Virus record (IMG/VR): IMGVR_UViG_3300037882_002341 | Location: 128,958-192,957 of that record | Origin: a virus | Lineage: Duplodnaviria; Heunggongvirae; Uroviricota; Caudoviricetes | Length of the DNA: 64,000 bases | Reading direction: 5' to 3' (one strand) | In this document: positions 1-64,000 of the stretch, one piece after another | Layout: every line of letters begins with the position of its first letter | Numbering within the stretch: position 1 is the stretch's first letter | Program-made: the position numbers and the translations under genes | Notes under the pieces: model-generated | Database searches by the model: none | What the model was told of the DNA's origin: nothing | The model's input: the letters and a program-made list of their open reading frames with translations, nothing else

Positions 1-179
1 GATAAATCCCATAGACGGAGTCTTGTCTTCGTGATCAGGATTGATGCATTTAAAAAGCGGATTAGTCTCTCTAGACCAGTTTTCCGGAAGCACACTATGC
101 TTTATTAAATACTCGGGTAGCTTGGGACGTAGCTCTTCAATAATATCGTTAAGTTCCTTATTACCATAATCTACTCGCA

Positions 180-569
180 CTAGTTTCTCCTCAACTTGTC
201 TTGGATTACCCGAAGGGTTCTCCTATATGTCCTTGTCGGAATACCGTGGTCATCGCCATGGTAGAGAAGAAAAAGGAGCCACCTTTCTTGAAAGGTGAGC
301 TCCTCAAACTTCTCCGAACAAGTTACACCAACTACCCATGCCATGTCAATTTCGACGTCATTAGAAACTCTAATTTTAGGTTCCACGGGCTCAAAAGGTA
401 GGAGGCTTAATGCATGAAGTTCTTTAAGCTCCATCTTATAAATCTGTTTCTTAAGATTCTTTCCCCTTAATCCCTGTAGTCTAAGCAGTCTGGCATAACA
501 GAGCTTATCATCAGACCATCGCGGTCTCTTCACAAAGTGTCCTAACATGTGTAACAAAGTTTTCAACAA
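180..569 (-). CDS. hypothetical protein
   Basis: 129-aa ORF in the minus-strand gene array; no recognisable motif. Confidence 0.35.
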   Translation of the reverse strand: MLKTLLHMLGHFVKRPRWSDDKLCYARLLRLQGLRGKNLKKQIYKMELKELHALSLLPFEPVEPKIRVSNDVEIDMAWVVGVTCSEKFEELTFQERWLLFLLYHGDDHGIPTRTYRRTLRVIQDKLRRN

Positions 570-1731
570 ATATCTCAGACCCAGCTTTCCTCATAACTCT
601 CTCTTTTACTTCCGTGGATCTTAATGACCACTGCTCGAATGAACTTGTATCACCCGCTTTTGCTCTTTGTTTCAAGCTAGCAAGTTTCTTTAGTTCATCT
701 ATGGCAGCCTTCTCATCAATGTTGTACCAAAACTGGTTACTATCATAGGTTGACATACCAAGACATGGAGAAAAGGAACCAGGAAGAAGATAGTTGTTAC
801 CCAAAAATTCTATGTGACCACCATACTCACCGGCTATAACAGGTACACCAGCAGCAGCTGCCATAGCTGCTGGCACATTAAAGCCCTCTCCCCGACTAGG
901 ACAGAAGTAAATATCTATGGTGTTAAAGAACTTCTGCACCTCAATATCCGTAAGCTTCTCTGTAATAAGAAAGATATCCGGAGGAGAAGATAAACGACAA
1001 CTATCACGTACAACCTTAGCTGCTTTTATAACCTGAGAATCGTCGTTAAATTTTGAGCTACTATAAGTCTTGAGCAAACCAACAACATTCTTATTGCCAT
1101 TAAACGCAATAGAGACATCTCTAATAAATGCCTCAACGTTCTTTCTCGGAGTCCACTGGGCCATATAACCTATAACGACAGGTCTTGAAGAAACATCTAG
1201 AAAGTTACCACTCTTCTCGCTCTTTACAAGACCACCTACATTCAACTCACCCAGTGATTCCTCACAAGGGAAAACCGGTCCAGTTATAACCCTTACCGGG
1301 ATACTCACACCGGAATCTTTGAATGCATACATTGCAAAAGGACTTCCGGTCATTACGAGATCACACTTATTGAGCACCTTTACCCAATTAGAAGACTCAT
1401 CACCATTAACAGCATAATCTCTTATCCTAGTTGTCTCCCACTGGACAAAGGCAACTGTTTTAATACCAGGAGTAGGAGCAATGAAATGGGCTGGTTCAAA
1501 GAATACCCTAACATCAATATCACCTATGTTTCTGTTAAGATATGTCTCATACATCTCCCTGTCAGAATCATTAAACAGTACAACAGATTCTTCTTTTCTA
1601 CGAGACACTACTCTTAGCTTAATACCCTGTTCCTCTAAGCCGTGCAAGTGGAATGCTTTGACCATTGATCTGGCATGTGCTGCGTAACCCGCAGCGCTCT
1701 CCAAATCGCACACAAATTCTAAATTGATCAT
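511..1731 (-). CDS. glycosyltransferase, GT-B fold (GT4-like)
   Basis: 406 aa. C-terminal PSRGEGFNVPAAMAAAAGVPVIAGEYGGH resembles the nucleotide-sugar binding E-x7-E region of retaining GT4 enzymes. The 3' end overlaps 180..569, so the true start may be an internal Met. Confidence 0.55.
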   Translation of the reverse strand: MINLEFVCDLESAAGYAAHARSMVKAFHLHGLEEQGIKLRVVSRRKEESVVLFNDSDREMYETYLNRNIGDIDVRVFFEPAHFIAPTPGIKTVAFVQWETTRIRDYAVNGDESSNWVKVLNKCDLVMTGSPFAMYAFKDSGVSIPVRVITGPVFPCEESLGELNVGGLVKSEKSGNFLDVSSRPVVIGYMAQWTPRKNVEAFIRDVSIAFNGNKNVVGLLKTYSSSKFNDDSQVIKAAKVVRDSCRLSSPPDIFLITEKLTDIEVQKFFNTIDIYFCPSRGEGFNVPAAMAAAAGVPVIAGEYGGHIEFLGNNYLLPGSFSPCLGMSTYDSNQFWYNIDEKAAIDELKKLASLKQRAKAGDTSSFEQWSLRSTEVKERVMRKAGSEIFVENFVTHVRTLCEETAMV

Positions 1732-1733
1732 CC

Positions 1734-2291
1734 CTACTTCCTTAATAGCTCAATAATATCCCTAAGCTCTTTTATTGACCTATCTATATCTGCCATAGCA
1801 CGATGCACTTTTGGATTATTCGGGAAAGGTAAACCCAACATCGTTAACACAGGATAAAGAGAGGACACATCCATAACCCTATAGTGCAATCGCTCGGATA
1901 TCAGAGGGGCGAACCACTCTAGCCACTTCTTGTCAAAGTGTATAGAAGATCCGGCAAGCACCAACTCTTCACTCTTAATATTAAATTTGGGTAACTTCTT
2001 ATCAAAGAAAGCCACTACATCATTTTCCACTTGATCACAAGTAACGTAACTGCGAGCACTCTCTTCAAGTAGGCCATTCTCCGTATGCATATCATAGACA
2101 AATCTACAACTATGCTTCAGGGCTGCCCACTCCGATCGACTATGATGAACAACTCTTTCATACTCCCACAAAGAATTAAGATCAAATGTGGTTAATCTAA
2201 AAGCAAACTCGAGGATCTTATCCCCCTTGTAGGGCTCAAGACCCGTTGTTTCTAAATCACACCAGAGAAAAGCAGATGGATTAAGAGGCAT
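1734..2291 (-). CDS. orn: DEDDh 3'-5' exonuclease, oligoribonuclease (Orn)-like
   Basis: FLWCDLETTGLEP (Exo I), HYRVMDVSSL and HRAMADIDRSIKEL (Exo III with catalytic His) are colinear with bacterial oligoribonuclease. 185 aa. Confidence 0.7.
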   Translation of the reverse strand: MPLNPSAFLWCDLETTGLEPYKGDKILEFAFRLTTFDLNSLWEYERVVHHSRSEWAALKHSCRFVYDMHTENGLLEESARSYVTCDQVENDVVAFFDKKLPKFNIKSEELVLAGSSIHFDKKWLEWFAPLISERLHYRVMDVSSLYPVLTMLGLPFPNNPKVHRAMADIDRSIKELRDIIELLRK

Positions 2292-2733
2292 GTAAAGTCT
2301 CCAGGGTATTAAATTGATCTGTAATAGAGACTTCCACCTCTATTATTCTAAAGTGTGGTGACTTCAAAGTCTCATCTGGTAAATTAATATCAAACTTATC
2401 TCTAAAAAGAGTTGCATTAAAAATATCTTCGGTCCAGTGCCAACAACCGAAAGCATTGCGATCATTGCTAAGATAAACCTGTCTAGAATTTTCTTTTACA
2501 AGAGTATTTACTGCAATATATCTTATGGACACCGCATCTATAACCGGAATCGGTCTAACATCATTTACACTTACATGAGCCTCACACACTTGATATCCAA
2601 GAAGATCCTTGGATATCTCCATAGCAGCAAACTTATAGTCAAAAAGCGTTGCATCAATTACAAATGGCTGATCATCACTATCCTGACGATAAAATTGACC
2701 AGAGATTCTATTCCTAAGAACAAATCTTTGCAT
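2281..2733 (-). CDS. hypothetical protein
   Basis: 150-aa ORF, start/stop-coupled to its neighbours; no motif recognised. Confidence 0.4.
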   Translation of the reverse strand: MQRFVLRNRISGQFYRQDSDDQPFVIDATLFDYKFAAMEISKDLLGYQVCEAHVSVNDVRPIPVIDAVSIRYIAVNTLVKENSRQVYLSNDRNAFGCWHWTEDIFNATLFRDKFDINLPDETLKSPHFRIIEVEVSITDQFNTLETLHAS

Positions 2734-3146
2734 TACTTTACCTCTGTTTTATTATCCTGAGTTACATGAGTAATCGAATATTGAGGATTCACAAGAGGAC
2801 CAGACAATTCATACTTACTCTGAGTATATGAAACCTTAAACTCACGCTCAGAAACACTACGACCAGTGGGCACAACAAAAGATTCAACTTCTATAACGCG
2901 ACAACGACTAATTACAGATGGATAAATTTCCGTAAGTTTTTTCGCCGTGGACATAGCATGTCCAATGGAGTCGTATTGTTTCGCATATCCAAGGAAAGGT
3001 GTCAATAGACGAGGATTATATTTTCTGGACAACGATGGACCAATAAAATAAGATACAGCTCCAGACAGATGCATCACCTCAATAACAACTCTTATCGAGG
3101 TTGTAGCCCCTTTGTTTTCAAATGCTATTCTGACAGGATTTCTCAT
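2733..3146 (-). CDS. hypothetical protein
   Basis: 137-aa ORF, start overlaps upstream stop; no motif recognised. Confidence 0.4.
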   Translation of the reverse strand: MRNPVRIAFENKGATTSIRVVIEVMHLSGAVSYFIGPSLSRKYNPRLLTPFLGYAKQYDSIGHAMSTAKKLTEIYPSVISRCRVIEVESFVVPTGRSVSEREFKVSYTQSKYELSGPLVNPQYSITHVTQDNKTEVK

Positions 3147-4462
3147 TATATTCTTACCCCAACAGTCTCAACCAAGGGAATCTCATCTACCAATCTCATA
3201 ACATTCAACCACTGCTCAGCGATTAAATTATGATCAAAGTTCTTCTTAGCTATATCTCTTAAGATAGCACTCTTACCGGCCCAATAATCCCTGGATCTAT
3301 AAGAGTTATAGAACGCTTCCAGGCCCTCAGATATGTCCGGATACACCCATCTTATGTTATTAACAGGACAGGGTTCCCATCCAGTATAACCAACAGCCAC
3401 ACCGTGGCAGATACGACCTATCTCCCCGCAGCCTGCGTAATCCGTATAAACCGTAGGAATTCCACATGCCGTTGCTTCAATAATGGGAACACCAAATCCC
3501 TCTGATCCAGATAGCATACTGAGTATGTCGGAGATTTGGTATATCCTTGCCATTTGATCTGGTGGCAAGCCACGTTGATCAGAATAGCCAACTGTCTTTA
3601 ATACATGCTCAGCTATATTCCATTGCTTCTCAAGCAGATCAAAGTTCCATCTTGTGCCATCATTACCACTATGTACCCACAATTTAACGGGTATCCTATC
3701 AGCATAGACCTCAATACTCTTATCATCTTTATGTCTTCTAGCTACGGGATCCCACTCTAATCTCCGAGGTCTGTTCTCTCTGGTCCAGCCCCAAGCACCA
3801 GTGCTAAGATAGTGTATGATCTCAAAGGGAATCCATGGTCTCTTCCTTGCCTGATTCCTGCCGATATAAGAGATAAGATAGTCATCACTAGAGACAGTCC
3901 CATTAGTTACTTCTTTACGAAGTGCATCTCTTTCCTGTCTACTCACAGGATGAAAGACATCAAGATCAACTCCATGATAGATTACGGTGTAATCATCCCC
4001 TGTAATCTCTTTCCACTTATCGGCTGTGTACTTTGTAATAGCTACTGTCTTATCAGCTCCCTGTATGTAGGGGATATTTTCCCTATCAACAGGTTCCCCT
4101 TCCGATAGAGTCCAACGCACTAACTTAAAACCAAATCTACGCTTGTATGCATCTATATATTTCGACATATAGATGTCACCAAGATTCCACACAATCGTTG
4201 GCTTAAACTTAGTAAGCACGGCCTCAAAGGTTTCAGCACCCCACTTGTCTTCCTCTAAGAAACCTATCTTACCATCTTTCCTCTGTCCACTTTGGGTTGG
4301 CCATAGTTTCCATGTAACATCGTCCATGGATGGAACATTGAGCCAAGCATGCTGCTCCATCTGAAACTCACCAGACTTCAAGAGTCTTGTCCAAAGCTCC
4401 CTAATAATAGTTCCATAGGAAGCATGGGTTCTTGGAGAATAACCGGTAACCAAAACACGCAT
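3146..4462 (-). CDS. glycosyltransferase, GT-B fold (GT4-like)
   Basis: 438 aa. SGSEGFGVPIIEATACGIPTVYTDYAGCGEI is a GT4-type donor-binding segment. Confidence 0.5.
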   Translation of the reverse strand: MRVLVTGYSPRTHASYGTIIRELWTRLLKSGEFQMEQHAWLNVPSMDDVTWKLWPTQSGQRKDGKIGFLEEDKWGAETFEAVLTKFKPTIVWNLGDIYMSKYIDAYKRRFGFKLVRWTLSEGEPVDRENIPYIQGADKTVAITKYTADKWKEITGDDYTVIYHGVDLDVFHPVSRQERDALRKEVTNGTVSSDDYLISYIGRNQARKRPWIPFEIIHYLSTGAWGWTRENRPRRLEWDPVARRHKDDKSIEVYADRIPVKLWVHSGNDGTRWNFDLLEKQWNIAEHVLKTVGYSDQRGLPPDQMARIYQISDILSMLSGSEGFGVPIIEATACGIPTVYTDYAGCGEIGRICHGVAVGYTGWEPCPVNNIRWVYPDISEGLEAFYNSYRSRDYWAGKSAILRDIAKKNFDHNLIAEQWLNVMRLVDEIPLVETVGVRI

Positions 4463-4665
4463 TATTTATCCTTGAGTGTAATTTCACTATCGGCGTCAAC
4501 TTCACAACCACATCTAGAACACTTGTGACTAACTAACTTATAGTAAAAGGACTCTTTACCATCTGTTTCTTCTGTGGTCTTAGATTCCTTGGTGTTATAA
4601 AGAGAACAAGCCTCTCTCAAGAACGCAACTGTTCTACTGAAGAAAGAAACTCTTTCTTGTGCCAT
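4462..4665 (-). CDS. small Cys-rich protein (possible zinc ribbon)
   Basis: 67 aa; C-terminal HKCSRCGC cluster. Confidence 0.3.
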   Translation of the reverse strand: MAQERVSFFSRTVAFLREACSLYNTKESKTTEETDGKESFYYKLVSHKCSRCGCEVDADSEITLKDK

Positions 4666-5444
4666 GGCACTTCTCCATATCTTGCGTATTTAATCTGACA
4701 AGACCGATCATAAGGACAAGTTCTACAGTTAGCCTTAATGGGCTGCGGAACATAAATACCGTGTCTCATGCCCTGTATGGCGGCACCAGCCAGGGTCTCA
4801 AATTCATACTTGTCCTCTGGACCAACAGAGTACTCCTCAATCTTACGAGACCAGGGGTCTACGTTAACAATAGATACCGGGGATGTCTTAAGACCTTCTG
4901 TTAGCTGTCTAAAAGATCCGTAAGCAAAGCCCTCTCTAATCCTTTCCCATGCAGATCTAGAAGAAGGGCGCTGGGATATTGTCACAACGCCAAAACGAAG
5001 CTCTTGTCTTGACTCCACACTAAAAGCAATGAAGCCATCTAAATCACCAACGACCACATCATCTCCAATGGGATAAGAACAAGACACAGGTCCTAAGATT
5101 GGTCTATCTACAAGATGATTTATCTTCTCGTGAAATCTTCTTATCATTACCAGACCAAAGTTAAGATGCACAGCCCAGTTAATATCACCAGAGAACAATC
5201 CCAATTGATCATATTCAACAAGAGTCTTCTTAAATACTTTTGTGGCTTTGTCCAGTGCCAAACTAGGGCTTGCTATCTTATTGGTACCTTGACTCAGGTA
5301 AGCTCGTATAGCATTCTTAGAAGCAATACAAATCGCTTCTCGCGCATCAACAACCTTCTCCTCTGCTCCCCACTTCTTATATCTGAGACGCAAAGGACAC
5401 TTACAATAAGTAATAATGTCTTCTAAATCAAATACATTAGACAT
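4617..5444 (-). CDS. PD-(D/E)XK nuclease with Fe-S cysteine cluster (Cas4/RecB-nuclease-like)
   Basis: N-terminal YCKCP plus C-terminal CRTCPYDRSC gives the C...CxxC...C arrangement of Cas4/AddB-type 4Fe-4S nucleases. 275 aa. Confidence 0.45.
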   Translation of the reverse strand: MSNVFDLEDIITYCKCPLRLRYKKWGAEEKVVDAREAICIASKNAIRAYLSQGTNKIASPSLALDKATKVFKKTLVEYDQLGLFSGDINWAVHLNFGLVMIRRFHEKINHLVDRPILGPVSCSYPIGDDVVVGDLDGFIAFSVESRQELRFGVVTISQRPSSRSAWERIREGFAYGSFRQLTEGLKTSPVSIVNVDPWSRKIEEYSVGPEDKYEFETLAGAAIQGMRHGIYVPQPIKANCRTCPYDRSCQIKYARYGEVPWHKKEFLSSVEQLRS

Positions 5445-6084
5445 TTGTTCCAGGGCTAAGAGGAGCCGGAGGAGATCCCCTTCTTCTTAAAGGCCTCTGT
5501 AGAGCCTTCCATGGATCTTCTTCATGTGAGACAACCTGACCAGCATCAGACTTATTTTTCTCCTCAAAAACCTCGGGGACATTAGGCTGTAGACTAGTAA
5601 CAACCTGACTAGCTATAGCATCAAGATCTCCTACACTAAGATCCGTAGGATCATCTGACTCATGGATAAGAGTTGTTGGATTCTCTGCTGTGCCACCATC
5701 CTGGAGTGGAAAGTTATCTTCATCCAGATATCTCATATTGATGGGCATGGGTAGGTTACTATTATTAGCAATAGGTTCCTCTACCGTATAGAATCCTTTC
5801 TTCTTGAAAGCAAGAACAACCTGCCACAAAGTAATATAGCCTCTAAGATCACACCATGGGTCTTCTCCGGCAGCCTCTCCACGGATGATTCTACTAAGCT
5901 TGTCGTCTATTCTGGCAAAAATAATGTCAAGAGGATCTCCCTTGCTAGCGATGGCTATTGGGGCAAGAGCCTGACCACCATACGCTGTATTCTTAGCGCA
6001 AAGAAAGTCCGCTAATCTTTGACACTCTTGTCTGATCTCTTCATTCTGCTCCGCAAGAGTGGGCACTTTAAGATTTGGTTTCAT
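5437..6084 (-). CDS. hypothetical protein
   Basis: 215-aa ORF; acidic Pro-rich N-terminal half; no motif recognised. Confidence 0.4.
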   Translation of the reverse strand: MKPNLKVPTLAEQNEEIRQECQRLADFLCAKNTAYGGQALAPIAIASKGDPLDIIFARIDDKLSRIIRGEAAGEDPWCDLRGYITLWQVVLAFKKKGFYTVEEPIANNSNLPMPINMRYLDEDNFPLQDGGTAENPTTLIHESDDPTDLSVGDLDAIASQVVTSLQPNVPEVFEEKNKSDAGQVVSHEEDPWKALQRPLRRRGSPPAPLSPGTNV

Positions 6085-6094
6085 ATTTTCCTAT

Positions 6095-6667
6095 CTACGC
6101 CAGCTTAACAAGTGCCTTAGGTGGTACACCAATACACTTTGGTAGTCTGGCATTACTTCCCACACAAACTGCATGGAACCTATATGTAAAAGGAATATCA
6201 CGGCCAGGTATCATAGCCATTTTGGCCTGCTCAATGGCATCCACAAAGAACATAGACATCTCTTTGTTCTTATGCCGTACCTCTAGCGTATTAACAATAG
6301 ACAAGTCAGTAAAGAGCGGGTACCGAAGATACTTCTGAAAATTATCAATCTGTACCCAGTGCCAGTTGTCTCTCGTTACAAGTATGGGTAACAGACCCTG
6401 ACTCTTGACTGCGGGTTCCTTGGAAAGACAAGCCAGTTCTTGCATCATCCAAGAATTAGACGATGCACCATTACTTGTATACTTGCATTCTATAATAAAA
6501 GCAAAATCTCTTTTTATAGAACACTCTTTTGTCCCATCCCACTCTGCACCGTCTACAAAGACATCTGTTTGTACCTCACCCTGTACTCTATCGATACCAT
6601 GTAGAGCACGCCGAGTCCCAAAGAACTCGGCGGTCTCACGTTCATGTCTTTTCCAACTCATATCCAT
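6095..6667 (-). CDS. putative PD-(D/E)XK-fold nuclease
   Basis: VDGAEWDG ... DFAFIIECKY gives a D ... E-x-K arrangement. 190 aa. Weak call. Confidence 0.3.
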   Translation of the reverse strand: MDMSWKRHERETAEFFGTRRALHGIDRVQGEVQTDVFVDGAEWDGTKECSIKRDFAFIIECKYTSNGASSNSWMMQELACLSKEPAVKSQGLLPILVTRDNWHWVQIDNFQKYLRYPLFTDLSIVNTLEVRHKNKEMSMFFVDAIEQAKMAMIPGRDIPFTYRFHAVCVGSNARLPKCIGVPPKALVKLA

Positions 6668-6673
6668 GACTTA

Positions 6674-7330
6674 TTATCTTCCTGGAACTGAACCAAAGGA
6701 AGCGAAGGGATCATTATCGCTAGCCTTAGTGTTGGTAGGTGTCGCGCTTATGCTTAAAGCATCATCGAGTCTTGGATCACCTTCCATGTAGACATTGCCC
6801 TTGGTATCAGAGAAATATCTCTTACCCGATCTTCTATCTACGCTGGTGGTCCAACCAGCAGGGAGAACACCTGCAACAGCATTAGGCAGCACAGGCGCAG
6901 TAGTGGCGGGAGCCATAGCCCCCCTAGCAGAAGGGATACTGGGAGCCAGAGAAGAACCATCGTCATCAGGAGACTCGTTATTCTTACCACCATTCTGTAG
7001 CCATGTAGTATACGCAGCTACACATTCGTTCTGGAAAGCCTTAAACTTTTCATCCGTATTGCTAGTTACATTTCTGTTGCTGTCATAGGTTCTTGGCCAG
7101 AACTGAACATAGTTCCCATACACAGCCTTACCAGTCTGAGGATTGGTCTTGTTTGTCTTATACTGCGGACCACTGGCGAAGAGACCATTACGCCCATCTC
7201 TAATTTGCCACCCACGAGTTCTGACAATACAGGTACTATCTACCCAAAACTCAACAGTCATATTGGCTAAGGCGCCAGCCTGTTTCTCGGAAGCCTGAAA
7301 GAACTCAAACTTAAATCTTGCTTGTGCCAT
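6674..7330 (-). CDS. hypothetical protein (Ala/Pro-rich middle)
   Basis: 218 aa, immediately downstream of recA; function not recognisable. Confidence 0.35.
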   Translation of the reverse strand: MAQARFKFEFFQASEKQAGALANMTVEFWVDSTCIVRTRGWQIRDGRNGLFASGPQYKTNKTNPQTGKAVYGNYVQFWPRTYDSNRNVTSNTDEKFKAFQNECVAAYTTWLQNGGKNNESPDDDGSSLAPSIPSARGAMAPATTAPVLPNAVAGVLPAGWTTSVDRRSGKRYFSDTKGNVYMEGDPRLDDALSISATPTNTKASDNDPFASFGSVPGR

Positions 7331-7341
7331 TATTAAATTCC

Positions 7342-8691
7342 TTATTTCTTAATGTTTTCTTCATACATTACAGCACTTAGATCGTTCTCTATCTTTATTC
7401 TCTCTACTGGATGGGTCTCGAGCCACTCAATAGCTTTAGCTTGCCCTTGTCCAATACTCTCTCCGTTGTACTTAAACCAAGAGCCAGACTGCTCTATGAT
7501 CTTAAAGCCAACGGCAGTGTTGAACAGTGACATTAAGGTCTCAAACCCCACACCAATCATAAATGGTAAAGCCACCTTATGTCCATCATATGGACTTCTA
7601 GCTTTACGCAGTGTGGCCACAACGAAGTAGCCAGTATGAATCTTGCGAATCTCTCCGTCTTTACATCTAATCTCCTTTTCAAAAGAGGCATCATTCTTTC
7701 TATTAAGATTGATAATGTAGTGTGCAAAGTGTCTAAGACCCAGTCCACCCTTCATTACCTGACCGCCATAGCCACCAATGTCCATCATCATGTGGGCAAT
7801 TAAGAAGCAACAAGTATTAGATTTCAGAATCTCAGGTGCCCAAACCCTTAACATCTGATTAATCTTACGGGCAGAAGTAGCAACGTGATCAGTCCGGATA
7901 TCTACTTCTGCCTGAGTCTTCTTTTCTTTATCTTTCTTGCCCTCAAACTCTACGGCAGGAGCCATAGCGCCTAGAGAATCCACAAGACACATAGTGATCT
8001 TGATACCCTGCTCTCTAGCATGCTTAAGAATGCGTACACCATGCGTAGCCATGTCTTCTAGTGGTAGAGTACCTGGGATCACTATAACCCTGTCCATGGG
8101 CACGCCAAAGCGTGCACACCAGTGTTGATCCACGGCATTCTCAGCATCAAGGATAAGAGCATACTCATCTTCATGAGCAGTAAGCCTTCTGGCAATACAT
8201 TCCATAGCCAGAGTGGTCTTACATGAGCCCTCGCTACCGCAGAGAGCTACAAAGCGTCCATGTGGTGCTCCACCATTCTCGGGAGTACCATCATGACTGA
8301 GTAGAGCATTAAGATTAGGTAAACCAAAAGGGCTTCTCTCGTAATTGATATACTTATCAACAATGTCTGTGGTTGCTCTTCCAACAATCAGATTGGAGTT
8401 TTTGGACAACTCTCCTAGTAGTTGATCTAGCTTTGCATGGGGATTGTCTGATGCCTCTTCTTTAACGACTTCTTTCTTCTTACCTCTCTTGGCCTTCTCA
8501 AGGACTACAACAGCAAGTTCAGGTAGAGCAGCAGCAGTCTCTTCTGCTGTCTCTGCCACAACCTCATCTAATTTCTTACCAAGCTCAGCATCAAGCTCGA
8601 GTTCAGGCTCAGCAACCACAGGATAAGTCGTCACAGAAGTATCCAAGGCATCCTTGTTTTCTTTGTCCCTTTTGTAAATACCCTTTGGCAT
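7342..8691 (-). CDS. recA: RecA-family recombinase with ~140-aa charged N-terminal extension
   Basis: Walker A ALCGSEGSCKTT, ILDAENAVD, L2-like region and C-terminal GSWFKYNGESIGQGQAKAIEWLETHP are colinear with bacterial RecA. 449 aa. Confidence 0.85.
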   Translation of the reverse strand: MPKGIYKRDKENKDALDTSVTTYPVVAEPELELDAELGKKLDEVVAETAEETAAALPELAVVVLEKAKRGKKKEVVKEEASDNPHAKLDQLLGELSKNSNLIVGRATTDIVDKYINYERSPFGLPNLNALLSHDGTPENGGAPHGRFVALCGSEGSCKTTLAMECIARRLTAHEDEYALILDAENAVDQHWCARFGVPMDRVIVIPGTLPLEDMATHGVRILKHAREQGIKITMCLVDSLGAMAPAVEFEGKKDKEKKTQAEVDIRTDHVATSARKINQMLRVWAPEILKSNTCCFLIAHMMMDIGGYGGQVMKGGLGLRHFAHYIINLNRKNDASFEKEIRCKDGEIRKIHTGYFVVATLRKARSPYDGHKVALPFMIGVGFETLMSLFNTAVGFKIIEQSGSWFKYNGESIGQGQAKAIEWLETHPVERIKIENDLSAVMYEENIKK

Positions 8692-9100
8692 TTGATTTCC
8701 TTAATTCAATAACTTCGTTTCTCAAATTAGCAAGATAGTCAAGAGGCACTACAGCCAGTACCTCGTCATTAATAGACTTCCCAAACTGAAGCTCTACCGG
8801 TGGTCGATGAATCACAAGCACGGGTGTCTTGTGATATCTCTCCGCCTGTCTTCTTGTCTGACCCCACCAGGCATCAAGAGCTACCCTCTTGTGGCGCTTG
8901 GCTTCTAAACACAGTTCCGCGGTCAGCCCGTCTCCGTCGCTCCAAGTCTTCCCAGATCCCGAGGTGACCTTCGCGTCCGGGAACGCTTTGCGGATTTGAT
9001 TCTCGAACAACTTCCACTCGGGCTCTGTTGCCATTAAGTCTCTCCAGATAAAAGACCCCACCACAAGAGGGGCATGCCACCTCACTCTTTGGATACACAA
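8609..9100 (-). CDS. hypothetical protein, possible VRR-NUC/PD-(D/E)XK-like nuclease
   Basis: The real start is probably the internal Met near 9030 (MATEPEW...). SDGDG ... ELCLEAK gives a D ... E-x-K pattern. Sits in a locally GC-richer patch. Confidence 0.3.
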   Translation of the reverse strand: MCIQRVRWHAPLVVGSFIWRDLMATEPEWKLFENQIRKAFPDAKVTSGSGKTWSDGDGLTAELCLEAKRHKRVALDAWWGQTRRQAERYHKTPVLVIHRPPVELQFGKSINDEVLAVVPLDYLANLRNEVIELRKSNAKGYLQKGQRKQGCLGYFCDDLSCGC

Positions 9101-9307
9101 TAGGACTGTAGTACGGACTTGTAGGTTTCACTCTACCCATCCCTTTGTAATTATTTCCATTAACTATATTTCTACCAATGGCTGCGCCTATGGCGCTAAC
9201 TAAACCAATAGCAAATGTTCTAAGTAAGAGTTGTGGAAAAGGAAACATAACACCTCCAGCCCTCAGGCTTCTATTTAGAATGTAAAGAGGAAAGGAGGAA
9301 ATAAAGA

Positions 9308-9604
9308 CTATACAATCTTAACTTCTACATCCTTACGACTATTCCTTATGGACTGGAATATCCACTTAATTTGATCAGCTAAATTCACATGTATCTTTGC
9401 GGCATGGTCAAGACTCTCAAAATAGATATCCAGCTCATACATTAGATGCTCACCGTTATCTCCGTCTCCACCGGACTTCCATCCAAACGCATCACCACCG
9501 TGCACAAAATCTATATGAGCAAGTATTTTGTACAGTTCAATAGACATAGGATGGTGAGGAACATCTTTCTCCCAACGATCATTAATGTCTGTGTTAATCT
9601 CCAT
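9308..9604 (-). CDS. hypothetical protein
   Basis: 98-aa ORF coupled to the downstream gene. Confidence 0.4.
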   Translation of the reverse strand: MEINTDINDRWEKDVPHHPMSIELYKILAHIDFVHGGDAFGWKSGGDGDNGEHLMYELDIYFESLDHAAKIHVNLADQIKWIFQSIRNSRKDVEVKIV

Positions 9605-10311
9605 TACAGCTGAGCTCCTGTGCCTTCGGCACGTCTATTCCTACCCGCGACAAAATTCAAGAGTTCCACAAAGTTCCTAATAGAGTGGAAAGAGTTGTAC
9701 AGATACTTCTCCACAAACTCAAGATTGGCAGCTCGTTCTGATAGCTCTGCTGTTACTAATTTAGATAGCTCCTCAGCATCCAGATCAGTAACACGCGCGC
9801 CCTCTTCTGTAGCTGTTTTCTTCGCCTTAATATATGCCTTATTCCTATACCGTTTCTCTTCTGACCTTGCATGCTGAGCTTGAGACTGATATATGGCTAG
9901 CTCTTGAGACAAATCTGTTAAGAAAGCCGCCATCCTAGTTACATCACTGTCAGCAGTTATGTGATCAAAACCCTGCTTGTATTTATCCACTATGGCCTGA
10001 AGCTCATCCAGTACAGGACCATAGCTATCATCATTTCTAACCTCAATAAGAGAAGGCGGCTCAGAAAAACACCTCAGGCTCTCATCTGCCATAAGAACCT
10101 CAATGACAGCATCGATGCCAGGTACTATACTCACCTTACTCTTAAGAGCTTTCCTCGTACTATTTATGATCTTAGAAGTCTTATCGGCTCTGTCTATAAC
10201 AGTGCTGGGATTAGCTCCCTGGGGGATCTCAGGAGAGATAAACTCATCCACAATCTCTACCTCAGGAGCAAGATCAAAGAGACTCTTTACAGGCTTATGT
10301 TCATCGCTCAT
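9604..10311 (-). CDS. hypothetical protein
   Basis: 235-aa ORF; predicted coiled-coil C-terminal half. Confidence 0.4.
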   Translation of the reverse strand: MSDEHKPVKSLFDLAPEVEIVDEFISPEIPQGANPSTVIDRADKTSKIINSTRKALKSKVSIVPGIDAVIEVLMADESLRCFSEPPSLIEVRNDDSYGPVLDELQAIVDKYKQGFDHITADSDVTRMAAFLTDLSQELAIYQSQAQHARSEEKRYRNKAYIKAKKTATEEGARVTDLDAEELSKLVTAELSERAANLEFVEKYLYNSFHSIRNFVELLNFVAGRNRRAEGTGAQL

Positions 10312-10358
10312 AAGTACATCCTAACATAGAGCAGGGACAGTGTTTTTAGTGGCTAGTG

Positions 10359-10583
10359 TTACTCTTTCTTCCTAGCCTTCGTCTCCTTAAGAAGCTCTGA
10401 GGCAATCTCAAGAAGATCATCATCAGTGGCATGTCTTAGGCTTTCAATATACTCCGGTGGATTGATATCAAATCTTCCCCATCCCGTACGATCAATAGCC
10501 TCTTTGAAAGGAAAATCATCTTGCACAATCGGAGTTTCTTTCACAACACTAGCAAGCTCCCTAACTGGGAGCATAATTGCCAT
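10359..10583 (-). CDS. hypothetical protein
   Basis: 74-aa ORF. Confidence 0.3.
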   Translation of the reverse strand: MAIMLPVRELASVVKETPIVQDDFPFKEAIDRTGWGRFDINPPEYIESLRHATDDDLLEIASELLKETKARKKE

Positions 10584-10918
10584 AGGTCAAGGAACACCAC
10601 CTTCATTTACAACTTTACCATCTTTACAAATTGGTTTACCCTTTTGAATCCAGTTTATTAGTCTACGATAGGCGGCTCTATTTTTAGCTTGCCCAAGAGC
10701 AGCTTTTACTATTATCCACTGATGTTTATCTAACATGAGTTTTGCCCCTCTAAGATATGTGCTAGCTCATGTACATTAAGGCCCGCTCCAAGCAATGCCC
10801 TGGCTTCATTAAGACTTTCTTCACTAGGAACACCGCTTGATCTACATGACCAGCAATCAGTATCATCTTCTTCTAAATGACAACAAAGTAAGTCATTCAT
10901 TTTAAATAATCCCTCATC

Positions 10919-12508
10919 TTATAACGAGTCAAACCTAAGACCTCTATCTAGATTATTTACCTCACGCATACCAGTCTTCTTGATCCCAAGAGCCTCTGAA
11001 TAGGCACAACTAATCATAAATACATTATGTGTCTTCTGTTTGCGTAGACAAATCTCAAGACAGTATTCAACAGCAGACTCTACAGTAAAGTCATCGTTGG
11101 CAGACTCTCTATAACACAGTGAGTCTGACATAGTATGCATAAGGGTCCATACATACATAATAAGACCACGTACGTTCTGTGGCTTGCCAGGCATTACATA
11201 GGTATCAATTCTCTCTGAGCCCGCTTCTCTACCAACACACTCGGATACTTTCTCTGGCACATCCGCCAATGTCCCCAGTGTCTTACAGAGAATAAAATGT
11301 CTATCTGCTATTTTCTGATCAATACCATGTAACTCATTGTTGTAGATACGAACTAACTCATCCCTAATCTCATCTTCAGTGGGGTCATTTCTCAGTCTTG
11401 CGATAGGGAACTTCTGGATCTCATCTTCAAGAGTCTTCATATCTGTTGACGTTAGACAAGTTTTATACACGGGGAGAGACTGCGAAGCAGTCATGTACCG
11501 TATACCAGTATTGAATGTTCGGGGACTTATGGGATAAAGTCCTGCATCCAGTATGGTACAACCTCTTAATGGTGTATGGAAGGGAATAGTGGTATCTCCT
11601 GTACCAAAGAGCTTAGCCTTAGACTCAATAGCTCTTTCGTACAGAGTACCAACTATAGGTCCCCACTCAACATGGACATCTTTACTGTCTCCGGTTGCCC
11701 TTTGGATCTCAGCTCTCCACAAGACATTTCCAGGACCATTAACGCCCCAATACTTAGGATGCTTAGCTCCTTTACCAAAATAAAAATCACCGTCTACATC
11801 AACAAGCATTGTCTTAACGATATCGTATTCAATAATCTCACCAGGGAAAGCTGCCGAGAAGAACTCATCCGGTCTATTCTTAGCAGCAACCTCTGTAGGC
11901 AATTCTTGTGCAACACCTAGGAGATTGAAAGACTTATCATCTATCTTAATCTCTTTACCCGTTAAGACCTGAATCACATGCGCCACATCAGCTAAACTAA
12001 TGTTGTTTACCTTCTTACCAAGGACATTAGCAACGAAGTTAAATATACTTTCCTTGTCCCATACCTTTAACTCAGCTTTAGCTACCGACATAAGATCAAG
12101 CTCAAAGGATGTCCCACTGCGGATATACCTACACTTCAATAGAGTTTGCAGGAACGCCTTTAGACCAATATCCTTTGGTTGAAAGTCATTTCTCTCAATA
12201 GACTCAACCAACTTTATTGTTCCATAGAGTCTAAGCTCCGCAATAGCTGCATCATGAGCATTAAGATCTATGCTATCGGGAATGATTTCAGATCTATCAT
12301 CTGGAGATACACCAAACTCTTTCCAGTTTTCGAAGAGAGGTATGGGTATGTTGTCAGGATCAATAGGACCAACATCAACATCTTGACAGCAAGGCATAAC
12401 GCTGTTCTCGATCACCCAGGTGAAAGGTTTCTCAACAACCTCACACTCCATTGAAAGAAAATTGCTATTTGATCCTATCTTTACAAACTTAAGTTGCAGT
12501 ATTCTCAT
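10919..12508 (-). CDS. hypothetical protein (last gene of the AAA+/VWA operon)
   Basis: 529-aa ORF starting 10 nt after the upstream stop; no motif recognised. Confidence 0.45.
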   Translation of the reverse strand: MRILQLKFVKIGSNSNFLSMECEVVEKPFTWVIENSVMPCCQDVDVGPIDPDNIPIPLFENWKEFGVSPDDRSEIIPDSIDLNAHDAAIAELRLYGTIKLVESIERNDFQPKDIGLKAFLQTLLKCRYIRSGTSFELDLMSVAKAELKVWDKESIFNFVANVLGKKVNNISLADVAHVIQVLTGKEIKIDDKSFNLLGVAQELPTEVAAKNRPDEFFSAAFPGEIIEYDIVKTMLVDVDGDFYFGKGAKHPKYWGVNGPGNVLWRAEIQRATGDSKDVHVEWGPIVGTLYERAIESKAKLFGTGDTTIPFHTPLRGCTILDAGLYPISPRTFNTGIRYMTASQSLPVYKTCLTSTDMKTLEDEIQKFPIARLRNDPTEDEIRDELVRIYNNELHGIDQKIADRHFILCKTLGTLADVPEKVSECVGREAGSERIDTYVMPGKPQNVRGLIMYVWTLMHTMSDSLCYRESANDDFTVESAVEYCLEICLRKQKTHNVFMISCAYSEALGIKKTGMREVNNLDRGLRFDSL

Positions 12509-12517
12509 CGCAACTCC

Positions 12518-12772
12518 TTACTTCACCATAATCTCAACCTGAACAGGAACAATTTCAAAATCGGAAGCAATAGTTTGGGTATACCTACCACTAATTGCAA
12601 ACTGTCCACCGCGTTTCATTTTCCAACTCAATCCAGCCTTAGCGGATGTCACAGTTGTAAATAGAGACGCAGGACCAGGATGAGATCTACCACACTTACC
12701 AAACACTTGTCCAGTGGGCTTGTGTCTAAGGAGGAAATACTCTCTGGAATGAAGAACAACAAGATTACTCAT
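12518..12772 (-). CDS. small protein, tandem paralog family A
   Basis: 84 aa. Shares K/R-x-K-x-TG ... G ... E-I/L-V/I-PV-x-V/I-E-I/V with 12769..13002. ATGA start/stop overlap. Confidence 0.4.
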   Translation of the reverse strand: MSNLVVLHSREYFLLRHKPTGQVFGKCGRSHPGPASLFTTVTSAKAGLSWKMKRGGQFAISGRYTQTIASDFEIVPVQVEIMVK

Positions 12773-13002
12773 AGTTTCTCCGGCTTATCTGTGTGTACTT
12801 TAACTTCGATAGTGACAGGAATAAGTTCATAACTACCATGAGAGTAGTAACGAACCGAGTCGATTGCATTACCTCTACGATGAAAACATTTATTAATAGA
12901 TGTTAGATTACGAGGATCATGCCCACTGTCTCTACCATGTATTACTCCAGTTGTTTTATTCCTTACAAGCCAATAGGTCTTTATACCATCTAGCTTGTGC
13001 AT
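12769..13002 (-). CDS. small protein, tandem paralog family A
   Basis: 77 aa; paralog of 12518..12772; its start overlaps the stop of the AAA+ gene. Confidence 0.4.
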   Translation of the reverse strand: MHKLDGIKTYWLVRNKTTGVIHGRDSGHDPRNLTSINKCFHRRGNAIDSVRYYSHGSYELIPVTIEVKVHTDKPEKL

Positions 13003-14534
13003 TAAGCCACAGCCTTTGCAAGGATCTCCCTGAAATCTATTTGCTTATCCTCAATACGACGCTTCAACCTCTGGAAGTTGCCATCCGGTTCCGCAGAGAC
13101 AAACTCATGCACAGCTTCAACGGCAATAAGACCCTCAATAGGGTCACGCGCCATCGAAGACTCAATAAGAGTATTGATATCACCAATAGATCCTATCAAC
13201 TGACCAGGAAGCTTGGGAAGCTCAGGATCAATATGATTCTGTCTCACCTTCCTCTTCATAGAATCCAACACATTCTGAGGAAGAATACCATTCTTGCCGC
13301 TGCTACGCAGCTTAGCATCAACATTAATGGCAACGAAAGCAAGAAGATCGGCAGACCTCTCGTTCATTGAACTAATTCTCTGCCAGCCGGTATTAAGAAC
13401 TTCCTCAGAAGTTATCTTCCCAGAGATAAGAATACGGGCACGTTCAACAGGATCTCTTGAGCAGAATAGATCATACTGCAGTCTCTGCTCAGCAGCACTA
13501 TGTGTATCTAACGCATGATAGCTTTCGCGGATAGCAGTGTTAACAAACGTACGCATAGTCTGCCAAGGGAAGTCCTCTTCATTAATACCGACAGGAATAG
13601 TAGCATTAATGGCTTCCTGCATACTGTTTCTAAGATTAGTCGGATAGACATTAAGCTCCGAGTCAAGAGCCAATTCAATGGCCCTATTTGCAATGATGGT
13701 ACGACGAATATAAGCTAACCGTCTACCTGACAATCTAACAGGAGCGGGACTCTTATCATCCTTACTCTCAGTCATCCTCTGTAACAGGGAATCAGCAAAG
13801 AGAGACAGGAAGTCAGAAAGATTAGGCATATCATTTTCAATTTGCAGCCAGAACTTAGAAGCCTTTAGCATAAGCTTCTCAAACACGATAGAGGCAGCTT
13901 TATAATCAGTAGTGTCCTGGGTTCTAACAATATCACCAGCACTAGCACCGGCTTTCTTAAGCCAATCTCCCAAGGCAGGAGCATCGGATCTAGACATAGA
14001 GCTTGCAATCTTAGATCTATCCACTGTGTCCATGCTTAAGGCATCAGGAGCCCAAACATACACACTGAAGCGATCTACGATAGCAGGCGTAAGCTTATTG
14101 GCTCCAGCATGACCGACAGGGTTCATGTTGGCCCAGCACCAGCGTGTACCCGTGTCAACTCCGCCAATGGTACCAGATCTAAGATGCTCTAGCACCTTGC
14201 CCTGAATAGCAGGCTTGCAGCGGTTAATCTCTTCGTATGTCACGAAGGACTTACCCCAGATAGTGCCAGGGGCTTTCATGTAAGCCATCTCACCCTGTTG
14301 CATCTTTGGAATGTCTAACACACCAAGGATGTCATCGAAAGACACAGCATTCAAATCGAATGGAGCGAAGCTTACATTCATTACCTTAGCCAACTTCTGC
14401 GGCAATAAAGTCTTTGCTGCACCAGGATGACTAATAAGTAGGGCTCTGTCACCAGTTAAGATGGTTGATAGTAAGAGGTTCTCAAGTTGCTGAGGCCACC
14501 CGTATACTTGAATTTCGCCGAAGATCCTGGACAC
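13002..14534 (-). CDS. AAA+ ATPase, MoxR/CobS-like
   Basis: Walker A LLISHPGAAKTLL; 510 aa; the same operon carries a VWA-domain protein. Confidence 0.6.
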   Translation of the reverse strand: MSRIFGEIQVYGWPQQLENLLLSTILTGDRALLISHPGAAKTLLPQKLAKVMNVSFAPFDLNAVSFDDILGVLDIPKMQQGEMAYMKAPGTIWGKSFVTYEEINRCKPAIQGKVLEHLRSGTIGGVDTGTRWCWANMNPVGHAGANKLTPAIVDRFSVYVWAPDALSMDTVDRSKIASSMSRSDAPALGDWLKKAGASAGDIVRTQDTTDYKAASIVFEKLMLKASKFWLQIENDMPNLSDFLSLFADSLLQRMTESKDDKSPAPVRLSGRRLAYIRRTIIANRAIELALDSELNVYPTNLRNSMQEAINATIPVGINEEDFPWQTMRTFVNTAIRESYHALDTHSAAEQRLQYDLFCSRDPVERARILISGKITSEEVLNTGWQRISSMNERSADLLAFVAINVDAKLRSSGKNGILPQNVLDSMKRKVRQNHIDPELPKLPGQLIGSIGDINTLIESSMARDPIEGLIAVEAVHEFVSAEPDGNFQRLKRRIEDKQIDFREILAKAVA

Positions 14535-14540
14535 AGTAAG

Positions 14541-14759
14541 TTACTCCTTGGTTTCTGATACTTTAGATAGAAATTCTTCAGTAAGCGTATCGATATGTTG
14601 TTTGCCACATGGCAAGCAAAACCACGCATAGAGGACAAGGCCTTTGCGGACTGGGACATCATTCTCTTCAGCCAATGGCTCAACCTGAGCACCACCCAAT
14701 GGCATCTTAAAGAATGGATAAGTCTGGATTCTCTTGCACCCATAACATACGACTGGCAC
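14541..14759 (-). CDS. zinc-ribbon protein
   Basis: 72 aa; CYGCKRIQ ... CLPCGKQH. Confidence 0.4.
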   Translation of the reverse strand: MPVVCYGCKRIQTYPFFKMPLGGAQVEPLAEENDVPVRKGLVLYAWFCLPCGKQHIDTLTEEFLSKVSETKE

Positions 14760-15178
14760 TAGTCAGTCCTCTCAGCAATATGGATAATTTGCCGATCATC
14801 AATATCACTAAACACATAGGCCCATTGATAATCGGATTCTTTTAGATGAAAAACTCTGACAACATATTGAAGTGGCAAAGTTGGATAATCATCACGTATA
14901 CCCCAAAGACAGACTCCTGTATCAGATTCGTCATGTCTATCTTCCTCTATCCGATTTCTGATCTTCTTCTTGACAAATCTAGTCCAGTTCTTTGGATCAT
15001 TAGGATCCAGTCCAGAAAAGTGGTAGTCAAGATATTCTTTAGTAAATGTTTTGCCCTTCCACTTACCATTAGCTATCCAAAACTTAATACAAATATCAGA
15101 AGTAAGCTTGCCCATTAGATTTCTCTCATAGCTTTGACACCAAGCTTCTGTAGTTCTTCCGTCAATCCCAAAGCACAT
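14759..15178 (-). CDS. hypothetical protein
   Basis: 139-aa ORF in the operon. Confidence 0.4.
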   Translation of the reverse strand: MCFGIDGRTTEAWCQSYERNLMGKLTSDICIKFWIANGKWKGKTFTKEYLDYHFSGLDPNDPKNWTRFVKKKIRNRIEEDRHDESDTGVCLWGIRDDYPTLPLQYVVRVFHLKESDYQWAYVFSDIDDRQIIHIAERTD

Positions 15179-15333
15179 TCGCCATGGAAGAATCCCTGTC
15201 CACCAGGACCAGGATGCATAGAAAGAAAGACAGCTGCCTTATTTTTCTCAACATCTTTCTTGCACCATTTACAGGGAACTGGTTTCTTAGGACTGTCAAT
15301 CAAAGGTGTAACTCTGCCTCTTCTATCTTTCAT
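15115..15333 (-). CDS. small zinc-finger-like protein
   Basis: 72 aa; CKWCKK ... HGECALG. Overlaps 14759..15178 in another frame, so one of the two ends may be shorter. Confidence 0.3.
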   Translation of the reverse strand: MKDRRGRVTPLIDSPKKPVPCKWCKKDVEKNKAAVFLSMHPGPGGQGFFHGECALGLTEELQKLGVKAMREI

Positions 15334-16853
15334 TAGGTCTTATCCTTAAATGCATCAGAAAGCATGCACGCACTGTTATAGCGTTGACCAAGCCAGGTCT
15401 TAGTAAGGAACATGTCTAATATTTCCTTATTAGCCATGTAAAATGGATCCCCGCTTGTAACACCTGTAACCTCGTTACCTCTTACGTAATGAGAGCCACC
15501 GGGTAACTGGGTAACCATAAGAACCAGCACCTTACTAATCTTCTTATCCGCTTCCTCACGAATCTTTGGATTGTTTACATCTGCCCAGCCATCCGTAATG
15601 ATAAGTACCTTATCATAGTTGTGCTCTATTGCGTGAGCAAGAACACAATCAAAATCGGTACCTCCTGTGCTATTAATTCTTACTTTATTACCCTTGATAT
15701 CGTTAAATGGAATCTCAGCCACCATATTAGAGAACTGATATATCTTTTCAACCATATCCTCAACACACTGGATTACACCAAGAGTGTAAGGAATAAAGGA
15801 ATAGAAAGAACCAGACACATCCATATAGATAGCTAGTCCACCGTCTCCATCCTCAACTTCTTTCTCGGTTTCCTGCTCGAAGAAGATAGGTGTCCATCCC
15901 ATGGCTAGTTTAAACGCATCACGTTTAGTGAGCTTCAGTGGCAGCATACTTTGTTCTGGTTCATCGGGTTCAAAAGTCTTACGGATCTTTTTCTTAATAG
16001 TATCAAGAACGAAGTCCTCAACAAGAATGGTCTTGAGACTCTTGTTGGAGTTCATCCTCTCTACAACAAAGTCGCCCATTACATTAGAGTAACCCGCTGA
16101 TTGACAAGCTTCTTTAACACCATTACTCATATGTTCTACAAGGCTTGGTGGCAAACGATCCGACTTAGTTTTAATAACCTGTTGCTCACCCGCTCCCTCA
16201 AAACCATGAGCATAGTTTCCTTTCCCCTTGCTTTGGCCAGGGGTACCTTCTTCACCCTCTTCCCCCTCGCCCTCTCCTTCTCCCGCTTCACCTCCTCCTT
16301 GTCCAAACCCGGGAACCTGAATATCATTAGGATCTAATCCCTGAGGGATTAGACTGGTATCAAGGAAGAGAATACGAAGAGCCTGCTCCACGTTACTTAT
16401 ATTAGTAAACCGTGCTTCTCTATCCCAAATACCTCTATAAATACGCTTAAGACGGCTATGATAACCTCTAGCATTAGGTCTCATTAAACATTCAGGGAGA
16501 TCTTTGGCAGAATACATTGCTCTAGGCAACTCATGGTACCCAAAAGCATGGAATAAATAAGCATTAATAACTGCACCAGCAGCGACTTTACTTATCCAGT
16601 CGGGATTATGATACTGTACACCTAGTACGTGCTTCATAATCTCAGCAAAGACAACATGCTTAGCCTTCTCTGGTGTATCTATATTAGCATCCCACCAATC
16701 AGGGTCATAATAAAGAACGCCATCCGCACCAAGCATAATGCCGCATGTTATGGAATCCTCTTCCACTCTGGTGCAGAAATTCTGGAGTGTTACAGCTTCT
16801 GCACCAATAACTTGTCCCATAATACGATGTAACTTAGCAAGTGTAAGTTTCAT
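15333..16853 (-). CDS. VWA-domain protein (CobT-like partner of the AAA+ ATPase)
   Basis: MIDAS-like DVSGSF near the C-terminus; acidic Gly/Glu low-complexity tract; 506 aa. Confidence 0.55.
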   Translation of the reverse strand: MKLTLAKLHRIMGQVIGAEAVTLQNFCTRVEEDSITCGIMLGADGVLYYDPDWWDANIDTPEKAKHVVFAEIMKHVLGVQYHNPDWISKVAAGAVINAYLFHAFGYHELPRAMYSAKDLPECLMRPNARGYHSRLKRIYRGIWDREARFTNISNVEQALRILFLDTSLIPQGLDPNDIQVPGFGQGGGEAGEGEGEGEEGEEGTPGQSKGKGNYAHGFEGAGEQQVIKTKSDRLPPSLVEHMSNGVKEACQSAGYSNVMGDFVVERMNSNKSLKTILVEDFVLDTIKKKIRKTFEPDEPEQSMLPLKLTKRDAFKLAMGWTPIFFEQETEKEVEDGDGGLAIYMDVSGSFYSFIPYTLGVIQCVEDMVEKIYQFSNMVAEIPFNDIKGNKVRINSTGGTDFDCVLAHAIEHNYDKVLIITDGWADVNNPKIREEADKKISKVLVLMVTQLPGGSHYVRGNEVTGVTSGDPFYMANKEILDMFLTKTWLGQRYNSACMLSDAFKDKT

Positions 16854-16875
16854 ATGTTAATTTCCACTAGATATA

Positions 16876-17157
16876 TCAGTTGTCACAATGATCTCTCACA
16901 AGATTATACCAATTACGATGAACAGCTTTAAACTCAGGAGCAGCATATACCATATCAAGATATTCTCCCCCACGCTGGGCTGCCTTGTCTCTAGCTAGAC
17001 GAGCAGCCTCTTCTCTTGTGAGAGCAAGAAAAACATATACCTGATCGTCACTAGGATCAGTTATGTTGTTCATCCAGCAGAACCACTTCTTCTTTCTTTT
17101 CCCCTTAGGCATTCTCAGGCTCCACATCCAGATTCTGTACAGCAGTATAACCACCAA
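16876..17157 (-). CDS. hypothetical protein (KKKKW motif)
   Basis: 93 aa; shares KKKKW-F/Y ... EEA with 17105..17377, so possibly tandem paralogs. Confidence 0.3.
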   Translation of the reverse strand: MVVILLYRIWMWSLRMPKGKRKKKWFCWMNNITDPSDDQVYVFLALTREEAARLARDKAAQRGGEYLDMVYAAPEFKAVHRNWYNLVRDHCDN

Positions 17158-17377
17158 GACTTCCCTTAGAGTTTGTCTTTCTGGTTCCCTTTAATGCTTT
17201 GTAAGACAAGGGGAAAAGTCTCTTAAGCTGCTCTGTCCCAAGAATGGGATTATCATTAGAACAAATGTTGGGATAGGAAGCATCAAATGTAACTCTAGCT
17301 TCTTCAATGGTATGCTCTCTAATGCATACATACGTATCATTAACATACAGATACCACTTCTTCTTCTTGGTCTTCAT
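17105..17377 (-). CDS. hypothetical protein (KKKKW motif)
   Basis: 90 aa. Confidence 0.3.
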   Translation of the reverse strand: MKTKKKKWYLYVNDTYVCIREHTIEEARVTFDASYPNICSNDNPILGTEQLKRLFPLSYKALKGTRKTNSKGSLGGYTAVQNLDVEPENA

Positions 17378-17564
17378 TTTAATTTCCTTATAGTAAAAAC
17401 TTAGCCAGGTAAAATAATTTCCATAACAATTGCACCGATCTCAGAGTTCAAATCACTAATATAATCAAGATCGGGATCTCTCTTTAATAGCTCACCCTCA
17501 ATATCCTGATAAATAGTTAGGATATCATTAAGCTGTGATAATAGTTTCTCCTTATTTTTCTTTT

Positions 17565-17879
17565 TCATAACCACTCCGCTTTACTACGTTTCCTTGTAGG
17601 TAACTTGTAAGGATTAACATATCCAGAATGCTGATCAACTTCTTCTATAAAGTCCTGAACATAAAGTGGAGTCGGTATCTCTACTGTTTCACCAAAAGTA
17701 TCCACAAAGGCACAACTATTACCATAAGTAGAGCATTCTCTAGATATTGCCTTTGATATTGGACAAGTAGTAATTGACCGTGTCATACCAATAGGTAATT
17801 TCTTAAGTGGTTTCAATCCATTATCGGCTCTCACCCTATTTACCCACTTAAGAACTCTATCTAACTTGTTCTTTGTCAT
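17565..17879 (-). CDS. hypothetical protein
   Basis: 104 aa; several Cys residues. Confidence 0.35.
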   Translation of the reverse strand: MTKNKLDRVLKWVNRVRADNGLKPLKKLPIGMTRSITTCPISKAISRECSTYGNSCAFVDTFGETVEIPTPLYVQDFIEEVDQHSGYVNPYKLPTRKRSKAEWL

Positions 17880-18375
17880 GACGATCTAACTCCCTGGAAT
17901 AATATCTGTAGATATTTGCTTCTTTTAAACTACTTAAGTAACGTGGTGAACTATTACTTAGTACATCAAGTAAGAAAAGTTTTCTATTTATCTTCAGAGA
18001 AAGATATTCCTTTCTACTTATATTCATTTGAACAATGTAATACAAAACGTGAAGATAATATAGAACATCCTCTGTGTGTCTTTCCTCTACAACCAGAGGA
18101 CTCTCAATAACAAGCTTATGTTTAGGGTTAGTAGTCCAAAGGACAGCCCCTCTTTGATAGCCTGGTCTATCCAATCTCATTACTTCCTGAAGAACATCTG
18201 CTATATTCTTATCAAACCTGGTCTTAGGCCACCACATAGCTATAGTATGAGAGTTCTTCAGTAGAGCCTGATGGTCAACGGCACCAATAATTACAGGACC
18301 TATCTTATCAACAGTACCTCCCATGATACCGTCAGATACAATGTCCCAGTTCCCAATTTCTTGGAGCCATTGCAT
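17857..18375 (-). CDS. hypothetical protein
   Basis: 172 aa. Confidence 0.4.
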   Translation of the reverse strand: MQWLQEIGNWDIVSDGIMGGTVDKIGPVIIGAVDHQALLKNSHTIAMWWPKTRFDKNIADVLQEVMRLDRPGYQRGAVLWTTNPKHKLVIESPLVVEERHTEDVLYYLHVLYYIVQMNISRKEYLSLKINRKLFLLDVLSNSSPRYLSSLKEANIYRYYSRELDRHDKEQVR

Positions 18376-18398
18376 TAAAAGACTCCTAAGTAATACGG

Positions 18399-19007
18399 TT
18401 ATGCAGTTTGCAAACTCTTAGGTTCCTGATCCTTTTCAATAGTGCGCTTAAAGCACATATTACTAGCACTATGAAAGACAACAACACCCTCTGGTTTCAT
18501 AAACCCAGGAGAGGCAGAGCTTCCTCTTTCCCGAAGTAAGGTAAGACAATCTTCAATATAGCCCATGTCAAATATACCACGATATAATACTGGAACAAGA
18601 TTACAACATGCAGGAGGATCACCATCTCCTGTTGCAGACCATCTAGTGGTATTAAAGAGACTCCATTTCTTCTCACCCTTCGGTAGCCCATACCCGCGCT
18701 GGATACCAGAGCCCCACCACTCACCGAAATGTCGTCCAGGACCAAGCTTAACAAGTTCCTCCGCATGGTCTTTGACCCATGTTGCAAACCCATGATTATC
18801 ATCACCAGGGACAATATACTTAGTGCGAGAGCCTGCGAGGATTGCATATCCATTTATATAAGCAACAGCAGGCACTGTTGGATCTGACAATAGTCTTGTA
18901 TCAATAATAAATACCTGCGCATTTGTTCCGTCGATCTTCTCGGTAACAATTATGTCGCGCTGTAAGCGTGCAATTTTTGGGAACTCCATAAAATCTTCGT
19001 CGGCCAT
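18399..19007 (-). CDS. ATP-dependent RNA ligase-like nucleotidyltransferase (Rnl2-type, minimal domain)
   Basis: Motif I EKIDGTN (KxDG lysine adenylylation site), motif III HFGEWWG, motif IV PEGVVVF and motif V K in FKRTIEK are all in the canonical order. Only 202 aa, so nucleotidyltransferase domain only. A DNA ligase fragment cannot be excluded. Confidence 0.5.
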   Translation of the reverse strand: MADEDFMEFPKIARLQRDIIVTEKIDGTNAQVFIIDTRLLSDPTVPAVAYINGYAILAGSRTKYIVPGDDNHGFATWVKDHAEELVKLGPGRHFGEWWGSGIQRGYGLPKGEKKWSLFNTTRWSATGDGDPPACCNLVPVLYRGIFDMGYIEDCLTLLRERGSSASPGFMKPEGVVVFHSASNMCFKRTIEKDQEPKSLQTA

Positions 19008-19040
19008 ATCCCCTCGTTTTCAAAACAGAAATAGTACTAC

Positions 19041-19074
19041 GAAACTTCCACCAGAATTTTTTATACCGTTTTCT
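19041..19074 (-). promoter_or_regulatory. conserved ~34-nt intergenic motif, copy 1 (promoter or 5'-UTR candidate)
   Basis: Plus strand GAAACTTCCACCAGAATTTTTTATACCGTTTTCT. On the minus strand it reads AGAAAACGGTATAAAAAATTCTGGTGGAAGTTTC, containing TATAAAAAAT, and ends 33 nt upstream of the ATG of 18399..19007. Confidence 0.35.
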
Positions 19075-19228
19075 CACTCCTATAACTCAACATCGTCTAT
19101 AGTTTTATCTATGTAAGCTTTAAGTGTAAGAACAATATTAATTGCCTCGTCGCAATCGAACGTTCCCTCTTCAATCTCGTGCAATAAGTCTTTCAAAGCC
19201 CGGCAATACCCCTCTTCATAATCAGACA

Positions 19229-19840
19229 CTATAGCGCCTCATCTACTAGCATCCAAATAAGTTCTTTACCGGTAGGATCTATACCAAAGATTCTACCCTC
19301 GATAAAGACATTATCTTTTGGATTGATATCAATACTTGCTTCGGGACTAAGTACCATTTGGTATACTCTTTCCTTCCACTTACTAGAAGGATCCTTCTCC
19401 TTAGGATTAGTATAAGAGTACTTCAGATTCAATCTATTCCCATCTCTCGATACCATCTCACCATCAAAATAGATTTTATTTCTTGCAGGAAAGGGGAGGT
19501 CTTGAATCTTTACTTGGCGCCAAGGGGCGTCAACATAGAGAGACGCAGGGAACCTTCCATCGGCACTAGCCTCTCTTGGTTTAACAGAACCCCTCATGAA
19601 TATATGCTTGTTAGCTACAAGCAGAGTTCTAAAAGTATTAAATCGAGAGTTGGTTATATCTTGAGCAGTGTACTTTACACCAACAAATATAGGATGCTCC
19701 TTTATCATACGTGTCCCAATATATTGGACAGGTATGTGAAGTCTAAGTCTAAAAGACCCATAGGGTCTTTCCTGTGTCGGTGGATTATCTTGACAGTAAG
19801 TAATCCTACCAGTCAACTGAAAATCACATGTCCCTGGCAT
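19229..19840 (-). CDS. hypothetical protein
   Basis: 203 aa. Confidence 0.4.
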   Translation of the reverse strand: MPGTCDFQLTGRITYCQDNPPTQERPYGSFRLRLHIPVQYIGTRMIKEHPIFVGVKYTAQDITNSRFNTFRTLLVANKHIFMRGSVKPREASADGRFPASLYVDAPWRQVKIQDLPFPARNKIYFDGEMVSRDGNRLNLKYSYTNPKEKDPSSKWKERVYQMVLSPEASIDINPKDNVFIEGRIFGIDPTGKELIWMLVDEAL

Positions 19841-20328
19841 TATTGTTCATCCTTCTTCACAACGTTAAAGGGATCATAAGTTAACGGACTCTTGAAAGCC
19901 TTCATCTCAGCCAGGACCATCTTCTGTTGTGGTAGATTTAGCTGTCTACAGCGAGAGGCCACACTATACACATGATTGACGTAGATGTCCCTGTAGGCCT
20001 CGCCAATGGCTCTAGCGGCCCCATTAGCGAATGCTCTCGCAATTATTGCGGACTTAACAGGATCAAGCATAGCCTTGGGATCAATAAGATCCCAGAACCA
20101 TTTAAAGCTTATCTCTGTACTCTGACCAAACTTTTCATTCTCAAAGTTACCTTTATTAATATTGCGATTTCCGCTAACCTTAATACTAGTAACTCTTGAT
20201 GTACTATGTACGAGAGATTCTAACTGTTCCACTGTTAAGCGAACCATCTCTCTCTCGGGCCCGTACAACTGAAGTTCAACACTGTCTTCAACAACATCCT
20301 GTTCCTTGTTCAGTTCTTCTGTAGACAC
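19840..20328 (-). CDS. hypothetical protein
   Basis: 162 aa. Confidence 0.4.
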   Translation of the reverse strand: MSTEELNKEQDVVEDSVELQLYGPEREMVRLTVEQLESLVHSTSRVTSIKVSGNRNINKGNFENEKFGQSTEISFKWFWDLIDPKAMLDPVKSAIIARAFANGAARAIGEAYRDIYVNHVYSVASRCRQLNLPQQKMVLAEMKAFKSPLTYDPFNVVKKDEQ

Positions 20329-20552
20329 TTTATTCTCTCCAACCTTGACCTAGGGAAAAAAGACTTAACAAGAAGTACAACACTACCTTCTTCCAACTTT
20401 GCTTTACTACCTCTTACTAGATTGATTTCTTCTACATCGAAAGGCAAACAGTCATCAGCTATTGCTTTTGGAAAGTTAGCCCTTGTAGCAATGACAACAT
20501 CTCTACCGCCAACAGTATTAATAAACTGATAAGCTAGTGGTTCATCTACCAT
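20310..20552 (-). CDS. hypothetical protein
   Basis: 80 aa. Confidence 0.3.
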   Translation of the reverse strand: MVDEPLAYQFINTVGGRDVVIATRANFPKAIADDCLPFDVEEINLVRGSKAKLEEGSVVLLVKSFFPRSRLERIKCLQKN

Positions 20553-21016
20553 TTTCTAGGATCCGAATCCGGGGTAAGAGTAAAACCACCGGACCCACTT
20601 CCCTTTCCAGAGAAGCCAGTGGGCTCACTCTCCTTTCCAGAGAGATCTGATGAATCTAGATCGGTCAGCTTCAAAGACGGAGTAGGGTCCGAGCGTATCT
20701 CTCGTGTTTCTTTTACTTCATCACTAGGATTCTCGGGTACTTTTTCTCTATCACCAAAAGACTCATTCGTGTTCCACTCTTCAAGAACAACCGCTACCCG
20801 AGGCTTTATGCCCTTTACAACATTAACAATCAGATATCTAATGTCTTTTACAAGAGCGCCATCGGCATCCTTTAACATCTTACGCAAGTGTTCTTCGGCC
20901 TCAACCGAACTTTTGTGTCCCATAGAAAAACAAGTCCAGTTAGCCTCGTTTACTATTTCAAGACCCTGGTACATAACAGCAAAGGTATTGGCGGGTTCCT
21001 CATTATCTTTTTGCAT
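20546..21016 (-). CDS. hypothetical protein (acidic, Ser/Gly-rich C-terminus)
   Basis: 156 aa. Confidence 0.4.
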   Translation of the reverse strand: MQKDNEEPANTFAVMYQGLEIVNEANWTCFSMGHKSSVEAEEHLRKMLKDADGALVKDIRYLIVNVVKGIKPRVAVVLEEWNTNESFGDREKVPENPSDEVKETREIRSDPTPSLKLTDLDSSDLSGKESEPTGFSGKGSGSGGFTLTPDSDPRKW

Positions 21017-21962
21017 TTATCTTTGCTCCTAACTGCGTAAAAGTATTTAGATATTCAACAACCTCTGGTATCTCAGATGGCAAATTACCAGAGCTCTTTA
21101 CTATTCTCATGATATAAGAAGGATGAAAAGTTGTTAGGACAGGTACATCAACATCCTCAATACCGCTACTGTGCCATCCTTTAACACGATTAATAGAGAT
21201 ATCTCTCATATTAAGTTCAGTGTTCTTCTTAACAGCGGCCATTAATCTCTTGTTTTCAGCTAACTGTACCCAAGAATACTTACCAAGGCAAACGACAGCA
21301 ACAAGAGGATTACCTGGCCGTTCCGCAAGAGTTCTAATGATATCTATAACCCTAACTCTCTGTTCCAATAGATCAAGAGTGCTTGGTTTACCTATATCAT
21401 TTGTATTATGTACACGATCAGGGATAGTGCATACGGTGTTAATAAGCATCACATCATTAGCTCTGCTAATGCCGGATGCATTAAGAACACCACTTAATAC
21501 CTGTCCAGCATCCCCTATGAAATTAATACCAAACTTGTCCTCTTGCCAGCCAGGAGCCTCTCCTATCATGAGTACTTTAGCTGTTGCAGGATTACCAGAT
21601 CCCCAGACGAAAGTCTTCTTATTAGCATAAGGCGATAGATTATGGAGATTAAGACACAGACTATATACTTGTTCCAAAGGTGGGTTTCTAGATATCTCTG
21701 CACTAGTAACCAATTCTTGCGGAGAAATTCCCGCATGAACAGGTAAGACAATTGTATGAGACATTCTATTCATCTCCACTTGGTTAATACCAAGACCAGC
21801 AGCACCACCGGTAAAATTAAATAAATCAATAGGCTCACTAAGAGCAATAAGTTCATTGCCCCTAAGAGATTCATTACAATGGGGGCAATTAAGACTAAGC
21901 TTAGGGGTAAGTAAAACTAGATCCCTAGTAACCTTACTACTTCTATTGCCGATTTGTACCAT
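21003..21962 (-). CDS. uracil-DNA glycosylase, family 4, with ~120-aa N-terminal extension
   Basis: VLMIGEAPGWQEDKFG (motif A GEAPG) and NFIGDAGQVL (F-x-G-x-AG) are family-4 UDG signatures. CPHC cysteines are consistent with the Fe-S cluster of this family. 319 aa. Confidence 0.65.
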   Translation of the reverse strand: MVQIGNRSSKVTRDLVLLTPKLSLNCPHCNESLRGNELIALSEPIDLFNFTGGAAGLGINQVEMNRMSHTIVLPVHAGISPQELVTSAEISRNPPLEQVYSLCLNLHNLSPYANKKTFVWGSGNPATAKVLMIGEAPGWQEDKFGINFIGDAGQVLSGVLNASGISRANDVMLINTVCTIPDRVHNTNDIGKPSTLDLLEQRVRVIDIIRTLAERPGNPLVAVVCLGKYSWVQLAENKRLMAAVKKNTELNMRDISINRVKGWHSSGIEDVDVPVLTTFHPSYIMRIVKSSGNLPSEIPEVVEYLNTFTQLGAKINAKR

Positions 21963-23113
21963 GAGAATTCATCCTTCATTTTATAAGCAATAGACTCATA
22001 AGGATTTATAGAACAACTAGGGCGAGAAGCCATATGTGCAATAGCTTTTGCTATATCGGAAGAGTCAACCTGATACCAGAAACCTTCTCCATTAAAAAAT
22101 GGAGGGTCCTTGCCTAACTGAAAATTCCCACCTATACTTATCCTGTTAGAAAACCCAGTCTTGGCTTTAACAAAAGCATCATAGATACCAAAGAAATCAC
22201 TGCTTCCCGTAAGGCCAGTAGAAAGCGTTGGTATACCAAGACCAATAGATTCTCCTATTGGTAAACCCCAACCCTCACTCTTGGTTGGGAAGACCATTGT
22301 TCCAACCCCTTCCCAATCTTGAACCACATCCTCTTGCCATTTACTATGGCCGAGTATTTCTATACTACAACCCTTACCAAAGAAGTATTTCCCACCATGA
22401 TCTTTCCATTTTAAGGCAAGTAAATGGTTACGAAGACCATGGAGATTCCACCAGTTATGTCCCCAAAACTTAAAGTTAATATAAAGACCTTCAGCGTCAA
22501 GACTTTGCAGGGCATCTATTAATTCATAATGTCCTTTACGTCTTTCAAACTTACCCACAGTACCAATGGTAAGATTGGGATAACCATACACAGGGTCTTG
22601 TCTCTTGTGATCAAAATTAGCTATACCCTCTGGGACAACTTGCACCTTATAAAGATGATGAGGGAAACAATGATCAATTACCCTCTTGCCCCATATACTT
22701 GGAACCCAAATACGGTCAAATCTATCGAGTTTAACAAGCTCATTACGATAACTAAATTCTATGGTCTCATTCCCAGGATAATCTACTGGTATTAATTCAA
22801 ATACTGTATATGCAATAAGAGAAACACCCGTCTCAACAAAACTATAATTTTCATCAAACCACTGATTACATTTACGTGGTGTATCTAAAACAATAATTGC
22901 ATTAGGTTTTTCTGTAACATTCTGAGTTAGTAAGAATGAACCAATTCTCCTTGCTATATCTCTTTTGGTACTATAAGAAACAGTACCAATAGGACAGATT
23001 TGAAGCTTAAGCAAAGCAGATTCCGACAGTTGTATTAACTCATTAAGAAGATACTGAGCATGAGTACCTATACCGGTAGGATTAATAGGAGCATGGATTC
23101 TTACAGTAAGCAT
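21917..23113 (-). CDS. glycosyltransferase, GT-B fold (GT4-like)
   Basis: 398 aa; VFPTKSEGWGLPIGESIGLGIPTL is an E-x7-E type segment. Confidence 0.5.
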   Translation of the reverse strand: MLTVRIHAPINPTGIGTHAQYLLNELIQLSESALLKLQICPIGTVSYSTKRDIARRIGSFLLTQNVTEKPNAIIVLDTPRKCNQWFDENYSFVETGVSLIAYTVFELIPVDYPGNETIEFSYRNELVKLDRFDRIWVPSIWGKRVIDHCFPHHLYKVQVVPEGIANFDHKRQDPVYGYPNLTIGTVGKFERRKGHYELIDALQSLDAEGLYINFKFWGHNWWNLHGLRNHLLALKWKDHGGKYFFGKGCSIEILGHSKWQEDVVQDWEGVGTMVFPTKSEGWGLPIGESIGLGIPTLSTGLTGSSDFFGIYDAFVKAKTGFSNRISIGGNFQLGKDPPFFNGEGFWYQVDSSDIAKAIAHMASRPSCSINPYESIAYKMKDEFSWYKSAIEVVRLLGI

Positions 23114-23301
23114 TATCTACGCTTTCTTGATATAAGACTTATCTTTACAAATAACCATCGAGGGATTTCTTCCTCTCTATCAAGACAATCTTTAGCCAAC
23201 AGAATGCTTTGAAGATCAGCATCAGTAAACATGGCAGAATTTCTCTCAAGCTCTAGTACAACAGCTCTGACCTTTTCTGGATCATAACTTGGTTCGCTCA
23301 T
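23113..23301 (-). CDS. hypothetical protein
   Basis: 62 aa. Confidence 0.3.
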   Translation of the reverse strand: MSEPSYDPEKVRAVVLELERNSAMFTDADLQSILLAKDCLDREEEIPRWLFVKISLISRKRR

Positions 23302-23933
23302 GTTCTATGAAACACTCCTAACATAAGTCTCATGTGAGAATTATCTCTAAGGGGCATAAGATCTGTTGGCTCATACTTCCAATTTTTAGACTGTAATCGC
23401 TCAACAGCATATAGATCTCTTGCAAGAGAGCGTTGTTCAGCGCTAGAGAAACGCCACTGTATACCAGTGACATCTTCCATGCCCTTGGTATTTGTTTCTC
23501 TTGCTACATACCAAGAGAATGCCATAGGTATCTTACGATACTTTGGGTCAAGTGAATTGGGCAACTTTTCAAATATCTTTGAGTAGGTATCAGAACCAAG
23601 GTTCCCCATAAGATCTATCCAACCAGCTCCTACTCTTAATGCTTCGGGATAGTCAAGAAGATCCACAAGATCAGCATTAAATAACTTACACCAATAAGGA
23701 CAGTTACTTCTTGCTCTATTAAAGATACTCTTTCTTCTTTCTACACCTATACCATACTCAATTGCCCTACAGTTTTCTTTAACAGTATGAAAATCAGCCC
23801 AATTGATATTGGGTAACCCTAGGTAAATACGGTTCCCCTGAGGAACATGTCTATTAATCATCCTTGACACAGCTAGTCTAGCTTCTTCCCGTACACCACC
23901 ATGATTAAAGACAGGCATGGATAATGACGTCAT
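23298..23933 (-). CDS. hypothetical protein
   Basis: 211 aa. Confidence 0.4.
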   Translation of the reverse strand: MTSLSMPVFNHGGVREEARLAVSRMINRHVPQGNRIYLGLPNINWADFHTVKENCRAIEYGIGVERRKSIFNRARSNCPYWCKLFNADLVDLLDYPEALRVGAGWIDLMGNLGSDTYSKIFEKLPNSLDPKYRKIPMAFSWYVARETNTKGMEDVTGIQWRFSSAEQRSLARDLYAVERLQSKNWKYEPTDLMPLRDNSHMRLMLGVFHRT

Positions 23934-24493
23934 ACAAAGATACCCTTCCTTCTTTTATTCTCTATAGCAAGCTCAAACATTGGTTTAATTCTATCGCAAC
24001 CAGCATAGATAGAAGCAGAGTAACCTTTTACATAAGAAGCAAGATCTTCTGCGGTAACCCAGCCTATTAAATGTATATTTGGCATATGAATAGCTGCCAT
24101 TACATAATGATCGGCTTTAGCTGACTGTAGTACGCGTGCAGCAACCCTAAACTTTACCTTTGTCCCTGTTTCTTCTAACTTCTCATTTACCCTACCCGAA
24201 GTTAAACTTATTCTCTTGTTACCATGAGTGAAATCAAAGTCCTTCTGATAAGAGAATGACTTGATCTCCATTTTCATGAACTGATCTTCCTTGTCATAAA
24301 TATCAGCGAAGGCCATTGAAACAAGGGCTCTTTCAAATACCGATCTTATCTTATTGTCAGGAAAATCAGGATTATTTAACTTAAGTTGTGCTATCTGTCT
24401 CTGAATATAAAATATATGTTGCGGACCAACTTTAAAATCGACATAAGGTAATGGATAAATTCTTAGGCTCTTTTGTTGAAAAGAAAAGTTCAT
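23930..24493 (-). CDS. hypothetical protein
   Basis: 187 aa. Confidence 0.4.
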   Translation of the reverse strand: MNFSFQQKSLRIYPLPYVDFKVGPQHIFYIQRQIAQLKLNNPDFPDNKIRSVFERALVSMAFADIYDKEDQFMKMEIKSFSYQKDFDFTHGNKRISLTSGRVNEKLEETGTKVKFRVAARVLQSAKADHYVMAAIHMPNIHLIGWVTAEDLASYVKGYSASIYAGCDRIKPMFELAIENKRRKGIFV

Positions 24494-24502
24494 GTTTTTC
24501 TC

Positions 24503-26596
24503 TTACGTAGATGCTGGTGTAAGTCTAAATTCACCTACGCTATCTTGTATATGTAATTGAAGAATCTCAGTACCTTTCTTATTGAGCGTACTCATTTTCT
24601 TAATATTCTCATCTTTATCATTTACTATCTTGTACTTGAGTTTCACTTCTAATCTTCTGTCTTGCGCAATAATTCTTGTAGCATGCTCTGTTATAAACAG
24701 AACTTCAGAAGACATACCCTGATGTGCCAAGGCATCTAATACAAACTCATAAAGATTCTTGGCCCCAGTGCGACCACCATACTTAAGATTAAACTCCTCG
24801 TTCTTCTTGCTCGAGTTCTCTTGTACGGAAGCTATACGCTGTTCAGCTGCAACCACAGCCTCAGGACTATCGATATCTTCCCTAGCAACCATGGGTACAA
24901 ACTTCCATGTGGGTTGCATTCTACCGGTAATGCTATTCCTAATGTACTTTTGTCTACGAACATAGTGGAAGTAATATGCCCAGGCTATTCTTCTCCAAGT
25001 GTCGTGATCAAATTCATTAGCTGGTACACAGTGACTATAGGAATTTCTAAAGGCGTCCATGTCAAGATTAACAGATAGAGTACCGTCTCTTAACATCTCT
25101 TCCACAAAGCAATTTTGCAGATAGTCTTTTAATAGTCTCAGGCAATCTATTCTATCTCTATCAAGAGGTATACCCTCTGTGTTAGAGAATCTAGTGGAGT
25201 ATATAAGAATTGCCTGTACATCTATGAGTTCCGCTTCACTAAGCGTAACATCGTTAGTACCTTCCTTCTCCATTAACTGAGATATGAGCTTACGCTTAGC
25301 GCGGATCTTGGTCTTACGTTGCTTCTTAACCCTAGCAGTCTTAGGCTGATTATCGTTTATCAAACTCAGGGACCAGTCTTTAACTAATGCCCCGTATCTT
25401 CCTATCTCATCCATAACGGAGACTAAGTTAAATCTATCTTTTGTAACCTCTCCAGTTGTCGGATCTCTAATGATCCGAGCACCTCTACCAACCATTTGCA
25501 TCCATAAAGACTCACTCTTGGTTGGCCTAGTCAGGAAGATGGTATTAATAGTGGGCTCATCATAACCCTCTACGAAGATCTGGCAGTTTATGGCAACCTT
25601 AGGGGTATGCCTATCGCCTTCTTCTAACCAAGACTTAAAATCATGTCGTTCAACATCATTGGTTCCACCTGTTATGACTTTAACATCAATATCAGGATTA
25701 AGAAGCTTGAACTCTTCAGCCAAATGATAACAATGGGAAACGTTAACGGCAAAGATTAGTGTCTTACCCCAACCGTGTATCTTGTTTCCCTTGTCATCTG
25801 TCTTAAAGGAACCATCTGCCTCAGTTCTCCACACAGCATGGCGTATATACTCTTGTGCTATCTTCTTGTTACGTATTGGATTATCAAGCTGACGTAAATC
25901 TGCATCAGTGTAATCTCTCTTGCCATTAGCTTTCTCTACAGTATCTAGATGGAACTCTTGTCTTGTTCTCATCTCGTAAAGCATAGGGCTAGCGAGAAAT
26001 CCTTCTCTAACACCATCAGTAAACTTCATTTGGTAGACAATAGTCTTAAACCCAAGAGGTTTACCATCTAATCTTTCTATTGTTGCGGTAAGACCATAAC
26101 AGAAAGAAAGCATGCCACCATTCTTCATAGAAGTGAATAGATCGGCATACATATTAGAGTAACCAGTGGACTCATCTGGGGCACTAAAATGGTGACACTC
26201 ATCAATTGCCAAAACAAACTTATTAATATTCGTGCCATACAGTGCCTCAAGAGTTTCTACAAGTCCTCTTGTTGACTGAATGCTAGTAAAGATTACATCG
26301 CCTGTGGCATCCTTCTTGTTAGCAATCCACTGTGTATATCTTAGAGAAGGCTCGGCTTTTAAATGAGACTCAATTGCTTGCTTAATTAACTCATCACGAT
26401 GAGCCACCCAGATTATCTTTAAGCCAAGCTGTCTAATTACTTCAGTATTAAAATAAGAAGCAATAAATGTTTTACCCGCCCCAGTTGGTAGAACAATAAT
26501 GCCAGCATCAGTTGATCGTTTCGTAATGAACTGATCAGCCATAGCAATCAAAGCGTTCTTCTGATACGGTCTTGGCTTATCTTTAATAACAGACAT
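24503..26596 (-). CDS. SF2 DNA helicase (DEAH box; UvsW/RAD25-like)
   Basis: Motif I IVLPTGAGKTFIAS, motif II LAIDECHHF, arginine finger QMVGRGAR; 697 aa. Confidence 0.7.
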   Translation of the reverse strand: MSVIKDKPRPYQKNALIAMADQFITKRSTDAGIIVLPTGAGKTFIASYFNTEVIRQLGLKIIWVAHRDELIKQAIESHLKAEPSLRYTQWIANKKDATGDVIFTSIQSTRGLVETLEALYGTNINKFVLAIDECHHFSAPDESTGYSNMYADLFTSMKNGGMLSFCYGLTATIERLDGKPLGFKTIVYQMKFTDGVREGFLASPMLYEMRTRQEFHLDTVEKANGKRDYTDADLRQLDNPIRNKKIAQEYIRHAVWRTEADGSFKTDDKGNKIHGWGKTLIFAVNVSHCYHLAEEFKLLNPDIDVKVITGGTNDVERHDFKSWLEEGDRHTPKVAINCQIFVEGYDEPTINTIFLTRPTKSESLWMQMVGRGARIIRDPTTGEVTKDRFNLVSVMDEIGRYGALVKDWSLSLINDNQPKTARVKKQRKTKIRAKRKLISQLMEKEGTNDVTLSEAELIDVQAILIYSTRFSNTEGIPLDRDRIDCLRLLKDYLQNCFVEEMLRDGTLSVNLDMDAFRNSYSHCVPANEFDHDTWRRIAWAYYFHYVRRQKYIRNSITGRMQPTWKFVPMVAREDIDSPEAVVAAEQRIASVQENSSKKNEEFNLKYGGRTGAKNLYEFVLDALAHQGMSSEVLFITEHATRIIAQDRRLEVKLKYKIVNDKDENIKKMSTLNKKGTEILQLHIQDSVGEFRLTPAST

Positions 26597-26606
26597 ATGA
26601 CCCCAA

Positions 26607-29600
26607 CTAGTTAATTGAAATTACTCTTCCATCTACATTCCTAACAAGAGAAAAGATGTCAGAGTGATTGAATTTACCTATACTTATAACTACTTCATTC
26701 TTACTATCCTGAAGTAGTAACGATAGCTCAGTCTCCCCACTGGGTAATATAGAGAGCTTGCCCAGAAAGAACTCTGTCTTATCCTGTCCAAAACCACACA
26801 GGATTTTCTTTGGAGGAGGTGTGTCTACAGTAGGAAGAACCAAATAAAGATACTCTTGCGCAGCGTCAGATCGTTCCTTAGCTGTTGCAGGAACAATATC
26901 CTTTGGTAATTCAATATCAGTAAGACCAAAGAATTTCTGCATTCTTGCCTTACCCTTCTTAGACCGAAGGTCAGACATCTCTTCTACCATAGCAAGGACA
27001 AGATTACGCTCTCCCAGTCTATCAAATGCACCAGCATGAACAAGTCCAAGTACTACTGCTTTATTAACACCAGTAGCAAATACGGTTCTAATAGCAGAGG
27101 TAAGACTATTCAGTCCATAACGAATCTCTGGCACAGGACCAAGCTCTTTAATCTCTTTTACAATACTCTTACCTTCCTCTTTAAAGAAAGGTAACCTAAA
27201 AGGATCATCTTTCTTTGCAGCTTCCACGGCAAGTGTATTTGAGTGTAGACTCTTCTCGAGATCACTTAGTTTTCTTTCGTGTTCAAGGATCTCTTCTGGT
27301 TCTCTATCTATTATCTCTTTGATCTTCTCGAGTTTAAGACCTGCGGAGGCAACTCCACGGCATGCACCAAACCCAAGTCGAATAGAAGACGGTCCTTCAG
27401 GTACCGCATACGCCTTCGAAAACTCAATGTCTGGTGCAAGGATCGAGATTCCTTTTCTATTAGCTTCTGAAACGAAGTCATGTAGTAATCCTATACGCCT
27501 AGTCTTATCTCCCTTGTCACAAGCAATAGTTATTGCGGCGGCAAGGAACTCGACAGGGTATCTCCCCTTAATATAAGCCATTTGATAGGACAATTTCCCA
27601 TAAGCTGCTGAGTGACTTTTATTAAAACCATACTTCCCGAATGTCTCTAACATATCCCAAAGCTTATGAGTTAAGTGCTCCCCAAACTCTGGCGTAGCCC
27701 GTAGACAATCTGGTATAAAAAGATCCTTCTGCTTATCAATACCCTTCTTCTTAGCTACTGCTTTACGTAGATAGTCTGCTTGTGTGAAAGTCCAGTCACA
27801 CATAGTTCTAGCAATGAACATAATCTGTTCTTGGAATACTACTACGCCATAGGTTTCTTTAAGGATAGACTCTAGCTTTGGATGATCATATGTAACAGGA
27901 AGAAGCCTGTGCTTTCTTCTTACATACATCTCAACCATGTTCAAAGAAGAATCTGTATCTTGATAATCCAGTGGACCCGGTCTGTACAAGGCACAGATAG
28001 CGGCAATCTCGTTTAGATCCTTTGGCATAAGAGAAACACACAGTTCTCGCATGCCACTGCTGCTCATTTGCCATATGCCAGCAAGTTCACCATCACTAAA
28101 GATCTTAAGAGCTATCTCATCGTCATATGTATCATCAACTTCTTTAAGTAGCTCAAAATTAGGATTGGATCTTTTTCTAATAAACTTAATGGCAAGGTCA
28201 ATGATGGACAAGCCATCCACAACAAGAAGATCTTGCTTAAGCAAGCCTATATCTTCTAGATGATCAAAGGGAATCTCTGTGGCTATGGATGTTGGATCAT
28301 CTCTATCGTGGAGTACCAAAGGCACTAATCCATCCAGAGAAGTACCTGAGACGACAATACCGGCTGCGTGTTGTCCTCTACTAATCTTAATATCATCTAG
28401 CTTTACAGCTATGTCCAAGAATCTCTGCGCTAAGTCACCACCAGCTTCCTTGAACTTTCTAATAGTCCCGGAAGCCCTAGATCTATTATCCTCTATCACG
28501 GATGATAATCTTGTCCTAGTCTCCCCCGATTCATCATCCAACTGGGAAGAAATATCATTAACCCACTCTGGACTTAGGCACATTGCTCTACCTAATCTAC
28601 GTACGCTACCCTTGGCATGGAGAGAAGCATAAGAAGATATGCGCGCAATGTTTTCTTTACCATACTTATTAATACAGTACTGATAGATCTCATCTACTCT
28701 TTGAGGATCAAAGTCTACATCCAGATCAGCCGCTGAAGCTCTATCAGGATTAAGATAACGCTCAAACAGTAATCCATGTCGCAAAGGATCCAGGTCTGTA
28801 ATACCTAAGCAGTACACTACCACTGAACCTGCACCAGATCCTCTTCCTGGACCCACACGGATACCATTCTTATGGGCAAACTCTACATAGTCAGCCACCA
28901 TTAAATGGTAACTTTCTAGTCCCAGTTTTTCCATTACAGACAATTCATAGTCCAATTGCTTTAATGCATTGGTACGAGATTCTTTACTGCGCCATGGATA
29001 CTTATCATCACCAGGATATCTACTATCAAATCCCTCTAGGGCTTTGGCTCGTAACTTACTTATAGGAGTTTCACCAGGTTCAAGATCAATAGCGGGGAGA
29101 TTCCACTTAACTCTACCCTTCTCATCCTTTAGTGGAGAGAGATCGACTTCCTCAATCATTTCTGCCACAGCAAGAGTATTCCTTGCCAAGAAAGGATAGT
29201 CTATAAAGTGAGAAGCAATTGCCATTTCATCAGGACTCTTAAGATAAAGCTGACCTGTTATCTCATGAACACCGCCAGAGTCTTCTGATTCGTCTAAAGC
29301 AACATGATCCGCCATGGTGCCAGAGAACTTCTCATTCATGAAACCTCTGCCACCTATAGCTAATACGGCCTGTCTAGAGTCCATTGTGTCATGAGTAAGA
29401 TAATGTAAATCATTAGTCACAACCATAGGTACATTGGTCTGACGACTAACTTTCCAAGACTCTGTAAAAACTTTATGTTGAGCTTCTTTCATCCATAGAT
29501 AATCTGTTTTCTGTTCTTCTGTCATCCCAAGGAAGACACTATCAGATACCTGATGGTTCTGGACCTCAAGAAAGAAGGAATCAGGTTCAAAGATATCCTT

Positions 29601-30167
29601 CATTTTAGTTACTATAACAGGTACATTATCTAGATCGGGTGGTTGCACCAGATAAGTCTTTGTCTTCCTGTCGTAATATCGCCAGCCCAGCATATACTTC
29701 TGAGGCAATCCACCCATACATGAGGTAAGACCCACAAGACCCTCTCTGTGCTCGTATAACATCTCCAGATCGACTCTTGGGTGTCTACTGAAGTGTTGGT
29801 CCAAAGAGGCCTTACGAAGCAACAGACAGAGGTTCTGATAGCCTTTAGAGTTCTTGGCCAGTAAGATAATATGACCCGTTGGGTTATCAAAGGAGTGAGG
29901 ATGATTTATAGCATCAGCTGAGCGTAAAGCAACATAGGCTTCCATGCCAAAAATGGGTTTAATATCCCATTTCTTACACTCTTTCCAAAATTCCACCACA
30001 CCAGCCATTGTTCCATGGTCAGTAATAGCGCATGCTTTCATGCCAAGTTTACTTACCATTTCAGGTAAGCCTATTACACCATTATCGGGATCACTTTTAA
30101 TAAGTGTAGTGGCATCTCCAAGACTAAAGTGAGTATGGGCATGTAGATGAACAAATTCTTTTGGCAA
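26607..30167 (-). CDS. dnaE: DNA polymerase III alpha subunit (DnaE-type; PHP plus Pol III alpha core)
   Basis: N-terminal PHP motif FVHLHAHTHFSLGDA, 1186 aa, the GSGAGS region and overall DnaE architecture. Confidence 0.85.
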   Translation of the reverse strand: MPKEFVHLHAHTHFSLGDATTLIKSDPDNGVIGLPEMVSKLGMKACAITDHGTMAGVVEFWKECKKWDIKPIFGMEAYVALRSADAINHPHSFDNPTGHIILLAKNSKGYQNLCLLLRKASLDQHFSRHPRVDLEMLYEHREGLVGLTSCMGGLPQKYMLGWRYYDRKTKTYLVQPPDLDNVPVIVTKMKDIFEPDSFFLEVQNHQVSDSVFLGMTEEQKTDYLWMKEAQHKVFTESWKVSRQTNVPMVVTNDLHYLTHDTMDSRQAVLAIGGRGFMNEKFSGTMADHVALDESEDSGGVHEITGQLYLKSPDEMAIASHFIDYPFLARNTLAVAEMIEEVDLSPLKDEKGRVKWNLPAIDLEPGETPISKLRAKALEGFDSRYPGDDKYPWRSKESRTNALKQLDYELSVMEKLGLESYHLMVADYVEFAHKNGIRVGPGRGSGAGSVVVYCLGITDLDPLRHGLLFERYLNPDRASAADLDVDFDPQRVDEIYQYCINKYGKENIARISSYASLHAKGSVRRLGRAMCLSPEWVNDISSQLDDESGETRTRLSSVIEDNRSRASGTIRKFKEAGGDLAQRFLDIAVKLDDIKISRGQHAAGIVVSGTSLDGLVPLVLHDRDDPTSIATEIPFDHLEDIGLLKQDLLVVDGLSIIDLAIKFIRKRSNPNFELLKEVDDTYDDEIALKIFSDGELAGIWQMSSSGMRELCVSLMPKDLNEIAAICALYRPGPLDYQDTDSSLNMVEMYVRRKHRLLPVTYDHPKLESILKETYGVVVFQEQIMFIARTMCDWTFTQADYLRKAVAKKKGIDKQKDLFIPDCLRATPEFGEHLTHKLWDMLETFGKYGFNKSHSAAYGKLSYQMAYIKGRYPVEFLAAAITIACDKGDKTRRIGLLHDFVSEANRKGISILAPDIEFSKAYAVPEGPSSIRLGFGACRGVASAGLKLEKIKEIIDREPEEILEHERKLSDLEKSLHSNTLAVEAAKKDDPFRLPFFKEEGKSIVKEIKELGPVPEIRYGLNSLTSAIRTVFATGVNKAVVLGLVHAGAFDRLGERNLVLAMVEEMSDLRSKKGKARMQKFFGLTDIELPKDIVPATAKERSDAAQEYLYLVLPTVDTPPPKKILCGFGQDKTEFFLGKLSILPSGETELSLLLQDSKNEVVISIGKFNHSDIFSLVRNVDGRVISIN

Positions 30168-30169
30168 GA

Positions 30170-30382
30170 TTACTCCAGGAAATCTATCCCGTGTTTTGTG
30201 CCATGATGATTAAGACAACTAGTAACTTCTGTCTCATCATCAACCTCTAAATTTGAATCTATTAGAGCTTTATAAGCCAAGGCAGCAATACTACAGTCAT
30301 AAATACCTGGCTCATGTTGCTCAAATAAAGTCATTGTAATGATCTCATTGAGCATCTCTTCGACTGTTTCTGAATTTGACAT
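30170..30382 (-). CDS. small acidic protein, tandem paralog family D
   Basis: 70 aa; LNEII ... C ... AA ... A ... L pattern shared with 30599..30823. Confidence 0.35.
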   Translation of the reverse strand: MSNSETVEEMLNEIITMTLFEQHEPGIYDCSIAALAYKALIDSNLEVDDETEVTSCLNHHGTKHGIDFLE

Positions 30383-30633
30383 TAGCGTACCTCGACTAAG
30401 TTTGTGGCACCAAAGATATGCAGTATGCCCTCTTTATTCTCAACTACATATCGAATCTTCCCAGATAATTTTGCGAATCTTGCAACAACAATACCATCAA
30501 AAGTATAATCTCCACCTGTCTTTATGACATGTGCACCCACCACAAGATCTAAATTAGTACTCTTCTCATTTGTTCTCTTCTTCGAGCTAATAAATGGATT
30601 AGTGAATATAGTCAAAGTTATACTCCTTCCCAT
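30382..30633 (-). CDS. hypothetical protein
   Basis: 83 aa. Confidence 0.35.
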   Translation of the reverse strand: MGRSITLTIFTNPFISSKKRTNEKSTNLDLVVGAHVIKTGGDYTFDGIVVARFAKLSGKIRYVVENKEGILHIFGATNLVEVR

Positions 30634-30823
30634 ATCCAGTTAGACTTCTTACAACATCATCCTTATTGCTAATTGTAAGATTCAGAACCTCAAGAACCAT
30701 AAACGCATTACCAGCTGCCACGCACTGACTATGATCGGGGTCAGAAGCCGGCCAACCTAGAGATGCCTCAATAATCTCATTTAACAATAGCTCTATTGCT
30801 TTTTCCTTAGACTTTTTAGACAT
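30599..30823 (-). CDS. small acidic protein, tandem paralog family D
   Basis: 74 aa; paralog of 30170..30382. Confidence 0.35.
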   Translation of the reverse strand: MSKKSKEKAIELLLNEIIEASLGWPASDPDHSQCVAAGNAFMVLEVLNLTISNKDDVVRSLTGYGKEYNFDYIH

Positions 30824-30827
30824 TTAC

Positions 30828-31082
30828 CTATTCCTTTGGTCCCCAGGTAATATTACTAACAGAATAGATAGTATCCATCTTGATGTTATTGTGCCAAATC
30901 TCTACATTGTCAGAAACAACTCTGACTTCATACTCTGGATCAATAATATAGTCAAAACGTTGATGACCCTTATCTCGTACCTGGATAAGAATATACGATG
31001 TATCAGTAGGCTTGTACACAATAGGCACAGTGCTGGTACAAGCAGTAAGGATTAGAATAAAAGAAAGAAGAACCTTATACAT
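30828..31082 (-). CDS. putative lipoprotein
   Basis: 84 aa; N-terminal MYKVLLSFILILTACTS carries a signal peptide with a lipobox-like LTAC. Confidence 0.4.
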   Translation of the reverse strand: MYKVLLSFILILTACTSTVPIVYKPTDTSYILIQVRDKGHQRFDYIIDPEYEVRVVSDNVEIWHNNIKMDTIYSVSNITWGPKE

Positions 31083-31431
31083 TACACGCTCCCATTTGTT
31101 CCTTTACAAGACCCAGAACATTAGGGACAAGTATTCCATTATCAGGATTAAGAATATCTTCTGCAATTTCAGTAAATGTGTTTCCATGTTCATCATTTAA
31201 TGCAATAAGAGAATCCTGTGCATCTAAATTCAATCCCAGAGAATCTTGATCTTCTTTATCTAAACCAGTATCGTCCTCGCCATACCCTTTCTTTAAAACA
31301 ATCGCGGCAACACCAAGACAACAGTAGCTACCATCCTTTAAAGATAACAGTCCCTGTCCCTGCCTAAAATCTCCTGACTTTAATGCCTTAATCCATTTAA
31401 CAACATTATCTGCACGTTCTTGGTCAGTCAT
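31075..31431 (-). CDS. hypothetical protein, tandem paralog family B
   Basis: 118 aa; VKWIKAL-K/R-SG-D/K-F-R/K-QG-Q/H-G ... YCCLGVA is shared with 31615..32010. Confidence 0.4.
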   Translation of the reverse strand: MTDQERADNVVKWIKALKSGDFRQGQGLLSLKDGSYCCLGVAAIVLKKGYGEDDTGLDKEDQDSLGLNLDAQDSLIALNDEHGNTFTEIAEDILNPDNGILVPNVLGLVKEQMGACNV

Positions 31432-31614
31432 TTGTTTACTCTATCGTAACTAAATAGTCACATTTAGCCGCCAATATCTTACATACCATCGAAAGTCTTC
31501 TTACCAAATGTCTATCACAGTTTCTTATCTCAAGATCGTCAAGATACTCAAGAGTATCTATCACATCATTTAATGTGGAATTACCAGTATGTATATCATC
31601 AGTAATCAAATTCA

Positions 31615-32010
31615 TTATTTGCTTACCTTCTTTCTGGACTTCTTAACGATACGACAACCAGACAAAAGCTTTGCGACACCAGGAGAGAACAGAGTGTCTT
31701 TGTTCTTGACGATGATATTAGCTATCTCCCAGAAATCCTCTCTATAAGTATCATTATCGACAACCAGTGAACTTGCCTCGGTACCCGATTGATAATCTCC
31801 CGAGGATGAATTAAGACCAAGAATTCTCCTGCCTCTTTCGCCTAATGAAAGACAAGTATCAGAAAGTCCTATATTTAAAACCTTATTAGCAACACCTAGA
31901 CAACAATATCCCAGACTACCTTTTAACTGACCATGACCCTGTTTAAATTTACCAGATCTTAATGCCTTGATCCATTTCTTAACATTATTAGCACGCTGTT
32001 GATTGTTCAT
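31615..32010 (-). CDS. hypothetical protein, tandem paralog family B
   Basis: 131 aa; paralog of 31075..31431. Confidence 0.4.
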   Translation of the reverse strand: MNNQQRANNVKKWIKALRSGKFKQGHGQLKGSLGYCCLGVANKVLNIGLSDTCLSLGERGRRILGLNSSSGDYQSGTEASSLVVDNDTYREDFWEIANIIVKNKDTLFSPGVAKLLSGCRIVKKSRKKVSK

Positions 32011-32931
32011 TTATCTTTCCTTTACACTAATAAGGTAGTCATAGATACTTTCAAAAACCAAGTCTATTGACATTGATGTTATATCTGTTTGAATTGTTGG
32101 GCTAGCCTCAAGACTCTTTTTACAGTCTGGTTTAAAATCTATAAACCTTCTCTTACCTAGTCCTTCGGCTACTACGTAGCAAGAGCTTGCACAACCAACA
32201 AAGCAATCCGATTGTTGAATATTAGTTGCGACATTCAAAAAGTCGCCACACTCTACATTAATATAATTACGCCAAAAATGTCTATCTTCCTCACTCCCTA
32301 TTACTTTGCACTTAATTTGCTTACTACGTAGCAGGTTTATGAGAGATACATAATCTGACTCATGTCTTGTTAATCTATGTTTTGGCAGATGGAAGACCAC
32401 ACTAGCAGGGTTTCTTATCTTGTTACTATTCTCAAGCCATGGAGTATCGGGAGACCAAGGGACATCCCAGTGAGCGGCATATCTCTTGGGTATTGATATA
32501 TTCCCTGGCCAATTAACACCATTCCACTCGGGGAACTTATCTGGATTGTAGTCCCCCTCTGCTCTGGTAAGGTTAAAAGTTACATCAGGAAAGCTCATAT
32601 CAGGAAACAGTGGATCAAAATCAAGAAAAGAGTATGGGGATCTCTTGTCTTCAGGTAAACTTAGCCAAGTTACCTTACCTATATACCACTGATCAAGTAA
32701 AAGAGGCGTAAGACTCTTTGCTGCTTCTTGAGACCATCCTCCTCGATGATAATCAGAAAGAATTACATGAGCTTTTCTCTGTAAGACATTAGATATCATC
32801 ATGACCGTATACATAGCGTAAAGACAATCTCCTAGTCTTCCACCATGATGAAATACAGCAAGGTCTTTATACATGACAAAAGAAATCCTCTGGAACAAGA
32901 ACCAAACAATAGGATATTTTCCCGTAGACAA
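32011..32931 (-). CDS. glycosyltransferase family 9-like (heptosyltransferase-like)
   Basis: 306 aa; N-terminal HHGGRLGDCLYAMYTVMMISNVL resembles the GT9 N-terminal SLGD-containing fold; weak call. Confidence 0.3.
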   Translation of the reverse strand: MSTGKYPIVWFLFQRISFVMYKDLAVFHHGGRLGDCLYAMYTVMMISNVLQRKAHVILSDYHRGGWSQEAAKSLTPLLLDQWYIGKVTWLSLPEDKRSPYSFLDFDPLFPDMSFPDVTFNLTRAEGDYNPDKFPEWNGVNWPGNISIPKRYAAHWDVPWSPDTPWLENSNKIRNPASVVFHLPKHRLTRHESDYVSLINLLRSKQIKCKVIGSEEDRHFWRNYINVECGDFLNVATNIQQSDCFVGCASSCYVVAEGLGKRRFIDFKPDCKKSLEASPTIQTDITSMSIDLVFESIYDYLISVKER

Positions 32932-33496
32932 GTGGTTAGAGGAAAATAAGAAAGACCATCCCTATGACCAAGACTACTTCAAAAAGTATGAGTACTATGC
33001 TAGCACACCTATGGGTGTCAGTATTACTCAAGCAAGACTAGATCTCATCTTGAAATACAATCCAGGTGAGATCCTAGACATAGGGATAGGCTCAGGGGCC
33101 TTTATGGATTTATGTAATAGTATAGGAGTAACAACATACGGTTATGATGTTAATCCTATTGCTGTTAATAAATTAGGTAAGATGTTTAGAGACCCAGAGT
33201 TGGGATTCTTTGATTCCCTTTCCTTCTGGGACTCTCTTGAGCATATGAAGAATCCTAGATCAGCTCTATTTGCAGCAGATAGGTTTGTATTCTTAACTAT
33301 ACCTATTTTTGAGGATCCGGATCATGCAAGGAGATCCAAGCACTTCCGACCAGACGAACACTACTGGTATCTAACCCATCATGGGTTAATAGATTTAATG
33401 TTTGCTTCTGGGTTCTATCTTGTGGAACACAATAGAATGGAAGAGGATCTTGGTAGAGAAGATGTTGGCAGCTATGTGTTCAGGAGAGGTCTGTAG
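32873..33496 (+). CDS. class I SAM-dependent methyltransferase
   Basis: Motif I EILDIGIGSGAFMDL, an acidic residue at the end of beta-2 (GYDVNP), motif IV-like DSLSFWDSLEHM; 207 aa. This is the only convincing plus-strand gene. Its 5' end overlaps the 5' end of the minus-strand gene 32011..32931. Confidence 0.65.
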   Translation: MTKEILWNKNQTIGYFPVDKWLEENKKDHPYDQDYFKKYEYYASTPMGVSITQARLDLILKYNPGEILDIGIGSGAFMDLCNSIGVTTYGYDVNPIAVNKLGKMFRDPELGFFDSLSFWDSLEHMKNPRSALFAADRFVFLTIPIFEDPDHARRSKHFRPDEHYWYLTHHGLIDLMFASGFYLVEHNRMEEDLGREDVGSYVFRRGL

Positions 33497-33731
33497 AATC
33501 TGGCTTCTCTCTTTCCTTTAGCCACTTCTTCCTGATCTTAATACCCTCTTTACAAAGATGATGATGCATGGAGGGATTGTCTTTAAGGTGCTTGCCTATG
33601 CCCCATGGCCAACAACAATAGACTCTATCCTGCTTTTTCTTTACTTTGTCAGGAGAGACTATTGCGATACCAATTTCTTTGAGATCGGAAACAAGATCAG
33701 AGTCTTCTTTTACTTTCTTTTCCAAGGCCAA
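33480..33731 (-). CDS. hypothetical protein
   Basis: 83 aa; Lys-rich with several Cys/His. Confidence 0.3.
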   Translation of the reverse strand: MALEKKVKEDSDLVSDLKEIGIAIVSPDKVKKKQDRVYCCWPWGIGKHLKDNPSMHHHLCKEGIKIRKKWLKEREKPDSTDLS

Positions 33732-33974
33732 CCCTCAGCCATCACCATTAAATAGAAGAGAAATGCACAAATTACTATTGCTCCGCAAACTGCTTCTGCA
33801 GTTGACATTGGTTCTCCCCAAAGATAAATAGTCTCTCCGAGTCGTCACCCGGTATGAGCCACACCTTTGATTCTATCCAGTCGATCTTGGTAGACTGTCT
33901 CTGTCGGCTACCAACCTGACAGATTAAGACCGGATCATTCTATGGGCCACTCTCATAGCCAATAAAGGCAGAGA

Positions 33975-34190
33975 CTATTTATCAGTACTCTTAAGTGTTC
34001 TGATCGAATACACAGCATGATCAATAAGATTTCTCAATCCTATTGCCTTATCTACGTCATACGAAATTTCAATATAAGAAGTTGTACCAGATTTGGTAAG
34101 AGTACTTATGTGTAATTTAATAAGCCTAGTAGATAAGCAAGAAGAGACTTCTAAAGAACCAGATACAGCTTCAAGGTTAGCATTACTCAT
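33975..34190 (-). CDS. hypothetical protein
   Basis: 71-aa ORF inside an ORF-poor region. Confidence 0.25.
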   Translation of the reverse strand: MSNANLEAVSGSLEVSSCLSTRLIKLHISTLTKSGTTSYIEISYDVDKAIGLRNLIDHAVYSIRTLKSTDK

Positions 34191-34454
34191 TTATTATAGT
34201 CTTTAGATGATAGTATCAGTTTAAAAATGATTGTTAAGACCGTGACAAATCCACCTATGAAACAACCAAGGAGAAAATCTGATAAGTTTTCACACATTTA
34301 TCCTCTCTCCACTAAAACAAGGCGCATCCTAATTTTGCCACAGCACCTACATTCCTTATACTGACAAGCACCATCAATTAACTTCCACTTACAATACTCA
34401 TGTATATGCAAGAAGCAAATAATACGCTCAAACCAGCTACCTCTGTCTTGCGTA

Positions 34455-35216
34455 CTAGTAACCTTTTCTGTCATCTATATCCCACATTCTAAAGGAACGA
34501 CCATCATTAAAAGGAGTTGAAAAGGTTTCAAGACCAGGTTGCCCACCCCACTTTAACCCATAGTAATAACGATTAGCTTCAAATGCCTTATTGGTAATAA
34601 CGGGAACCTGGGCAACACTGCTCTTAAGAGTCTGACTTCCTCTATGCCAATGAGGAACATTTGCCATATTGGCTGCAATAAATCCAGCAAGATGAATTCT
34701 ATGATGATAATCGTTATCTTCAAAACAACCAGGCTTAAAGTTCTCATCGAACCAACCCACTTCATCTATTGTTCTCTGTGTAATCATAAAACAAGAGAAG
34801 TCTGGTGAATCACCTTCTAGACTACCAACGTAGTCTTTAGGTGGTTTCATGTGTTCAAGACCATCTATGGTATGATCAAATCTCTCGTTACCCTTCTGTT
34901 GCCTAGCAGAGACGAGGATTACCTCATCACACTTATCTAAGCGCCGTGCCATATCATAGGCACCGCGAAAAACCAACATAGTATCATCATTGGTTATTAG
35001 AACGTGTGAGCAACCAGCCTCAAGAGCCTGCTTGGTACCCTCATTCCAAGAAACGGCCACACCACGATTAAAATTCCAGTTATCAAGGATAACGGGGAAT
35101 ACTGTTGTCCCAAGCAGGGAACGTATAAGTTCACAGTATCCTCTGAAGTTATTCAATACAGGCGTAACTAATCCTATCTTCATCTCTGTCTTCGGCAAAG
35201 AATTATGAGAATTCAT
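34455..35216 (-). CDS. glycosyltransferase family 2-like
   Basis: 253 aa; N-terminal Rossmann-like VTPVLNNF ... HVLITNDD gives a DxD-type motif. Confidence 0.45.
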   Translation of the reverse strand: MNSHNSLPKTEMKIGLVTPVLNNFRGYCELIRSLLGTTVFPVILDNWNFNRGVAVSWNEGTKQALEAGCSHVLITNDDTMLVFRGAYDMARRLDKCDEVILVSARQQKGNERFDHTIDGLEHMKPPKDYVGSLEGDSPDFSCFMITQRTIDEVGWFDENFKPGCFEDNDYHHRIHLAGFIAANMANVPHWHRGSQTLKSSVAQVPVITNKAFEANRYYYGLKWGGQPGLETFSTPFNDGRSFRMWDIDDRKGY

Positions 35217-35220
35217 AATA

Positions 35221-35255
35221 GAAACTTTCCCCAGAATTTTTTATCACGTTTTTGG
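35221..35255 (-). promoter_or_regulatory. conserved ~34-nt intergenic motif, copy 2
   Basis: Plus strand GAAACTTTCCCCAGAATTTTTTATCACGTTTTTGG, near-identical to copy 1; on the minus strand it ends 4 nt upstream of the ATG of 34455..35216. Confidence 0.35.
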
Positions 35256-35256
35256 C

Positions 35257-36366
35257 CTATAAGGAGTTCCACTTATTAACAATTTCAATAATTCTGGTTT
35301 GATCTTGATCTGTTACCCACCAACCACAAGGTATAGCAACATTTCTTGCAGAGAAATAATCTATGCCTTTCCTATCTTCAGGAGACTCTGTCTTTGGTGG
35401 GAAACAAGGATGTCTATCGTTTCTTGCGTGTACAGGAGAGGCAGCAATATCGTGGACTTCTAGATACTTAATAAAAGCGTCTCTGTCTTCTACTAAAATA
35501 GTATAAATCCAGTAAGAAGAACGAGCATCATATAGAGGAACATAAACAACCCTCTTTCCAATTGCTAGTTCCTCACTATATCTCAATGCCTGTATTTGAG
35601 AATCAAAAACAGACAGCACCGCTTTGGTCATATTGGCTATACCAATAGCCGCAGCAATATTGTTCATTTGGAACTTAAAGCCAGATTCACCAATAGTTTG
35701 GCTACAGCGGAAGTTTTGACTACTCTTCCTGTCTAGACCATACCACTTAAGAAGCTCTGCTCTCTTTTCCATTCCGACAGGAACAACCAAGGCTCCGCCA
35801 TCACCAGTAGTGAGATGTTTAATGGCCTGAAAAGACCATGCTACATAATCCCCACCAGTATTAGAGATATGCTTACTTTTATATAAAGTAAGGAAGGAAT
35901 GGGCAGCATCCTCGATTATCGGTATGCCAGAAGCCACTTTCCTAATCTCATCATAATCTACAGGTGTACCACCCCAATCTACGCAAAGAATAGCTCTTAC
36001 CCTCTCTCCGTATTTATCGATAAGCTTACCAACAGAGTCTGCTGTAATATTTCCAGTAAACTGATCTACATCTGCCCAAAGTATCTTCCCACCTCTACTA
36101 ATAATAGCAGTATTAGAGGCTGTGCAAGTTTGCGGTGTGCTAATTACATAATCATCTTTTACTTCACACATGTGAAGAGCTAGTTCAAGAGCGCTAGTAC
36201 AACTATTGAGAGCTAATACTCTTCTTTCGCTTTGCCAATAAGATTTAAGTCTACTTTCAAATAGTTCTACCCACTCACCCTCACCAATGTAGCCAGACTT
36301 TAATACTTCAGCAACATTAGATAGACACTCTTCTGTTTCTACATTAACTTTAAAAAGTGGTATCAT
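35257..36366 (-). CDS. DegT/DnrJ/EryC1/StrS-type PLP-dependent sugar aminotransferase
   Basis: 369 aa; DYVISTPQTCTASNTAI and WSFQAIKHLTTGDGGALV with the PLP-binding Lys are typical of this family. Confidence 0.7.
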   Translation of the reverse strand: MIPLFKVNVETEECLSNVAEVLKSGYIGEGEWVELFESRLKSYWQSERRVLALNSCTSALELALHMCEVKDDYVISTPQTCTASNTAIISRGGKILWADVDQFTGNITADSVGKLIDKYGERVRAILCVDWGGTPVDYDEIRKVASGIPIIEDAAHSFLTLYKSKHISNTGGDYVAWSFQAIKHLTTGDGGALVVPVGMEKRAELLKWYGLDRKSSQNFRCSQTIGESGFKFQMNNIAAAIGIANMTKAVLSVFDSQIQALRYSEELAIGKRVVYVPLYDARSSYWIYTILVEDRDAFIKYLEVHDIAASPVHARNDRHPCFPPKTESPEDRKGIDYFSARNVAIPCGWWVTDQDQTRIIEIVNKWNSL

Positions 36367-37319
36367 TATTTACCATCTATTCTCATGCGACCGCATGAAG
36401 GATTCCATCCAGGATACCAAAATCCACCTTTTCTTATATGCTGATGCTCAATTTCCTGATTAGGCTTAACTCTAAGAGGGATAAATCCAGTCTCGAGAAA
36501 CATCTTATGGAAATCCTTCTCAGATTCTATATAAGTCTGACTTCTCTCATTATCCTTACTATAGGCTATGCCTCTCCCATCAAGAAAATCTCTACAGAGC
36601 TTTGCGGCATTAGGTATTCCACCCGCAATGCCACCAGAAAAGTGGTCACAAGAGATACCATTCACAGCAATCCACTTACCAGCTTTTAAGATCTCACAGC
36701 ACAAGATTCGATCATAAAAGTGCTCTGGAGCAAGATTTCCCTCTTGTGGAGTGGTATGAGCAACTAGATCAGAGGTACGGAATATTAGAGAGCAATGATC
36801 CAATACCGCAGCAGCAGCTAAGCCTGCCTCTCTTCTGCCATGTTGTTCCGCTTTCGAAGCCTGACCAATACCAGGATAAAAGGCCCCCAGGTAATTGAGC
36901 ATAGTGCCACCGCCTCTGCCACCACGCTCATCAATCTCATTAGATCCAACAAATCCCTGGAGAGCAAGTTGAGGATAGTTATCAAATGCATTTATGACTT
37001 TCTTGTCCCAACCCTTTTCACGGATATAAAGATCACAGTGGAGGAATGCCAAGAATTCTGGAATATCATTACCAAACCAGCGACCTTGTCTCCAACGATG
37101 GAAAACAGCATTTCCTCCAATGTTTTCTTCATATCTAATGATCTTAGTATTTCTAGACCACTCAAAATGGCTATACGGTGGCTCGCTTCCATTATCCACT
37201 AAGTAAACTTCTGTTAACTCTGGATCAGAGTTAGCTAAAGCATACCTGGTAGCCTCTGGAGTCTGAATAAAATTATTTACACCATAGATAACAACTACCA
37301 TACGCGGACTAGTCATCAA
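36366..37319 (-). CDS. glycosyltransferase family 2-like
   Basis: 317 aa; VVVIYGVNN ... YLVDNGSEPP resembles the GT2 N-terminal DNGS region. Confidence 0.4.
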   Translation of the reverse strand: MMTSPRMVVVIYGVNNFIQTPEATRYALANSDPELTEVYLVDNGSEPPYSHFEWSRNTKIIRYEENIGGNAVFHRWRQGRWFGNDIPEFLAFLHCDLYIREKGWDKKVINAFDNYPQLALQGFVGSNEIDERGGRGGGTMLNYLGAFYPGIGQASKAEQHGRREAGLAAAAVLDHCSLIFRTSDLVAHTTPQEGNLAPEHFYDRILCCEILKAGKWIAVNGISCDHFSGGIAGGIPNAAKLCRDFLDGRGIAYSKDNERSQTYIESEKDFHKMFLETGFIPLRVKPNQEIEHQHIRKGGFWYPGWNPSCGRMRIDGK

Positions 37320-38244
37320 TGGTCACTTTCCGATGATTAACTGGAACAAACTTAATCTTCTTTTTCTTAAGCATAAATACGAAAAAGTCCTGAAGCATGG
37401 GATTTTTCATATCCTTAATATAAGTTCTATGCTCAACATTAAACTTACTGACAATTGACAGAAGAAGATTTTCATCTATACCAGTAGAAAACCTAAAGTC
37501 CAATATAGCATCTTGCCATATCTTTCGTTTTTCTACTGATTCCCCTGGTTTATAAGGAGGTCCTAGTTTTCCAGTTAAATCCTTAGCAGGATTACCTCCC
37601 CAAACTTGATCTGGACCCATCCCCTTGGTTAGATTAGATTCTGTAAGTGCCACAGAATAGCTTGAATGGTACACAGGGGCGCTTGTACATCTGCCTACAA
37701 GCCAAACATCATCTCCAGCACAGAATCCCTTGCTGAGATCATGATATACACATCCATGGAGGACATCACCATGAGCAATATGCCCCCACATGTGTGTATC
37801 TTGTCCTGCGCCAAAGTTGTTTCCCACTTCCCAATATTCACCTTCACAATCCAAAGTACAGCGCATGCCAAACCAAGAATTATGTCCAATTACACAATGA
37901 GATCTACCGTAAACAAAAACATCTTTATGAATGGTGACATAGTCACCACACACAAAGGTGGACGGAGCGATCAAACCACCATAAATAACGGTTCCATCAC
38001 CAATCACAAGTTTTTCAATAGGATTGTTTGGTGTACCAAAAGTAGTATCAGGTGACACAAGAGCAAAAGGAGATATTCTTATATCAGCATAAGGAAAAGC
38101 ATGTAAATTGGTAATAAAACTAAGACCACCACCCGTTATTCTATGTCTAATCTGCCAAACATTATTATTAGAGTATTCTATAGCTTCTACTTTAAGAGGA
38201 GGAGTGAGCATAGTACTAGCTCCCAGAAACAATAGGGGCGCCAT
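37309..38244 (-). CDS. left-handed beta-helix (hexapeptide-repeat) acyl/acetyltransferase
   Basis: 311 aa; repeated small-residue hexads across the middle (for example VIGHNSWFGMRCTLDCEG and GDDVWLVGRCT) and C-terminal VWGGNPAK typical of sugar O/N-acetyltransferases. Confidence 0.45.
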   Translation of the reverse strand: MAPLLFLGASTMLTPPLKVEAIEYSNNNVWQIRHRITGGGLSFITNLHAFPYADIRISPFALVSPDTTFGTPNNPIEKLVIGDGTVIYGGLIAPSTFVCGDYVTIHKDVFVYGRSHCVIGHNSWFGMRCTLDCEGEYWEVGNNFGAGQDTHMWGHIAHGDVLHGCVYHDLSKGFCAGDDVWLVGRCTSAPVYHSSYSVALTESNLTKGMGPDQVWGGNPAKDLTGKLGPPYKPGESVEKRKIWQDAILDFRFSTGIDENLLLSIVSKFNVEHRTYIKDMKNPMLQDFFVFMLKKKKIKFVPVNHRKVTIDD

Positions 38245-38605
38245 GTGCTGTTACTAAGCCAGAAGAATTTCTATTATGTCTAGCTATAGTAGCTGCCTGG
38301 AAGACCATACTATCGTTTAGAACTCTAGTAAATAAGGTATTTGTTGTATGCAGAACAATAAACTGAATATCCATGGAGGGTATATTCCAAGGCTGAACTA
38401 GCTTTTCGGACTCAAGAACTTCTTTTGGTGTCCAAAGAACCAAAAGATCGTGGTATGCGTCAAAGTACTCTTTAATTTTGCCTTCAGAGGCAAAACTAGC
38501 CATACTCTGTAGACAGACTTTAGAAGCTTGTTTAATAGCAAGGAGAGCAGCTTGCTCATCTGTTAATTCAGGAGAGGAGAAAGCATCTTCTGTTTGATCC
38601 GACAT
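38216..38605 (-). CDS. hypothetical protein
   Basis: 129 aa. Confidence 0.4.
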   Translation of the reverse strand: MSDQTEDAFSSPELTDEQAALLAIKQASKVCLQSMASFASEGKIKEYFDAYHDLLVLWTPKEVLESEKLVQPWNIPSMDIQFIVLHTTNTLFTRVLNDSMVFQAATIARHNRNSSGLVTAHGAPIVSGS

Positions 38606-38893
38606 TTATTCCTTTATAGGATTAAGGTAAAGGTAAATTCTAGAGAGACCATAAAGTACCTTATCACAAGAAACACTTACATTTCTGTCTCTAGTGCTAA
38701 CTGTAACAAGAAACCATTGATCGGATGCAAAAGAGACATTTCTATTATCATCAGTAAAATACCATACGAAGGCATCCATGACATCTTCTCTGTTGCTCTT
38801 TAATCGTTCAATGGATTGAGCAAGTTCACGCTCACATTCTTCTTTGCCCCATGTATCACATGAACACGCAAAAGGTAAGTTAATATTATCCAT
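38606..38893 (-). CDS. hypothetical protein
   Basis: 95 aa. Confidence 0.35.
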   Translation of the reverse strand: MDNINLPFACSCDTWGKEECERELAQSIERLKSNREDVMDAFVWYFTDDNRNVSFASDQWFLVTVSTRDRNVSVSCDKVLYGLSRIYLYLNPIKE

Positions 38894-38894
38894 A

Positions 38895-39086
38895 TTACTT
38901 TCCTAATATAAACTTCATTATCTTCAAAAGTCTCTTCTCAGATTCTATAAATTCCAGAGAATCAGTATAACCCTGTGGATCAGGATCCATAATAACACCA
39001 ATGTCTTTCCAACTACTGCGTAATCCAAAACCAGATCTAGGAACATTCTTTCTTTTGCGCTTTGCCAACGGTAAAGCAATTACCAT
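38895..39086 (-). CDS. hypothetical small basic protein
   Basis: 63 aa. Confidence 0.3.
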   Translation of the reverse strand: MVIALPLAKRKRKNVPRSGFGLRSSWKDIGVIMDPDPQGYTDSLEFIESEKRLLKIMKFILGK

Positions 39087-39234
39087 TGGTCAATAAACAC
39101 CATTTTCTGTAACACTTCCATCAAGTAGAACAGGTTTACCATCTTCAAGATGCTTTAGTAGTCTCTTTAAATGTTTTCTAGGTATTTGCTTAATACCATC
39201 AACAAAAGCTAGTTCTGCCGAAAGCAATTTAAAT

Positions 39235-39675
39235 TTAGGCATCTTGATCCTTACTCAGACATCTTTGCCCCAGCAAAGAGATAATAATGTCTTGAAGTTC
39301 TTCGTTCTCTTTCTCTAGTTTCGCATAAGTCGGCCACCCACCTTGCTCACACCTATTCTTAATAAATCTCTTGCAGTTTTCCAGCATATCTTCCTTGCTA
39401 CCAACTCTTCTATCACACTTAACACCATCTCCAAGAGCTTCATAAAGTCTGTCATCATCTTCTATGCAGCGATCATCTGCTTTTTGCGAACGGTGAGTCC
39501 TAATGGCTTCTTCAAGACACCGTACTCTAGACAAGAGATTAGCTTGTCGTGCAATAAGAGAGGTAACACTTTCCAGTGGGCTACCTATATAAAGAAAATT
39601 CTTTCTAAGAACTTCCTTTATGTCAGCAAGCATTTTCTCATCCTCATTAAGAGGATACGTTGTGTCATAATACAT
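39235..39675 (-). CDS. hypothetical protein
   Basis: 146 aa. Confidence 0.4.
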   Translation of the reverse strand: MYYDTTYPLNEDEKMLADIKEVLRKNFLYIGSPLESVTSLIARQANLLSRVRCLEEAIRTHRSQKADDRCIEDDDRLYEALGDGVKCDRRVGSKEDMLENCKRFIKNRCEQGGWPTYAKLEKENEELQDIIISLLGQRCLSKDQDA

Positions 39676-39683
39676 AAAAGCTC

Positions 39684-39893
39684 CTACGGGGCTATTCCTG
39701 TCTCCCAGTCATAGGTATCGGGTCCTTCATCACCATTCTTAGAACTTTTAACCCATTCTTCATAACCAGAACCAGTTAAAGCACGTACCATTTGGTCAAT
39801 AACCCATGCCTTATGATGGGATCCTTCTATGCTACCGAAACCATGTGCAATAGCCAAAGCTTCATTAATACGCTTTTCATAAGACTTTGACAT
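39684..39893 (-). CDS. hypothetical protein (start moved to internal ATG)
   Basis: The track ORF 39684..39974 starts at a GTG that lies inside a tRNA-like 3' element. The ATG at 39893 (MSKSYEKR...) gives a 69-aa product and avoids the overlap. Confidence 0.3.
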   Translation of the reverse strand: MSKSYEKRINEALAIAHGFGSIEGSHHKAWVIDQMVRALTGSGYEEWVKSSKNGDEGPDTYDWETGIAP

Positions 39894-39903
39894 ACCAATC
39901 CTT

Positions 39904-39930
39904 TGGTGGTAGACCGGGAATCGAACCCGT
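39904..39930 (-). other. orphan tRNA 3'-end-like fragment (T-arm plus acceptor 3' strand plus CCA)
   Basis: The minus strand reads ACGGG-TTCGATT-CCCGG-TCTACCA-C-CA. No complementary acceptor 5' strand, D-arm or anticodon arm is present in the canonical upstream position; only a TGGTAGA lies about 130 nt upstream. Confidence 0.4.
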
Positions 39931-40026
39931 GAGCTATTTGTCCTAATGTAACCATGGCTTTCAAGCCTGCTCACTAAGAAGGGTGGTTTAGCCGGTTCCC
40001 ATTCTTAGACAACACCAGCTGCATAT

Positions 40027-40446
40027 CTACCACTGTGGTGGAGTTTGGCCCTCACCCTTACACGTATTGCATTTTAACCAATTACCAGCAGGATTCTCAA
40101 CCCAGCCCCAATAACCTCTACAGTCGGGGCATATTTCTCTACGATCCGTAAAATCCCTAATTTCTAAGACCTCTTCGTCAACAATATACTCAATAATATC
40201 AATTTGATTATGATCATCTATCGTGTATTGCCTATCGCTACCCTTAATAGAGAATGTTCTTGAAAACCAATTATTATTGGTACTAGACCAGCCAAATAAA
40301 TTTACTGGTTCGATGGACATGATCTTCTGATATGCGCTATCTGCCTTCTCTTTATCTAAAAAGAGAGCAATATTCTCACTAAAATCATAACCAGAATATC
40401 TAAGTATCCATATATTTTTCATCAGTTCCAACCTCGGCATCCACAA
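40027..40446 (-). CDS. hypothetical protein with C-terminal C4 zinc ribbon
   Basis: 139 aa; CPDCRGYWGW ... CNTCKGEG. Confidence 0.4.
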   Translation of the reverse strand: MWMPRLELMKNIWILRYSGYDFSENIALFLDKEKADSAYQKIMSIEPVNLFGWSSTNNNWFSRTFSIKGSDRQYTIDDHNQIDIIEYIVDEEVLEIRDFTDRREICPDCRGYWGWVENPAGNWLKCNTCKGEGQTPPQW

Positions 40447-40685
40447 TAAAAGAGATCAGAATCTTTATTTGGCCGATACTCAAAGAACGCAAGACAAGTA
40501 TCGGATACAAAGAATCTTTCACACGAACTACATTTGGCATATCTTCCATTTAAGTCGTGTACTACTTCTTCAAATTCGCTAGCACCAGGTTCTAGTTGAT
40601 AACAGATGGAACAGCAAGGTTGGTTTAAAGGATTGGTAGCATTCGGAGCATGACCACATTTCATTAGGCGCTGAGGTAAAGTCAT
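40422..40685 (-). CDS. Cys-rich zinc-finger protein
   Basis: 87 aa with 10 Cys. Confidence 0.35.
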   Translation of the reverse strand: MTLPQRLMKCGHAPNATNPLNQPCCSICYQLEPGASEFEEVVHDLNGRYAKCSSCERFFVSDTCLAFFEYRPNKDSDLFYCGCRGWN

Positions 40686-41161
40686 TTTATCTTTATCTCA
40701 AATGTCAAGGCCACACTTTCTAAAGACACATTAGCCTCATTGAACATTAAGCTAGTAATCATCTGGTCCTGTTCCCATGCACCACTAGCACCAGAACCAA
40801 ATGTTCCGTCTGCATTGACCACAACTCTTGTAATTCCACTTTGGATAATAGATTTTGCACACTCTTTGCAAACAAATACCTTGTTACAGTATAGAGTTGC
40901 ACCAACTGGTCTTATTTGACAAAGATCAATAGCATTTCTCTCTGCATGAGCAACCAACTGATATTTCAATGGTCTATCTTTATATCTTTCTACTAAGTCT
41001 TCTACACCTCTAGGAAATCCATTAAAACCAGTTGACAGTACCTTATTGTCCTTTGTGAGGATAACTGCTCCGACCTTTGTACTAGGGTCCTTGCTCTTAA
41101 AAGAGACCACTTCAGCTAAAACAAGACCATATTCGTCCCACGTAAGAGCTCTATCAAGCAT
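40682..41161 (-). CDS. deoxycytidylate (dCMP) deaminase
   Basis: 159 aa; zinc motifs HAERNAI and CNKVFVCKECAK (PCxxC-type) with the allosteric-type spacing of phage/bacterial dCMP deaminases. Confidence 0.65.
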   Translation of the reverse strand: MLDRALTWDEYGLVLAEVVSFKSKDPSTKVGAVILTKDNKVLSTGFNGFPRGVEDLVERYKDRPLKYQLVAHAERNAIDLCQIRPVGATLYCNKVFVCKECAKSIIQSGITRVVVNADGTFGSGASGAWEQDQMITSLMFNEANVSLESVALTFEIKIK

Positions 41162-41723
41162 ATCTTCTCTCTAAATTTATATAATGGAAAAAGTCTTTTG
41201 CGCATTGTGCAAGATCATCTAATGTCCCATTATTAACAACTTCATGATCCCAGTCTTCCCAAGTATCCAGAGCCATATCAAATGAATCAGAAGAGTCACT
41301 TTCGATACCTGGTCTCTCGATCTTAATAAGTAGGCCATGATTTTCTCGAATATACGCAGCTTCATTGGGAAATCTCATATTAGTAATAATGGTGATCTGG
41401 TCGGGTGGCGAAGAAGCTATCAAACTCTTGATCATTGTGTCAGGATCAATTGATCTACACAAATTAGCTAAGCCCTTAGCTATAGTTCTAGGTGTTATAC
41501 CTTCTAGCTTTGCCAGATCTACATCTTTTTGTTCATAAAAAGAATTATAGTATTCTGCATTTCCAACACCAGCCCAGCCAAATAAGAGATTTGCAGCATT
41601 AAAAAGAGGATCTGATATTGATACCTTTCTTACTCTAACTCCATATTCCTTACACCTAAGCATAAGAAAATTAGCAAAGGTATCCTTACCCACATTTTTC
41701 TTATGGCCTAAACCTATAATCAT
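41154..41723 (-). CDS. deoxynucleoside monophosphate kinase (T4 gp1-like P-loop kinase)
   Basis: 189 aa; N-terminal MIIGLGHKKNVGKDTFANFL parallels T4 gp1 LIFLSGVKRSGKDTTADFI; coupled to the dCMP deaminase gene. Confidence 0.5.
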   Translation of the reverse strand: MIIGLGHKKNVGKDTFANFLMLRCKEYGVRVRKVSISDPLFNAANLLFGWAGVGNAEYYNSFYEQKDVDLAKLEGITPRTIAKGLANLCRSIDPDTMIKSLIASSPPDQITIITNMRFPNEAAYIRENHGLLIKIERPGIESDSSDSFDMALDTWEDWDHEVVNNGTLDDLAQCAKDFFHYINLERRYA

Positions 41724-41741
41724 CTCTCACCATTTCTTAAT

Positions 41742-41783
41742 GAAAAAGGCCAGGTCTTTCGACCTGGCCTTACCTCTTTTCAG
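41742..41783. terminator. bidirectional rho-independent terminator
   Basis: Perfect 9-bp stem GGCCAGGTC / GACCTGGCC with a TTTC loop, flanked by GAAAAA on one side and TTACCTCTTTTC on the other. Lies between the stop of 41840..43411 and the start of 41154..41723. Confidence 0.6.
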
Positions 41784-41839
41784 GGTTGCAGTCCCTTGGA
41801 ATAAGGCTCACCCTTCTGGTTTACACCAGCTTTCGTGCA

Positions 41840-43411
41840 CTACTTACGAATACGTTCTTTTACAAAATTACTAGCTTTGAGCTCTACTCTAGGAGAAGTG
41901 GACTCGGGTACATTGGCCGGAACAGTAATACCTTGTTCAGGTTCACAAAGATCAGAGAAATCCTTAACCGTTTCTTCAACAACAGAACCCTTACCCATTA
42001 GACTTGCAACACCTGCTGTTCCAAGACTTCTACCACGAAGAGAGTTATTAGATGCATAACGAAGAGAATTTCCTGTACTTACTTTATAAGATTGTGCAGT
42101 AAGGTCAGAACCAACTTGTGCACAATTCTGAAGAGCATGAGAAGCAAGAGCAGAACCTCTTGCTTCTAAATTCTTCCAATTAACTTCGACAGCACCACAA
42201 TAGACTTTTGCACCAGCCCAGTCTTGCAGATCAGCTTTAACAGAAGCTTCTAGATAAGCTTTGGCTGTTGTCAAAATAGCTAATTGCTCTGCAACAGTTA
42301 AATCAGATTCTTTATCAGCATCCTCTGCCTTAACATAAGAGACTTTAACAACTTCTTCTGTTTTATTAACAACTGCATCAATAACATTAAACCATGACAC
42401 AGTTAGACTTACAACAGTTGAGGCTCTTGGCTTAGCAGTGGGTACAGCAGGTAAGCTAAGCTTGATTAGAATATGTTTAGTTTCACCAGCATAGATATCA
42501 TCTACAGTAATAACCGCATTACCGTTAAGATCCTCGACCTTAAAATCATTAAGAATCTCAGAGACCTTAACGTCCTTATTAGGCTTAATGGTTAACTTGA
42601 TATTCTGCGCAACACAAGAAATAGCACCACCAAGCTCTTCAGCAAAAGCATCTCTAACCTGGTCAGCACTCTCAATATAATGATAGTTCCCACCACCTGC
42701 TTTTGCCATATCGGCCAAAAGTTCTTGATCTGCTGCATTGCCAAAACCAAAAGTACTAACTACAGTATTACTAGGTTTGGCAGAACAAATCTTAAGAAGA
42801 CCGTCTCTACTAAATTCTCCATGATTAGCATGACCATCGGTCATCAGGAGAATTCTTGTGGAACCAACAAAATCAGGTTTAACCTGTTCATAACCACTTA
42901 AAATACCACTTGAAGTATTTGTCATACTTCCAGGACGTATTTGAGAGATAGCAGCAAGAGCTAGATGCTTATTCTTAGCGTCTGTATTAGCACAAACAGT
43001 ATTACTAATACTATCAAAAGCTATAACGCTGATCCGATCCCCATCGTGAAGATACTCAACTAGCTTGTTGGCAACTTCCCTCATTACATATAGCTTAGTT
43101 TTGAAGTCATATGGGAATTTTGTATTTGATACCGATACGCCACTAACACAAGGTTCTCCCATTGAGCCAGATACATCAAGAACAAGTACGATCTGAACCG
43201 GTACTCTCTTATTAGCCTCTAGGCTAGGAGCGGTAACAGAAACCATAAGATGGTTTTCTTTAGCGACTGTGCGATCTACCTTTGAGAACTCCATACGTGT
43301 ACGAAACTGCAGACTATCAGACATTTGTTTTTCCTTATTAGGGTCTGTGAAGTCTATTATCCTTTCTGGTGGGCTCCTCAAGCCCCTACATACAGGAAAC
43401 AAGTACTTCAA
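41840..43411 (-). CDS. VWA-domain protein
   Basis: 523 aa; MIDAS VLVLDVSGSMG, further DGHANHG and TFGFG segments. Confidence 0.55.
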   Translation of the reverse strand: MKYLFPVCRGLRSPPERIIDFTDPNKEKQMSDSLQFRTRMEFSKVDRTVAKENHLMVSVTAPSLEANKRVPVQIVLVLDVSGSMGEPCVSGVSVSNTKFPYDFKTKLYVMREVANKLVEYLHDGDRISVIAFDSISNTVCANTDAKNKHLALAAISQIRPGSMTNTSSGILSGYEQVKPDFVGSTRILLMTDGHANHGEFSRDGLLKICSAKPSNTVVSTFGFGNAADQELLADMAKAGGGNYHYIESADQVRDAFAEELGGAISCVAQNIKLTIKPNKDVKVSEILNDFKVEDLNGNAVITVDDIYAGETKHILIKLSLPAVPTAKPRASTVVSLTVSWFNVIDAVVNKTEEVVKVSYVKAEDADKESDLTVAEQLAILTTAKAYLEASVKADLQDWAGAKVYCGAVEVNWKNLEARGSALASHALQNCAQVGSDLTAQSYKVSTGNSLRYASNNSLRGRSLGTAGVASLMGKGSVVEETVKDFSDLCEPEQGITVPANVPESTSPRVELKASNFVKERIRK

Positions 43412-43518
43412 AATTGAGAATTCAATATGCCGATGTGACTTACGTCCTAATCGGCCAGCTGAGGTTATGTCCTGTGGCTAAACCCTAAGGATCATAATAA
43501 TTGGATCTTATCCAACTA

Positions 43519-43537
43519 CTTAAAGATTGTCAAAGAC
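43519..43537. other. perfect 8-bp hairpin (AGATTGTC AAA GACAATCT)
   Basis: Seen directly; sits between the VWA gene start region and the tRNA block. Confidence 0.4.
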
Positions 43538-43560
43538 AATCTAAAATTCTTGAGAAGCGG

Positions 43561-43597
43561 GGTGGCACACGTATCCGGTGCACCACCCCTTTTTCAC
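43561..43597 (+). terminator. hairpin followed by T-tract (plus-strand orientation)
   Basis: GGTGGCAC ... GTGCACCACC stem with one bulge, followed by CCTTTTTC. No plus-strand gene is evident upstream, so its role is uncertain. Confidence 0.3.
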
Positions 43598-43660
43598 GAA
43601 ATAACATTCGTAAACTCTTTTAATAGATTTGTATCCCTAACTTATTCTGACATGGTCTTA

Positions 43661-43762
43661 TTTACATAAGCTTGCTCTACCACTGAGCTACAGGTCCGCA
43701 AAAAGATTTATACCAAGAAACCACTTTGAGGACCCGGGTGGATTTGAACCACCGACCAGCTT
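43661..43762 (-). tRNA. circularly permuted (split) tRNA-like gene with its 3' half upstream of its 5' half; candidate anticodon GUA
   Basis: The minus strand at 43762->43729 reads AAGCT-GGTC-GGTGG-TTCAAAT-CCACC-CGGGTCC-T, which is anticodon-stem 3' strand, variable loop, T-arm, acceptor 3' strand and discriminator. After a 31-nt linker, 43697->43661 reads GGACCTG-TA-GCTC-AGTGGTA-GAGC-A-AGCTT-ATGTAAA, which is acceptor 5' strand, D-arm, anticodon-stem 5' strand and a 7-nt loop. The acceptor strands pair 7/7 with one G-U, and the anticodon-stem strands pair 5/5, but only between the two pieces. Confidence 0.45.
43706..43715 (-). promoter_or_regulatory. extended -10-like element (TGGTATAAAT) inside the linker of the permuted tRNA
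   Basis: The minus strand reads TGGTATAAAT, with 9 nt (TCTTTTTGC) between the TATAAA hexamer and G1 of the tRNA 5' half. Confidence 0.3.
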
Positions 43763-43904
43763 TATAACCTGTCTTGTCTGGGAAACCTATTTTAGATTGT
43801 TTAGCCTCTGTGCGATAACCTAATTTTAAGGTTTTCGCCTTGCATTAAGCAAGGCTACAGCGTTTAACCTGAGTTTGAGACTAAACCTAGCTTCTCGAAG
43901 AAAA

Positions 43905-44675
43905 TTAGGATAGAGGATAAAGGATGTAATCCTTCATAGGACCAAAGATACGTTTCTGTTCAATTGCATGGCAGTTAGCGCGTGCTCTAGCTTCAACAAC
44001 GGCGTTCTTAAGCTTAATAGCTCTCTCAATAAGTTCAGACTTCTGATGTGTAGTGGGGAGACTAGTCCACTGATACTTAGTAACATTACCAACAACTACA
44101 TCCTTAACCTGCTTAACCACCTGAGCAGCATGTTCTTTAGTAGCAGGAACAACCGTAAGGAACTCCTCAATCTTCGAGGTTCTATGCCTCACGATGGGAC
44201 TAGCCTGAAGAACATTAGCTCCCATACTGTTATCAGGAGCAAATCCCATTGCAGGATCAGCTGTAGGAATGCTCTCAATGAGCTTAATAATCTGATTGAA
44301 TCGCTTTTCAAGATGAACAAGGAAGGTAGAGGGAACTCCTGTAGCGAATACCTCTCCATCAACAACAATATCTGCTTTAGCTTCACAGTTAGCAAGATCA
44401 ATAGTATGCAGAAGATCAATAGTTTCCGCAAACTTATTAAAAATAAAGCCAGCTTCCTTAGCAACAGTCGTTACTAAAGGAGTTTCATCTTCAACAACAG
44501 GCTGAGCTAACTCTCCCTCTTTCTCACTGTTAGGAGTAAATACAGTCTTACTCTTCTTAAAGAGCTGATGCTTATCCTTAAAGGTGCTCATATGCTCCTT
44601 TAACAGAGCATCAATCTCACCCTCTTTAGTGGTCTTAACAGCGAGAAGTTCATGAAGCTTACTACTCTTTGCCAT
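43905..44675 (-). CDS. hypothetical protein
   Basis: 256 aa. Confidence 0.4.
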   Translation of the reverse strand: MAKSSKLHELLAVKTTKEGEIDALLKEHMSTFKDKHQLFKKSKTVFTPNSEKEGELAQPVVEDETPLVTTVAKEAGFIFNKFAETIDLLHTIDLANCEAKADIVVDGEVFATGVPSTFLVHLEKRFNQIIKLIESIPTADPAMGFAPDNSMGANVLQASPIVRHRTSKIEEFLTVVPATKEHAAQVVKQVKDVVVGNVTKYQWTSLPTTHQKSELIERAIKLKNAVVEARARANCHAIEQKRIFGPMKDYILYPLS

Positions 44676-44781
44676 GTCTATCTTCCTTTTCTTAATTTTC
44701 TAACAACTTCATAAATAGTTATAAAAAGAAGTATTGCCCAAGCAATAACTCCTAGACCAATAACAACATAGAAGGGATCTA

Positions 44782-45807
44782 TTATTTTGAAATCTCCTTT
44801 AGATCAAGAAGCATGGTAGGCGAACCGGACATCACAACACCTGGAACTGTACCAGCCCACTTCTGAATCTGATGAAGTTGAAGGACTCGTGCTCCGTCTG
44901 TCCCAGACAGAGATTCTGCAAGACGCAAGTTTGCATTTGCCTCTGCCGTAGAAGTTGCGGTGCGGTAGTAGGCATCTGTATCAGCTTTTGCCGTAAACGT
45001 TACGGTACGGTGATAAGCTTCTGCATCAGCCTTAAGTCGCTGAGCATCTGCAGCACCACGCGCTGCCTCAATTGCGGCGTCTGCTACGCCTGCTGCTTGA
45101 GCTTTAGTAATTTCTGCCTGTTTCTCTGCTGACTGAAGCTCATACGTCTTCTGAAGAGCACGCTGTTCCTGAACCTGTTTTTCTTCAATTGCTTTTGTAT
45201 AATCATCAGAGAAGTCAATATTCCGCATACTAACTTCAACAAGCGCAATACCGTATTTCCCCAACCATTCTGCTATATCAGCCTGAATTGCATCTTTAAT
45301 TGAAGCCCGATTCTGAAGAATCTCAGAGGCATTGTGGTTTGCCATTTCGGCTTTAGCCACTTCCTGTTCCGCATTCGGTATAATAACAGAAGCCCAGTCA
45401 ATACCGATTTCACGGTAAATACGCGGAGCCGTTGCTGCAGTAAGACGGTAGTTTGAGCCAAGGATAAGATTTACTTCCTGTAAATCCTTTGAAGCTGCAG
45501 CAAGATTATCTTCACGAGCTTGGACCTGCACATTCATCTTAACAACATTAACAAGTGGATTGATGAAATGTGCACCAGCCTCAAGTGGAGTGTCTTCTAC
45601 ATCGCCAAAAAGCACCACAACACCGACATGACCAGCTGGAACAGTGGTCCAGCTTGCTATAGTGACAAGTACGATAGGTGCGATTGAGCCCACACCGTAA
45701 AAAATCTTACCGCCGATACGCTCGGCCGGATCCTTTGATCCAGTTAACTTTTTCCCAACAGGAAAACAAATAGCAACTAACAAAAGAGCAACTATCAGTA
45801 AGATCAT
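44782..45807 (-). CDS. SPFH/band-7 family membrane protein (HflC/prohibitin-like)
   Basis: 341 aa; N-terminal TM helix MILLIVALLLVAICF, SPFH core, Ala/Glu/Gln-rich coiled-coil C-terminus. Confidence 0.6.
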   Translation of the reverse strand: MILLIVALLLVAICFPVGKKLTGSKDPAERIGGKIFYGVGSIAPIVLVTIASWTTVPAGHVGVVVLFGDVEDTPLEAGAHFINPLVNVVKMNVQVQAREDNLAAASKDLQEVNLILGSNYRLTAATAPRIYREIGIDWASVIIPNAEQEVAKAEMANHNASEILQNRASIKDAIQADIAEWLGKYGIALVEVSMRNIDFSDDYTKAIEEKQVQEQRALQKTYELQSAEKQAEITKAQAAGVADAAIEAARGAADAQRLKADAEAYHRTVTFTAKADTDAYYRTATSTAEANANLRLAESLSGTDGARVLQLHQIQKWAGTVPGVVMSGSPTMLLDLKEISK

Positions 45808-45935
45808 GAATTTTTCCTTGTCCCAAAGAAAATAAGCAAACCGCCAATAACTAAAATTGTCCAGTAACTAAACATAAATAGTAAAGGATTATGAATAATC
45901 CACTCAGCCATTTTCATTATTCCTTTACACCAATA

Positions 45936-45980
45936 CAAAATAAAATAAGCCCACTGGTCGTGAAACCAGCAGGCTTATTT
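45936..45980 (-). terminator. rho-independent terminator (minus strand)
   Basis: Minus-strand nested hairpin AAGCC-TG-CTGGT-TTCACG-ACCAG-TG-GGCTT followed by ATTTTATTTT, immediately 3' of the tRNA-like element at 45987..46018. Confidence 0.55.
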
Positions 45981-45986
45981 TATAGA

Positions 45987-46018
45987 TGGTGGACCCGGGG
46001 GGTATCGAACCCCCGTCC
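45987..46018 (-). other. orphan tRNA 3'-end-like minihelix (GGAC / T-arm / CGG-GTCC-A-CCA)
   Basis: The minus strand reads GGAC-GGGGG-TTCGATA-CCCCC-CGGGTCC-A-CCA. It has a T-arm, an acceptor 3' strand and an encoded CCA. No canonical 5' half lies upstream; only a 4-nt GGAC can pair with GTCC. Confidence 0.4.
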
Positions 46019-46426
46019 TGAGTTCTTTCTAATTATCTTACTACACGTTTATCTACTTTTAAGTTGTAGCAAACTTGGGGTGTAGAACACCTCCACCAGG
46101 ATCTTTAATGTCATATCCAAGACATACTGCATTTAAGACATACCCACACTTGTATCCATGGTAGGGGTCACCACGTGTTCCCGAAGGAACAAGTCCAATT
46201 AGGCACAGAGAGCGAGCTTAGACGAGCGATAGTCGCTCATCTTGAACACAGGGGTGTTACCACCCCAGCTTGCAGCAAACTCACTGGCGGTCATCGGAGC
46301 CACATCCTTGATGTTGGCAGATAGTTTTCCCTATCATTTTTAACGTGGCCAAGATAGGATCCACGACGTGCAAGATAAATCGAACAGAACCAGTCGATTC
46401 CAGTCGGGCCCTTTATTTCAAAGAAG

Positions 46427-47152
46427 CTAAACAGGCGACACTTCTTTACTTGCCATATAGTTTATCCTATCGGATAATAAGTTGGCAAGAGAAGAAATAA
46501 AAGCATTTTCTAGACCACCTCTTACAACTATAGCATCAAGTAAGTTTCTAGATTCTCTAAGATATACTGCGTCTTTTCCCCAAGCAAATGAATCAGTTTC
46601 AGGCCAGGAAAATAGATTATGTATTCTATCCACTAGCTTTATTAGCTTAACCTTTATACCTACGCTGCATATTCTTATTCTTTCAATCTCTTTCCTATCT
46701 TTTCTATTTAGTCGTATATACCATTTTCCGCTTGGTTTAGTGCAATGATAAATAGTCTCAAAACATTCGAATCCAAACTTGTCTAGTATAATCTCTGCCC
46801 ACTCAGGATCACAATCTTCTATTACATCATGCAATAAAGCAGAAATAACCAAGTAACTTAGTGACTTCTGTTCAAATGCGCTAAGAGGAGGACTATTTGT
46901 TCCTTGTACCAGGATTTCATATACACCAATAGCAACAGCTACTGGGTGTAATGCATAAGGAGTATTAGAAGTAAGATCACCTTTATCTCTAAATTGACCC
47001 CTATGTGCCTCAATGCATAATTCTAGAGCTTCAGAAGTATTCTCTAAAAGAGTTAATGGAAGTCTTTCTCTAGCAAGACTTCTAATATCTTCTTCATTAT
47101 CTATAGCTATTAGTTGAGTCCAAGGTAGTTTATAGAAGTTACTCATATTCAC
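46427..47152 (-). CDS. HD-domain (p)ppGpp hydrolase, SpoT/Mesh1-like small alarmone hydrolase
   Basis: 241 aa; ALELCIEAHRGQFRDKGDL ... PYALHPVAVAIGV ... ALLHDVIEDCD matches the RelA/SpoT HD hydrolase signature. Confidence 0.6.
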   Translation of the reverse strand: MNMSNFYKLPWTQLIAIDNEEDIRSLARERLPLTLLENTSEALELCIEAHRGQFRDKGDLTSNTPYALHPVAVAIGVYEILVQGTNSPPLSAFEQKSLSYLVISALLHDVIEDCDPEWAEIILDKFGFECFETIYHCTKPSGKWYIRLNRKDRKEIERIRICSVGIKVKLIKLVDRIHNLFSWPETDSFAWGKDAVYLRESRNLLDAIVVRGGLENAFISSLANLLSDRINYMASKEVSPV

Positions 47153-47696
47153 TTACTTGCTTAAGAATAAATCTATAAGTTTCTCTATGCTGTATATCTA
47201 TATTCTTATTATCTGGATTCATAAGTATCTGAAAATCTGTTGAGCACTTTAGATTCGTATAAGAGAAATCTCCCTTCGATTTCTCATTCTCCAATAACCA
47301 TCCAAGTACAGCAGATCTTATTACAGGTATATCTTCTTTATTGCGTGCAAAATTTCCATTACTATTTTGATAGCTATCTTCTGCAATAAGACAGATCACA
47401 GTTTTCTTAAAGAATCCAGTTAAAGCAGCAAAAAGCTCTGTTTTAACTTTATCTGGATCACCTTCCCATGTTCCCTTCCAAAGTAGAACACTAGGGTGAT
47501 CAACAGCTAATCTACTAATTAATCTAACATGGGTTCCTTTCTTAGTGAAAGGATACTTCTCAGTGTTGGCATAAAAAACGAGGACAACACGAACAATCTT
47601 GGTGTTTTCTTCATAGTCTATACCAATACCACAATTCAGATACATATGTCTATGTTTATCTAAGGGGATAGAACCCCAAGCAGCTAAAGATCTCAT
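47139..47696 (-). CDS. hypothetical protein
   Basis: 185 aa; lies between the HD hydrolase and tRNA-Arg. Confidence 0.4.
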   Translation of the reverse strand: MRSLAAWGSIPLDKHRHMYLNCGIGIDYEENTKIVRVVLVFYANTEKYPFTKKGTHVRLISRLAVDHPSVLLWKGTWEGDPDKVKTELFAALTGFFKKTVICLIAEDSYQNSNGNFARNKEDIPVIRSAVLGWLLENEKSKGDFSYTNLKCSTDFQILMNPDNKNIDIQHRETYRFILKQVSEYE

Positions 47697-47717
47697 CAGG
47701 ACCTCGCTTTAAAATGA

Positions 47718-47792
47718 TGGTGCCCTTAGTAGGATTTGAACCTACAAAAACAGCTTAGAAGGCTGTCGTTTTTCCAATTAGACTATAAGGGC
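47718..47792 (-). tRNA. tRNA-Arg (anticodon UCU), CCA encoded
   Basis: Cloverleaf: acceptor GCCCTTA/TAAGGGC 7/7, D-arm GTCT-AATTGGAA-AAAC, anticodon arm ACAGC-CTTCTAA-GCTGT, T-arm GTAGG-TTCAAAT-CCTAC, discriminator A and CCA; 75 nt. Confidence 0.8.
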
Positions 47793-47799
47793 AATAGAT

Positions 47800-49290
47800 T
47801 TAGTTAGCTAATAATCTCTCTCTAATTTCACCAAGAGTACATTCACGTACCATGATTCCATTACTATAAACAAGTTTAAGTAAACCACCAGGTTCTTCTT
47901 CAAGTGAGCATTGATCTATGACAAAGAAGTTTCCTTCATCATCCTGTTCTACACAGAGTAAACCGGTTGCGGATTTCTTGTCACCATTATCAGTAATTGG
48001 ATCTTTACTAAGATTTCTTTGTTCACCATTAACAATACCAAAGGTGGTCTTAATGGCAAATCCATGTGTATCTCTAGTTACATATTGATATGTATAACTA
48101 CCGATACCAAGAACTATATTACTAGAACAGAATCCCTTTAACATAAGCCCATGTAAAATGTCTTCTGCTCTAGTATAGTTTATGGCATCGCCATATATTA
48201 GACCAACTCTTGGATTCAGAACACGGAACCCTGCTGAATTAACCGCCCCACCAAAAGTTTCCCAGAGACACTGTATAGCCCCTTTAAAAGCGGGACTACC
48301 GGGTTCTGCACCGGAATCACCAAGGACTATTTTAACAGGATCTCCAGAATCGGGTCTAAAGACTACTTTAGCAAAACCTAATTCATTAGGTTTTCTTGCC
48401 AAAATCTCTTCTCTTAAAATATTAGCTGTACTAGTAATAACATTCCAGAAATTCCAGGTGTCGGAAACAATAGAAACAATACCTGTAGGGTTAACCTTAG
48501 TAATAATCCTACGGATAGTTTCTATTTCATTGTTTCTCTCTCCCATGCACATAACAGAATGTTCTGTTGCGGGTACACTTCCACCTATAAACTGAGTTCT
48601 TCCATAGTAGTAGTCTTCTAGATAATCTATAGCAGGAATAGTATCTGTACCAAGGAAGGAAAGCAAGTGTGCTGCGCCGGATTTTGCAGCATCCTCAATA
48701 CCACTCATGCCACGGAAACTAAAGTCATGTCCCTGAAAAGGAACAAATTCTTTAGAACCACCAGTCAAGTTTGCATAGTGATCAAAGAGTAATCTAAATT
48801 TATAGGCAGTTGTTGCACTGGTCGTCATTTTCCAGAGTTCTGCAGAAAGAGCAGTCTCTAGATAATTAACTAACCAGTAGAAATCAGAATGAGTATTATG
48901 AATAGTAAAGAGAGGAACATTAATGTTAACTCGAGAGCCTTCGGGTAATGCAGAAATAGAGATAGGTAGATAACCAAGCTTATGTAAAGCAAGGATATGA
49001 TCTACCTTAACTACTCCTTGACCAAGACTGGAATTCATTCTTCTAAGATAGCGATCTCTTATGTCCTGTGCGGGTAATGCAAAGAACTCTTTTCCCCATT
49101 TATCTATTAAGAGATCCTTTATTACACCTTGCAATCCAAAGAAAACAACTTTATCTCCCAATAGACCAGGATCAGAGTGTCTATTGGATCTAGGAGTAAA
49201 GTTTGAGTAGACGAATTGCGTTCCATCTGGATACTGATAGATATGTCCAGACTTATAGAAATCAATAGCACTTTCAGGACGAATTCTCAT
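47800..49290 (-). CDS. nadV: nicotinamide phosphoribosyltransferase (NAMPT/NadV)
   Basis: 496 aa; N-terminal [25 protein letters not shown] parallels NAMPT [33 protein letters not shown] ... [10 protein letters not shown] and [11 protein letters not shown] match NAMPT active-site segments. Confidence 0.75.
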   Translation of the reverse strand: [496 protein letters not shown]

Positions 49291-50117
49291 GAAACTATCC
49301 TTAAACGCGATTCACATAAAAAGGGTCTTGCACCAGGTAGAACATTTTTGCAAAAGATTACATTATATATTTGTAACAAATGTTCAATACCACGTGAGAA
49401 TATGCCATGACTAACATATAAATAAATAGGACCAGTTGTTATTTCTTTTAATCTTCCACCCAAGTTGATGAAAGTTCTTCCTCCATCACAAATATCATCT
49501 ACAACTAATAGAGATTCATTTCCAAGATTTTCAGAATAAACCTTGGCATCAGTAACATTACCCGTTTGGGAATCTCTCTTTTTATCTGCTTTAATAACCC
49601 TTATACCTAGGGATTTACCAACACTCTCTACTTTTTTATTTGCTCCTGCGTCAGGAGATACAAGAGTAAACTCACCGAAGTCCCTAAGTATCCTTGCTAC
49701 AGTATCATTTATCGTACTAATTCGTATATTGTTAACTAAAGCGCCAACTACATCACTATGTGGATCGAAGACACTAACCTTACTAAAACCCAATCCATTA
49801 ATAAAGTCAGCTACTACTTTAACAGATAAGCTCTCTCCCTTATTACACACTCTATCTTGTCTAGCATAGGGAAAATAAGGTACATCTAGTTGTATTTCGG
49901 GAGTAACAAAAGAAGATCTTCTTATTGCATCAACGAGTAGAGCAAGATTCCAAAGATCATTATTGCTTTCAAATTCCAGTAATATCCTAAAAAACTGCCA
50001 GTTTGGTTGGTTAAGCGTAATCTGCTTAACATCCAATAGGGTTTCCCCTGCGGGAAATCGTTCAAGCTTTATAGGTATTTCAGTAGTTCCAAAACTATTT
50101 ACATATAATCTTAACAA
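49287..50117 (-). CDS. prs: ribose-phosphate pyrophosphokinase (PRPP synthetase)
   Basis: 276 aa; DAIRRSS ... VPYFPYARQDR matches the Prs DALRRASA ... IPYFGYARQDR signature, and LLVVDDICDGGRT is the PRPP-binding loop. Confidence 0.65.
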   Translation of the reverse strand: MLRLYVNSFGTTEIPIKLERFPAGETLLDVKQITLNQPNWQFFRILLEFESNNDLWNLALLVDAIRRSSFVTPEIQLDVPYFPYARQDRVCNKGESLSVKVVADFINGLGFSKVSVFDPHSDVVGALVNNIRISTINDTVARILRDFGEFTLVSPDAGANKKVESVGKSLGIRVIKADKKRDSQTGNVTDAKVYSENLGNESLLVVDDICDGGRTFINLGGRLKEITTGPIYLYVSHGIFSRGIEHLLQIYNVIFCKNVLPGARPFLCESRLRIVS

Positions 50118-50124
50118 TTTCTAC

Positions 50125-50358
50125 CTAAACTTTCTTAGTTTTACCATCTACTGTAACATTAATAAAGATAGGCATGTTCTCTAATTTTCCATCAATACGA
50201 CAGATCATTTCTTCCCATATCGTCCACTCGATAATATTCTTTGTTATAAGTTCATTTACATTATCAAAGAGAAAAGCTCTCCACTCTCTTAGCTTATTAG
50301 CATCTTTACATCCTTTAATCTCTAACATAGTAGGAGGCTTAATCTTTTTATCTTGCAT
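50125..50358 (-). CDS. hypothetical protein
   Basis: 77 aa. Confidence 0.3.
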   Translation of the reverse strand: MQDKKIKPPTMLEIKGCKDANKLREWRAFLFDNVNELITKNIIEWTIWEEMICRIDGKLENMPIFINVTVDGKTKKV

Positions 50359-52246
50359 CAGGATTCTTTATAGAGTTTTTAGCAGGGCCATCTATTGCTG
50401 CAACAGTTTCTACAAGTACCTGCATTCCAGCAGGCGTATCCCCTAATAGGGCACGGAGGGTATTCGGCATGCCTCTAGAGATTATTACAATAGCTTTGCT
50501 GGGATCAAGAGACTGTCCTGCGGTAGAAGCTATATCGGGTAGAAGTCCTTCTCCAGTAAGCGGTCTATCTGTTCCAACAGCAGAAAGCCGTCTACTGGAT
50601 ATACCAGATTTAACAATACGCATCCAGGGAACATATCCCCAAAAGACCTTATTGGGTAATAGCCCACACTTAAAATAAGCTTCGCTTTTTCTTCTATGAT
50701 TCATAGAAGCCCAAGTGAAGCTTAAGGGATGTTCGTCACCCATAGCAATAATTTGTTTCCCAGTAGCTTCATGTTCTTTACCTATTGCTGCTTCAAGAAG
50801 CATACCTAGGGTACCTCTTTTAAATATGCTTCTATGGGATACACAAATATCCACAATCCTACCTTCTATTACGGGCATTTCATTGTTCGGAAGAACAATA
50901 ACAACTCCCTTACAACCAGAGAAACAAGTAATCTTATCACCCGTTCTCATAGGAAGGAAACTACGTAAGGAGAAGATTGTTCTAACACCAAGAACACCTG
51001 CATAATAAGCAGGTATAGTCTCAATAGTCTCTAAAATAGCTTCTTCTTTAAGTTCAGAGGCAATAAGAGAAATTCTTGTTTCTTCTTCCTCTTTAACAGA
51101 AGAATCTATTTTCTCTGAAGAGTTCTCTACTACTATATTCTTAATTCTTGTTGCAAGCAAACCAAAGGGTTTAACAAGATCTCCCTTTTGAACACTTAAA
51201 TTAACAAGAGGCTCAGGAGACCATCTTGTTATTCTAGTGACAGATTGCGCTTCCATATGGATAGCACAAGTCTCAGACATAGCAATAGTGTCTTCGAAGG
51301 TCGAGGGTCCAAGATCCATAACTGCAGTAAGAAGATTTCTAGTCTGGACTATTGATCCTTCTGCTTGAACAGGTCTAGCTTGAGGATAAGTAAGTTCACA
51401 AGAGTTCATTACAGCAGCTCTTGCTAAGCAAGCTCTGCTAGGACTTAAGTCCAAAAGAACAGTATTTCTTCTTGTGAACTCACAAAATTGGCTTATACCC
51501 TTTGTTATCTGACCTCTTTCAACACGAGCCCCATCACAAAGAGTATAAATACTATTGATAGTTTCAGATGAACTTGTTGAACAAGGATCGAGTCTAAAGA
51601 GCATTTCTTCAGGGAACTTAAGAGGGTCAATCTTTATACCATCTTTACGATGGTATAAAAGTACCATGTCTTTTGATCCTCTAATCTGTACTTCTGAATT
51701 CTGTACCTGTCTAACAAAAGGATGAGTCACTAATCTAGAAAGAAGCAAAGATTGCAATCTTTCATTATTAATATGAACTATGCCAAAGGCATTGGTCTGG
51801 AAGAAGAAGTTGGCAAGAGGAGAGTAATTATTACTATTAGTGTCCCCAGCAGGTACCATTACTCCCTTACTGCCAAACATTCCTTCGAGTACACGAATTG
51901 CTACTTTATTCTTATCCAGAAAGTGGTACTTACCATTTGAAAACGGTTCCCAAGGACTAACAAAACCAACATTTACAAAGGTAAAAAGAGTTGAACCAAC
52001 TACAAAGAAACCATCTTTATTGGGCCTAGGTAAAGTGAATTTTACAGGGCTTCTTACCCAGAATCCCTTAGCAACTCTTCCCTCAATAAATCCTTCATAA
52101 CTAATATTTTCCAAATTACCAATAGAAGAATTCTCTTGGGAAGTAGCACGCATTATCTTTGCGGATACGGTGACAAAGAGACCATAAGGTCTCACGGGTA
52201 GGACATTTTCCCCAAAGTCCCTATAATACCTGGCAGGAAGAAACAT
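50348..52246 (-). CDS. multisubunit RNA polymerase beta-subunit-like protein (C-terminal module)
   Basis: 632 aa; RTGDKITCFSGCKGVVIVLP corresponds to the universally conserved beta GDK-x3-RHGNKGV motif, and downstream LEAAIGKE matches the beta anchor region. Confidence 0.5.
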   Translation of the reverse strand: MFLPARYYRDFGENVLPVRPYGLFVTVSAKIMRATSQENSSIGNLENISYEGFIEGRVAKGFWVRSPVKFTLPRPNKDGFFVVGSTLFTFVNVGFVSPWEPFSNGKYHFLDKNKVAIRVLEGMFGSKGVMVPAGDTNSNNYSPLANFFFQTNAFGIVHINNERLQSLLLSRLVTHPFVRQVQNSEVQIRGSKDMVLLYHRKDGIKIDPLKFPEEMLFRLDPCSTSSSETINSIYTLCDGARVERGQITKGISQFCEFTRRNTVLLDLSPSRACLARAAVMNSCELTYPQARPVQAEGSIVQTRNLLTAVMDLGPSTFEDTIAMSETCAIHMEAQSVTRITRWSPEPLVNLSVQKGDLVKPFGLLATRIKNIVVENSSEKIDSSVKEEEETRISLIASELKEEAILETIETIPAYYAGVLGVRTIFSLRSFLPMRTGDKITCFSGCKGVVIVLPNNEMPVIEGRIVDICVSHRSIFKRGTLGMLLEAAIGKEHEATGKQIIAMGDEHPLSFTWASMNHRRKSEAYFKCGLLPNKVFWGYVPWMRIVKSGISSRRLSAVGTDRPLTGEGLLPDIASTAGQSLDPSKAIVIISRGMPNTLRALLGDTPAGMQVLVETVAAIDGPAKNSIKNPDAR

Positions 52247-53955
52247 TATTTTGTCTCCCAGATATATCTGAAAACAGAACCTCTATCTTCCCGATCCAAG
52301 TGAAACACGTGGCTAAAGAGACATATAGCTCTATCCAGGTCTGACCCAATAGTCTTATGGGTTAAAGCGAAACCAGGATAGTAAGTGTTAACAAGTTCAG
52401 TTAATCCTATTACATACTTTTCTTTTATCTCTCTGTTCACATCTTTATGATTTATCTCTGTCCCAAGAATACCTGACATATCCTTTGCTATTTCATCCAA
52501 GACAGAGACAAAACATCCTAATTTCCTATTAGCATTACCATTACTATCAATAGTAAGCTCTCTTAACTTACTAATGTAATACTCTTTTCTATCTTTTAGA
52601 TTTACTTCTATAAAGAGTATTACAGGTAACTCAAGCCTAAAATGGTAGACTATTCTTGATGCATCTTCTTCCTTGATACCTGCTCTAACAAGTAAATCTA
52701 TAGATTCAGATATAGTGGAATTCTTCCACTTACTGCGCCTTTCGAACATTTCCATAATATCTATTGGACTAAATGTTCTTTCCTCGGATATCTTATGCTT
52801 TGCATCAAGTGTAGCTTGTTGAATAGTTTCCGAAAATCTATTTGCCGCACTAGAGAGCCAAGGATCCTCTCCCATAATGAGCAATATTCTTCTTGCTGTT
52901 GCACCAACTATTCCAAGATAACCTTTCATAAAGAGGTTGGCAAAGTTGGTTTCCAGTATAATCTTATTACGGGTTTCTTTCTTACTAGAGATATCCTTAT
53001 TCACGATACCTCTATCGATTTTACCGGTAATCTTTTCCATTTCACGGACTGTATTTGTGGGTGAAATCCATCCACACACATCACCAGGTCCATAGGAAAA
53101 TCCATTAACTGTAAAACGATTTAAGGTATCTTGTATTATATTAGACCAATCAGGATCTTCTGGGAGATTATCATGACAAAGATACTTAGGCCATTTTGCA
53201 TGAAGCAAAGTGTGCTTAAGCAAATTGTCATTCATCTCTCTCAGAACTTCTGGTTCCTGAGGAGGCTTTACAAAAGCAACTTGATCACCATCGCAATCTG
53301 CATTTAACTGTTTAAACAAGAGAGGATGTAAAGCAATAACATTATCATCTATAGGATAAGCTCTAACAACTTCCATAGAACCAGTCCAAATTACAGGATC
53401 TCTGAAGATTATTATTAAATCTCCCTCTTTGATACCTGTATTCTTCATTGCAATAGTGCTTATTCCCACCCATTCTGGACTACGAGAAATCTGGGGGATA
53501 AGTACCAATCTACCAGAGTGTGCCATTCTGGTACCACTTATATTAGTGGCTATTACACCTCTATTGCCTATGACTCTATTCATTAGGCTTAAGTAGAAAA
53601 GCTTAACAAGTCTTTCAATTACAACTATACTAAGGTTACCTTCGTTTTGCTCGAAGTACGCAAGTAACTGATTACCTGCTACTGTTACAGGGTGAAGGAA
53701 GACCATTTCTCCCGATTTCTCAATTCTTCCATCGGGGGAAAGAGCAGGAATCATTATATGATTTATTGTTCTACCAAAAGGATCAGATACAAAAAAATTC
53801 TGAGGTAAATTGATCCGAGCTCCTCTTTTAAGGATAGCAGGATCAATTAATGTATCTTTAACATCTTTAGGTATTTGACCAAGTCTGACAGTTCTTCCTA
53901 CATCAAGAGTTGTAATATCAGAGTCTAAACTTACTTTAAGCCTAATGGCTTTCAT
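52246..53955 (-). CDS. multisubunit RNA polymerase beta'-subunit-like protein (catalytic NADFDGD module)
   Basis: 569 aa; GTRMAHSGRLVLIPQ matches beta' GKRVDYSGRSVIVVGP, and DPVIWTGSMEVVRAYPIDDNVIALHPLLFKQLNADCDGDQVAFV matches beta' NRAPTLHRLGIQAFEP ... [21 protein letters not shown], including the Mg-binding aspartates. Confidence 0.7.
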   Translation of the reverse strand: MKAIRLKVSLDSDITTLDVGRTVRLGQIPKDVKDTLIDPAILKRGARINLPQNFFVSDPFGRTINHIMIPALSPDGRIEKSGEMVFLHPVTVAGNQLLAYFEQNEGNLSIVVIERLVKLFYLSLMNRVIGNRGVIATNISGTRMAHSGRLVLIPQISRSPEWVGISTIAMKNTGIKEGDLIIIFRDPVIWTGSMEVVRAYPIDDNVIALHPLLFKQLNADCDGDQVAFVKPPQEPEVLREMNDNLLKHTLLHAKWPKYLCHDNLPEDPDWSNIIQDTLNRFTVNGFSYGPGDVCGWISPTNTVREMEKITGKIDRGIVNKDISSKKETRNKIILETNFANLFMKGYLGIVGATARRILLIMGEDPWLSSAANRFSETIQQATLDAKHKISEERTFSPIDIMEMFERRSKWKNSTISESIDLLVRAGIKEEDASRIVYHFRLELPVILFIEVNLKDRKEYYISKLRELTIDSNGNANRKLGCFVSVLDEIAKDMSGILGTEINHKDVNREIKEKYVIGLTELVNTYYPGFALTHKTIGSDLDRAICLFSHVFHLDREDRGSVFRYIWETK

Positions 53956-54331
53956 AAGGATCTTCCTCTATATTCTCTTCTTCTTTATCTTCAGTAGAAG
54001 AAAACTCTGTAGGAACAAAATCCGTATTCATAGTCAGATTAATAGGTGATCTATGTCCTGATTTAAGATTCTCAGTAAGGATCCAGCGAACACCAACTAT
54101 AGGTATTACTAGAAACCTTGCGCCTGTTAGCTTTGAAGTACCTATATCAAACTCTTTACTCGATCCACATATCACTCCACCGCTTTTACCTGATATAAGT
54201 AACTCAGCTCCTTGGCGTAAGACCTCTAGTAATTCCGAGTTCGCAGGCAATCTACAAAGAAATCCCTCAGGATTCATTAACGTGGCTTCCCATCCATTTG
54301 GGCCGCCTCTTGACATGAATCCGTTTAGCAC
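53942..54331 (-). CDS. hypothetical protein
   Basis: 129 aa; overlaps the beta'-like gene start; could be another RNAP fragment. Confidence 0.35.
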   Translation of the reverse strand: MLNGFMSRGGPNGWEATLMNPEGFLCRLPANSELLEVLRQGAELLISGKSGGVICGSSKEFDIGTSKLTGARFLVIPIVGVRWILTENLKSGHRSPINLTMNTDFVPTEFSSTEDKEEENIEEDPYESH

Positions 54332-54361
54332 TATCCCCTCCCCGGTACTTAGGAAATAGAA

Positions 54362-54799
54362 CTACTCTGCCTCACTACATAGAACACTTAGTCTACTTTC
54401 AGTATTACCAAACCATCGAGAAAGATCTTGTCTAGCTTTCTCACGATTTGTGCGGTTATTCCCTGGTAAACCCACCATGACCAAGTCATTTCTAGTTACA
54501 AAATCATTTTCACTAGAACCTGACATTATTCCAAATATAGCAGTAGAAAGAAGGTCTTTATCATAAGAACCTGTTTTATCTAGTGTTCTTATAAAGATAA
54601 CATTCTCTTCTGAAACAAATTTCAGGGGATGACTGCCAGAACTTCTTAACCATACCGTACAAGCAGGGAGAAGATGTATACCTAAAACTCTTCCTATTTC
54701 AATTTGCTCATCTTCCAATAAATTCTGAGCATCTGGAATAATGACAGTTTGGTTTTTACGTAATTCTCTTAATCTAGAGATATTAGTAACGAGGATCAT
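54362..54799 (-). CDS. hypothetical protein
   Basis: 145 aa. Confidence 0.4.
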   Translation of the reverse strand: MILVTNISRLRELRKNQTVIIPDAQNLLEDEQIEIGRVLGIHLLPACTVWLRSSGSHPLKFVSEENVIFIRTLDKTGSYDKDLLSTAIFGIMSGSSENDFVTRNDLVMVGLPGNNRTNREKARQDLSRWFGNTESRLSVLCSEAE

Positions 54800-54950
54800 T
54801 CTTCCTCTTTTTCTTGATTAGACACTTTATCTTCAACCATTGATCTAATAGATCGATTGCGTAGATCCCTATTTTTAACAGAGGTTTTTTCAGAAACTCT
54901 GCTACTTTTTGTACTACGCTTTTTGGATCCTTTTTCAGGTTTTCTGTTTT

Positions 54951-55223
54951 TCAATTACTCCCACTCTTTAGATTTGAGATAACCATTCCACAAGTTACCA
55001 TACTAAGTAAACAACCAAAACTTAGGATAAACATAGCATAGTCTTTATAAATAATAAAAGCTGTCATTAGCCCAAATGCACTAAGCATATTAAAGACAAT
55101 TACAAAGAACAAAACAGTGGCCAGTGGCATTTTCAGTAGGAATAAAACAAGCATGTCGAAGAGAGAAAATTCTCCATGTTCTAGTATTTCTTTCGCAACA
55201 TCTTCCTTTTCTTCTTCAGACAT
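54951..55223 (-). CDS. small membrane protein (two predicted TM helices)
   Basis: 90 aa; hydrophobic stretches LFLLKMPLATVLFFVIVFNMLSAFGLMTAFIIY and FILSFGCLLSMVTCGMVI. Confidence 0.4.
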   Translation of the reverse strand: MSEEEKEDVAKEILEHGEFSLFDMLVLFLLKMPLATVLFFVIVFNMLSAFGLMTAFIIYKDYAMFILSFGCLLSMVTCGMVISNLKSGSN

Positions 55224-55480
55224 TCGTTTTCCTTAACAGATTTTTGGCACAAAAAGGTTACTATGTAAGATCAGTAGGAAACTGACTAAGCTAAGTCGTT
55301 ATTAGATAACGGCTTAATGTCTATTTACTAACTTTTATAAATCTCTAAAGTTTGGGCAGGGGGAGTTAATTGCTTGTGAATTAGGGAAGGGAGGGCAAAT
55401 TAACTTTACGGGTGGGCACCCAACCCCTATTTGGAGTATTAGAAGAATCTATTAAGTATTAAGTAAGAAGGAAAAGAAGA

Positions 55481-56068
55481 TTACTTGTTTGGCAGAGAAA
55501 GCTCAAACTTTATCTCAAGAAGTTCAAGTTCAGATTTAATAACACTTCTAGTTGTATGGAGTTCAGGGAAGTCGGGGATTTTACTGAGTAGATAGTCAAG
55601 ATATTCATCGGGCTCAGCATCAAGTGCTCTTTCTCTCTTCCTACTCTCAAGATCCTTACGCTTACTAACAAGAGCAGTTATTTCCTTAATTCTGTTCCTG
55701 AGATGTTCTACTCTTCTCTTAGCCAGTCTCTTTTTAACAGTAGGATCTACTTTACGTTCTTCTTTTCTTAACTCTCGATCTCTCTTCTTATCTATAGATT
55801 TAGTCAGGGTCTTACGTAACATATTTATAAGAGCAGGATCTATCTTAGATCTAGCTCTCTTAGTATGCAGTTTACCCTCTATAAAGTTCTCCGCTTCTTT
55901 AACAGTATTACTATGGACAAGATTCCTTACCTTTTTATGCTGATCAGGTCTACTTGCTCTATATCTTGATCTCTTAGAACTAGAAGAAGACGAAGTCTTA
56001 GAAGACTTGTCTTTCTTTTTCTTAGTAATTCTAGTATCAACTTCTGTTGCATCTTCCTTGGAGTTCAA
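55481..56068 (-). CDS. highly basic Lys/Arg/Ser-rich protein (nucleic-acid-binding or internal virion protein candidate)
   Basis: 195 aa; KKKKDKSSKTSSSSSSKRSRYRASR and repeated KRxxRE/K coiled-coil segments. Confidence 0.4.
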   Translation of the reverse strand: MNSKEDATEVDTRITKKKKDKSSKTSSSSSSKRSRYRASRPDQHKKVRNLVHSNTVKEAENFIEGKLHTKRARSKIDPALINMLRKTLTKSIDKKRDRELRKEERKVDPTVKKRLAKRRVEHLRNRIKEITALVSKRKDLESRKRERALDAEPDEYLDYLLSKIPDFPELHTTRSVIKSELELLEIKFELSLPNK

Positions 56069-56370
56069 TTTATCCCCTGTTTGCTAATTTCTCTAGAGAT
56101 AAAGCAAGTATGACCATATATATCAATAAAGCTTCTCAGACCAGAAAATCTACCTCTTAATAAAGCAAGAGAAACGATTAATGGCTCATTACAGATTTTA
56201 AGTATTTCTATTATGGGTAAGTTAAGCTGTTCTAGTCTATTTATGAGTTCCTGTACTTCTGTTTCGGTTTCAGCTAATGCTGCTCTTCTTTTCTTAAGTA
56301 GCTCAGCTCGATCCCACAATTTACCTATAAGATCGGGATCTGGAGACATTTCATTTGCTGAAGTGCTCAT
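56065..56370 (-). CDS. hypothetical protein
   Basis: 101 aa, coiled-coil. Confidence 0.35.
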   Translation of the reverse strand: MSTSANEMSPDPDLIGKLWDRAELLKKRRAALAETETEVQELINRLEQLNLPIIEILKICNEPLIVSLALLRGRFSGLRSFIDIYGHTCFISREISKQGIN

Positions 56371-56375
56371 TGTCT

Positions 56376-56816
56376 TTAAAACTCCGGTAGCGGGCCTAAG
56401 AGGTCGTGTATGTCCTCAAAGGCCATACCCATGTCTGCTGCCGCAACTCTTTCCTTAATGGCTTTAAGACTACTTTCTGACAGTCCCATAGGGTTATTAT
56501 CAAGAATCTGTAGATGAGCACTTCTCATTTGACATGCTTTCAGTGCCATACCACCAAGCACTCTTCCTGCAACATTACCTTCATCTTTATTAATTAGGTA
56601 CTCTACTAGAGCATAAATAACGTTTTCTCTAGACGTTAGAGCCTTTAATAATTGTTCTGCTATGGCTAAAGCCATATTTTTGGTCATCTCCTGGTTAGTT
56701 CCAGAAAGTTGATCACTAATCATCAATCTTTCATGGTTACTTACACCAGGTAGTTGTATAGGTCTGTCTTTTTCCATTCCTAACCAAATACAGAAACAGA
56801 TTTTTGGGGATAGCAA
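56376..56816 (-). CDS. hypothetical protein
   Basis: 146 aa. Confidence 0.4.
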   Translation of the reverse strand: MLSPKICFCIWLGMEKDRPIQLPGVSNHERLMISDQLSGTNQEMTKNMALAIAEQLLKALTSRENVIYALVEYLINKDEGNVAGRVLGGMALKACQMRSAHLQILDNNPMGLSESSLKAIKERVAAADMGMAFEDIHDLLGPLPEF

Positions 56817-57385
56817 CTAGAGCAATTGGCATCTCCACATGGACCTTTTGCATTATTAAGGTCAGATAAGATTGCATTAAGGTTATCAGGTGTAAGATTA
56901 AACAATTCCGGACTAGAGCGGATTTGATCAACTAACTTTTCATATTCTCTTGTATTAGTAATTCTGAGTACCCCTAAGGCTGCATTAATTGCATTTATAG
57001 TCTCTTGACCGGCTTGTTTTGCTGAGTCATCCTTTAATAGATCTGTTATCTTTTCTAAAGTAGACTTCTTAACTCGGTTAACAATATCCGTTGTCCATGA
57101 ACTCATAATGTTATTACTAACTTCATCTATAGAATTAAGCATCCTGCCCAATTCTTTATTCCTAGTACTTGAAACAAAATCATAAATGTCAGAGATATCT
57201 TTTTCCGAAAGACATTGTTTTATACCATCAATAAGTCTTTTCTGGATTTCATTATCTTCTAATGATTTAGTTATAATCCGTCGTAGAACAGATTCATCAG
57301 GTAATCTTTGTACTGTGACACGTATACTTTCAACAGTCTCTCTTATCTCTACTATCGCATGAATCATATCATCTATTGTAGGCAC
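56780..57385 (-). CDS. hypothetical protein
   Basis: 201 aa. Confidence 0.4.
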   Translation of the reverse strand: MPTIDDMIHAIVEIRETVESIRVTVQRLPDESVLRRIITKSLEDNEIQKRLIDGIKQCLSEKDISDIYDFVSSTRNKELGRMLNSIDEVSNNIMSSWTTDIVNRVKKSTLEKITDLLKDDSAKQAGQETINAINAALGVLRITNTREYEKLVDQIRSSPELFNLTPDNLNAILSDLNNAKGPCGDANCSSCYPQKSVSVFG

Positions 57386-57608
57386 TTGTTATTCCTTGTA
57401 AAAATTTAATACTAAGAGAAATGATTATTCTCTTTATTATTCAATATTAATCTCACTAGATCTATTACTACAGCTATTAGAAATACAAATGGAAGTAAGA
57501 GTAGAAATTTCATAATTATCCTATTAGTTGTGAGCCCTACAAGTTTCTATTATCTGTTTTTAAGTGTGTTGTATCTATATTAAGTAGAGCCCACATCTAA
57601 GAGTATTA

Positions 57609-58109
57609 TTACGATACTACTTCTACATTATCCGGTAAATCAAGAAGCAAGGGTTTAACTTCCTCTTGTTTTAGACCACCAAGTCCTATACCGGGGAAGT
57701 TGACTCTAAGAGTCCATTCATTATAACGAAGAGCTATTTCTCTTAGCCTAACTACAGATTCCTTTATAAGGATAAGATCTGCTTTATTCCCATAATAATA
57801 CTTTACCTGAAAACCACCTAATATCACATTGTTCCAATTTCCCATTCTACAAATGTGATATTCATATATTGCGAGGTTTCCGTAGGTACCAAGAAAGGTT
57901 GCTATACCATCTTGTTGTTTCTTTAATATATCAAGAGCGGCTACTCCATCACAGCCTCCTACTTGAGCTCTCATGGCAAGAGCTGCGCCTTTGCCCATAA
58001 CAAGAGTTCTTCTTGTCATGTTGATTGTGCCATTGGTTGTACAAAAGATCATGAGCTTTTCTTTATCCTTAGGAGGAGTCATTAAACTCTTTTGTATAAA
58101 CCTTGGCAT
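57609..58109 (-). CDS. hypothetical protein, possibly macro-domain-like
   Basis: 166 aa; IFCTTNGTINMTRRTLVMGKGAALAMRAQVGG loosely parallels the macro-domain IVNAAN ... GGGVAGAI ... AAG core; weak. Confidence 0.25.
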   Translation of the reverse strand: MPRFIQKSLMTPPKDKEKLMIFCTTNGTINMTRRTLVMGKGAALAMRAQVGGCDGVAALDILKKQQDGIATFLGTYGNLAIYEYHICRMGNWNNVILGGFQVKYYYGNKADLILIKESVVRLREIALRYNEWTLRVNFPGIGLGGLKQEEVKPLLLDLPDNVEVVS

Positions 58110-58117
58110 TTTTAATC

Positions 58118-58564
58118 CTATCTCTGATATACAGAAGGTAACAACTTCTTTATTTCATTATCTATTCTGAGCAAGAAATCTTTAGGACCAGTTAACTTAA
58201 TAGCCGTATATGCACCTTGCATTCTTTCTTCCCACTTTAAATGTCCATTACTCCAAAAATGATCCCTTAAATACAATACTACCTTATTGTATTCATCTCC
58301 TTTTCTTAAGAAATAATCAAGGGTTATATTATCAACTAACACCTTTTCTATTTCTTCTCTTGCATCTCTTTTCTTCTGACTCTCTGCTAACATTGCAAGG
58401 GTCTTATCTTCAAAACCATTCTTCCAATCTATAGCAAACTTAGTTGCGAGGGCATGATGTTCTTCATCATCTATATATTTATCGCCTAATACAAGATCAC
58501 TTTCATTAGCACATAGTGCCACTAATCTTGTATTAATACGACGAAGTCTTATAGCCATATTCAC
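58118..58564 (-). CDS. hypothetical protein
   Basis: 148 aa. Confidence 0.4.
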   Translation of the reverse strand: MNMAIRLRRINTRLVALCANESDLVLGDKYIDDEEHHALATKFAIDWKNGFEDKTLAMLAESQKKRDAREEIEKVLVDNITLDYFLRKGDEYNKVVLYLRDHFWSNGHLKWEERMQGAYTAIKLTGPKDFLLRIDNEIKKLLPSVYQR

Positions 58565-59034
58565 CCCGTTACGATACTAACATTTCTAATAGTTCTATCT
58601 TTTGCATATTTCTTGATAAGCTTTTGTACGTATTTACGTACATCTCTCACACTAGTTCCATAATATCTTTCTTCTGGACCCGAATAAAACAATCTTCTGA
58701 TTTCATCAAGAGTTAGACCTAGCGTATTACAAGTATCAGGGCTTTTACTATAAGCTGCATCAAAAGGTAGATGGCGAAGTACGTGTCCTTTATTGAATCT
58801 TTCTCTAAACCATAGATCTACGCAAGCATGACCCGCAACACAAGCAATAGTTTTACACTTAGGTGATATATTGCTCTGTCCCGGATGATCAGCTAATAAT
58901 CTTGTGTGGCTCCTATATGTATCTCTAAGTATCTCAATGTCAAAAGCAAGCTTATCTCTTTCTACTTTTGCAAGAACTCTATCTATATTCTTTAGAAAAG
59001 ATAGAGTTGTAAACGAAAGCTTCTTTTTGGACAT
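58561..59034 (-). CDS. hypothetical protein, paralog family C
   Basis: 157 aa; C-x-T/I-x-AC-x-AG ... D-x-WF ... Y-x-G ... LF-x-GP ... KLI-K/R-KY-x-K pattern shared with 60248..60748. Confidence 0.4.
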   Translation of the reverse strand: MSKKKLSFTTLSFLKNIDRVLAKVERDKLAFDIEILRDTYRSHTRLLADHPGQSNISPKCKTIACVAGHACVDLWFRERFNKGHVLRHLPFDAAYSKSPDTCNTLGLTLDEIRRLFYSGPEERYYGTSVRDVRKYVQKLIKKYAKDRTIRNVSIVTG

Positions 59035-59042
59035 TATTCTTA

Positions 59043-59240
59043 TTATTTCCTAAAGAATGAACCAATAAAATAAAGCAAACCTATGATTCCCATTCCCTGT
59101 AAAAGGGAAATTTCTGGGCCGTTAGAGAGACCCGGAACTAACCAGTTCCAGAATAACATAAGAATTAGACCTGGTATAATAAACAAGATTACACACACAA
59201 AGATCAGAGCCAGGAGAAAACCAAGTAAGGTATATATCAT
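59043..59240 (-). CDS. small membrane protein
   Basis: 65 aa, two hydrophobic helices. Confidence 0.35.
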   Translation of the reverse strand: MIYTLLGFLLALIFVCVILFIIPGLILMLFWNWLVPGLSNGPEISLLQGMGIIGLLYFIGSFFRK

Positions 59241-59461
59241 TTCTTTAGTAACTCCTTAGCTGCTTTATAGACACCAGATCTACCTTCAGAGCGTAAAGCT
59301 GCAGTATAACCTGGGGGATTTATCTCAAATCCTTTTACTAGCTGTTTCCATTTCTCAGACAAGGATACAGCTCCACGAGGAAACGCTGAACCTCCATCAA
59401 GAGCACCAAGTGTTCTTGATATAAACTCTTTTCTTACTTCCTCCGGAAGCATTATTACCAT
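59237..59461 (-). CDS. hypothetical protein
   Basis: 74 aa. Confidence 0.3.
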   Translation of the reverse strand: MVIMLPEEVRKEFISRTLGALDGGSAFPRGAVSLSEKWKQLVKGFEINPPGYTAALRSEGRSGVYKAAKELLKK

Positions 59462-59600
59462 TGGTCAAAAGACATGTTGGTTAGAGATAAAACCAGTAGT
59501 TTCAATAGGTTTTCCCTCTTCTAGCCATTCTAGTAAACGCTGATAAGCCTTCTTATCATTGGCTTGGCCAAGCACTTCCACAAGAACAGTATGAGGATTG

Positions 59601-59810
59601 TCAAACATTCTTTTCCCTATTCTTCTTACGCGTAATAGCTGCTTTCTGACCAGGGGTTAAGACACTATTGATCTTGTCGATTCTTTCTCTAAAGATTCTT
59701 TGTGCCTCTTTCTCACCTACCTTTAGACCATGGGCAAATCCTAGAGAGAAAGCTTCCTCTGCGAACATACTCTGTCTCTCTTTTATAACCCTAAGTGTGT
59801 ACTTTTTCAT
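59601..59810 (-). CDS. hypothetical protein
   Basis: 69 aa. Confidence 0.3.
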   Translation of the reverse strand: MKKYTLRVIKERQSMFAEEAFSLGFAHGLKVGEKEAQRIFRERIDKINSVLTPGQKAAITRKKNREKNV

Positions 59811-59818
59811 AATGTCCT

Positions 59819-60244
59819 TTATCTAATAACAAATTCCATACTATGCTTAATTTCAATGATATGTATAACTCTATTTCTACTTTCATCTACTATTTGGTTA
59901 TACCAATCTGTATATAAGATTCTCTTAACACCACTTTTAATAAGAAGAGACATGCAAGCTTTGCATGGTCTGGCCATACTAATAGCGGTACTATTCTTTG
60001 TAAGTCTTACTACAAATACGGTAGAATCTTTTATATCTCTACCGCTATTGTTGAACATTGCTAATTCAGCATGAGTCTTGCGTGTTCTATTTAATGCCTG
60101 AGTGCTTGTTTTATGAGGGTCATTACAGCCTATACCTATGATTCTTCCATTTCTATAGGCTGACGCTCCTACTTTATATCGAGATCCCTCTGAGATCTGT
60201 GCTACATCTAGAGCGGCTTTTACTAGTCTATCTATGATAGCCAT
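59819..60244 (-). CDS. cytidine/deoxycytidylate deaminase-fold protein (second deaminase)
   Basis: 141 aa; zinc motifs HAELAMF and PCKACMSLL (H-A-E ... P-C-x-x-C). Confidence 0.5.
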   Translation of the reverse strand: MAIIDRLVKAALDVAQISEGSRYKVGASAYRNGRIIGIGCNDPHKTSTQALNRTRKTHAELAMFNNSGRDIKDSTVFVVRLTKNSTAISMARPCKACMSLLIKSGVKRILYTDWYNQIVDESRNRVIHIIEIKHSMEFVIR

Positions 60245-60247
60245 ATG

Positions 60248-60748
60248 CTAATTCTTAATTTTCAAACCAGACTTTGTTTTATACTTTCTAATAAGTTTTC
60301 TAGCATATGAAACAATGTCTTTTGCGGTTACATCTTCTACATTATTACGAATGTCTGGACCATTAAGAAATAGTTGTTCAGTTTCGGCTTCACTAAGACC
60401 AAAGTATCTTTCAAGATTAGCATTTCCATACATTGCTAAAATTCCTGCCCTAGATCCATTTATCTTAATGAAACCCTTTTTAGATGTTTCTAGACCATTC
60501 TTCATAAACCAAGGATCTAATCCACACCATCCAGCAGTGCAGGCCTGAGTAGCACAGGACGGTAAATCTTTCTTTTCTAATTGACTAAAGGCACTTGCCA
60601 TATCATCAAATGACTTCCATCTTGAAAACCAAGAATTAATCTCAAAGGCAAGAGGAGGTTTCTTTGATACTTCAAGCATTACCCGAAGTAAATTCTCTAA
60701 TCGCTTTACACGAGTTATTCCAGAAATCTCTTTTATCTTTGTTTTCAT
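60248..60748 (-). CDS. hypothetical protein, paralog family C
   Basis: 166 aa; paralog of 58561..59034. Confidence 0.4.
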   Translation of the reverse strand: MKTKIKEISGITRVKRLENLLRVMLEVSKKPPLAFEINSWFSRWKSFDDMASAFSQLEKKDLPSCATQACTAGWCGLDPWFMKNGLETSKKGFIKINGSRAGILAMYGNANLERYFGLSEAETEQLFLNGPDIRNNVEDVTAKDIVSYARKLIRKYKTKSGLKIKN

Positions 60749-60784
60749 TACTCTCTCCCTTAAATAAACTCTATCTTAATAAGA

Positions 60785-60861
60785 TGGTAGGCTCGGTGAG
60801 ACTCGAACTCACTGTCACCCGATTATGAGTCGGACGCTTATACCACTTAAGCTTCGAGCCC
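60785..60861 (-). tRNA. tRNA-Met (anticodon CAU; elongator-type or Ile2-type), CCA encoded
   Basis: Cloverleaf: acceptor GGGCTCG/CGAGCCT, D-arm GCTT-AAGTGGTAT-AAGC, anticodon arm TCCGA-CTCATAA-TCGGG, variable TGACA, T-arm GTGAG-TTCGAGT-CTCAC, discriminator A and CCA. The anticodon stem lacks the three G-C pairs of initiator tRNA. Confidence 0.75.
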
Positions 60862-61387
60862 CTGATTCTATTTTAGGCGGGGCCTTTTAGACTCATGCCC
60901 AGGAGTAATGATTAATCGATCACTACTCTGTTGGATAGTTCATTAAGCTATTCAACAGGCTCCGAAGTTAGACTTTTAACAGTCACACTGTAGTCTTTCT
61001 TCTTCATCGTGACCGATAAACCTATAACGGATTTCAAATCCGCCCAGATCCCGGTTAGTCTAGCTCTTTCTTAGAGATACCAGTTATCCCGGTCTGTTAT
61101 AGGTCAAGCTCTGTGTTTCATAGGCTTGCCACCATCACAGGATCATGTGTCCTGTGGCCATATTAATAGACCGGTCCCGGAATCAGATCTTTACCTTATT
61201 AGGGTTACTTCCGGCCAGTCTAACTTAGGCACCAATTGATCCTAATCGATTTTCCTCGTGGTCCTAAGCTTGGTCTTGAAACTCCTGATTAGGGGTTTGC
61301 AAATTCCCTAAGGTAAATTTCAGGAGAAGACCTTCTGTTTCGCTCTTACCAAGAGCTCATCAGTGAGGAGTACCTCAGACAGATTTA
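60862..61387. other. ORF-free, stem-rich region (candidate structured ncRNA or cis element)
   Basis: About 525 bp without any ORF of 60 aa or more. Perfect 8-bp hairpin CCACAGGA-TCATGTG-TCCTGTGG at 61131-61153, nested hairpin AGACT-TTTA-ACAGT-CAC-ACTGT-AGTCT near 60968-60994, duplicated octamer ATCCCGGT at 61048 and 61084, and long-range CCGGAA/TTCCGG and TGGCC/GGCCA pairings. Confidence 0.35.
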
Positions 61388-61651
61388 TTAGAGCGATTTC
61401 AGGAAATCCCATAAACTCTTTATTAATGATTTCCTGATAGGTTTAGCAACCTTTCTCTTTTCAATTAGATAATTAGCTAGTTTCCACATAGCATTATCAT
61501 GTAGGTCTCTACCAACTCGAGTGCCTACTACATCTATCGGTGCATTAAAGTACCACTCATACCATCTTGCATAAGCTTCTGTAAATTCAATTGCAAGCTC
61601 ATCTAACTTATTATCGGATTTCATTAACATATTTTTCAGGAAGGAATCCAA
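61388..61651 (-). CDS. hypothetical protein
   Basis: 87 aa. Confidence 0.35.
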   Translation of the reverse strand: MDSFLKNMLMKSDNKLDELAIEFTEAYARWYEWYFNAPIDVVGTRVGRDLHDNAMWKLANYLIEKRKVAKPIRKSLIKSLWDFLKSL

Positions 61652-61994
61652 CTACGGCATTTTTAACTTTAGCAAAAGTAGATTTCTGGAGCTTAATATA
61701 GCTCTCTAGGAATAATGCTAGGTCTTCAACAAGTATCAATTTGCAGTGCAAGTTGCATTCAGAAATACATCTTGCATTTTCAATGGCGACACCAAGAGCA
61801 TCATCACAACAGTAGTGGAAAATTAGCCACTGTTTACTTTTAGGACAATAACAATATTGAAGGCTACTAGAAGAATTCCCATGTTTATAAACTACTTGGT
61901 GACTTAGTTTTATAGGTATATCATTAAAGCACCTTTCTACTTCTTTGATAAAGGTATCAATGATAGCAACTGCTTTACCAAGTTCATCTTCCAT
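61611..61994 (-). CDS. hypothetical Cys-rich protein
   Basis: 127 aa; LQYCYCPKSKQWLIFHYCCDD and CISECNLHC. Confidence 0.4.
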   Translation of the reverse strand: MEDELGKAVAIIDTFIKEVERCFNDIPIKLSHQVVYKHGNSSSSLQYCYCPKSKQWLIFHYCCDDALGVAIENARCISECNLHCKLILVEDLALFLESYIKLQKSTFAKVKNAVVGFLPEKYVNEIR

Positions 61995-62072
61995 TATCTA
62001 TTCTTTTCCGAGTTAGTTATAAGATAAAGTCATAATAGATAGAAAGAGGAAGGAAGATTATGTCGAGAAAAT

Positions 62073-62255
62073 CTATTCTCTTTCTACCTTTACTCTAATT
62101 TCTTTAGGTTCCATAGAGCAGGTTATTGCTATAGCATAAGTAGCTATAATTGCAGCTATATAACCTATACAGATGATCATCTTACTTATTCTAATCTTTG
62201 GATTGGGATAAACAACATCTGTACAACCACAAGTATCTTCTGAGCAATTACTCAT
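62073..62255 (-). CDS. small membrane protein
   Basis: 60 aa; hydrophobic ICIGYIAAIIATYAIAITC. Confidence 0.3.
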   Translation of the reverse strand: MSNCSEDTCGCTDVVYPNPKIRISKMIICIGYIAAIIATYAIAITCSMEPKEIRVKVERE

Positions 62256-62256
62256 A

Positions 62257-62706
62257 TTAGAGCTCCGAACGAACTTTCATTAAGATCTTGCCTAGATGAT
62301 TAAGACCATTCCTATTATGCTCTCTGCATATACATATGCCCCAAAAGAGGTCATGCCACCAAGTTTCTTCTACTAGTTCTTCTTCTCCAGTAGCTTTTAA
62401 AGATTCTCTAAGTACTGGATTAGTAAACTTTGCTCTAACTATATCTTCCATGAATCTAAGTTTAACTCTATCCCAGTCTTTTCTTAAAGTTACCTTTTGT
62501 CCTGCTTCTTTAGCATTCTTAGGCTTAAGAAATCTTATTTCCTCTTGCTCATTTAGATCAAGGGTCTTCATTGCCTGATAAGCAGCTTCTGAACTTAACC
62601 AATTTCTTCCGTCGAACTCAAAGTTAGATTCAAAGAAGTTGCTCAGGAATCCGTAATTGCTTCCACTTCTAAAGTATATTATCATTTTAGGTCCACATGT
62701 GTCCAC
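62257..62706 (-). CDS. NADAR-domain protein (YbiA-like; NAD/ADP-ribose-associated)
   Basis: 149 aa; IYFRSGSNYGFLSNFFESNFEFDGRNWLSSEAAYQAMK parallels E. coli YbiA INFYSTSDDYGDFSNFAAWPIKVDGKTWPTSEHYFQAQK, and ETWWHDLFWG parallels YbiA DAYWGDG. Confidence 0.65.
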   Translation of the reverse strand: MDTCGPKMIIYFRSGSNYGFLSNFFESNFEFDGRNWLSSEAAYQAMKTLDLNEQEEIRFLKPKNAKEAGQKVTLRKDWDRVKLRFMEDIVRAKFTNPVLRESLKATGEEELVEETWWHDLFWGICICREHNRNGLNHLGKILMKVRSEL

Positions 62707-63130
62707 GAAGTCTCATTAGTAACTGAAGCTGTTCAGTATCCCAATTCTCAAGTTCCTGATCTTCATCAAAACACTCCATAACTTCTCTTATTTCATAGAA
62801 GTCATAAGGATCATAATTCTTACGCCACTGCCACCAATCATAGAGATCAAGTAAGATTGCTAAGTCGTGGCGATGATTAGCGAGACAGGGTTCATTCATT
62901 AGTAAGAAAAGACAATTTTTATAAATTCTAGGGTCTTCTCCTTCACACCACCAAGAAACGGGTTTCTCTTCCTCAATAAACTCTTCCAAGAGAGCAAAAC
63001 AAGCATATGTTAATCTATGATCAATATCATAGTACTGAGGCTTGAGCTTAGTATTAACAAGATGAAACTTCCATCTTGATAAGAATCTATAAGCAAACCA
63101 ATACCAGATAGCAACAATCTTGTTTTTCAT
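62687..63130 (-). CDS. hypothetical protein
   Basis: 147 aa, Trp/Tyr-rich. Confidence 0.4.
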   Translation of the reverse strand: MKNKIVAIWYWFAYRFLSRWKFHLVNTKLKPQYYDIDHRLTYACFALLEEFIEEEKPVSWWCEGEDPRIYKNCLFLLMNEPCLANHRHDLAILLDLYDWWQWRKNYDPYDFYEIREVMECFDEDQELENWDTEQLQLLMRLRGHMWT

Positions 63131-63333
63131 GATTCAGTTTTCCAGCCTATTAACTTTGCTACTTCATCAACATCCATTGGTACAGAGATCGTATAAGAAT
63201 CCAGTGCGCTATAAGCTAATCGTATATCGGTCCAACCTGTTGCTTCTTTTCTAATGCTTATGGAAAGAATATCATCCATATTTACATAAGCATAGGCATG
63301 TCTTTCACTACCAATCCGGGTAAACCCACTCAT
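63127..63333 (-). CDS. hypothetical protein
   Basis: 68 aa. Confidence 0.3.
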   Translation of the reverse strand: MSGFTRIGSERHAYAYVNMDDILSISIRKEATGWTDIRLAYSALDSYTISVPMDVDEVAKLIGWKTES

Positions 63334-63537
63334 ACAGTGCTCTTTTCATCTACCCATTGCTGAGCAAGAGATACATCAAGATTAAATCCTTGTCCAACTC
63401 TCAAGAGTCCATTAGGCCAACAATGAAGATCTATTATTATAGAGTGAAGAGCTTCTACTGTACTTTGTGTATCTCTCTTGCTCACTTAGTCTCCTTTGCT
63501 CTTACAGTGTGGTAGGTGGTGAACTAGCTTTCGAGAT

Positions 63538-63786
63538 TCACGATTGCTCTATGTTTTCCTCAGTCAGCGTTGGGCCCTTCTGCAGTTCTCGTATGATCTC
63601 TTGACGCCGGATATCGGGAAGAGCGACGAGAGCCTTATAGGCGGAGATCACCGATGCGATGGCGAGCCGCTCGGAGGTCGAGAGCGGGCGGTTGGCATAG
63701 CGGAGTGTGTGCTCTAGTTCATCGAGCCGCTCGCTAGGCACCGGCCAGACCTTCCCGCCGAAGCGTCGATAGAGCGGATTACACAC
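63538..63786 (-). CDS. hypothetical protein encoded mostly in the GC-rich terminal segment
   Basis: 82 aa; Arg/Ala/Leu-rich with high-GC codons; its C-terminus runs into AT-rich DNA. Confidence 0.3.
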   Translation of the reverse strand: MCNPLYRRFGGKVWPVPSERLDELEHTLRYANRPLSTSERLAIASVISAYKALVALPDIRRQEIIRELQKGPTLTEENIEQS

Positions 63787-63991
63787 CGGGCGCCTCCTCT
63801 CCCGCGACGAGGGCGGAGATGTCGTCGTCGGTTAGGACACTAGCGTGATAGAGCCTCACCGCCCGCGCCCCCTCCTCCCGCGCCGCGAGAATGGCGGCGG
63901 CCAGGATGCGGCGGAGGCAGGCGTCGCAGTCCCGGCGTTGGAAGGTTGGTCCACGGCAGACACAGTTGAAGTGATCGAGCGTCTCCGCCAC
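63779..63991 (-). CDS. hypothetical protein in the GC-rich segment (may be partial at the window edge)
   Basis: 70 aa; Ala/Arg-rich; CVCRGP ... DCDAC cysteines. Confidence 0.3.
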   Translation of the reverse strand: MAETLDHFNCVCRGPTFQRRDCDACLRRILAAAILAAREEGARAVRLYHASVLTDDDISALVAGEEAPGV

Positions 63992-64000
63992 GTCGTCGGC

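Follow-up and report, generated by a model that had tools for sequence, protein, structure and literature searches.

The window, the whole 64,000-nucleotide stretch of Caudoviricetes DNA analysed here, from a phage that is uncultured and very large, carries a run of minus-strand open reading frames from 10919 to 16853. A first-pass annotation had delimited this run by the same coordinates and had counted nine genes in it; the ORF list holds eight. They are given below in gene order, followed by a conserved downstream neighbour.

15333-16853, minus strand: VWA506, a divergent DUF2201-type protein whose zincin-like N-domain is joined by an acidic linker to a VWA domain
15115-15333, minus strand: Zn72a, a small CxxC...HxxC protein encoded between VWA506 and the zinc ribbon
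14759-15115, minus strand: u118, the 139-aa ORF of the first-pass annotation (u139, 14759-15178) with a shortened start
14541-14759, minus strand: Zn72b, a 72-aa C4 zinc ribbon (C5xxC8 ... C48xxC51) with a GTG start
13002-14534, minus strand: AAA510, a MoxR-class AAA+ ATPase with a GTG start
12769-13002, minus strand: p77, a mini-paralog whose slot lies between AAA510 and big529
12518-12772, minus strand: p84, a mini-paralog in the same slot as p77
10919-12508, minus strand: big529, a 529-aa orphan encoded by the first large gene that follows the ATPase gene
9604-10311, minus strand: d235, a 235-aa predicted helical protein

From VWA506 to big529 the junctions are, in order, -1, -1, -1, +6, -1, -4 and +9 nt. 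The close packing that had drawn attention to the block is real but not particular to it: under a crude gene model, 76% of junctions in the whole window measure 10 nt or less, and 53% are overlaps. One start codon was revised. Opened at 15178, u139 shares 64 nt with Zn72a; a start at the ATG at 15115 leaves a TAATG junction and a product of 118 aa, and is on these grounds more likely. The motifs quoted earlier (DVSGSF, the acidic G/E tract, LLISHPGAAKT and the CxxC pairs) are all found, and the pairing of a MoxR-class AAA+ protein with a VWA protein holds, on a Pfam score above the gathering threshold, the MIDAS motifs and profile comparisons.

AAA510 matches Pfam AAA_3 with 37.8 bits (2e-9; gathering score 27), and its best solved matches are MoxR 2r44 and then RavA. 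It carries Walker A PGAAKT, Walker B YEE, sensor-1 N138, R155 and an SGRR motif at 269-272; Walker A, sensor-1, R155 and SGRR are invariant in the ATPase alignment (A5). These features identify it, by sequence, as a MoxR-class AAA+ ATPase. Across the whole clade Walker B reads EE, not DE, and because of this D-to-E change ATPase activity may be altered or lost. A C-terminal extension of ~190 residues is specific to the clade: AAA510 aligns over its full length to AAA531 of the divergent phage locus L009, but to bacterial homologs only over approximately its first 320 residues.

The Pfam search makes no VWA call on VWA506 itself, and the simple label ‘VWA protein’ used before needs qualification. 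The MIDAS is intact (DVSGS 345-349, GGTD 397-400, TDG 420-422), and its residues are invariant throughout the family; by hhalign, the VWA part of alignment A4 matches two DUF2201-family proteins, P0040 at 99.5% and P0042, annotated ‘DUF2201 family putative metallopeptidase’, at 98%. Direct Pfam matches among family members are weak (DUF2201 in four of five, VWA_CoxE in three of five); PF13203 matches are found in relatives. The linker, a variable acidic G/E tract, spans residues ~183-213. In the N-domain, AEIMK lies under the HExxH of relatives (alignment A6): none of the 12 clade members has the motif any longer, and all nine more distant jumbo-phage relatives retain it, as do bacterial homologs. 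Despite this loss the N-domain is still densely conserved. The protein thus reads as a DUF2201-type partner, zincin plus VWA, and not as CobT.

The pair had been likened to CobS/CobT. An AAA+ ATPase with a partner made of an acidic linker and a C-terminal VWA/MIDAS domain is indeed common to CobS/CobT, BchI/BchD and the window; but the N-domain of CobT and BchD is absent from VWA506, which has the zincin-like domain instead, and big529 has no similarity to CobN or BchH. Searches gave no CobS, CobT or CobN family match, the nearest ATPases being the two named above, and CobS/CobT identity was rejected.

Conservation separates a core from its surroundings. The order VWA, zinc ribbon, AAA+, ~527-aa protein is found in eight of eight related loci, whose VWA identities run from 28 to 75%. 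At the lower limit lies L009, where the order is kept and a 562-aa protein is a detectable homolog of big529. In L001 and L003-L007 the gene immediately before the AAA+ gene encodes a Zn72b homolog, and that slot holds a CxxC protein of 95 aa in L009 and of 126 aa in L016; L015 is without a zinc ribbon there. In L015 a 669-aa protein lies between the AAA+ gene and a d235 homolog, and it has no similarity to big529. Among deeper relatives (L016, L017 and L019-L022), only the AAA+/VWA adjacency is left and the gene order has changed. The close relatives are all syntenic over the entire region; common descent could therefore explain part of the shared order.

The remaining genes behave differently. 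Zn72a and the 118/139-aa gene occur in this window only: tblastn of L001-L004 finds no match to Zn72a, L001 passes directly from the VWA gene to its Zn72b homolog, and homologs of u118 are absent from related loci. The 77- and 84-aa proteins are, as proposed, paralogs, weak but real (28% identity, E 2e-5). They belong to a nine-member family whose HMM matches this slot only, with zero to four copies among relatives; p84 has its best matches in L001_74 and L003_96 and none in Pfam, in the PDB or by hhalign. In other relatives the small-gene slots hold unrelated small genes or an HNH endonuclease. Zn72a, u118, p77 and p84 are, judged by this distribution, variable insertions at gene boundaries, outside the conserved core. 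The first-pass idea of a dedicated multi-component machine is accordingly narrowed: conservation as a block extends to the zinc ribbon and the ~527-aa gene (8/8 loci), while Zn72a, the 118/139-aa gene and the mini-paralogs vary.

For big529 the lack of a recognisable domain was borne out: Pfam, PHROG, NCBIfam and PADLOC give no match, and the family has only about nine relatives among 1.84 billion representatives. Compared with BFVD and the PDB, its predicted model resembles no fold of a virion protein; it is no recognisable structural protein standing beside a standard pair, and it shows no recognisable enzyme fold or known metal-binding motif. It diverges faster than the ATPase (identities to relatives of 67, 59 and 48%, against 80, 74 and 64%). 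Invariant polar residues are H404, H458, D214, E215, E224 and E227, and the two histidines align to histidines of the L009 homolog. The C-terminal tail, residues 502-529, is conserved in sequence (consensus TREVVxLDxGxxFD) and predicted to be disordered (pLDDT <50). Homologs of d235, for which no PDB match was found, follow the large protein in L001, L003-L005 and L009 (E 2e-11); the L015 copy matches that of L009 at E 4e-16.

The type of pair, a fused peptidase-VWA protein with an AAA+ ATPase, is already known, though uncharacterised, and is not a new machine. The closest description is the ‘group 2.2’ couple of jumbo phages (Iyer, Anantharaman, Krishnan, Burroughs & Aravind 2021, Viruses 13:63), in which, as in the window, a MoxR-class ATPase adjoins a vWA protein with a zincin-like N-domain in very large phage genomes; the comparison is with the described architecture of that couple, exemplified by ASV44729.1 and ASV44728.2. 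The distant jumbo-phage relatives L014-L022 have exactly that form, with HExxH intact. The window clade differs in the lost HExxH, the EE Walker B, the ~510-aa ATPase with its long C-terminal extension, and the co-conserved zinc ribbon and orphan ~527-aa protein. These losses and additions, together with the ~235-residue helical protein, are what is specific to the clade, which is a rare one.

A second kin group comprises N4 gp24/gp25 and their homologs: for the Schitoviridae, genes 33 and 36 of Delftia phage RG-2014, and for rV5-like phages, p108 and p111 of Pectobacterium phage DU_PP_I. Here too, genes for replication and nucleotide metabolism surround an AAA+ gene and a gene for a DUF2201_N-acidic linker-vWFA protein, with a few small genes between the two; the VWA domain of RG-2014 gp36 matches alignment A6 at 96.9% by hhalign. 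The N4-type ATPase, in contrast, belongs to a different, shorter AAA+ subfamily (359 aa; only 38.8% to A5 by hhalign), the ATPase gene comes before the VWA gene, HExxH is preserved, and there is no homolog of big529 or the zinc ribbon. A third comprises bacterial operons of a long MoxR with a DUF2201/VWA_CoxE protein, found in an Elusimicrobia MAG (L012) and a metagenomic locus (L011). Their ATPases (476-502 aa) share ~320 alignable residues with A5 (E 1e-27 to 1e-33), the phage-specific C-terminal part not being alignable, and among proteins from outside phages their VWA partners stand closest to VWA506; but Walker B is the canonical DE, HExxH is intact where the N-domain is present, and the accompanying proteins (374, 381, 342 and 305 aa) are unrelated.

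What the sequences show is which domains are present, the state of their motifs, and which genes are conserved together and in what order; that the core proteins form a complex is an inference. The reading we favour, at somewhat better than even probability, is an ATP-driven chaperone module in which a MoxR-class AAA+ protein and its VWA co-chaperone remodel big529 as client or third subunit. In the manner described for MoxR-vWA couples in general (Kaur et al. 2020, PMC7159879), AAA510 would presumably form the usual ring and the VWA/MIDAS domain of VWA506 would grip an acidic residue of the target. Since the zinc ligands are lost in the clade, the zincin-like N-domain would bind without cutting. 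Zn72b would be a conserved accessory subunit; the fast-turnover insertions (Zn72a, u118, p77 and p84) would be genes that the core does without. As big529 has no recognisable fold or motif, its place as the most probable client or third subunit is argued from position. The MIDAS site or the ATPase pore would most likely take hold of big529 by its conserved, disordered, acidic tail, and ATP turnover would lead to its remodelling, assembly or activation.

The setting bears on timing. Around the module lie genes for a helicase, DnaE, a UDG-like protein, glycosyltransferases, an RNA ligase, a PDDEXK nuclease and RecA; in L009 an ATP-cone protein, probably an RNR, is encoded just upstream of the VWA gene. 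Because the module sits within a block of replication, recombination and nucleotide-metabolism genes in every relative, it may act inside the infected cell in the replication phase and not in virion morphogenesis, although gene position is weak evidence of timing.

Virion assembly is the process that Iyer et al. 2021 (PMC7824862) proposed for jumbo-phage pairs with an intact peptidase. Extended to the same architecture here, with the pair folding, assembling or processing structural proteins and big529 as a structural or scaffolding client, the proposal draws on the Acidianus two-tailed virus (ATV) tail precedent cited in Kaur et al. 2020 (PMC7159879); big529 is also large, orphan and fast-evolving, like many structural proteins. 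We consider it unlikely: the peptidase motif needed for processing is lost throughout the clade, the module lies away from recognisable structural genes, and the big529 model lacks a virion fold.

A role in phage-host conflict, which the first-pass annotation raised, is similarly improbable. The pair would gate big529 as effector or sensor, and the mini-paralogs would be diversifying adaptors or inhibitors directed against host defences. The ternary conflict systems of Kaur, Burroughs, Iyer & Aravind (2020, eLife 9:e52696; PMC7159879) likewise join a MoxR-vWA couple to a lineage-specific third protein; AAA510 has a sub-threshold match to bpMoxR (22.1 bits against 27); the mini-paralogs follow birth-and-death evolution (~30% identity, one slot); a non-homologous large protein holds the big529 slot in L015; and the bacterial L012 adjoins a BrnT/CopG toxin-antitoxin pair and AAA_14 and PRiA4_ORF3/SEC-C genes. 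Yet those systems belong to multicellular bacteria whereas this module is phage-encoded; no VMAP, iSTAND, FtsH, beta-propeller or effector domain is present; PADLOC, with its known defence and conflict families, matches none of the phage or bacterial members; the mini-paralogs are missing from L005, L006, L007 and L009, so the core does not need them; and the defence-island setting is known from one MAG contig.

Still less probable is that the pair inserts a cofactor or metal as CoxD/CoxE, NorQ/NorD or CbbQ/CbbO do, with big529 an enzyme whose metal site needs ATP-dependent maturation. No other role is documented as often for MoxR-vWA pairs encoded beside their client (Kaur et al. 2020, PMC7159879), several family members have VWA_CoxE as their best direct Pfam match, and big529 has its invariant His, Asp and Glu, both histidines recurring in L009; but a few conserved polar residues among ten sequences are weak evidence, the protein lacks an enzyme fold or metal-binding motif, and the slot in L015 is taken by an unrelated protein. 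That no dedicated unit exists, the ATPase and VWA protein working alone with the zinc ribbon, big529 and d235 as neighbours by ancestry, fits the genome-wide tight junctions, the regional synteny and the bare AAA+/VWA adjacency of the deeper relatives, but is equally hard to credit when small genes come and go while the four core genes stay unseparated in eight loci, and L015 retains the order AAA+, large protein, d235 homolog.

Elsewhere in the window, at 41840-43411, the second VWA protein noted earlier is real (Pfam VWA match, 9e-15) and has no MoxR neighbour. It had been placed immediately upstream of a tRNA block; the nearest RNA genes, a tmRNA (45987-46411) and a tRNA-Arg (47718-47792), lie ~2.5 kb off.

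The minus strand of the window carries, between 10919 and 16853, eight ORFs:

15333-16853, minus strand: VWA506, ORF for the VWA protein
15115-15333, minus strand: Zn72a, small ORF
14759-15178, minus strand: ORF listed as 139 aa
14541-14759, minus strand: Zn72b, ORF for the zinc ribbon, GTG start
13002-14534, minus strand: AAA510, ORF for the AAA+ ATPase, GTG start
12769-13002, minus strand: p77, ORF for the first mini-paralog
12518-12772, minus strand: p84, ORF for the second mini-paralog
10919-12508, minus strand: big529, ORF for the 529-aa protein

The first-pass annotation spoke of nine genes, a count that contradicts its own list of eight items; the motifs it quoted are all found in the ORFs of the block. 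With its start at 15178, the 139-aa ORF shares 64 nt with Zn72a; begun instead at an internal ATG, 15115, it would yield a 118-aa product and a TAATG junction, and this is to judge from the sequence the more likely start. The junctions of the block, in order, measure -1, -1, -1, +6, -1, -4 and +9 nt. The tight coupling remarked on earlier is real but not specific to this stretch: a crude gene model of the minus strand over the whole window (105 ORFs, 94% coding) has 76% of its junctions at 10 nt or less, and at 53% the genes overlap. Counts of promoter-like and terminator-like sites do not rise above shuffled expectation; a candidate extended -10 at 16932-16903, about 50 nt upstream of VWA506, is unsupported.

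The window is part of a 192,957-bp JGI contig with its genes all on one strand. Among its products are a DnaE-type polymerase, an SF2 helicase, RecA, a UDG-superfamily protein and an RNA ligase (one of Rnl type lies in the window at 18399-19007). Also encoded are several GT4 glycosyltransferases, a dCMP deaminase, a dNMP kinase and a NAPRTase/NAMPT-type enzyme. Two split genes are multisubunit-RNAP-like, and the RNA genes comprise a tmRNA and two tRNAs. INPHARED phages gave no megablast match to the block and no tblastn match to the RNAP-like subunit, and DnaE identity is at most about 33% among the matches listed. By these sequence comparisons the genome is that of a jumbo phage distant from all cultured phages. 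That the clade is known solely from metagenomes is a practical limit.

The pairing of a MoxR-class AAA+ ATPase with a VWA protein, proposed in the first-pass annotation, is borne out. Pfam AAA_3 (PF07726) scores 37.8 bits on residues 32-157 of AAA510, against a cutoff of 27; the best PDB match is MoxR 2r44 (E 1e-7 with the single sequence, 8e-11 with the profile), RavA being next; and a VWA gene adjoins the ATPase gene, or lies a few small genes off, in every locus covering that side. In the family alignment the Walker A motif PGAAK[TS] is invariant across ten clade members (PGAAKT in AAA510 itself), as are the sensor-1, arginine-finger and sensor-2 residues, represented by N138, R155 (in VDRF) and SGRR at 269-272; N138 and R155 align with the equivalent positions of 2r44. 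Walker B of AAA510 reads VTYEE, with E101 and E102 invariant, a replacement of D by E in 10/10 clade members; the canonical DE is found in the relatives from distant jumbo-phage loci (L009, L015-L017) and in bacterial relatives. AAA510 is about 190 residues longer than standard MoxR, and its C-terminal extension aligns with the L009 homolog, not with bacterial homologs. The pair is not of the CobS/CobT type to which it had been likened, since no such family is matched (CobS, CobT and CobN gave no hit in Pfam or NCBIfam at E 0.1 or better, and big529 none at all) and the ATPase belongs with MoxR proper.

VWA506 is not recognized directly by Pfam: matches are weak and below threshold (DUF2201 at E 0.12; VWA_CoxE at best 6e-4 among members). 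An alignment of five orthologs, most of which show weak DUF2201 and VWA_CoxE matches, served as the profile for a search of 5.8 billion proteins, and this links VWA506 to a chain of related proteins, P0038-P0042. P0042 is named by NCBI a "DUF2201 family putative metallopeptidase" and passes PF13203 (25.8 bits, cutoff 23.2; P0038 scores 18.7 bits). Over the VWA part, hhalign gives 99.5% with P0040 and 98% with P0042, and the MIDAS residues DVSGS, GGTD and TDG are invariant across the family. The assignment of the N-terminal domain is transitive: no member of the window's clade matches PF13203 directly in Pfam, and the link runs from the ortholog profile to P0038 (E 5e-55) and P0042 (E 8e-7). 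When the orthologs were aligned (MAFFT) with more distant VWA relatives, this domain proved colinear with the zincin-like domain of the latter; between it and the VWA domain lies an acidic, low-complexity linker whose length varies.

The peptidase motif itself has gone from the clade. HExxH is missing in 12/12 members, which have [AF]E[IVL][IML][KRQ] in its place; it is present in P0038, P0040, P0041 and P0042, in 9/9 distant jumbo-phage homologs from IMG/VR (L014-L022), and in those bacterial homologs that have the N-domain. Because the motif is lost here and kept in relatives, the clade would comprise degenerate, pseudo-enzyme members of DUF2201. Within it the N-domain is still densely conserved despite the loss; we read it as a pseudo-peptidase retained for binding, and proteolytic processing cannot then be the essential activity.

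Seven loci of the same clade (L001-L007) were recovered via the encoding loci of homologs. Scans for the ATPase in IMG/VR and GTDB genomes, with the single protein and with a profile, yielded no loci. L009 (the same as L014) is a far more distant jumbo phage of 180,792 bp, its VWA protein 28% identical. Each of these loci that reaches far enough has the order DUF2201-VWA, zinc ribbon, AAA+, a protein of about 527-562 aa and one of about 235 aa (d235 in the window). Identities of the core proteins to the window drop in parallel across L001, L003 and L004: 80/74/64% for the ATPase, 72/69/55% for the VWA protein, 67/59/48% for big529. The 562-aa protein of L009 is a detectable big529 homolog (HMM E 5.6e-8; hhalign E 7e-5, 428 colinear columns). 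In L015 (177 kb) the order is VWA453, AAA580, a 669-aa protein and a d235 homolog; there is no zinc ribbon there, and the 669-aa protein is not similar to big529. L016, L017 and L019-L022 keep the adjacency of AAA+ and VWA alone, in either order, and the large neighbors of the pair in L015, L016, L019 and the bacterial loci L011 and L012 have no detectable relation to big529. Among the loci compared, the expectation that the block is conserved in homologs is upheld for a core of four to five genes and refuted for the remaining small genes. Just downstream of the module, L006 carries an RtcB RNA ligase (6393-7592), and other relatives have different genes at that place.

Not every small gene behaves as part of one machine, contrary to the first-pass annotation. 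Zn72b is a C4 zinc ribbon; in all close loci its homolog is the gene directly upstream of that for the ATPase, and L009 and L016 have CxxC proteins at that point. Zn72a and the 118-aa gene are found in the window alone among the loci compared, and the mini-paralogs range from no copy (L005, L006, L007, L009) through one (L001) and two (window, L004) to four (L003). The products p77 and p84 are 28% identical and belong to a family of nine members, whose HMM matches solely ORFs in the slot bounded by the ATPase and big529 genes; relatives elsewhere were not found in Pfam, by PDB profile search or with hhalign. A resemblance to WGR domains (a 'WGRxG'-like motif) was rejected: it has no Pfam support at E up to 10, none in the PDB profile search, and none in hhalign comparisons with other module proteins, RG-2014 gp34/35, L009_70 or L003_71. 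In L006, four unrelated small genes fill the slot. On this comparison of gene content, the slot between the ATPase gene and its orphan partner is apparently a hotspot of small-gene birth and death. The presence in L004 of an HNH endonuclease between the zinc-ribbon and ATPase genes shows that mobile insertions can be accommodated at the module's junctions; this HNH-type protein (L004 2746-3357, 203 aa) has CxxC pairs and the stretch 'NGIDRVDSNLGYIESNCVPCCVICN'.

Seven further small ORFs in the window (minus strand, 16876-17879 and 10359-10900) are missing from the otherwise syntenic L001: u104, u57, u90 and u93 upstream of VWA506, and d56, d49 and d74 between big529 and d235, d56 having a Cys-rich N-terminus (CCH...CxxC). 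The d235 family profile drew from PDB nothing other than coiled-coil noise.

The description of the 529-aa protein as devoid of recognizable domains holds up: big529 has no match in Pfam, PHROGs, NCBIfam, PADLOC or PDB sequences. A word-indexed search found five relatives, and a profile search run exhaustively over 1.84 billion representatives nine real ones. AlphaFold2 gave a poor model, at pLDDT 56, when six sequences were used; addition of four distant relatives raised this to 83, and the ten-sequence model (pLDDT 83.4, pTM 0.58) is usable. Its secondary structure is mixed alpha/beta: an N-terminal beta-hairpin, a helical part (about 135-235), a beta-rich part (about 236-352) and an alpha/beta part (about 357-500). 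Repeated blades are absent from the model, structure comparison gave no beta-propeller match, and the fold as predicted matches nothing solved. The tail, 502-529, has pLDDT below 50 yet is conserved in sequence (TREVVxLDxGxxFD). A match of residues 255-335 to a 2667-aa TPS/YDG adhesin (E 2.7e-6, nine repeats) was taken as beta-repeat noise.

The pair type is not without precedent: the pairing of a peptidase-vWA protein with an AAA+ ATPase is already on record in N4-like, rV5-like and jumbo phages. With these pairs the module shares a protein in which a vWA domain follows an N-terminal zincin-like domain, its gene lying beside that of an AAA+ ATPase. Genes 33 (AAA) and 36 (DUF2201_N plus vWFA) of Delftia phage RG-2014 are homologs of N4 gp24 and gp25 (PMC5735904) and sit among nucleotide-metabolism and replication genes. 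RG-2014 gp36 has the layout of VWA506 (HExxH domain, acidic linker, VWA domain), and its VWA part gives 96.9% in hhalign against the extended VWA alignment, whereas the ATPase subfamily of the N4 gp24 type differs from that of AAA510 (hhalign 38.8%). rV5-like Pectobacterium phages have an analogous pair. Stenotrophomonas phage TS-12, the sole tblastn match to the ATPase among known phages, was set aside as an analog; its operon is of a different type (MoxR, DUF58, transglutaminase-like). What is already known, then, is the fused peptidase-vWA plus AAA+ phage module, experimentally uncharacterized; what sets this one apart is a pseudo-peptidase throughout the clade, an EE Walker B, an orphan partner of 527 aa and the small-gene hotspot.

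In MoxR-vWA couples, the MIDAS of the vWA protein captures a peptide or acidic residue of the substrate, and ATP hydrolysis drives a conformational change by which the substrate is assembled, matured or released (Kaur et al. 2020, PMC7159879). On this model, VWA506 would hold its target through the intact MIDAS and the non-catalytic zincin-like domain, and AAA510 would supply the work; Zn72b would be a small accessory subunit, possibly docked on the C-terminal extension that is specific to the ATPase of this clade; big529 would be the client or a third subunit, its conserved, disordered, acidic tail the likeliest handle. The constant location in a replication/recombination block, as in N4-like phages, weakly favors an intracellular role in the replication phase over morphogenesis. 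We incline, without great assurance, to this composite: a MoxR-VWA chaperone with Zn72b as accessory and big529 as client or third subunit, acting inside the cell during replication.

A role in virion assembly is the first rival. Iyer et al. proposed assembly with proteolytic processing for the peptidase-vWA and MoxR pairs of jumbo phages (PMC7824862). Loss of HExxH throughout the clade argues against proteolysis here, and we think a role in virion assembly unlikely.

Another possibility makes the module a ternary system of conflict or counter-defense, with the mini-paralogs, so variable in number, as diversifying modulators. Membership in the known MoxR-vWA conflict systems is not supported: bpMoxR (PF20030) reaches 22.1 bits on AAA510, below its cutoff of 27; big529 is without a third-component domain of the MoxR-vWA ternary systems (VMAP, iSTAND, FtsH, beta-propeller); and no PADLOC defense model matches any phage or bacterial member. 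This too is a doubtful account. The bacterial loci L011 and L012 pair long MoxR ATPases with DUF2201/VWA_CoxE partners, and the accompanying proteins are unrelated to big529. In L012 (Elusimicrobia MAG JACQWW010000120.1, 2410-13186) the operon runs AAA476, VWA315, then proteins of 381, 342 and 305 aa, the last two being paralogs (E 2e-12); a BrnT/CopG toxin-antitoxin pair and AAA_14/DUF4143, PRiA4_ORF3+SEC-C and AAA_16 genes are its neighbors. This single example looks like a mobile or defense-island context.

That big529 is an enzyme whose metal or cofactor is matured by the pair is rather improbable. Equally hard to credit is the view that no functional unit exists beyond the AAA+/VWA pair.

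A joint reading goes further than the chaperone composite: the dead-peptidase VWA protein, zinc ribbon, long MoxR and orphan protein of about 527 aa would form an unrecognized phage ternary machine, with big529 as an ATP-gated effector or scaffold, either the host or the replication apparatus of the phage itself as target, and the slot as a hotspot where small, fast-duplicating modulators, the mini-paralogs, arise and disappear. To this we give a small chance. MoxR-VWA pairs with a zincin-like domain recur in N4-like, rV5-like and several jumbo lineages, and we know of no phage pair of this kind with a demonstrated function. The clade is a natural experiment, the peptidase motif gone and the domain conserved, and the orphan protein tightly linked to the pair is a concrete candidate client; if big529 is the client, it offers a handle on what a widespread phage chaperone does.

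Other features of the window deserve mention. A second VWA protein (41840-43411, minus strand; Pfam VWA 9e-15), which had been noted alongside the module, has no MoxR partner and is unrelated to it; near it are a DUF7873 protein (1e-50) and an SPFH/Band-7 protein (1e-29), in the stretches 43905-44675 and 44782-45807 (minus strand). A full-length tmRNA lies at 45987-46411 on the minus strand (Rfam RF00023, 113 bits, E 2e-43, model positions 1-374 of 374), not reported there by ARAGORN, with a tRNA-Arg(TCT) nearby at 47718-47792. Adjacent minus-strand genes at 50348-52246 and 52246-53955 show weak matches to Rpb2 domain 6 (5e-9) and Rpb1 domain 2 (5.5e-5, below threshold), a sign that the phage may encode an RNAP with split beta/beta'-like subunits; tblastn against 50,697 phage records gave no match for the first of these genes. 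One further set of genes is scattered over five stretches:

511-1731, 3146-4462, 21003-21962, 21917-23113 and 35257-37319, minus strand: glycosyltransferase/UDG/DegT genes

These encode at least three GT4-type glycosyltransferases, a UDG-superfamily protein, a DegT-family aminotransferase and a further glycosyltransferase. The UDG-superfamily protein directly adjoins one GT4, a pair conserved in L001, L003 and L009; the set may be a kit for DNA base modification or glycosylation. Auxiliary nucleotide and NAD metabolism is represented by a NAPRTase/NAMPT-family enzyme (47800-49290), a dCMP deaminase (40682-41161) and a dNMP kinase (41154-41723), all on the minus strand.

Follow-up and report, generated by a model that had tools for sequence, protein, structure and literature searches.

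Six genes lie between positions 32011 and 38244 of the window (the whole stretch of 64,000 nucleotides that was analysed), all of them at the coordinates that the initial annotation gave. Four minus-strand genes, referred to here as LbH, GT2b, DegT and GT2a, form a cassette; a plus-strand methyltransferase gene and a minus-strand gene for a GT9-like protein complete the island. The island had been called contiguous, which does not hold strictly: in a spacer of 958 bp (33497..34454), the only ORFs are two small unassigned ones on the minus strand (33975-34190, 71 aa; 33480-33731, 83 aa). These ORFs have no Pfam or PHROG match and no counterpart in the sister lineage described below, and the spacer has no Rfam match.

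The window is phage-like and is not host chromosome. Its genes are tightly packed and nearly all on one strand, and the majority belong to no known family; the recognizable ones include DnaE, an SF2 helicase, RecA, split RNA polymerase beta/beta' subunits, NAMPT with a PRPP synthetase-like protein, dCMP deaminase with a T4 gp1-like dNMP kinase, an HNH endonuclease and further PHROG matches, and there are also tRNAs and a tmRNA. Genes for capsid, portal or terminase are absent from the 64 kb, which is what one would expect if the DNA were not viral (host chromosome or some other element) and the island a normal locus for bacterial surface polysaccharide; a search of IMG/VR with peptide patterns, too, did not recover the source contig. 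We consider such a non-viral origin highly improbable in view of the dense, nearly strictly one-strand gene arrangement, the phage-typical genes listed above, the even GC content (0.35-0.45) and the lack of any ribosomal or housekeeping operon in the 64-kb window; moreover, the contigs that carry the nearest relatives of the cassette also encode terminase, portal, protease and capsid proteins, and one of these contigs is an IMG/VR viral contig. The concern of the initial annotation that host genes might flank the island is answered by its neighbours, which are of phage type, with the genes for dCMP deaminase and dNMP kinase on the upstream side and those for DnaE and a helicase on the downstream side. 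Because of these flanks, and because the same locus recurs in a related phage lineage, the island represents neither host chromosome nor a recent capture.

The first gene of the cassette (LbH, 37309..38244, minus strand) encodes a hexapeptide-type acyltransferase with a C-terminal helical domain, assigned from an AlphaFold2 model and a family profile; the JGI start is at Met12 (about 38211), giving 300 aa. The hexapeptide identity proposed earlier is borne out: the VWGGNPAK motif is present, and the model (pLDDT 94.8) has a left-handed beta-helix. The protein has no Pfam match of its own and belongs to a family of approximately 65 metagenome proteins with invariant His95, His144, His147 and GNPA motif. 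The family profile matches maltose O-acetyltransferase (4.5e-11), QdtC and VioB, and a Foldseek search with the model retrieves LpxA, NeuO/OatWY, the N-acetyltransferase Pcryo_0619 and AntD. The best profile matches are O-acetyltransferases; nevertheless, we predict N-acylation, since the gene is constantly linked to DegT.

GT2b (36366..37319, minus strand) adjoins LbH at all loci examined, and its stop codon overlaps the start of DegT. This GT2-type (GT-A) glycosyltransferase matches PF13712 below the cut-off (6.6e-5; 23.2 bits against 27). The YLVDNGSEPP motif quoted for it is present, PF13712 or PF00535 occurs in many of the 172 homologues, and DNGS and HxD are invariant. GT2a (34455..35216, minus strand), the last and most divergent gene of the cassette, has no Pfam match; its assignment to GT2 (GT-A) is upheld by PHROG glycosyltransferase families (phrog_29879, 4e-22; phrog_2456, 1.5e-10), by the conserved NxD and FDExF...EDxD..R motifs of its family alignment, and by a homologue carrying PF00535 in contig L028. 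Its profile also weakly matches chondroitin synthase.

DegT (35257..36366, minus strand) is a PLP-dependent NDP-keto-sugar aminotransferase of the DegT/DnrJ/EryC1/StrS family (PF01041, E 8.8e-61). The lysine motif cited for it, WSFQAIKHLTTGDGG, is indeed there; in an alignment with the solved aminotransferase 4zwv it falls on SFQALKHLTCGDGG, and this Schiff-base Lys motif is conserved. The protein aligns over its full length to PDB 4zwv/4xau (2.8e-58) and CalS13 4zas (6e-44), followed by ArnB, PseC and PglE-type enzymes. It scores far below every NCBIfam equivalog cut-off (e.g., 164 against 423.5 bits for PseC), and therefore no specific substrate can be assigned. The enzyme most likely aminates C4 of its keto-sugar; we infer this regiochemistry and the sugar from the closest solved relatives and from an RmlB gene neighbouring the cassette in related phages.

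The methyltransferase (32873..33496, plus strand) is a class I SAM-dependent enzyme with motif I ILDIGIGSG (PF13489 4.4e-13, 49.7 bits against a cut-off of 27; phrog_6564 2.9e-51), which putatively modifies a sugar. It had been described as the lone plus-strand gene, and it is the sole credible one in the window: the only other plus-strand ORF of at least 70 aa that is not covered by a longer minus-strand ORF is 50174-50446 (90 aa). Homologues 36-45% identical occur in a D3-like Pseudomonas phage, Enterobacter phage Mulvp2 and Klebsiella jumbo phage Eowyn. At the three phage loci examined, the homologue follows and overlaps a gene for a protein of ~280-296 aa, annotated as GT-B/GT9 in several D3-like records, and in the cultured phages PP9W2 and Mulvp2 this pair lies inside structural modules.

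The neighbour of the methyltransferase in the window (32011..32874, minus strand) encodes a GT-B fold glycosyltransferase resembling GT9 heptosyltransferases. The overlap of the two genes, as initially annotated, stands to the extent that they are divergent and their ATGs share one CATG; the start of the neighbour itself has been moved, most likely to 32874 (287 aa, the JGI call). The protein matches no sequence family and has 55 representatives among 1.8 billion proteins, so its GT9-like identity, which agrees with the earlier reading, is taken from the AlphaFold2 model (pLDDT 90.6): Foldseek matches it best to GT9 heptosyltransferases (TMq about 0.6), the structures retrieved being 3tov, WaaC, WaaF and the protein heptosyltransferase TibC (TMq 0.54-0.63). 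Among viral proteins, it is matched best by a phage protein that bears the name "Methyltransferase FkbM"; the GT9-like fold occurs there too, and that protein is probably a fusion.

Three GT4-like genes reported outside the island all have Pfam support, for the third below threshold only. They are located at 511..1731 (minus strand; PF13692 3.6e-8, PF00534 9.6e-7), at 3146..4462 (minus strand; GT-B, PF00534 9.5e-11) and at 21917..23113 (minus strand; PF00534 3.2e-5 and PF13692 5.8e-5, both just below the cut-off, and NF041876 EpsE at 1.7e-5). The 3' end of the last overlaps a family-4 UDG-like gene by 46 nt. Overall, the enzyme assignments survived profile, structure and synteny tests, and no island protein proved to have an unrelated fold.

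Beyond the initial annotation, LbH, GT2b, DegT and GT2a were found to constitute a conserved mobile cassette. In the sister lineage (contigs L019-L021) it occupies the same place, with identities of 61, 69, 66 and 58% for LbH, GT2b, DegT and GT2a, respectively; the methyltransferase and the GT9-like gene are both missing at that locus. In six other phage contigs, the cassette is found within the head-morphogenesis block, beside the portal, prohead protease and major capsid protein genes. Four of them (L026, L027, L029 and L039) have the order (terminase-portal)-DegT-LbH-GT2b-GT2a-...-GT4-prohead protease-major capsid protein, the GT4 gene overlapping the start of the protease gene in L027. The other two (L022 and L023) have the order decoration protein-major capsid-3 genes-GT4-RmlB-DegT-LbH-GT2b-GT2a. 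In other phages the cassette is usually accompanied by a GT4 gene, and in two contigs by a dTDP-glucose 4,6-dehydratase gene, whose product matches solved enzymes of that activity at 5e-49. The counterpart of the accompanying GT4 gene is most likely the one at 3146..4462, whose product can be aligned for the greater part of its length with the GT4s from the head modules of L027 and L022 (E 1e-10 and 5e-8, 20-21% identity).

We believe it very probable that these genes form an amino-sugar glycosylation module, built around the cassette, of a large uncultured phage. The initial annotation took the aminotransferase and acetyltransferase together to indicate an N-acetylated amino-deoxy-sugar, and this reading gains from the RmlB-type dehydratase beside the pair in the relatives; the "bacillosamine- or QuiNAc-type" label is to be treated only as an analogy. 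The substrate would be an NDP-4-keto-6-deoxyhexose, most simply dTDP- or UDP-4-keto-6-deoxy-D-glucose. The Pfam inventory of the window contains no sugar 4,6-dehydratase or nucleotidyltransferase, and approximately 130 kb of the genome lies outside it; the 4-keto-sugar would therefore come from the host (the RmlA/RmlB pathway) or from a gene in that other part. DegT would convert it to an NDP-4-amino-4,6-dideoxyhexose, and LbH would acylate the new amine from an acyl-CoA donor. The two soluble GT-A enzymes, a GT4 and the GT9-like GT-B enzyme would transfer this amino sugar and others to an acceptor, and the methyltransferase may cap one of the sugars. We presume that the sugars go onto the virion, to one or several of its proteins (capsid, decoration or fibre). 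We give about an even chance to the full reading, in which the product is an NDP-4-acylamino-4,6-dideoxyhexose and a methylated glycan is assembled on virion proteins.

The initial annotation left the target open between the virion, DNA and the host surface. Virion proteins appear the likeliest acceptor because six other phage contigs carry the cassette inside their head-morphogenesis operon, a placement that favours the virion without settling the matter. Against this, in the window and the sister lineage the cassette lies between dCMP deaminase/dNMP kinase and DnaE with no structural gene nearby, and no acceptor signature (e.g., a Ser/Thr-rich C-terminal tail) was seen in the capsid proteins that adjoin it elsewhere.

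Inserts in late operons, moreover, can also be host-acting morons, structural-operon insertions in temperate phages being a known place for them. The enzymes might divert host nucleotide sugars and add or alter sugars on the lipid-linked intermediates of LPS, capsule or teichoic acid, in which case the receptor would be changed, superinfection blocked, or the progeny not trapped on cell debris. The close solved or named relatives (WaaC/WaaF, ArnB, PseC, VioB, QdtC, EpsE-like) all come from bacterial surface-glycan or natural-product sugar pathways, and a comparable island in Flavobacterium phage immuto is away from capsid genes. No hydrophobic segment of membrane-span length is present in the island proteins or the GT4s, which speaks for the virion reading but is also compatible with a role at the envelope, since peripheral GT2, GT4 and GT9 enzymes acting on membrane-anchored acceptors are soluble themselves. 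However, neither the island nor the window encodes a flippase, polymerase, initiating phosphoglycosyltransferase or Gtr/Oac-type membrane protein, and no integrase or repressor (a sign of lysogeny) is among the Pfam matches of the window. Furthermore, at four loci the prohead protease and capsid genes share their orientation with the cassette and its GT4, and the whole run is closely spaced; expression would then be late, with little time left for envelope remodelling. We regard an envelope target as rather unlikely.

The surroundings of the cassette in the window (dCMP deaminase, the T4 gp1-like dNMP kinase, DnaE, helicase) also suggest that the glycosyltransferases could place an amino-sugar glycan on a modified base of phage DNA and so shield the genome from host nucleases. 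Some other large phages, too, have such genes in a replication and nucleotide-metabolism setting: a less closely related RmlB-GT2-LbH-DegT module adjoins DnaE, RecA, RuvC and GMP reductase in a 94-kb phage contig (L037), and DegT-GT2 is close to GMP reductase and ThyX in L028. The three GT4 genes, in addition, are beside the UDG-like gene and a DnaQ-like exonuclease gene. On the other hand, we know of no amino-sugar modification of DNA, and a literature search found no report of one; the portal-capsid placement in six other phage contigs is unexpected for DNA-modification genes. There are precedents for phage GT-A and GT-B enzymes that assemble diverse glycans on 5hmC, and arabinosyl chains on 5-hydroxycytosine (bioRxiv 10.1101/2023.12.21.572611; PMC13326640), but such pathways usually cluster with a base-activating enzyme (bioRxiv 10.1101/2023.12.21.572611). 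A Pfam search of the window ORFs of at least 120 aa found no thymidylate-synthase homologue, TET/JBP dioxygenase or C5 cytosine methyltransferase, with ~130 kb of the genome lying outside. We find a DNA target unlikely, and a little more so than an envelope target.

Among known systems, T4 glucosyl-5hmC, the 5mYOX- and ThyS-linked glycosyltransferases and arabinosyl-5-hydroxycytosine resemble the island in having soluble GT-A/GT-B enzymes among nucleotide-metabolism genes, a T4 gp1-like dNMP kinase gene included; the differences are the lack of a base-activating enzyme among those window ORFs and the head-module position of the cassette elsewhere. No amino-sugar tailoring enzymes have been reported for phage DNA hypermodification pathways (PMC13326640; bioRxiv 10.1101/2023.12.21.572611). 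The D3-like pair (D3 orf12/orf13), Mulvp2 and Eowyn have a homologous methyltransferase adjoining the ~280-296 aa protein; this partner has no detectable sequence similarity to the GT9-like protein of the window, and the pair is tandem there and divergent here. The cultured Flavobacterium phage vB_FspM_immuto (MW353176) combines in one block glycosyltransferases, a methyltransferase, two DegT-type aminotransferases (34% identity to DegT of the window), an NDP-sugar epimerase/dehydratase and a PglD-like "pilin glycosylation protein". Detectable similarity is confined to the aminotransferase; the two islands differ in which genes they contain and in how these are arranged, and the function in immuto is itself predicted.

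Bacterial pathways to NDP-4-amino-4,6-dideoxyhexoses combine RmlB with VioA/VioB, WecE/WecD, PglE/PglD or Per/PerB. DegT aligns end to end, Lys motif included, with the actinomycete aminotransferases AtmS13 (4zwv, 2.8e-58) and CalS13 (6e-44), LbH shares the beta-helix fold of VioB, QdtC, AntD and Pcryo_0619, and the RmlB neighbour in the phage relatives matches solved RmlB enzymes. Unlike in bacteria, the genes here are on a phage, without Wzx/Wzy or lipid-carrier enzymes.

The closest parallels are the glycosylation of mycobacteriophage virions and the viosamine glycosylation of Mimivirus fibrils. The mycobacteriophages likewise have tailed-phage glycosyltransferase genes serving the virion, comparable to the cassette in the head module of the six related contigs; methyltransferases are reportedly also involved in them, and the genes are said to adjoin structural genes, whereas those of the window are away from such genes. 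To our knowledge, these systems use host-made sugars and have no aminotransferase or acyltransferase; nor is there a detectable sequence relationship. Capsid and tail-tube subunits are described as the glycosylated proteins (Freeman et al. 2023, as cited in PMC12619734 and PMC12691614). Mimivirus differs in being a eukaryotic giant virus rather than a tailed phage; the window lacks the dehydratase, the cassette architecture is different, and the phage LbH belongs to a separate family of ~280 aa without a Pfam match. In Mimivirus, the UDP-glucose 4,6-dehydratase R141, the PLP aminotransferase L136 and the N-acetyltransferase L142 make N-acetyl-viosamine for the fibres (PMC4691112). The phage island shares with it a virus-encoded aminotransferase, an acetyltransferase and several glycosyltransferases (with the dehydratase in relatives of the phage), the predicted chemistry from 4-keto-6-deoxyhexose through the 4-amino sugar to the 4-acetamido sugar and, as we propose, the virion surface as the target.

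The island at 32011-38244 consists of a four-gene cassette and two further genes. In the order of minus-strand transcription the cassette begins with LbH, the gene of a predicted left-handed beta-helix acyltransferase (37309-38244, minus strand, 311 aa), and continues with the glycosyltransferase-like gene GT2b (36366-37319, minus, 317 aa), the aminotransferase-like gene DegT (35257-36366, minus, 369 aa) and a second glycosyltransferase-like gene, GT2a (34455-35216, minus, 253 aa). LbH, GT2b and DegT follow one another without gaps; the LbH and GT2b ORFs as listed share 11 nt, and the stop of GT2b overlaps the start of DegT. A 958-bp stretch with only two small ORFs separates GT2a from the methyltransferase gene (32873-33496, plus strand, 207 aa), beyond which lies the GT9-like gene (32011-32874 or 32011-32931, minus, 287 or 306 aa). 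One CATG palindrome (32872-32875) supplies the ATG of both these genes, so that their divergent starts leave zero intergenic room for promoters. A scan for sigma-70 promoters and terminators around the island gave fewer sites than in shuffled sequence and is uninformative on the transcription of the plus-strand gene. The initial annotation described the methyltransferase as the lone gene on that strand, and we agree: it is the sole plus-strand ORF of at least 70 aa without a longer minus-strand ORF over it, except for a 90-aa ORF at 50174-50446. The motif strings quoted there (WSFQAIKHLTTGDGG, YLVDNGSEPP and VWGGNPAK) are each present in the island. Two paralogous small genes (31075-31431 and 31615-32010, minus; 118 and 131 aa), whose common N-terminal motif matches phrog_18067, lie immediately downstream of it.

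The DegT protein matches PF01041 over its full length (residues 10-363; 206.5 bits against a cut-off of 19.8, E 8.8e-61). Its Schiff-base lysine motif SFQAIKHLTTGDGG is aligned to SFQALKHLTCGDGG of 4zwv, an SFxxxK motif; this lysine tells the aminotransferases of the family from its dehydratase members. The best end-to-end alignment is with 4zwv/4xau (2.8e-58), AtmS13 of the AT2433 aminopentose pathway, followed by CalS13 (6e-44) and then by ArnB-, PseC- and PglE-type proteins. The protein scores far under the NCBIfam equivalog cut-offs (PseC 164 against 423.5 bits, ArnB 123 against 631, WecE 118 against 375), and therefore no specific substrate can be assigned. Its best relatives are all C4 aminotransferases, which is suggestive, and only suggestive, of amination at C4 of an NDP-4-keto sugar.

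The LbH protein itself has no match in Pfam, and otherwise only weak Vat matches at 5e-4. Its family comprises about 65 proteins from metagenomes, with lengths near 280 aa; more distant members carry the hexapeptide domains PF00132/PF14602, and the family profile matches maltose O-acetyltransferase (4.5e-11) as well as QdtC and VioB. The AlphaFold (AF2) model (pLDDT 94.8) presents a left-handed beta-helix with a C-terminal helical domain, and Foldseek relates it with probability 1.0 to LpxA, NeuO, the N-acetyltransferase Pcryo_0619 and AntD; OatWY is also matched. As modelled, the protein is thus an acyltransferase by fold. The constant adjacency of DegT suggests N-acylation of an NDP-amino sugar rather than O-acylation, a distinction that the sequence itself does not make.

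For GT2b the score against PF13712 is 23.2 bits, under the 27-bit cut-off; many of its 172 homologues carry PF13712 or PF00535, and the DNGS and HxD motifs are invariant. GT2a matches PHROG glycosyltransferase families and has NxD and EDxD motifs of the GT-A type; one of its homologues carries PF00535. Searches of the PDB with the single sequences of GT2a and GT2b gave nothing useful, and profile searches gave weak GT-A matches only.

The designation “GT9-like” holds at the level of fold and does not hold at the level of sequence family. The protein has no match in Pfam (PF01075 included), NCBIfam or PHROG, and the profile of its family (55 representatives among 1.8 billion proteins) matches no PDB sequence. 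Its model (pLDDT 90.6) has the GT-B fold and is nearest to GT9 heptosyltransferases and the protein heptosyltransferase TibC; the best Foldseek matches are 3tov, WaaC (2gt1/2h1f), WaaF (1psw) and TibC (4rap), with E from 4e-7 to 3e-5 and TMq of 0.54-0.63. Of the viral models, the one most like it is that of a 467-aa phage protein which bears the name FkbM methyltransferase and is probably a glycosyltransferase-methyltransferase fusion. The plus-strand neighbour is predicted from its sequence to be a class I SAM methyltransferase (PF13489, 49.7 bits against a cut-off of 27; SAM-binding GxGxG-type motif ILDIGIGSG at residues 67-75). Homology between the GT9-like protein and the GT-B-type partner that this methyltransferase has in D3-like, Mulvp2 and Eowyn phages was considered and rejected (BLASTP and hhalign negative, probability at most 3%); the likeness is only a resemblance, limited to size, fold class and gene pairing.

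We believe that the island belongs to a phage, as was proposed, and not to a host chromosome. It is surrounded by phage-type genes and no ribosomal or other housekeeping operon occurs within the window, so that the flanks are not those of a host. Over the 64 kb the genes are densely packed and transcribed nearly all from one strand; the GC content is even along the window, and the island is not distinct in it. The recognisable genes include those for replication and repair (DnaE-type polymerase, SF2 helicase, RecA, a family-4 UDG-like protein, a DnaQ-like exonuclease, RNA ligase, HNH endonuclease), transcription (split RNA polymerase beta- and beta'-like subunits), and nucleotide and NAD metabolism (NAMPT and PRPP-synthetase-like proteins, two deaminase-family proteins, a T4 gp1-like dNMP kinase, a NADAR protein), together with MoxR, VWA and SPFH proteins. 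The polymerase subunits are encoded by two adjacent genes (50348-53955, minus) with weak matches to Rpb2 domain 6 and Rpb1 domain 2, which we read as a split multisubunit RNA polymerase. The beta-like protein had zero tblastn matches in 50,697 phage records, with no cultured close relative, and the lineage is therefore considered deeply divergent; megablast of the island against the same number of phage records also gave zero matches. LbH, GT2b and the GT9-like protein, which were looked up individually, are all recorded from a single JGI contig of 192,957 bp. The “moraphage” lineage of jumbo phages was rejected as a match, since moraphages have no RNA polymerase genes (PMC12619734).

A full-length match to the tmRNA family RF00023 of Rfam (45987-46411, minus; 113 bits, E 2e-43) lies between the SPFH/Band-7 and HD-domain genes; ARAGORN did not call a tmRNA at this position. 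A tmRNA encoded by a phage is unusual except in very large phages. The window also contains tRNA-Arg(TCT) (47718-47792, minus) and tRNA-Met(CAT) (60785-60861, minus). The NAMPT-like gene (47800-49290, minus) adjoins the PRPP-synthetase-like gene (49287-50117, minus), the two making a NAD salvage pair, and the NADAR-domain protein is encoded at 62257-62706 (minus). The two cytidine/dCMP deaminase-family genes are separate (40682-41161 and 59819-60244, minus), and the former adjoins the dNMP kinase gene (41154-41723). The genes of the MoxR-type AAA ATPase (13002-14534, minus) and the VWA protein (41840-43411, minus) are 27 kb apart; such proteins usually function as a pair. Neighbours of the VWA gene are those of a DUF7873 protein (43905-44675) and the SPFH protein (44782-45807), and the VWA/DUF7873 arrangement is kept in the sister lineage described below. 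The PADLOC defence models matched none of the glycosyltransferases and none of the UDG, MoxR, VWA and SPFH proteins.

The sister lineage is represented by three contigs of 35-100 kb (L019-L021), in which LbH is 61%, GT2b 69%, DegT 66% and GT2a 58% identical to its counterpart. The order and place of the cassette are as in the window, between the VWA/dNMP kinase/dCMP deaminase genes and the DnaE/helicase genes. Neither the methyltransferase nor the GT9-like gene is found in this lineage; therefore, we regard the cassette as an old resident and the other two genes as a later addition.

The same four genes occur in unrelated, smaller phages at 26-55% identity, in the order DegT-LbH-GT2b-GT2a, and in six contigs they lie within head-morphogenesis operons. 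Four of these (L026, L027, L039 and the IMG/VR viral contig L029) have the cassette between terminase/portal genes and a GT4 gene, after which come the genes of the prohead protease and major capsid protein. The GT4 and protease genes of L027 overlap at the start of the latter. The other two (L022 and L023) have genes for a decoration protein and the major capsid protein, three more genes, then a GT4 gene with an RmlB-type dehydratase gene (5e-49 to solved dTDP-glucose 4,6-dehydratases), and then the cassette. The pairing of LbH with GT2b appears constant, of which an indirect sign is that 35 of 64 close LbH homologues match a listed GT2b homologue in the size of the longest contig. A more distant RmlB-GT2-LbH-DegT module is present in IMG/VR contigs L030-L037. 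One of them, the 94-kb phage contig L037, also encodes a full FtsZ/tubulin homologue (19015-19950; PF00091 1.2e-44, FtsZ_C 5e-29), followed by another GT2. Contig L028 (88.8 kb) has, at 357-6374 and 19502-20900, two tandem GT2b homologues, a cupin sugar isomerase, SDR enzymes, a PhyH dioxygenase, DegT, GT2, GMP reductase and ThyX, a sugar-tailoring island that far exceeds the cassette in size. Two genes of about 2,000 aa, both without known domains, border the block. We found no description of the cassette or of its head-module placement in the literature. The carriage of glycan genes by phages is not new; new are a defined mobile amino-sugar cassette, an acyltransferase family invisible to Pfam, and the recurrent insertion beside capsid genes.

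The proposed chemistry has four steps. DegT would aminate an NDP-4-keto-6-deoxyhexose at C4, the beta-helix enzyme would acylate the new amine, the GT-A and GT-B enzymes would transfer the product and other sugars, and a sugar would then be methylated. The reading of the island as one for amino-sugar synthesis is strengthened by the identities of the aminotransferase and the acyltransferase and by the presence of RmlB beside the same genes in relatives: a dehydratase adjoins the cassette in L022 and L023 and the distant module in L030-L037. In the window, which covers 64 of about 193 kb, tblastn and the Pfam inventory revealed no NDP-hexose 4,6-dehydratase, and the Pfam inventory no nucleotidyltransferase; therefore, the keto-sugar would have to be supplied by the host or by genes elsewhere in the genome. 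The host is a plausible source, as RmlB of the widespread rhamnose pathway produces dTDP-4-keto-6-deoxyglucose. The window is not alone in this, since L026 and L027 also have the cassette without an adjacent dehydratase.

We give virion proteins an even chance of being the acceptor. This reading draws on the six head-morphogenesis operons; on the methyltransferase family, whose genes in the cultured phages PP9W2 and Mulvp2 lie in the structural module, each paired with one of GT-B type; on the solubility of all the enzymes; and on the precedents of mycobacteriophages and Mimivirus. Against it, the cassette of the window stands among replication and nucleotide-metabolism genes, and both there and in the sister lineage it is neither within nor beside a structural gene module. 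No Ser/Thr-rich C-terminal tails, a feature of mycobacteriophage capsids, were seen on the cassette-adjacent capsid proteins. Solubility (the top 19-residue Kyte-Doolittle mean over all island proteins and the GT4s is 1.49, with no membrane-spanning segment) is also compatible with remodelling of the host envelope, considering that peripheral glycosyltransferases look soluble too; however, the window contains no flippase, polymerase or membrane transferase (Gtr, Oac, Wzy/Iap-type) by Pfam, and we consider this role unlikely.

Glycosylation of DNA has to be weighed with the GT4 genes that lie outside the island. Two of the three reported initially are confirmed above the GT4 (Glycos_transf_1) cut-off (511-1731 and 3146-4462, minus); the third (21917-23113, minus) is slightly under it, at 24.0 against 26.4 bits, and is weakly supported. 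The first two flank, within 511-4462, the RNase T/DnaQ-like exonuclease gene (1734-2291) and two small unassigned genes; the third overlaps by 46 nt a UDG-like gene (together 21003-23113, minus), whose 319-aa product has a family-4 UDG/UdgX-like domain and an N-terminal extension of about 110 aa. The strongest hint of a DNA-directed role is this pairing of a GT4-like with a UDG-fold gene; the position of the cassette among replication and nucleotide-metabolism genes can be added to it, as can the distant module beside DnaE, RecA, RuvC and GMP reductase in L037 and DegT-GT2 near ThyX in L028. In known DNA-glycosylation pathways, however, the gene of a thymidylate-synthase homologue or a TET-type dioxygenase is normally part of the cluster, and no thymidylate-synthase homologue, TET/JBP dioxygenase or C5-methyltransferase was found among window ORFs of at least 120 aa (64 of about 193 kb). 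We hold DNA to be quite an improbable target. Its specific form, in which the cassette, together with the GT4s that neighbour the exonuclease and UDG-like genes, would put an N-acylated 4-amino-4,6-dideoxyhexose glycan on phage DNA with the base-activating enzyme elsewhere in the genome, is very doubtful; we know of no reported amino-sugar DNA hypermodification of this type. Another or unknown target takes what is left after virion proteins, host envelope and DNA.

The observation as such is confirmed and its first interpretation is supported. The experimental evidence for glycosylated virions of tailed phages comes mainly from mycobacteriophages with simple glycosyltransferase sets, and rare amino sugars made by a virus for the particle surface are known from giant viruses. 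The compact cassette recurs in this large phage and, within head operons, in uncultured, unrelated phages; some environmental phages would accordingly produce a rare N-acylated amino sugar of their own with which to cover the virion. This coating, if present, could affect host recognition, stability, adhesion to mucus or particles, and recognition by antibodies; if the target is DNA, a new class of DNA modification would be at hand. The question of the target is testable with a small gene set. The enzymes could serve as new compact tools, namely the Pfam-invisible beta-helix acyltransferases and the AtmS13-like aminotransferases.

Among known systems, the chemistry proposed for the island resembles bacterial pathways of the viosamine/Fuc4NAc type and the R141/L136/L142 system of Mimivirus, and the proposed biology resembles the virion glycosylation of mycobacteriophages. 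The Flavobacterium phage immuto has an analogous island, which is non-orthologous to that of the window.

Follow-up and report, generated by a model that had tools for sequence, protein, structure and literature searches.

Probable NARP1 gene pair and a tRNA/tmRNA-flanked alarmone hydrolase gene in a deeply divergent phage

Gene content of the locus

The window (the whole 64-kb stretch of DNA analysed, from a genome of ~193 kb) carries a tightly packed string of minus-strand genes in the order RNAP β′, RNAP β, orf77, Adps, Namat, tRNA-Arg, unk185, HD, tmRNA and terminator. The coordinates of the features from orf77 onward, and of two distal genes, are listed in Table 1. Four of these open reading frames, corresponding to a Prs, a NAMPT, a SpoT-like hydrolase and a 185-aa protein, had been noted in a preliminary description of the sequence; all four were confirmed there, in minus-strand orientation, and HMM searches upheld the Prs, NAMPT and HD assignments. 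The phage itself is deeply divergent and encodes its own RNA polymerase.

Table 1. Coordinates and assignments of the features discussed
Feature	Coordinates	Strand	Basis or remark
Intrinsic terminator-like hairpin, 20-bp stem + T-run	45940..45983	-	sequence inspection
tmRNA gene, unusually long predicted tag (ANIKDVAPMTASEFAASWGGNTPVFKMSDYRSSKLALCA)	45987..46411	-	Rfam RF00023
HD: predicted small alarmone hydrolase, SpoT/Mesh1-type HD domain	46427..47152	-	241 aa; Pfam HD_4, TIGR00691, phrog_990
unk185, unknown function, conserved HD partner	47139..47696	-	185 aa
tRNA-Arg (anticodon UCU)	47718..47792	-	ARAGORN; Rfam tRNA 68 bits
Predicted Namat (nicotinamide ADP-ribose transferase, Nampt-like), second NARP1 enzyme	47800..49290	-	496 aa
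Predicted Adps (ADP-ribose pyrophosphokinase, Prs-like), first NARP1 enzyme	49287..50117	-	276 aa; TTG start
orf77, unknown function, between RNAP β-like gene and Adps	50125..50358	-	77 aa; tightly packed, same gene string
Predicted DarG2/TARG1-type macrodomain protein (AdfM-like)	57609..58109	-	family profile; outside operon
NADAR-domain protein (AdfN-like)	62257..62706	-	Pfam NADAR PF08719

Two of the small proteins in the string are orphans or nearly so. The orf77 product had no family match in Pfam, PHROGs and further family searches. For unk185, which with its 3′ end overlaps the beginning of HD, no match was found in Pfam, NCBIfam, PHROGs or PADLOC, only two homologs were recovered among 5.8 billion proteins, and the AF2 model (pLDDT 63) gave no significant fold match. 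HD may alternatively begin with the ATG at position 47146, the start that JGI used for its 239-aa gene call.

Directly downstream of HD we found a tmRNA gene, which was absent from the preliminary description. It matches RF00023 over its full length (model positions 1-374), scoring 113 bits where the gathering score is 47 (E = 8e-45), and its 3′ end reads ...GGGTCCACCA. ARAGORN run on the window did not report a tmRNA. The 5′ half is ~81% identical to that of an independent contig (L012), with an invariant stretch of ~29 nt across the tmRNA 5′ end, and the substitutions between the two sequences preserve the tag reading frame. The hairpin that follows the tmRNA likely marks the end of the transcription unit.

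The Prs-like and NAMPT-like gene pair

The adps and namat genes lie on the same strand in the order Adps to Namat and overlap by 4 bp (49287-49290). By general domain models they look like a PRPP synthetase and a nicotinamide phosphoribosyltransferase: the Prs-like protein scored 43 bits with Pribosyltran_N and 120 bits with TIGR01251, and the NAMPT-like protein 129 bits with NAPRTase, 26.8 bits with NAMPT_N and 551 bits with NCBIfam NF006629. The preliminary description accordingly read the pair as a KVP40-like route, in which Prs supplies PRPP and NAMPT makes NMN, with the NMNAT partner missing. Our comparisons with characterised enzymes instead place the pair in NARP1, most likely as a member of this known two-enzyme phage NAD+ reconstitution pathway.

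We compared the Prs-like protein with Adps and canonical Prs sequences. An Adps HMM from which the window sequence had been left out gave it 275 bits, versus 72.5 bits from a canonical Prs HMM, and it fell below every Prs equivalog cut-off in NCBIfam; canonical Prs proteins scored 128-138 bits on the Adps HMM. In a neighbor-joining tree it fell inside the Adps clade with 99.5% bootstrap, the canonical set for both tree and HMM being drawn from Gammaproteobacteria only. The protein is 29-41% identical to the characterised NARP1 Adps enzymes of Bas63, SPbetaL1, FADO and ICP1. Its PP loop, DDICDGGRTF, is the same as that of a Felixounavirus Adps, and reads DDICDGAASF in ICP1 versus DDMIDTGGTL in E. 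coli Prs. K179 is the counterpart of the ICP1 catalytic Lys185, and at 276 aa, versus 315 aa for E. coli Prs, the protein is without the regulatory C-terminal α11-α12 module. PP loop, Lys185 equivalent and C-terminal truncation all agree with the description of ICP1 Adps (PMC13586617). Phe92 is replaced by Cys, and is absent from the SPbetaL1 and Felix-type Adps as well. Archaeal class III Prs are also short; the window protein scored ~66 bits against these, compared through PDB scores only.

The NAMPT-like protein gave a similar picture. Its top PDB matches were the SPbetaL1 Namat crystal structures 9W5X and 9W5W (484 bits), versus ~207 bits for true Nampt. It is 45-50% identical to characterised NARP1 Namat enzymes (49% to SPbetaL1 and 48% to FADO Namat) and 30% identical to a KVP40-like Nampt. 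Across 2,044 phage records the tblastn identities were bimodal, and the window protein belongs to the higher group, as do the validated enzymes of SPbetaL1 and FADO. It matches exactly the published Namat-specific SCH consensus GSXΦXΦXΦTRD; its SCH motif, including Y399 and Y403, is the same as in ICP1, where the KVP40-like Nampt reads GGGLLQQLDRD. The SCL stacking residue, which may be Arg, Lys or Tyr, is R37, aligning with SPbetaL1 R40. The whole adenine clamp of SPbetaL1 (R40, F392, Y396, T398 and D400) has its counterparts in R37, Y399, Y403, T405 and D407. SPbetaL1 Namat contacts NAD+ through 20 residues; the window protein shares 19 of them and has Y in place of F at the remaining one. 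The Nampt-like catalytic core (F189, D215, R306 and others) is conserved as F190, D216, R312 and D314.

By analogy with the validated homologs, we infer the following chemistry. A host TIR, SIR2 or SEFIR effector would cut NAD+ into ADP-ribose (ADPR) and nicotinamide. Adps would then use ATP to pyrophosphorylate ADPR at the 1″ position, yielding ADPR-PP, and Namat would join ADPR-PP with nicotinamide to give NAD+ directly, with neither an NMN intermediate nor a need for NMNAT. NARP1 is an alternative to the KVP40-type NARP2, draws on ADPR and nicotinamide and is complete with two enzymes, and Namat is adjacent in 97% of Adps-clade genes (Osterman et al., bioRxiv 10.1101/2024.02.11.579819). As the preliminary description had noted, the 64-kb window holds no NMNAT-like sequence (tblastn with a NadM-Nudix query, best E = 0.48), an absence that would be explained because NARP1 needs none.

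Two other readings of the pair were weighed. A genuine PRPP synthetase and NAMPT could convert ribose-5-phosphate and nicotinamide to NMN, in a KVP40/NARP2-like manner, with the NMNAT supplied by the host or encoded elsewhere in the phage. This agrees with the Pfam and NCBIfam names; about two thirds of the genome lie outside the window, and the nearest Namat homolog, at 60% identity, is encoded on an Acinetobacter chromosome, where its gene adjoins an NMNAT/Nudix gene. We nevertheless consider it very improbable, given the strong Adps-clade placement, the low identity to KVP40-like Nampt, and the complete Namat-specific adenine clamp with KVP40-type residues absent. Moreover, 94% of NARP2 Nampt phages encode Nmnat (Osterman et al., bioRxiv 10.1101/2024.02.11.579819), of which the window has none, and when Bas63 was given this Pfam-based prediction, experiment proved it wrong (Osterman et al., bioRxiv 10.1101/2024.02.11.579819). 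Namat enzymes do retain some PRPP-dependent NMN synthesis in vitro. Bas63 keeps its counter-defence activity in a pncC nadR double mutant, a host without NMN-utilising enzymes. Alternatively, the pair might serve the general nucleotide metabolism of a large phage, providing PRPP for nucleotides and NAD+ for ligase and reductases rather than acting in counter-defence. The surrounding RNA polymerase genes and a nearby deaminase are in line with this, as is the older literature that regards phage NadV as a metabolic booster. The assignment of the two proteins to the Adps and Namat clades speaks against it, as does the literature finding that NARP1 phages do not raise NAD+ in defence-free hosts, and it is hardly credible.

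Like the NARP1 systems of Bas63, SPbetaL1, FADO and ICP1, the window pair has adjacent, overlapping Adps and Namat genes in that order, the clamp signature and no NMNAT nearby. It differs from them in lying directly downstream of highly divergent RNA polymerase subunit genes, and in that a tRNA, two more ORFs and a tmRNA stand between it and the terminator. With the NARP2 of Vibrio phage KVP40 (NadV Nampt plus NatV Nmnat/Nudix) it shares a Nampt-fold second enzyme and the predicted outcome of NAD+ restoration. However, the KVP40-like clamp has G, G, Q and D where the window Namat has S, F/Y, Y and T, and NARP2 is without the Prs-like partner. Membership of NARP2 was rejected on identity, clamp residues and the absence of an Nmnat from the 64-kb window. 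A phage with both NARP1 and NARP2 was not found in a published survey (Osterman et al., bioRxiv 10.1101/2024.02.11.579819). The window pair is most likely an ordinary further example of NARP1 in a very unusual large phage.

The HD hydrolase and its neighbours

HD had been described as a SpoT/Mesh1-type small alarmone hydrolase, and this assignment stands. The protein scored 30.9 bits with HD_4 (cut-off 27.2) and 45 bits with TIGR00691 (residues 1-121), the spoT_relA N-terminal region. When aligned to the hydrolase domains of Rel/SpoT and MESH1, the stretches AHRGQFR, PYxxHP, LLHDVIED and DRIHNL were intact, and the conserved RSH hydrolase motifs HxGQxR, PYxxHP, HD, ED and DRxHN of the Rel/MESH1 structure alignment are all present. 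These motifs predict a catalytically intact small alarmone hydrolase. HD is nearly an orphan, with six distant homologs. Like the phage SAHs PVP-SE1 PbcSpo and SSU5 PaSpo and like MESH1, it consists of a single HD_4 domain with all catalytic motifs, and like the former two it is phage-encoded. Unlike them, it is extended at both termini and carries an insertion that separates the HP and HD motifs, for a total of 241 aa; its nearest known relative is at most 33% identical, unk185 is its partner gene, and a tRNA and a tmRNA flank the pair.

The preliminary description had grouped this hydrolase with the NAD module, a grouping that the gene neighbourhoods do not support. The order on contig L012 is unk185, an ORF with a predicted TM segment, HD and tmRNA, the HD homolog there being without the N-terminal motifs; on a second contig (L026), the same tRNA-Arg(UCU) lies upstream of the unk185 homolog. 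Parts of the tRNA-Arg(UCU)-unk185-HD-tmRNA block thus recur on two independent contigs, and where more distant HD homologs occur on other phage-like contigs, they do not lie beside NARP1 genes. We take these four genes as a separate, partly conserved block. This context links HD to translation rather than to NAD, as a suggestion from synteny in only two short, fairly divergent contigs, and genes of one phage lineage may keep their order without being functionally coupled.

HD most likely would act on (p)ppGpp or (p)ppApp, on pyrophosphorylated tRNA CCA ends, or on both, removing the 3′-pyrophosphate. Such an activity, beside a phage tRNA and tmRNA, would allow translation to continue in the face of the stringent response or of defences of the toxSAS type (CapRel/FaRel). 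The phage SAHs of PVP-SE1 and SSU5 neutralise every toxSAS toxin tested (PMC7229694).

HD and unk185 might instead form a new accessory arm of NARP1, like Adpp or RyDEP, converting a phosphorylated NAD product into a NARP1 substrate; candidates would be 2′-phospho-ADPR released when NADP+ is cleaved, NADP(H), or a different derivative of ADPR. HD and Namat share a strand, lie ~650 bp apart and have no terminator between them, NARP1 operons are known from the literature to recruit enzymes that funnel ADPR-1″P or cADPR isomers into ADPR, and SAH/Mesh1 enzymes are documented NADPH 2′-phosphatases (PMC9765508). Yet an HD_4 gene was present in none of the 16 NARP1-bearing loci examined, the neighbour in PVP-SE1 is a winged-helix protein, and the distant HD homologs occupy unrelated contexts. 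Furthermore, the partly conserved neighbours of HD are the tRNA and tmRNA, and the tRNA gene stands between HD and Namat, so we judge such an arm quite unlikely. A broader proposal is that unk185 and the divergent SpoT-like hydrolase, apparently co-transcribed with NARP1, constitute an undescribed counter-defence module, acting either in tRNA 3′-end de-pyrophosphorylation and repair with tmRNA against toxSAS (CapRel/FaRel2-type) or as a third NARP1 accessory arm using phosphorylated NAD(P) breakdown products. This we regard as unlikely.

Distal macrodomain and NADAR genes

The preliminary description had also pointed to a NADAR protein and a possible macro-like protein elsewhere in the window, and both calls were borne out. 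The NADAR protein scored 95.5 bits with PF08719 (above the Pfam cut-off), 88.9 bits with TIGR02464 and 136 bits with phrog_1017; its match to the T4 gp30.3 family (Phage_30_3) was weak, at 25.8 bits and under the cut-off. The macro-like protein alone had no Pfam match. A 60-member profile of its family, which has ~1,100 representatives, hit the DarG macrodomains 5M3I (E = 7e-13) and 5M31/5M3E (1e-11), identified as such from PMC5179494, and TARG1 (1e-3). In the alignment, the near-invariant N26 and the invariant K103 stand at the positions of N22 and K80, the catalytic residues of T. aquaticus DarG2. The structure prediction reached a pLDDT of 37, and the assignment rests on the profile.

Both proteins resemble known phage anti-DarT kinds, namely AdfM (PhiKZ gp104, DarG2-like) and AdfN (T4 gp30.3, NADAR), which likewise are stand-alone ADP-ribose-removing domains in phage; as in AdfM, the macrodomain keeps its catalytic Asn and Lys. 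They would act as independent anti-DarT-type enzymes that remove ADP-ribose. The general anti-defence theme of the preliminary description stands, and its idea of a concentration of NAD, ADP-ribose and alarmone counter-measures holds as a list of domains. Each kind had already been described, and unrelated ORFs separate the distal genes from the pair, at distances of 7.5 kb and 12 kb. We consider it highly probable that Adps and Namat constitute NARP1, that HD belongs to a separate tRNA/tmRNA block, and that the distal macrodomain and NADAR proteins are independent anti-DarT-type enzymes. From their sequences, these genes add new members to known kinds, with activities predicted accordingly; the phage that carries them is deeply divergent.

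The macrodomain recalls the accessory-gene idea of NARP1-AP (Adps-Adpp-Namat, Vibrio phage Gary) and of RyDEP-associated NARP1. The window operon, however, is without a macro or RyR gene, and the sole macrodomain of the window is both distant and DarG2/TARG1-like rather than Poa1p-like. NARP1-AP, which has an Adpp macro gene within two genes, was rejected: the neighbours of the pair are orf77, RNAP, tRNA, unk185 and HD, none with a macro domain. In Vibrio phage 5P1b, a homolog of the window DarG-like macro lies directly upstream of Adps, and a separate Pfam Macro gene is also present.

Prs-like and NAMPT-like gene pair

We recovered all the ORFs named in the preliminary description at the same positions, and HMM searches upheld its domain calls for the HD, NAMPT-like, Prs-like and NADAR proteins. 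In this part of the window every gene lies on the minus strand, and GC skew is negative throughout. The Prs-like and NAMPT-like genes overlap by 4 bp.

Features of the window, in order of position
Feature	Position	Strand	Remarks
Terminator	45940-45983		strong, 20-bp stem; 3' of the tmRNA
tmRNA, full-length	45987-46411	-	Rfam, 113 bits vs gathering score 47; ARAGORN silent
HD protein (SpoT/Mesh1-like)	46427-47152	-	241 aa; HD_4 and N-terminal hydrolase region of RelA/SpoT (HMM)
unk185	47139-47696	-	185 aa
tRNA-Arg(UCU)	47718-47792	-
NAMPT-like protein (putative Namat)	47800-49290	-	496 aa; NAPRTase and NAMPT_N (HMM)
Prs-like protein (putative Adps)	49287-50117	-	276 aa; Pribosyltran_N and TIGR01251 (HMM)
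RNA polymerase beta-like and beta'-like genes (split, multisubunit)	50348-52246 and 52246-53955	-	upstream of the Prs-like/NAMPT-like pair; Rpb2 and Rpb1 domain matches
166-aa protein	57609-58109	-	DarG2-like macrodomain by family profile
NADAR protein	62257-62706	-	domain confirmed by HMM

The pair had been described as a route in which Prs supplies PRPP and NAMPT makes NMN. According to Osterman et al. (bioRxiv 10.1101/2024.02.11.579819), operons that are annotated "Prs + Nampt" in phages make neither PRPP nor NMN and encode Adps, which converts ADPR and ATP to ADPR-PP, and Namat, which converts ADPR-PP and nicotinamide to NAD+. Together these enzymes constitute NARP1, present in 4.3% of phages; NARP2 (KVP40-type Nampt plus Nmnat) is a separate system, and none of the phages surveyed carried both.

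The solved structures closest to the NAMPT-like protein were 9W5X and 9W5W (484 bits), both SPbetaL1 Namat according to the depositors' paper, with human or bacterial Nampt at about 207 bits. Over 2,044 phage records, tblastn identities to this protein were bimodal, with one group at 35-60% that holds the SPbetaL1 and FADO enzymes, both validated by experiment, versus another at 27-31% that holds KVP40-like large Vibrio phages. Identity was 49% to SPbetaL1 Namat, 48% to FADO Namat and 30% to KVP40-like Nampt. The published "selectivity clamp" consensus specific to Namat, GSXPhiXPhiXPhiTRD, is matched by a clamp sequence identical to that of ICP1, whereas KVP40-like Nampt has GGGLLQQLDRD at this site. 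When the NAD+-contacting residues of the SPbetaL1 structure were mapped onto the window's protein, 19 of 20 were identical and the remaining one was an F-to-Y change; the 20 residues include the adenine-stacking R40 (R37 in the window), F392 (Y399), Y396 (Y403), T398 and D400.

For the Prs-like protein, pairwise BLAST was ambiguous, and phrog_619 was rejected as a discriminator, since E. coli Prs itself scores 193 bits. Because neither splits Adps from Prs, we relied on an HMM competition and a tree. The Adps HMM was built from 15 Namat-adjacent Prs-like proteins, excluding that of the window, and the Prs HMM from 11 canonical gammaproteobacterial Prs. On the former, the score of the window's protein was 275 bits, versus 72.5 on the latter, and true Prs reached just 128-138 bits on the Adps HMM. 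In the NJ tree, with gammaproteobacterial Prs as outgroup, it fell within the Adps clade that contains SPbetaL1, FADO and ICP1 (99.5% bootstrap). The ICP1 Adps fits the residue numbering of the Adps structure paper (PMC13586617), and K179 in the window's protein is the counterpart of its catalytic Lys185. The PP loop, DDICDGGRTF, is the same as in a Felixounavirus Adps and differs from the DDMIDTGGTL of E. coli Prs. Unlike canonical Prs (315 aa), the 276-aa protein lacks the C-terminal module for filament formation and regulation.

Taken together, the clamp, the NAD+-contacting residues, the HMM competition and the tree point to Namat and Adps, and the PRPP and NMN pathway was a misassignment. 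With activities predicted by homology, the pair is most probably another example of NARP1. No NMNAT-like sequence was found in the 64-kb window, which is the state expected of NARP1, so the partner thought to be missing leaves no gap. The case illustrates how a Prs plus NAMPT annotation can mislead, as a "missing NMNAT" is normal in NARP1.

The nearest Namat homolog (60% identity) lies on CAKLQF020000015.1, a bacterial chromosomal contig with iron transport, AraC and efflux genes despite its label 'Acinetobacter phage MD-2021a'. Its cluster reads prs2-nadV-nadM(Nudix), and the adjoining nadM would favor an NMN route for the window's pair. However, this NadV itself carries the Namat clamp signature GSFTYNYLTRD, and activity has been demonstrated for bacterial NARP1 homologs. 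Therefore, the NARP1 assignment stands, and the NMN route keeps a small probability. The Acinetobacter locus itself appears to hold a bacterial NARP1-like pair adjoining an NMNAT/ADPR pyrophosphatase gene.

With NARP1, a phage withstands a whole class of NAD+-depleting defenses (Thoeris, DSR1/2, SIR2-HerA and SEFIR). A single extra example adds little, because the pathway is already known from about 4% of sequenced phages.

HD gene and the tRNA/tmRNA block

The HD protein aligned to Rel/SpoT hydrolase domains and MESH1. Because AHRGQFR, PYxxHP, LLHDVIED and DRIHNL are all intact, it plausibly acts as a small alarmone hydrolase (SAH). The protein is a near-orphan, with 6 distant homologs among 5.8 billion proteins; for unk185 the same search scope gave just 2. 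No family match to unk185 was found in Pfam, NCBIfam, PHROGs or PADLOC, and fold comparison gave no convincing match.

Searching all the fetched loci locally, we identified an independent 2-kb contig (L012) carrying an unk185 homolog, then a small membrane ORF, then an HD homolog. A distinctive C-terminal motif is common to both HD proteins (WPKNDRFAYGKDA in L012 and WPETDSFAWGKDA in the window), and the DNA 3' of both HD genes is about 81% identical. It is this conserved stretch that Rfam recognizes as the tmRNA. The tag reading frame of the tmRNA is kept despite substitutions between the two copies. Further, on a second short contig (L026), tRNA-Arg(UCU) lies directly upstream of an unk185 homolog. 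Pieced together from the window and these two contigs, the putative recurring block is tRNA-Arg(UCU)-unk185-HD-tmRNA. The predicted tag of the window's tmRNA has about 38 residues, far beyond the usual length, and ends in ...KLALCA; the L012 tag ends in ...DLVLA. An SPFH/Band 7 membrane protein (44782-45807, minus strand, 104 bits) is encoded just downstream of the tmRNA terminator, as is a DUF7873 protein (43905-44675, minus strand, 173 bits).

The grouping of HD with the NAD module in the preliminary description was not borne out: HD recurs with unk185 and tmRNA in L012 and not beside NARP1 genes in the other loci examined. The more remote HD homologs, on other phage-like contigs, had no NARP1 genes next to them, and no HD_4 gene was found in any other fetched NARP1 neighborhood. 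Co-location of SAH and NARP1 was rejected on PVP-SE1, which has a validated SAH and NARP1, and where Adps adjoins a winged-helix gene, not the SAH. Because the tRNA/tmRNA block recurs, and neither the distant HD homologs nor the other NARP1 loci show an HD-NARP1 pairing, we read HD and unk185 as probably part of a translation-themed block and not as NARP1 components. Phage SAHs are known to neutralize toxSAS toxins (PMC7229694). SAH/Mesh1 enzymes are also NADPH phosphatases (PMC9765508), and for this reason we retained an NAD-linked role for HD as a minor alternative to the translation-themed reading.

The winged-helix protein of PVP-SE1, gp097 (8691-9251 of the fetched locus), encoded directly upstream of Adps, has a weak Pfam 'wHTH-PRTase associated' match and could regulate the NARP1 operon.

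Distal macrodomain and NADAR genes

The 166-aa protein alone had no Pfam match, and its single-sequence AF2 model had a pLDDT of 37; a family profile search was used in its place. The profile of this family (about 1,100 representatives) matched the DarG macrodomain structures (PMC5179494) 5M3I (E = 7e-13) and 5M31/5M3E (E = 1e-11), with TARG1 weak, which upholds the earlier 'possible macro-like' call. The near-invariant N26 and invariant K103 of the family align to the catalytic N22 and K80 of Thermus aquaticus DarG2. Both distal genes have phage precedents: AdfM is likewise a DarG2-like macrodomain, in chimalliviruses, and AdfN is likewise a NADAR protein, in T4-like and other phages.

Vibrio phage 5P1b has a homolog of the 166-aa protein immediately 5' of its Adps gene, and next to it the Adpp position is taken by a different gene, a Pfam Macro. 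A general link of this family to NARP1 was rejected, as the gene was not Adps-adjacent in three other phages checked; the link is therefore lineage-specific. An HNH endonuclease gene breaks up the 5P1b NARP1 operon (4935-9184 of the fetched locus), which has the DarG-like gene upstream of Adps and the Adpp-like Pfam Macro gene upstream of Namat.

Among the eight uncultivated phages of about 90 kb with Adps closest to the window's, two (IMG/VR UViGs L016, 5456-5818, and L018, 5973-6347) encode a NADAR homolog of 37-40% identity some 2 kb 5' of Adps. This hints at a recurrent NADAR-NARP1 neighborhood.

RNA polymerase genes and the combined gene set

The beta'-like (Rpb1-domain) protein contains the NADCDGDQ motif; with the Rpb2 and Rpb1 genes, this implied that the phage is large and encodes a multisubunit RNA polymerase of its own. 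A tblastn search of 50,697 cultured phage records with the beta'-like protein gave no match at E <= 1e-3, and the beta-like protein had no relatives in IMG/VR. No phage relatives emerged when viral contigs were scanned with HD, unk185 and its family alignment, the beta-like protein and the 5' 22-mer of the tmRNA, or when metagenomes were scanned with that 22-mer and the unk185 alignment. Judged from its sequence, the lineage is very divergent, and the range of NARP1 now includes a lineage whose beta'-like subunit is unmatched in those cultured phage records.

The anti-defense theme of the preliminary description holds. NARP1, the tRNA, the SAH with unk185 and the tmRNA lie on one gene string, and the DarG2-like and NADAR genes are in the window, which suggests that a single phage may counter NAD depletion, DNA ADP-ribosylation and alarmone/tRNA-targeting toxins alike. 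All of these pieces, the other putative counter-defense domains included, have a described precedent except the unk185-SAH pair, whose placement beside a tRNA and a tmRNA may, tentatively, be an undescribed arrangement.

A cytidine/dCMP deaminase-fold protein (59819-60244, minus strand, Pfam 42.5 bits) also gave a weak sub-threshold match to the NCBIfam 'anti-phage dCTP deaminase' model, and a tRNA-Met(CAU) lies at 60785-60861. Two minus-strand proteins without family matches, at 58561-59034 (157 aa) and 60248-60748 (166 aa), seem by eye to be paralogs, with Cys-rich 'C..AG..C..D.WF' segments in common and C-terminal '..KLI(K/R)KY..' tails that resemble each other.
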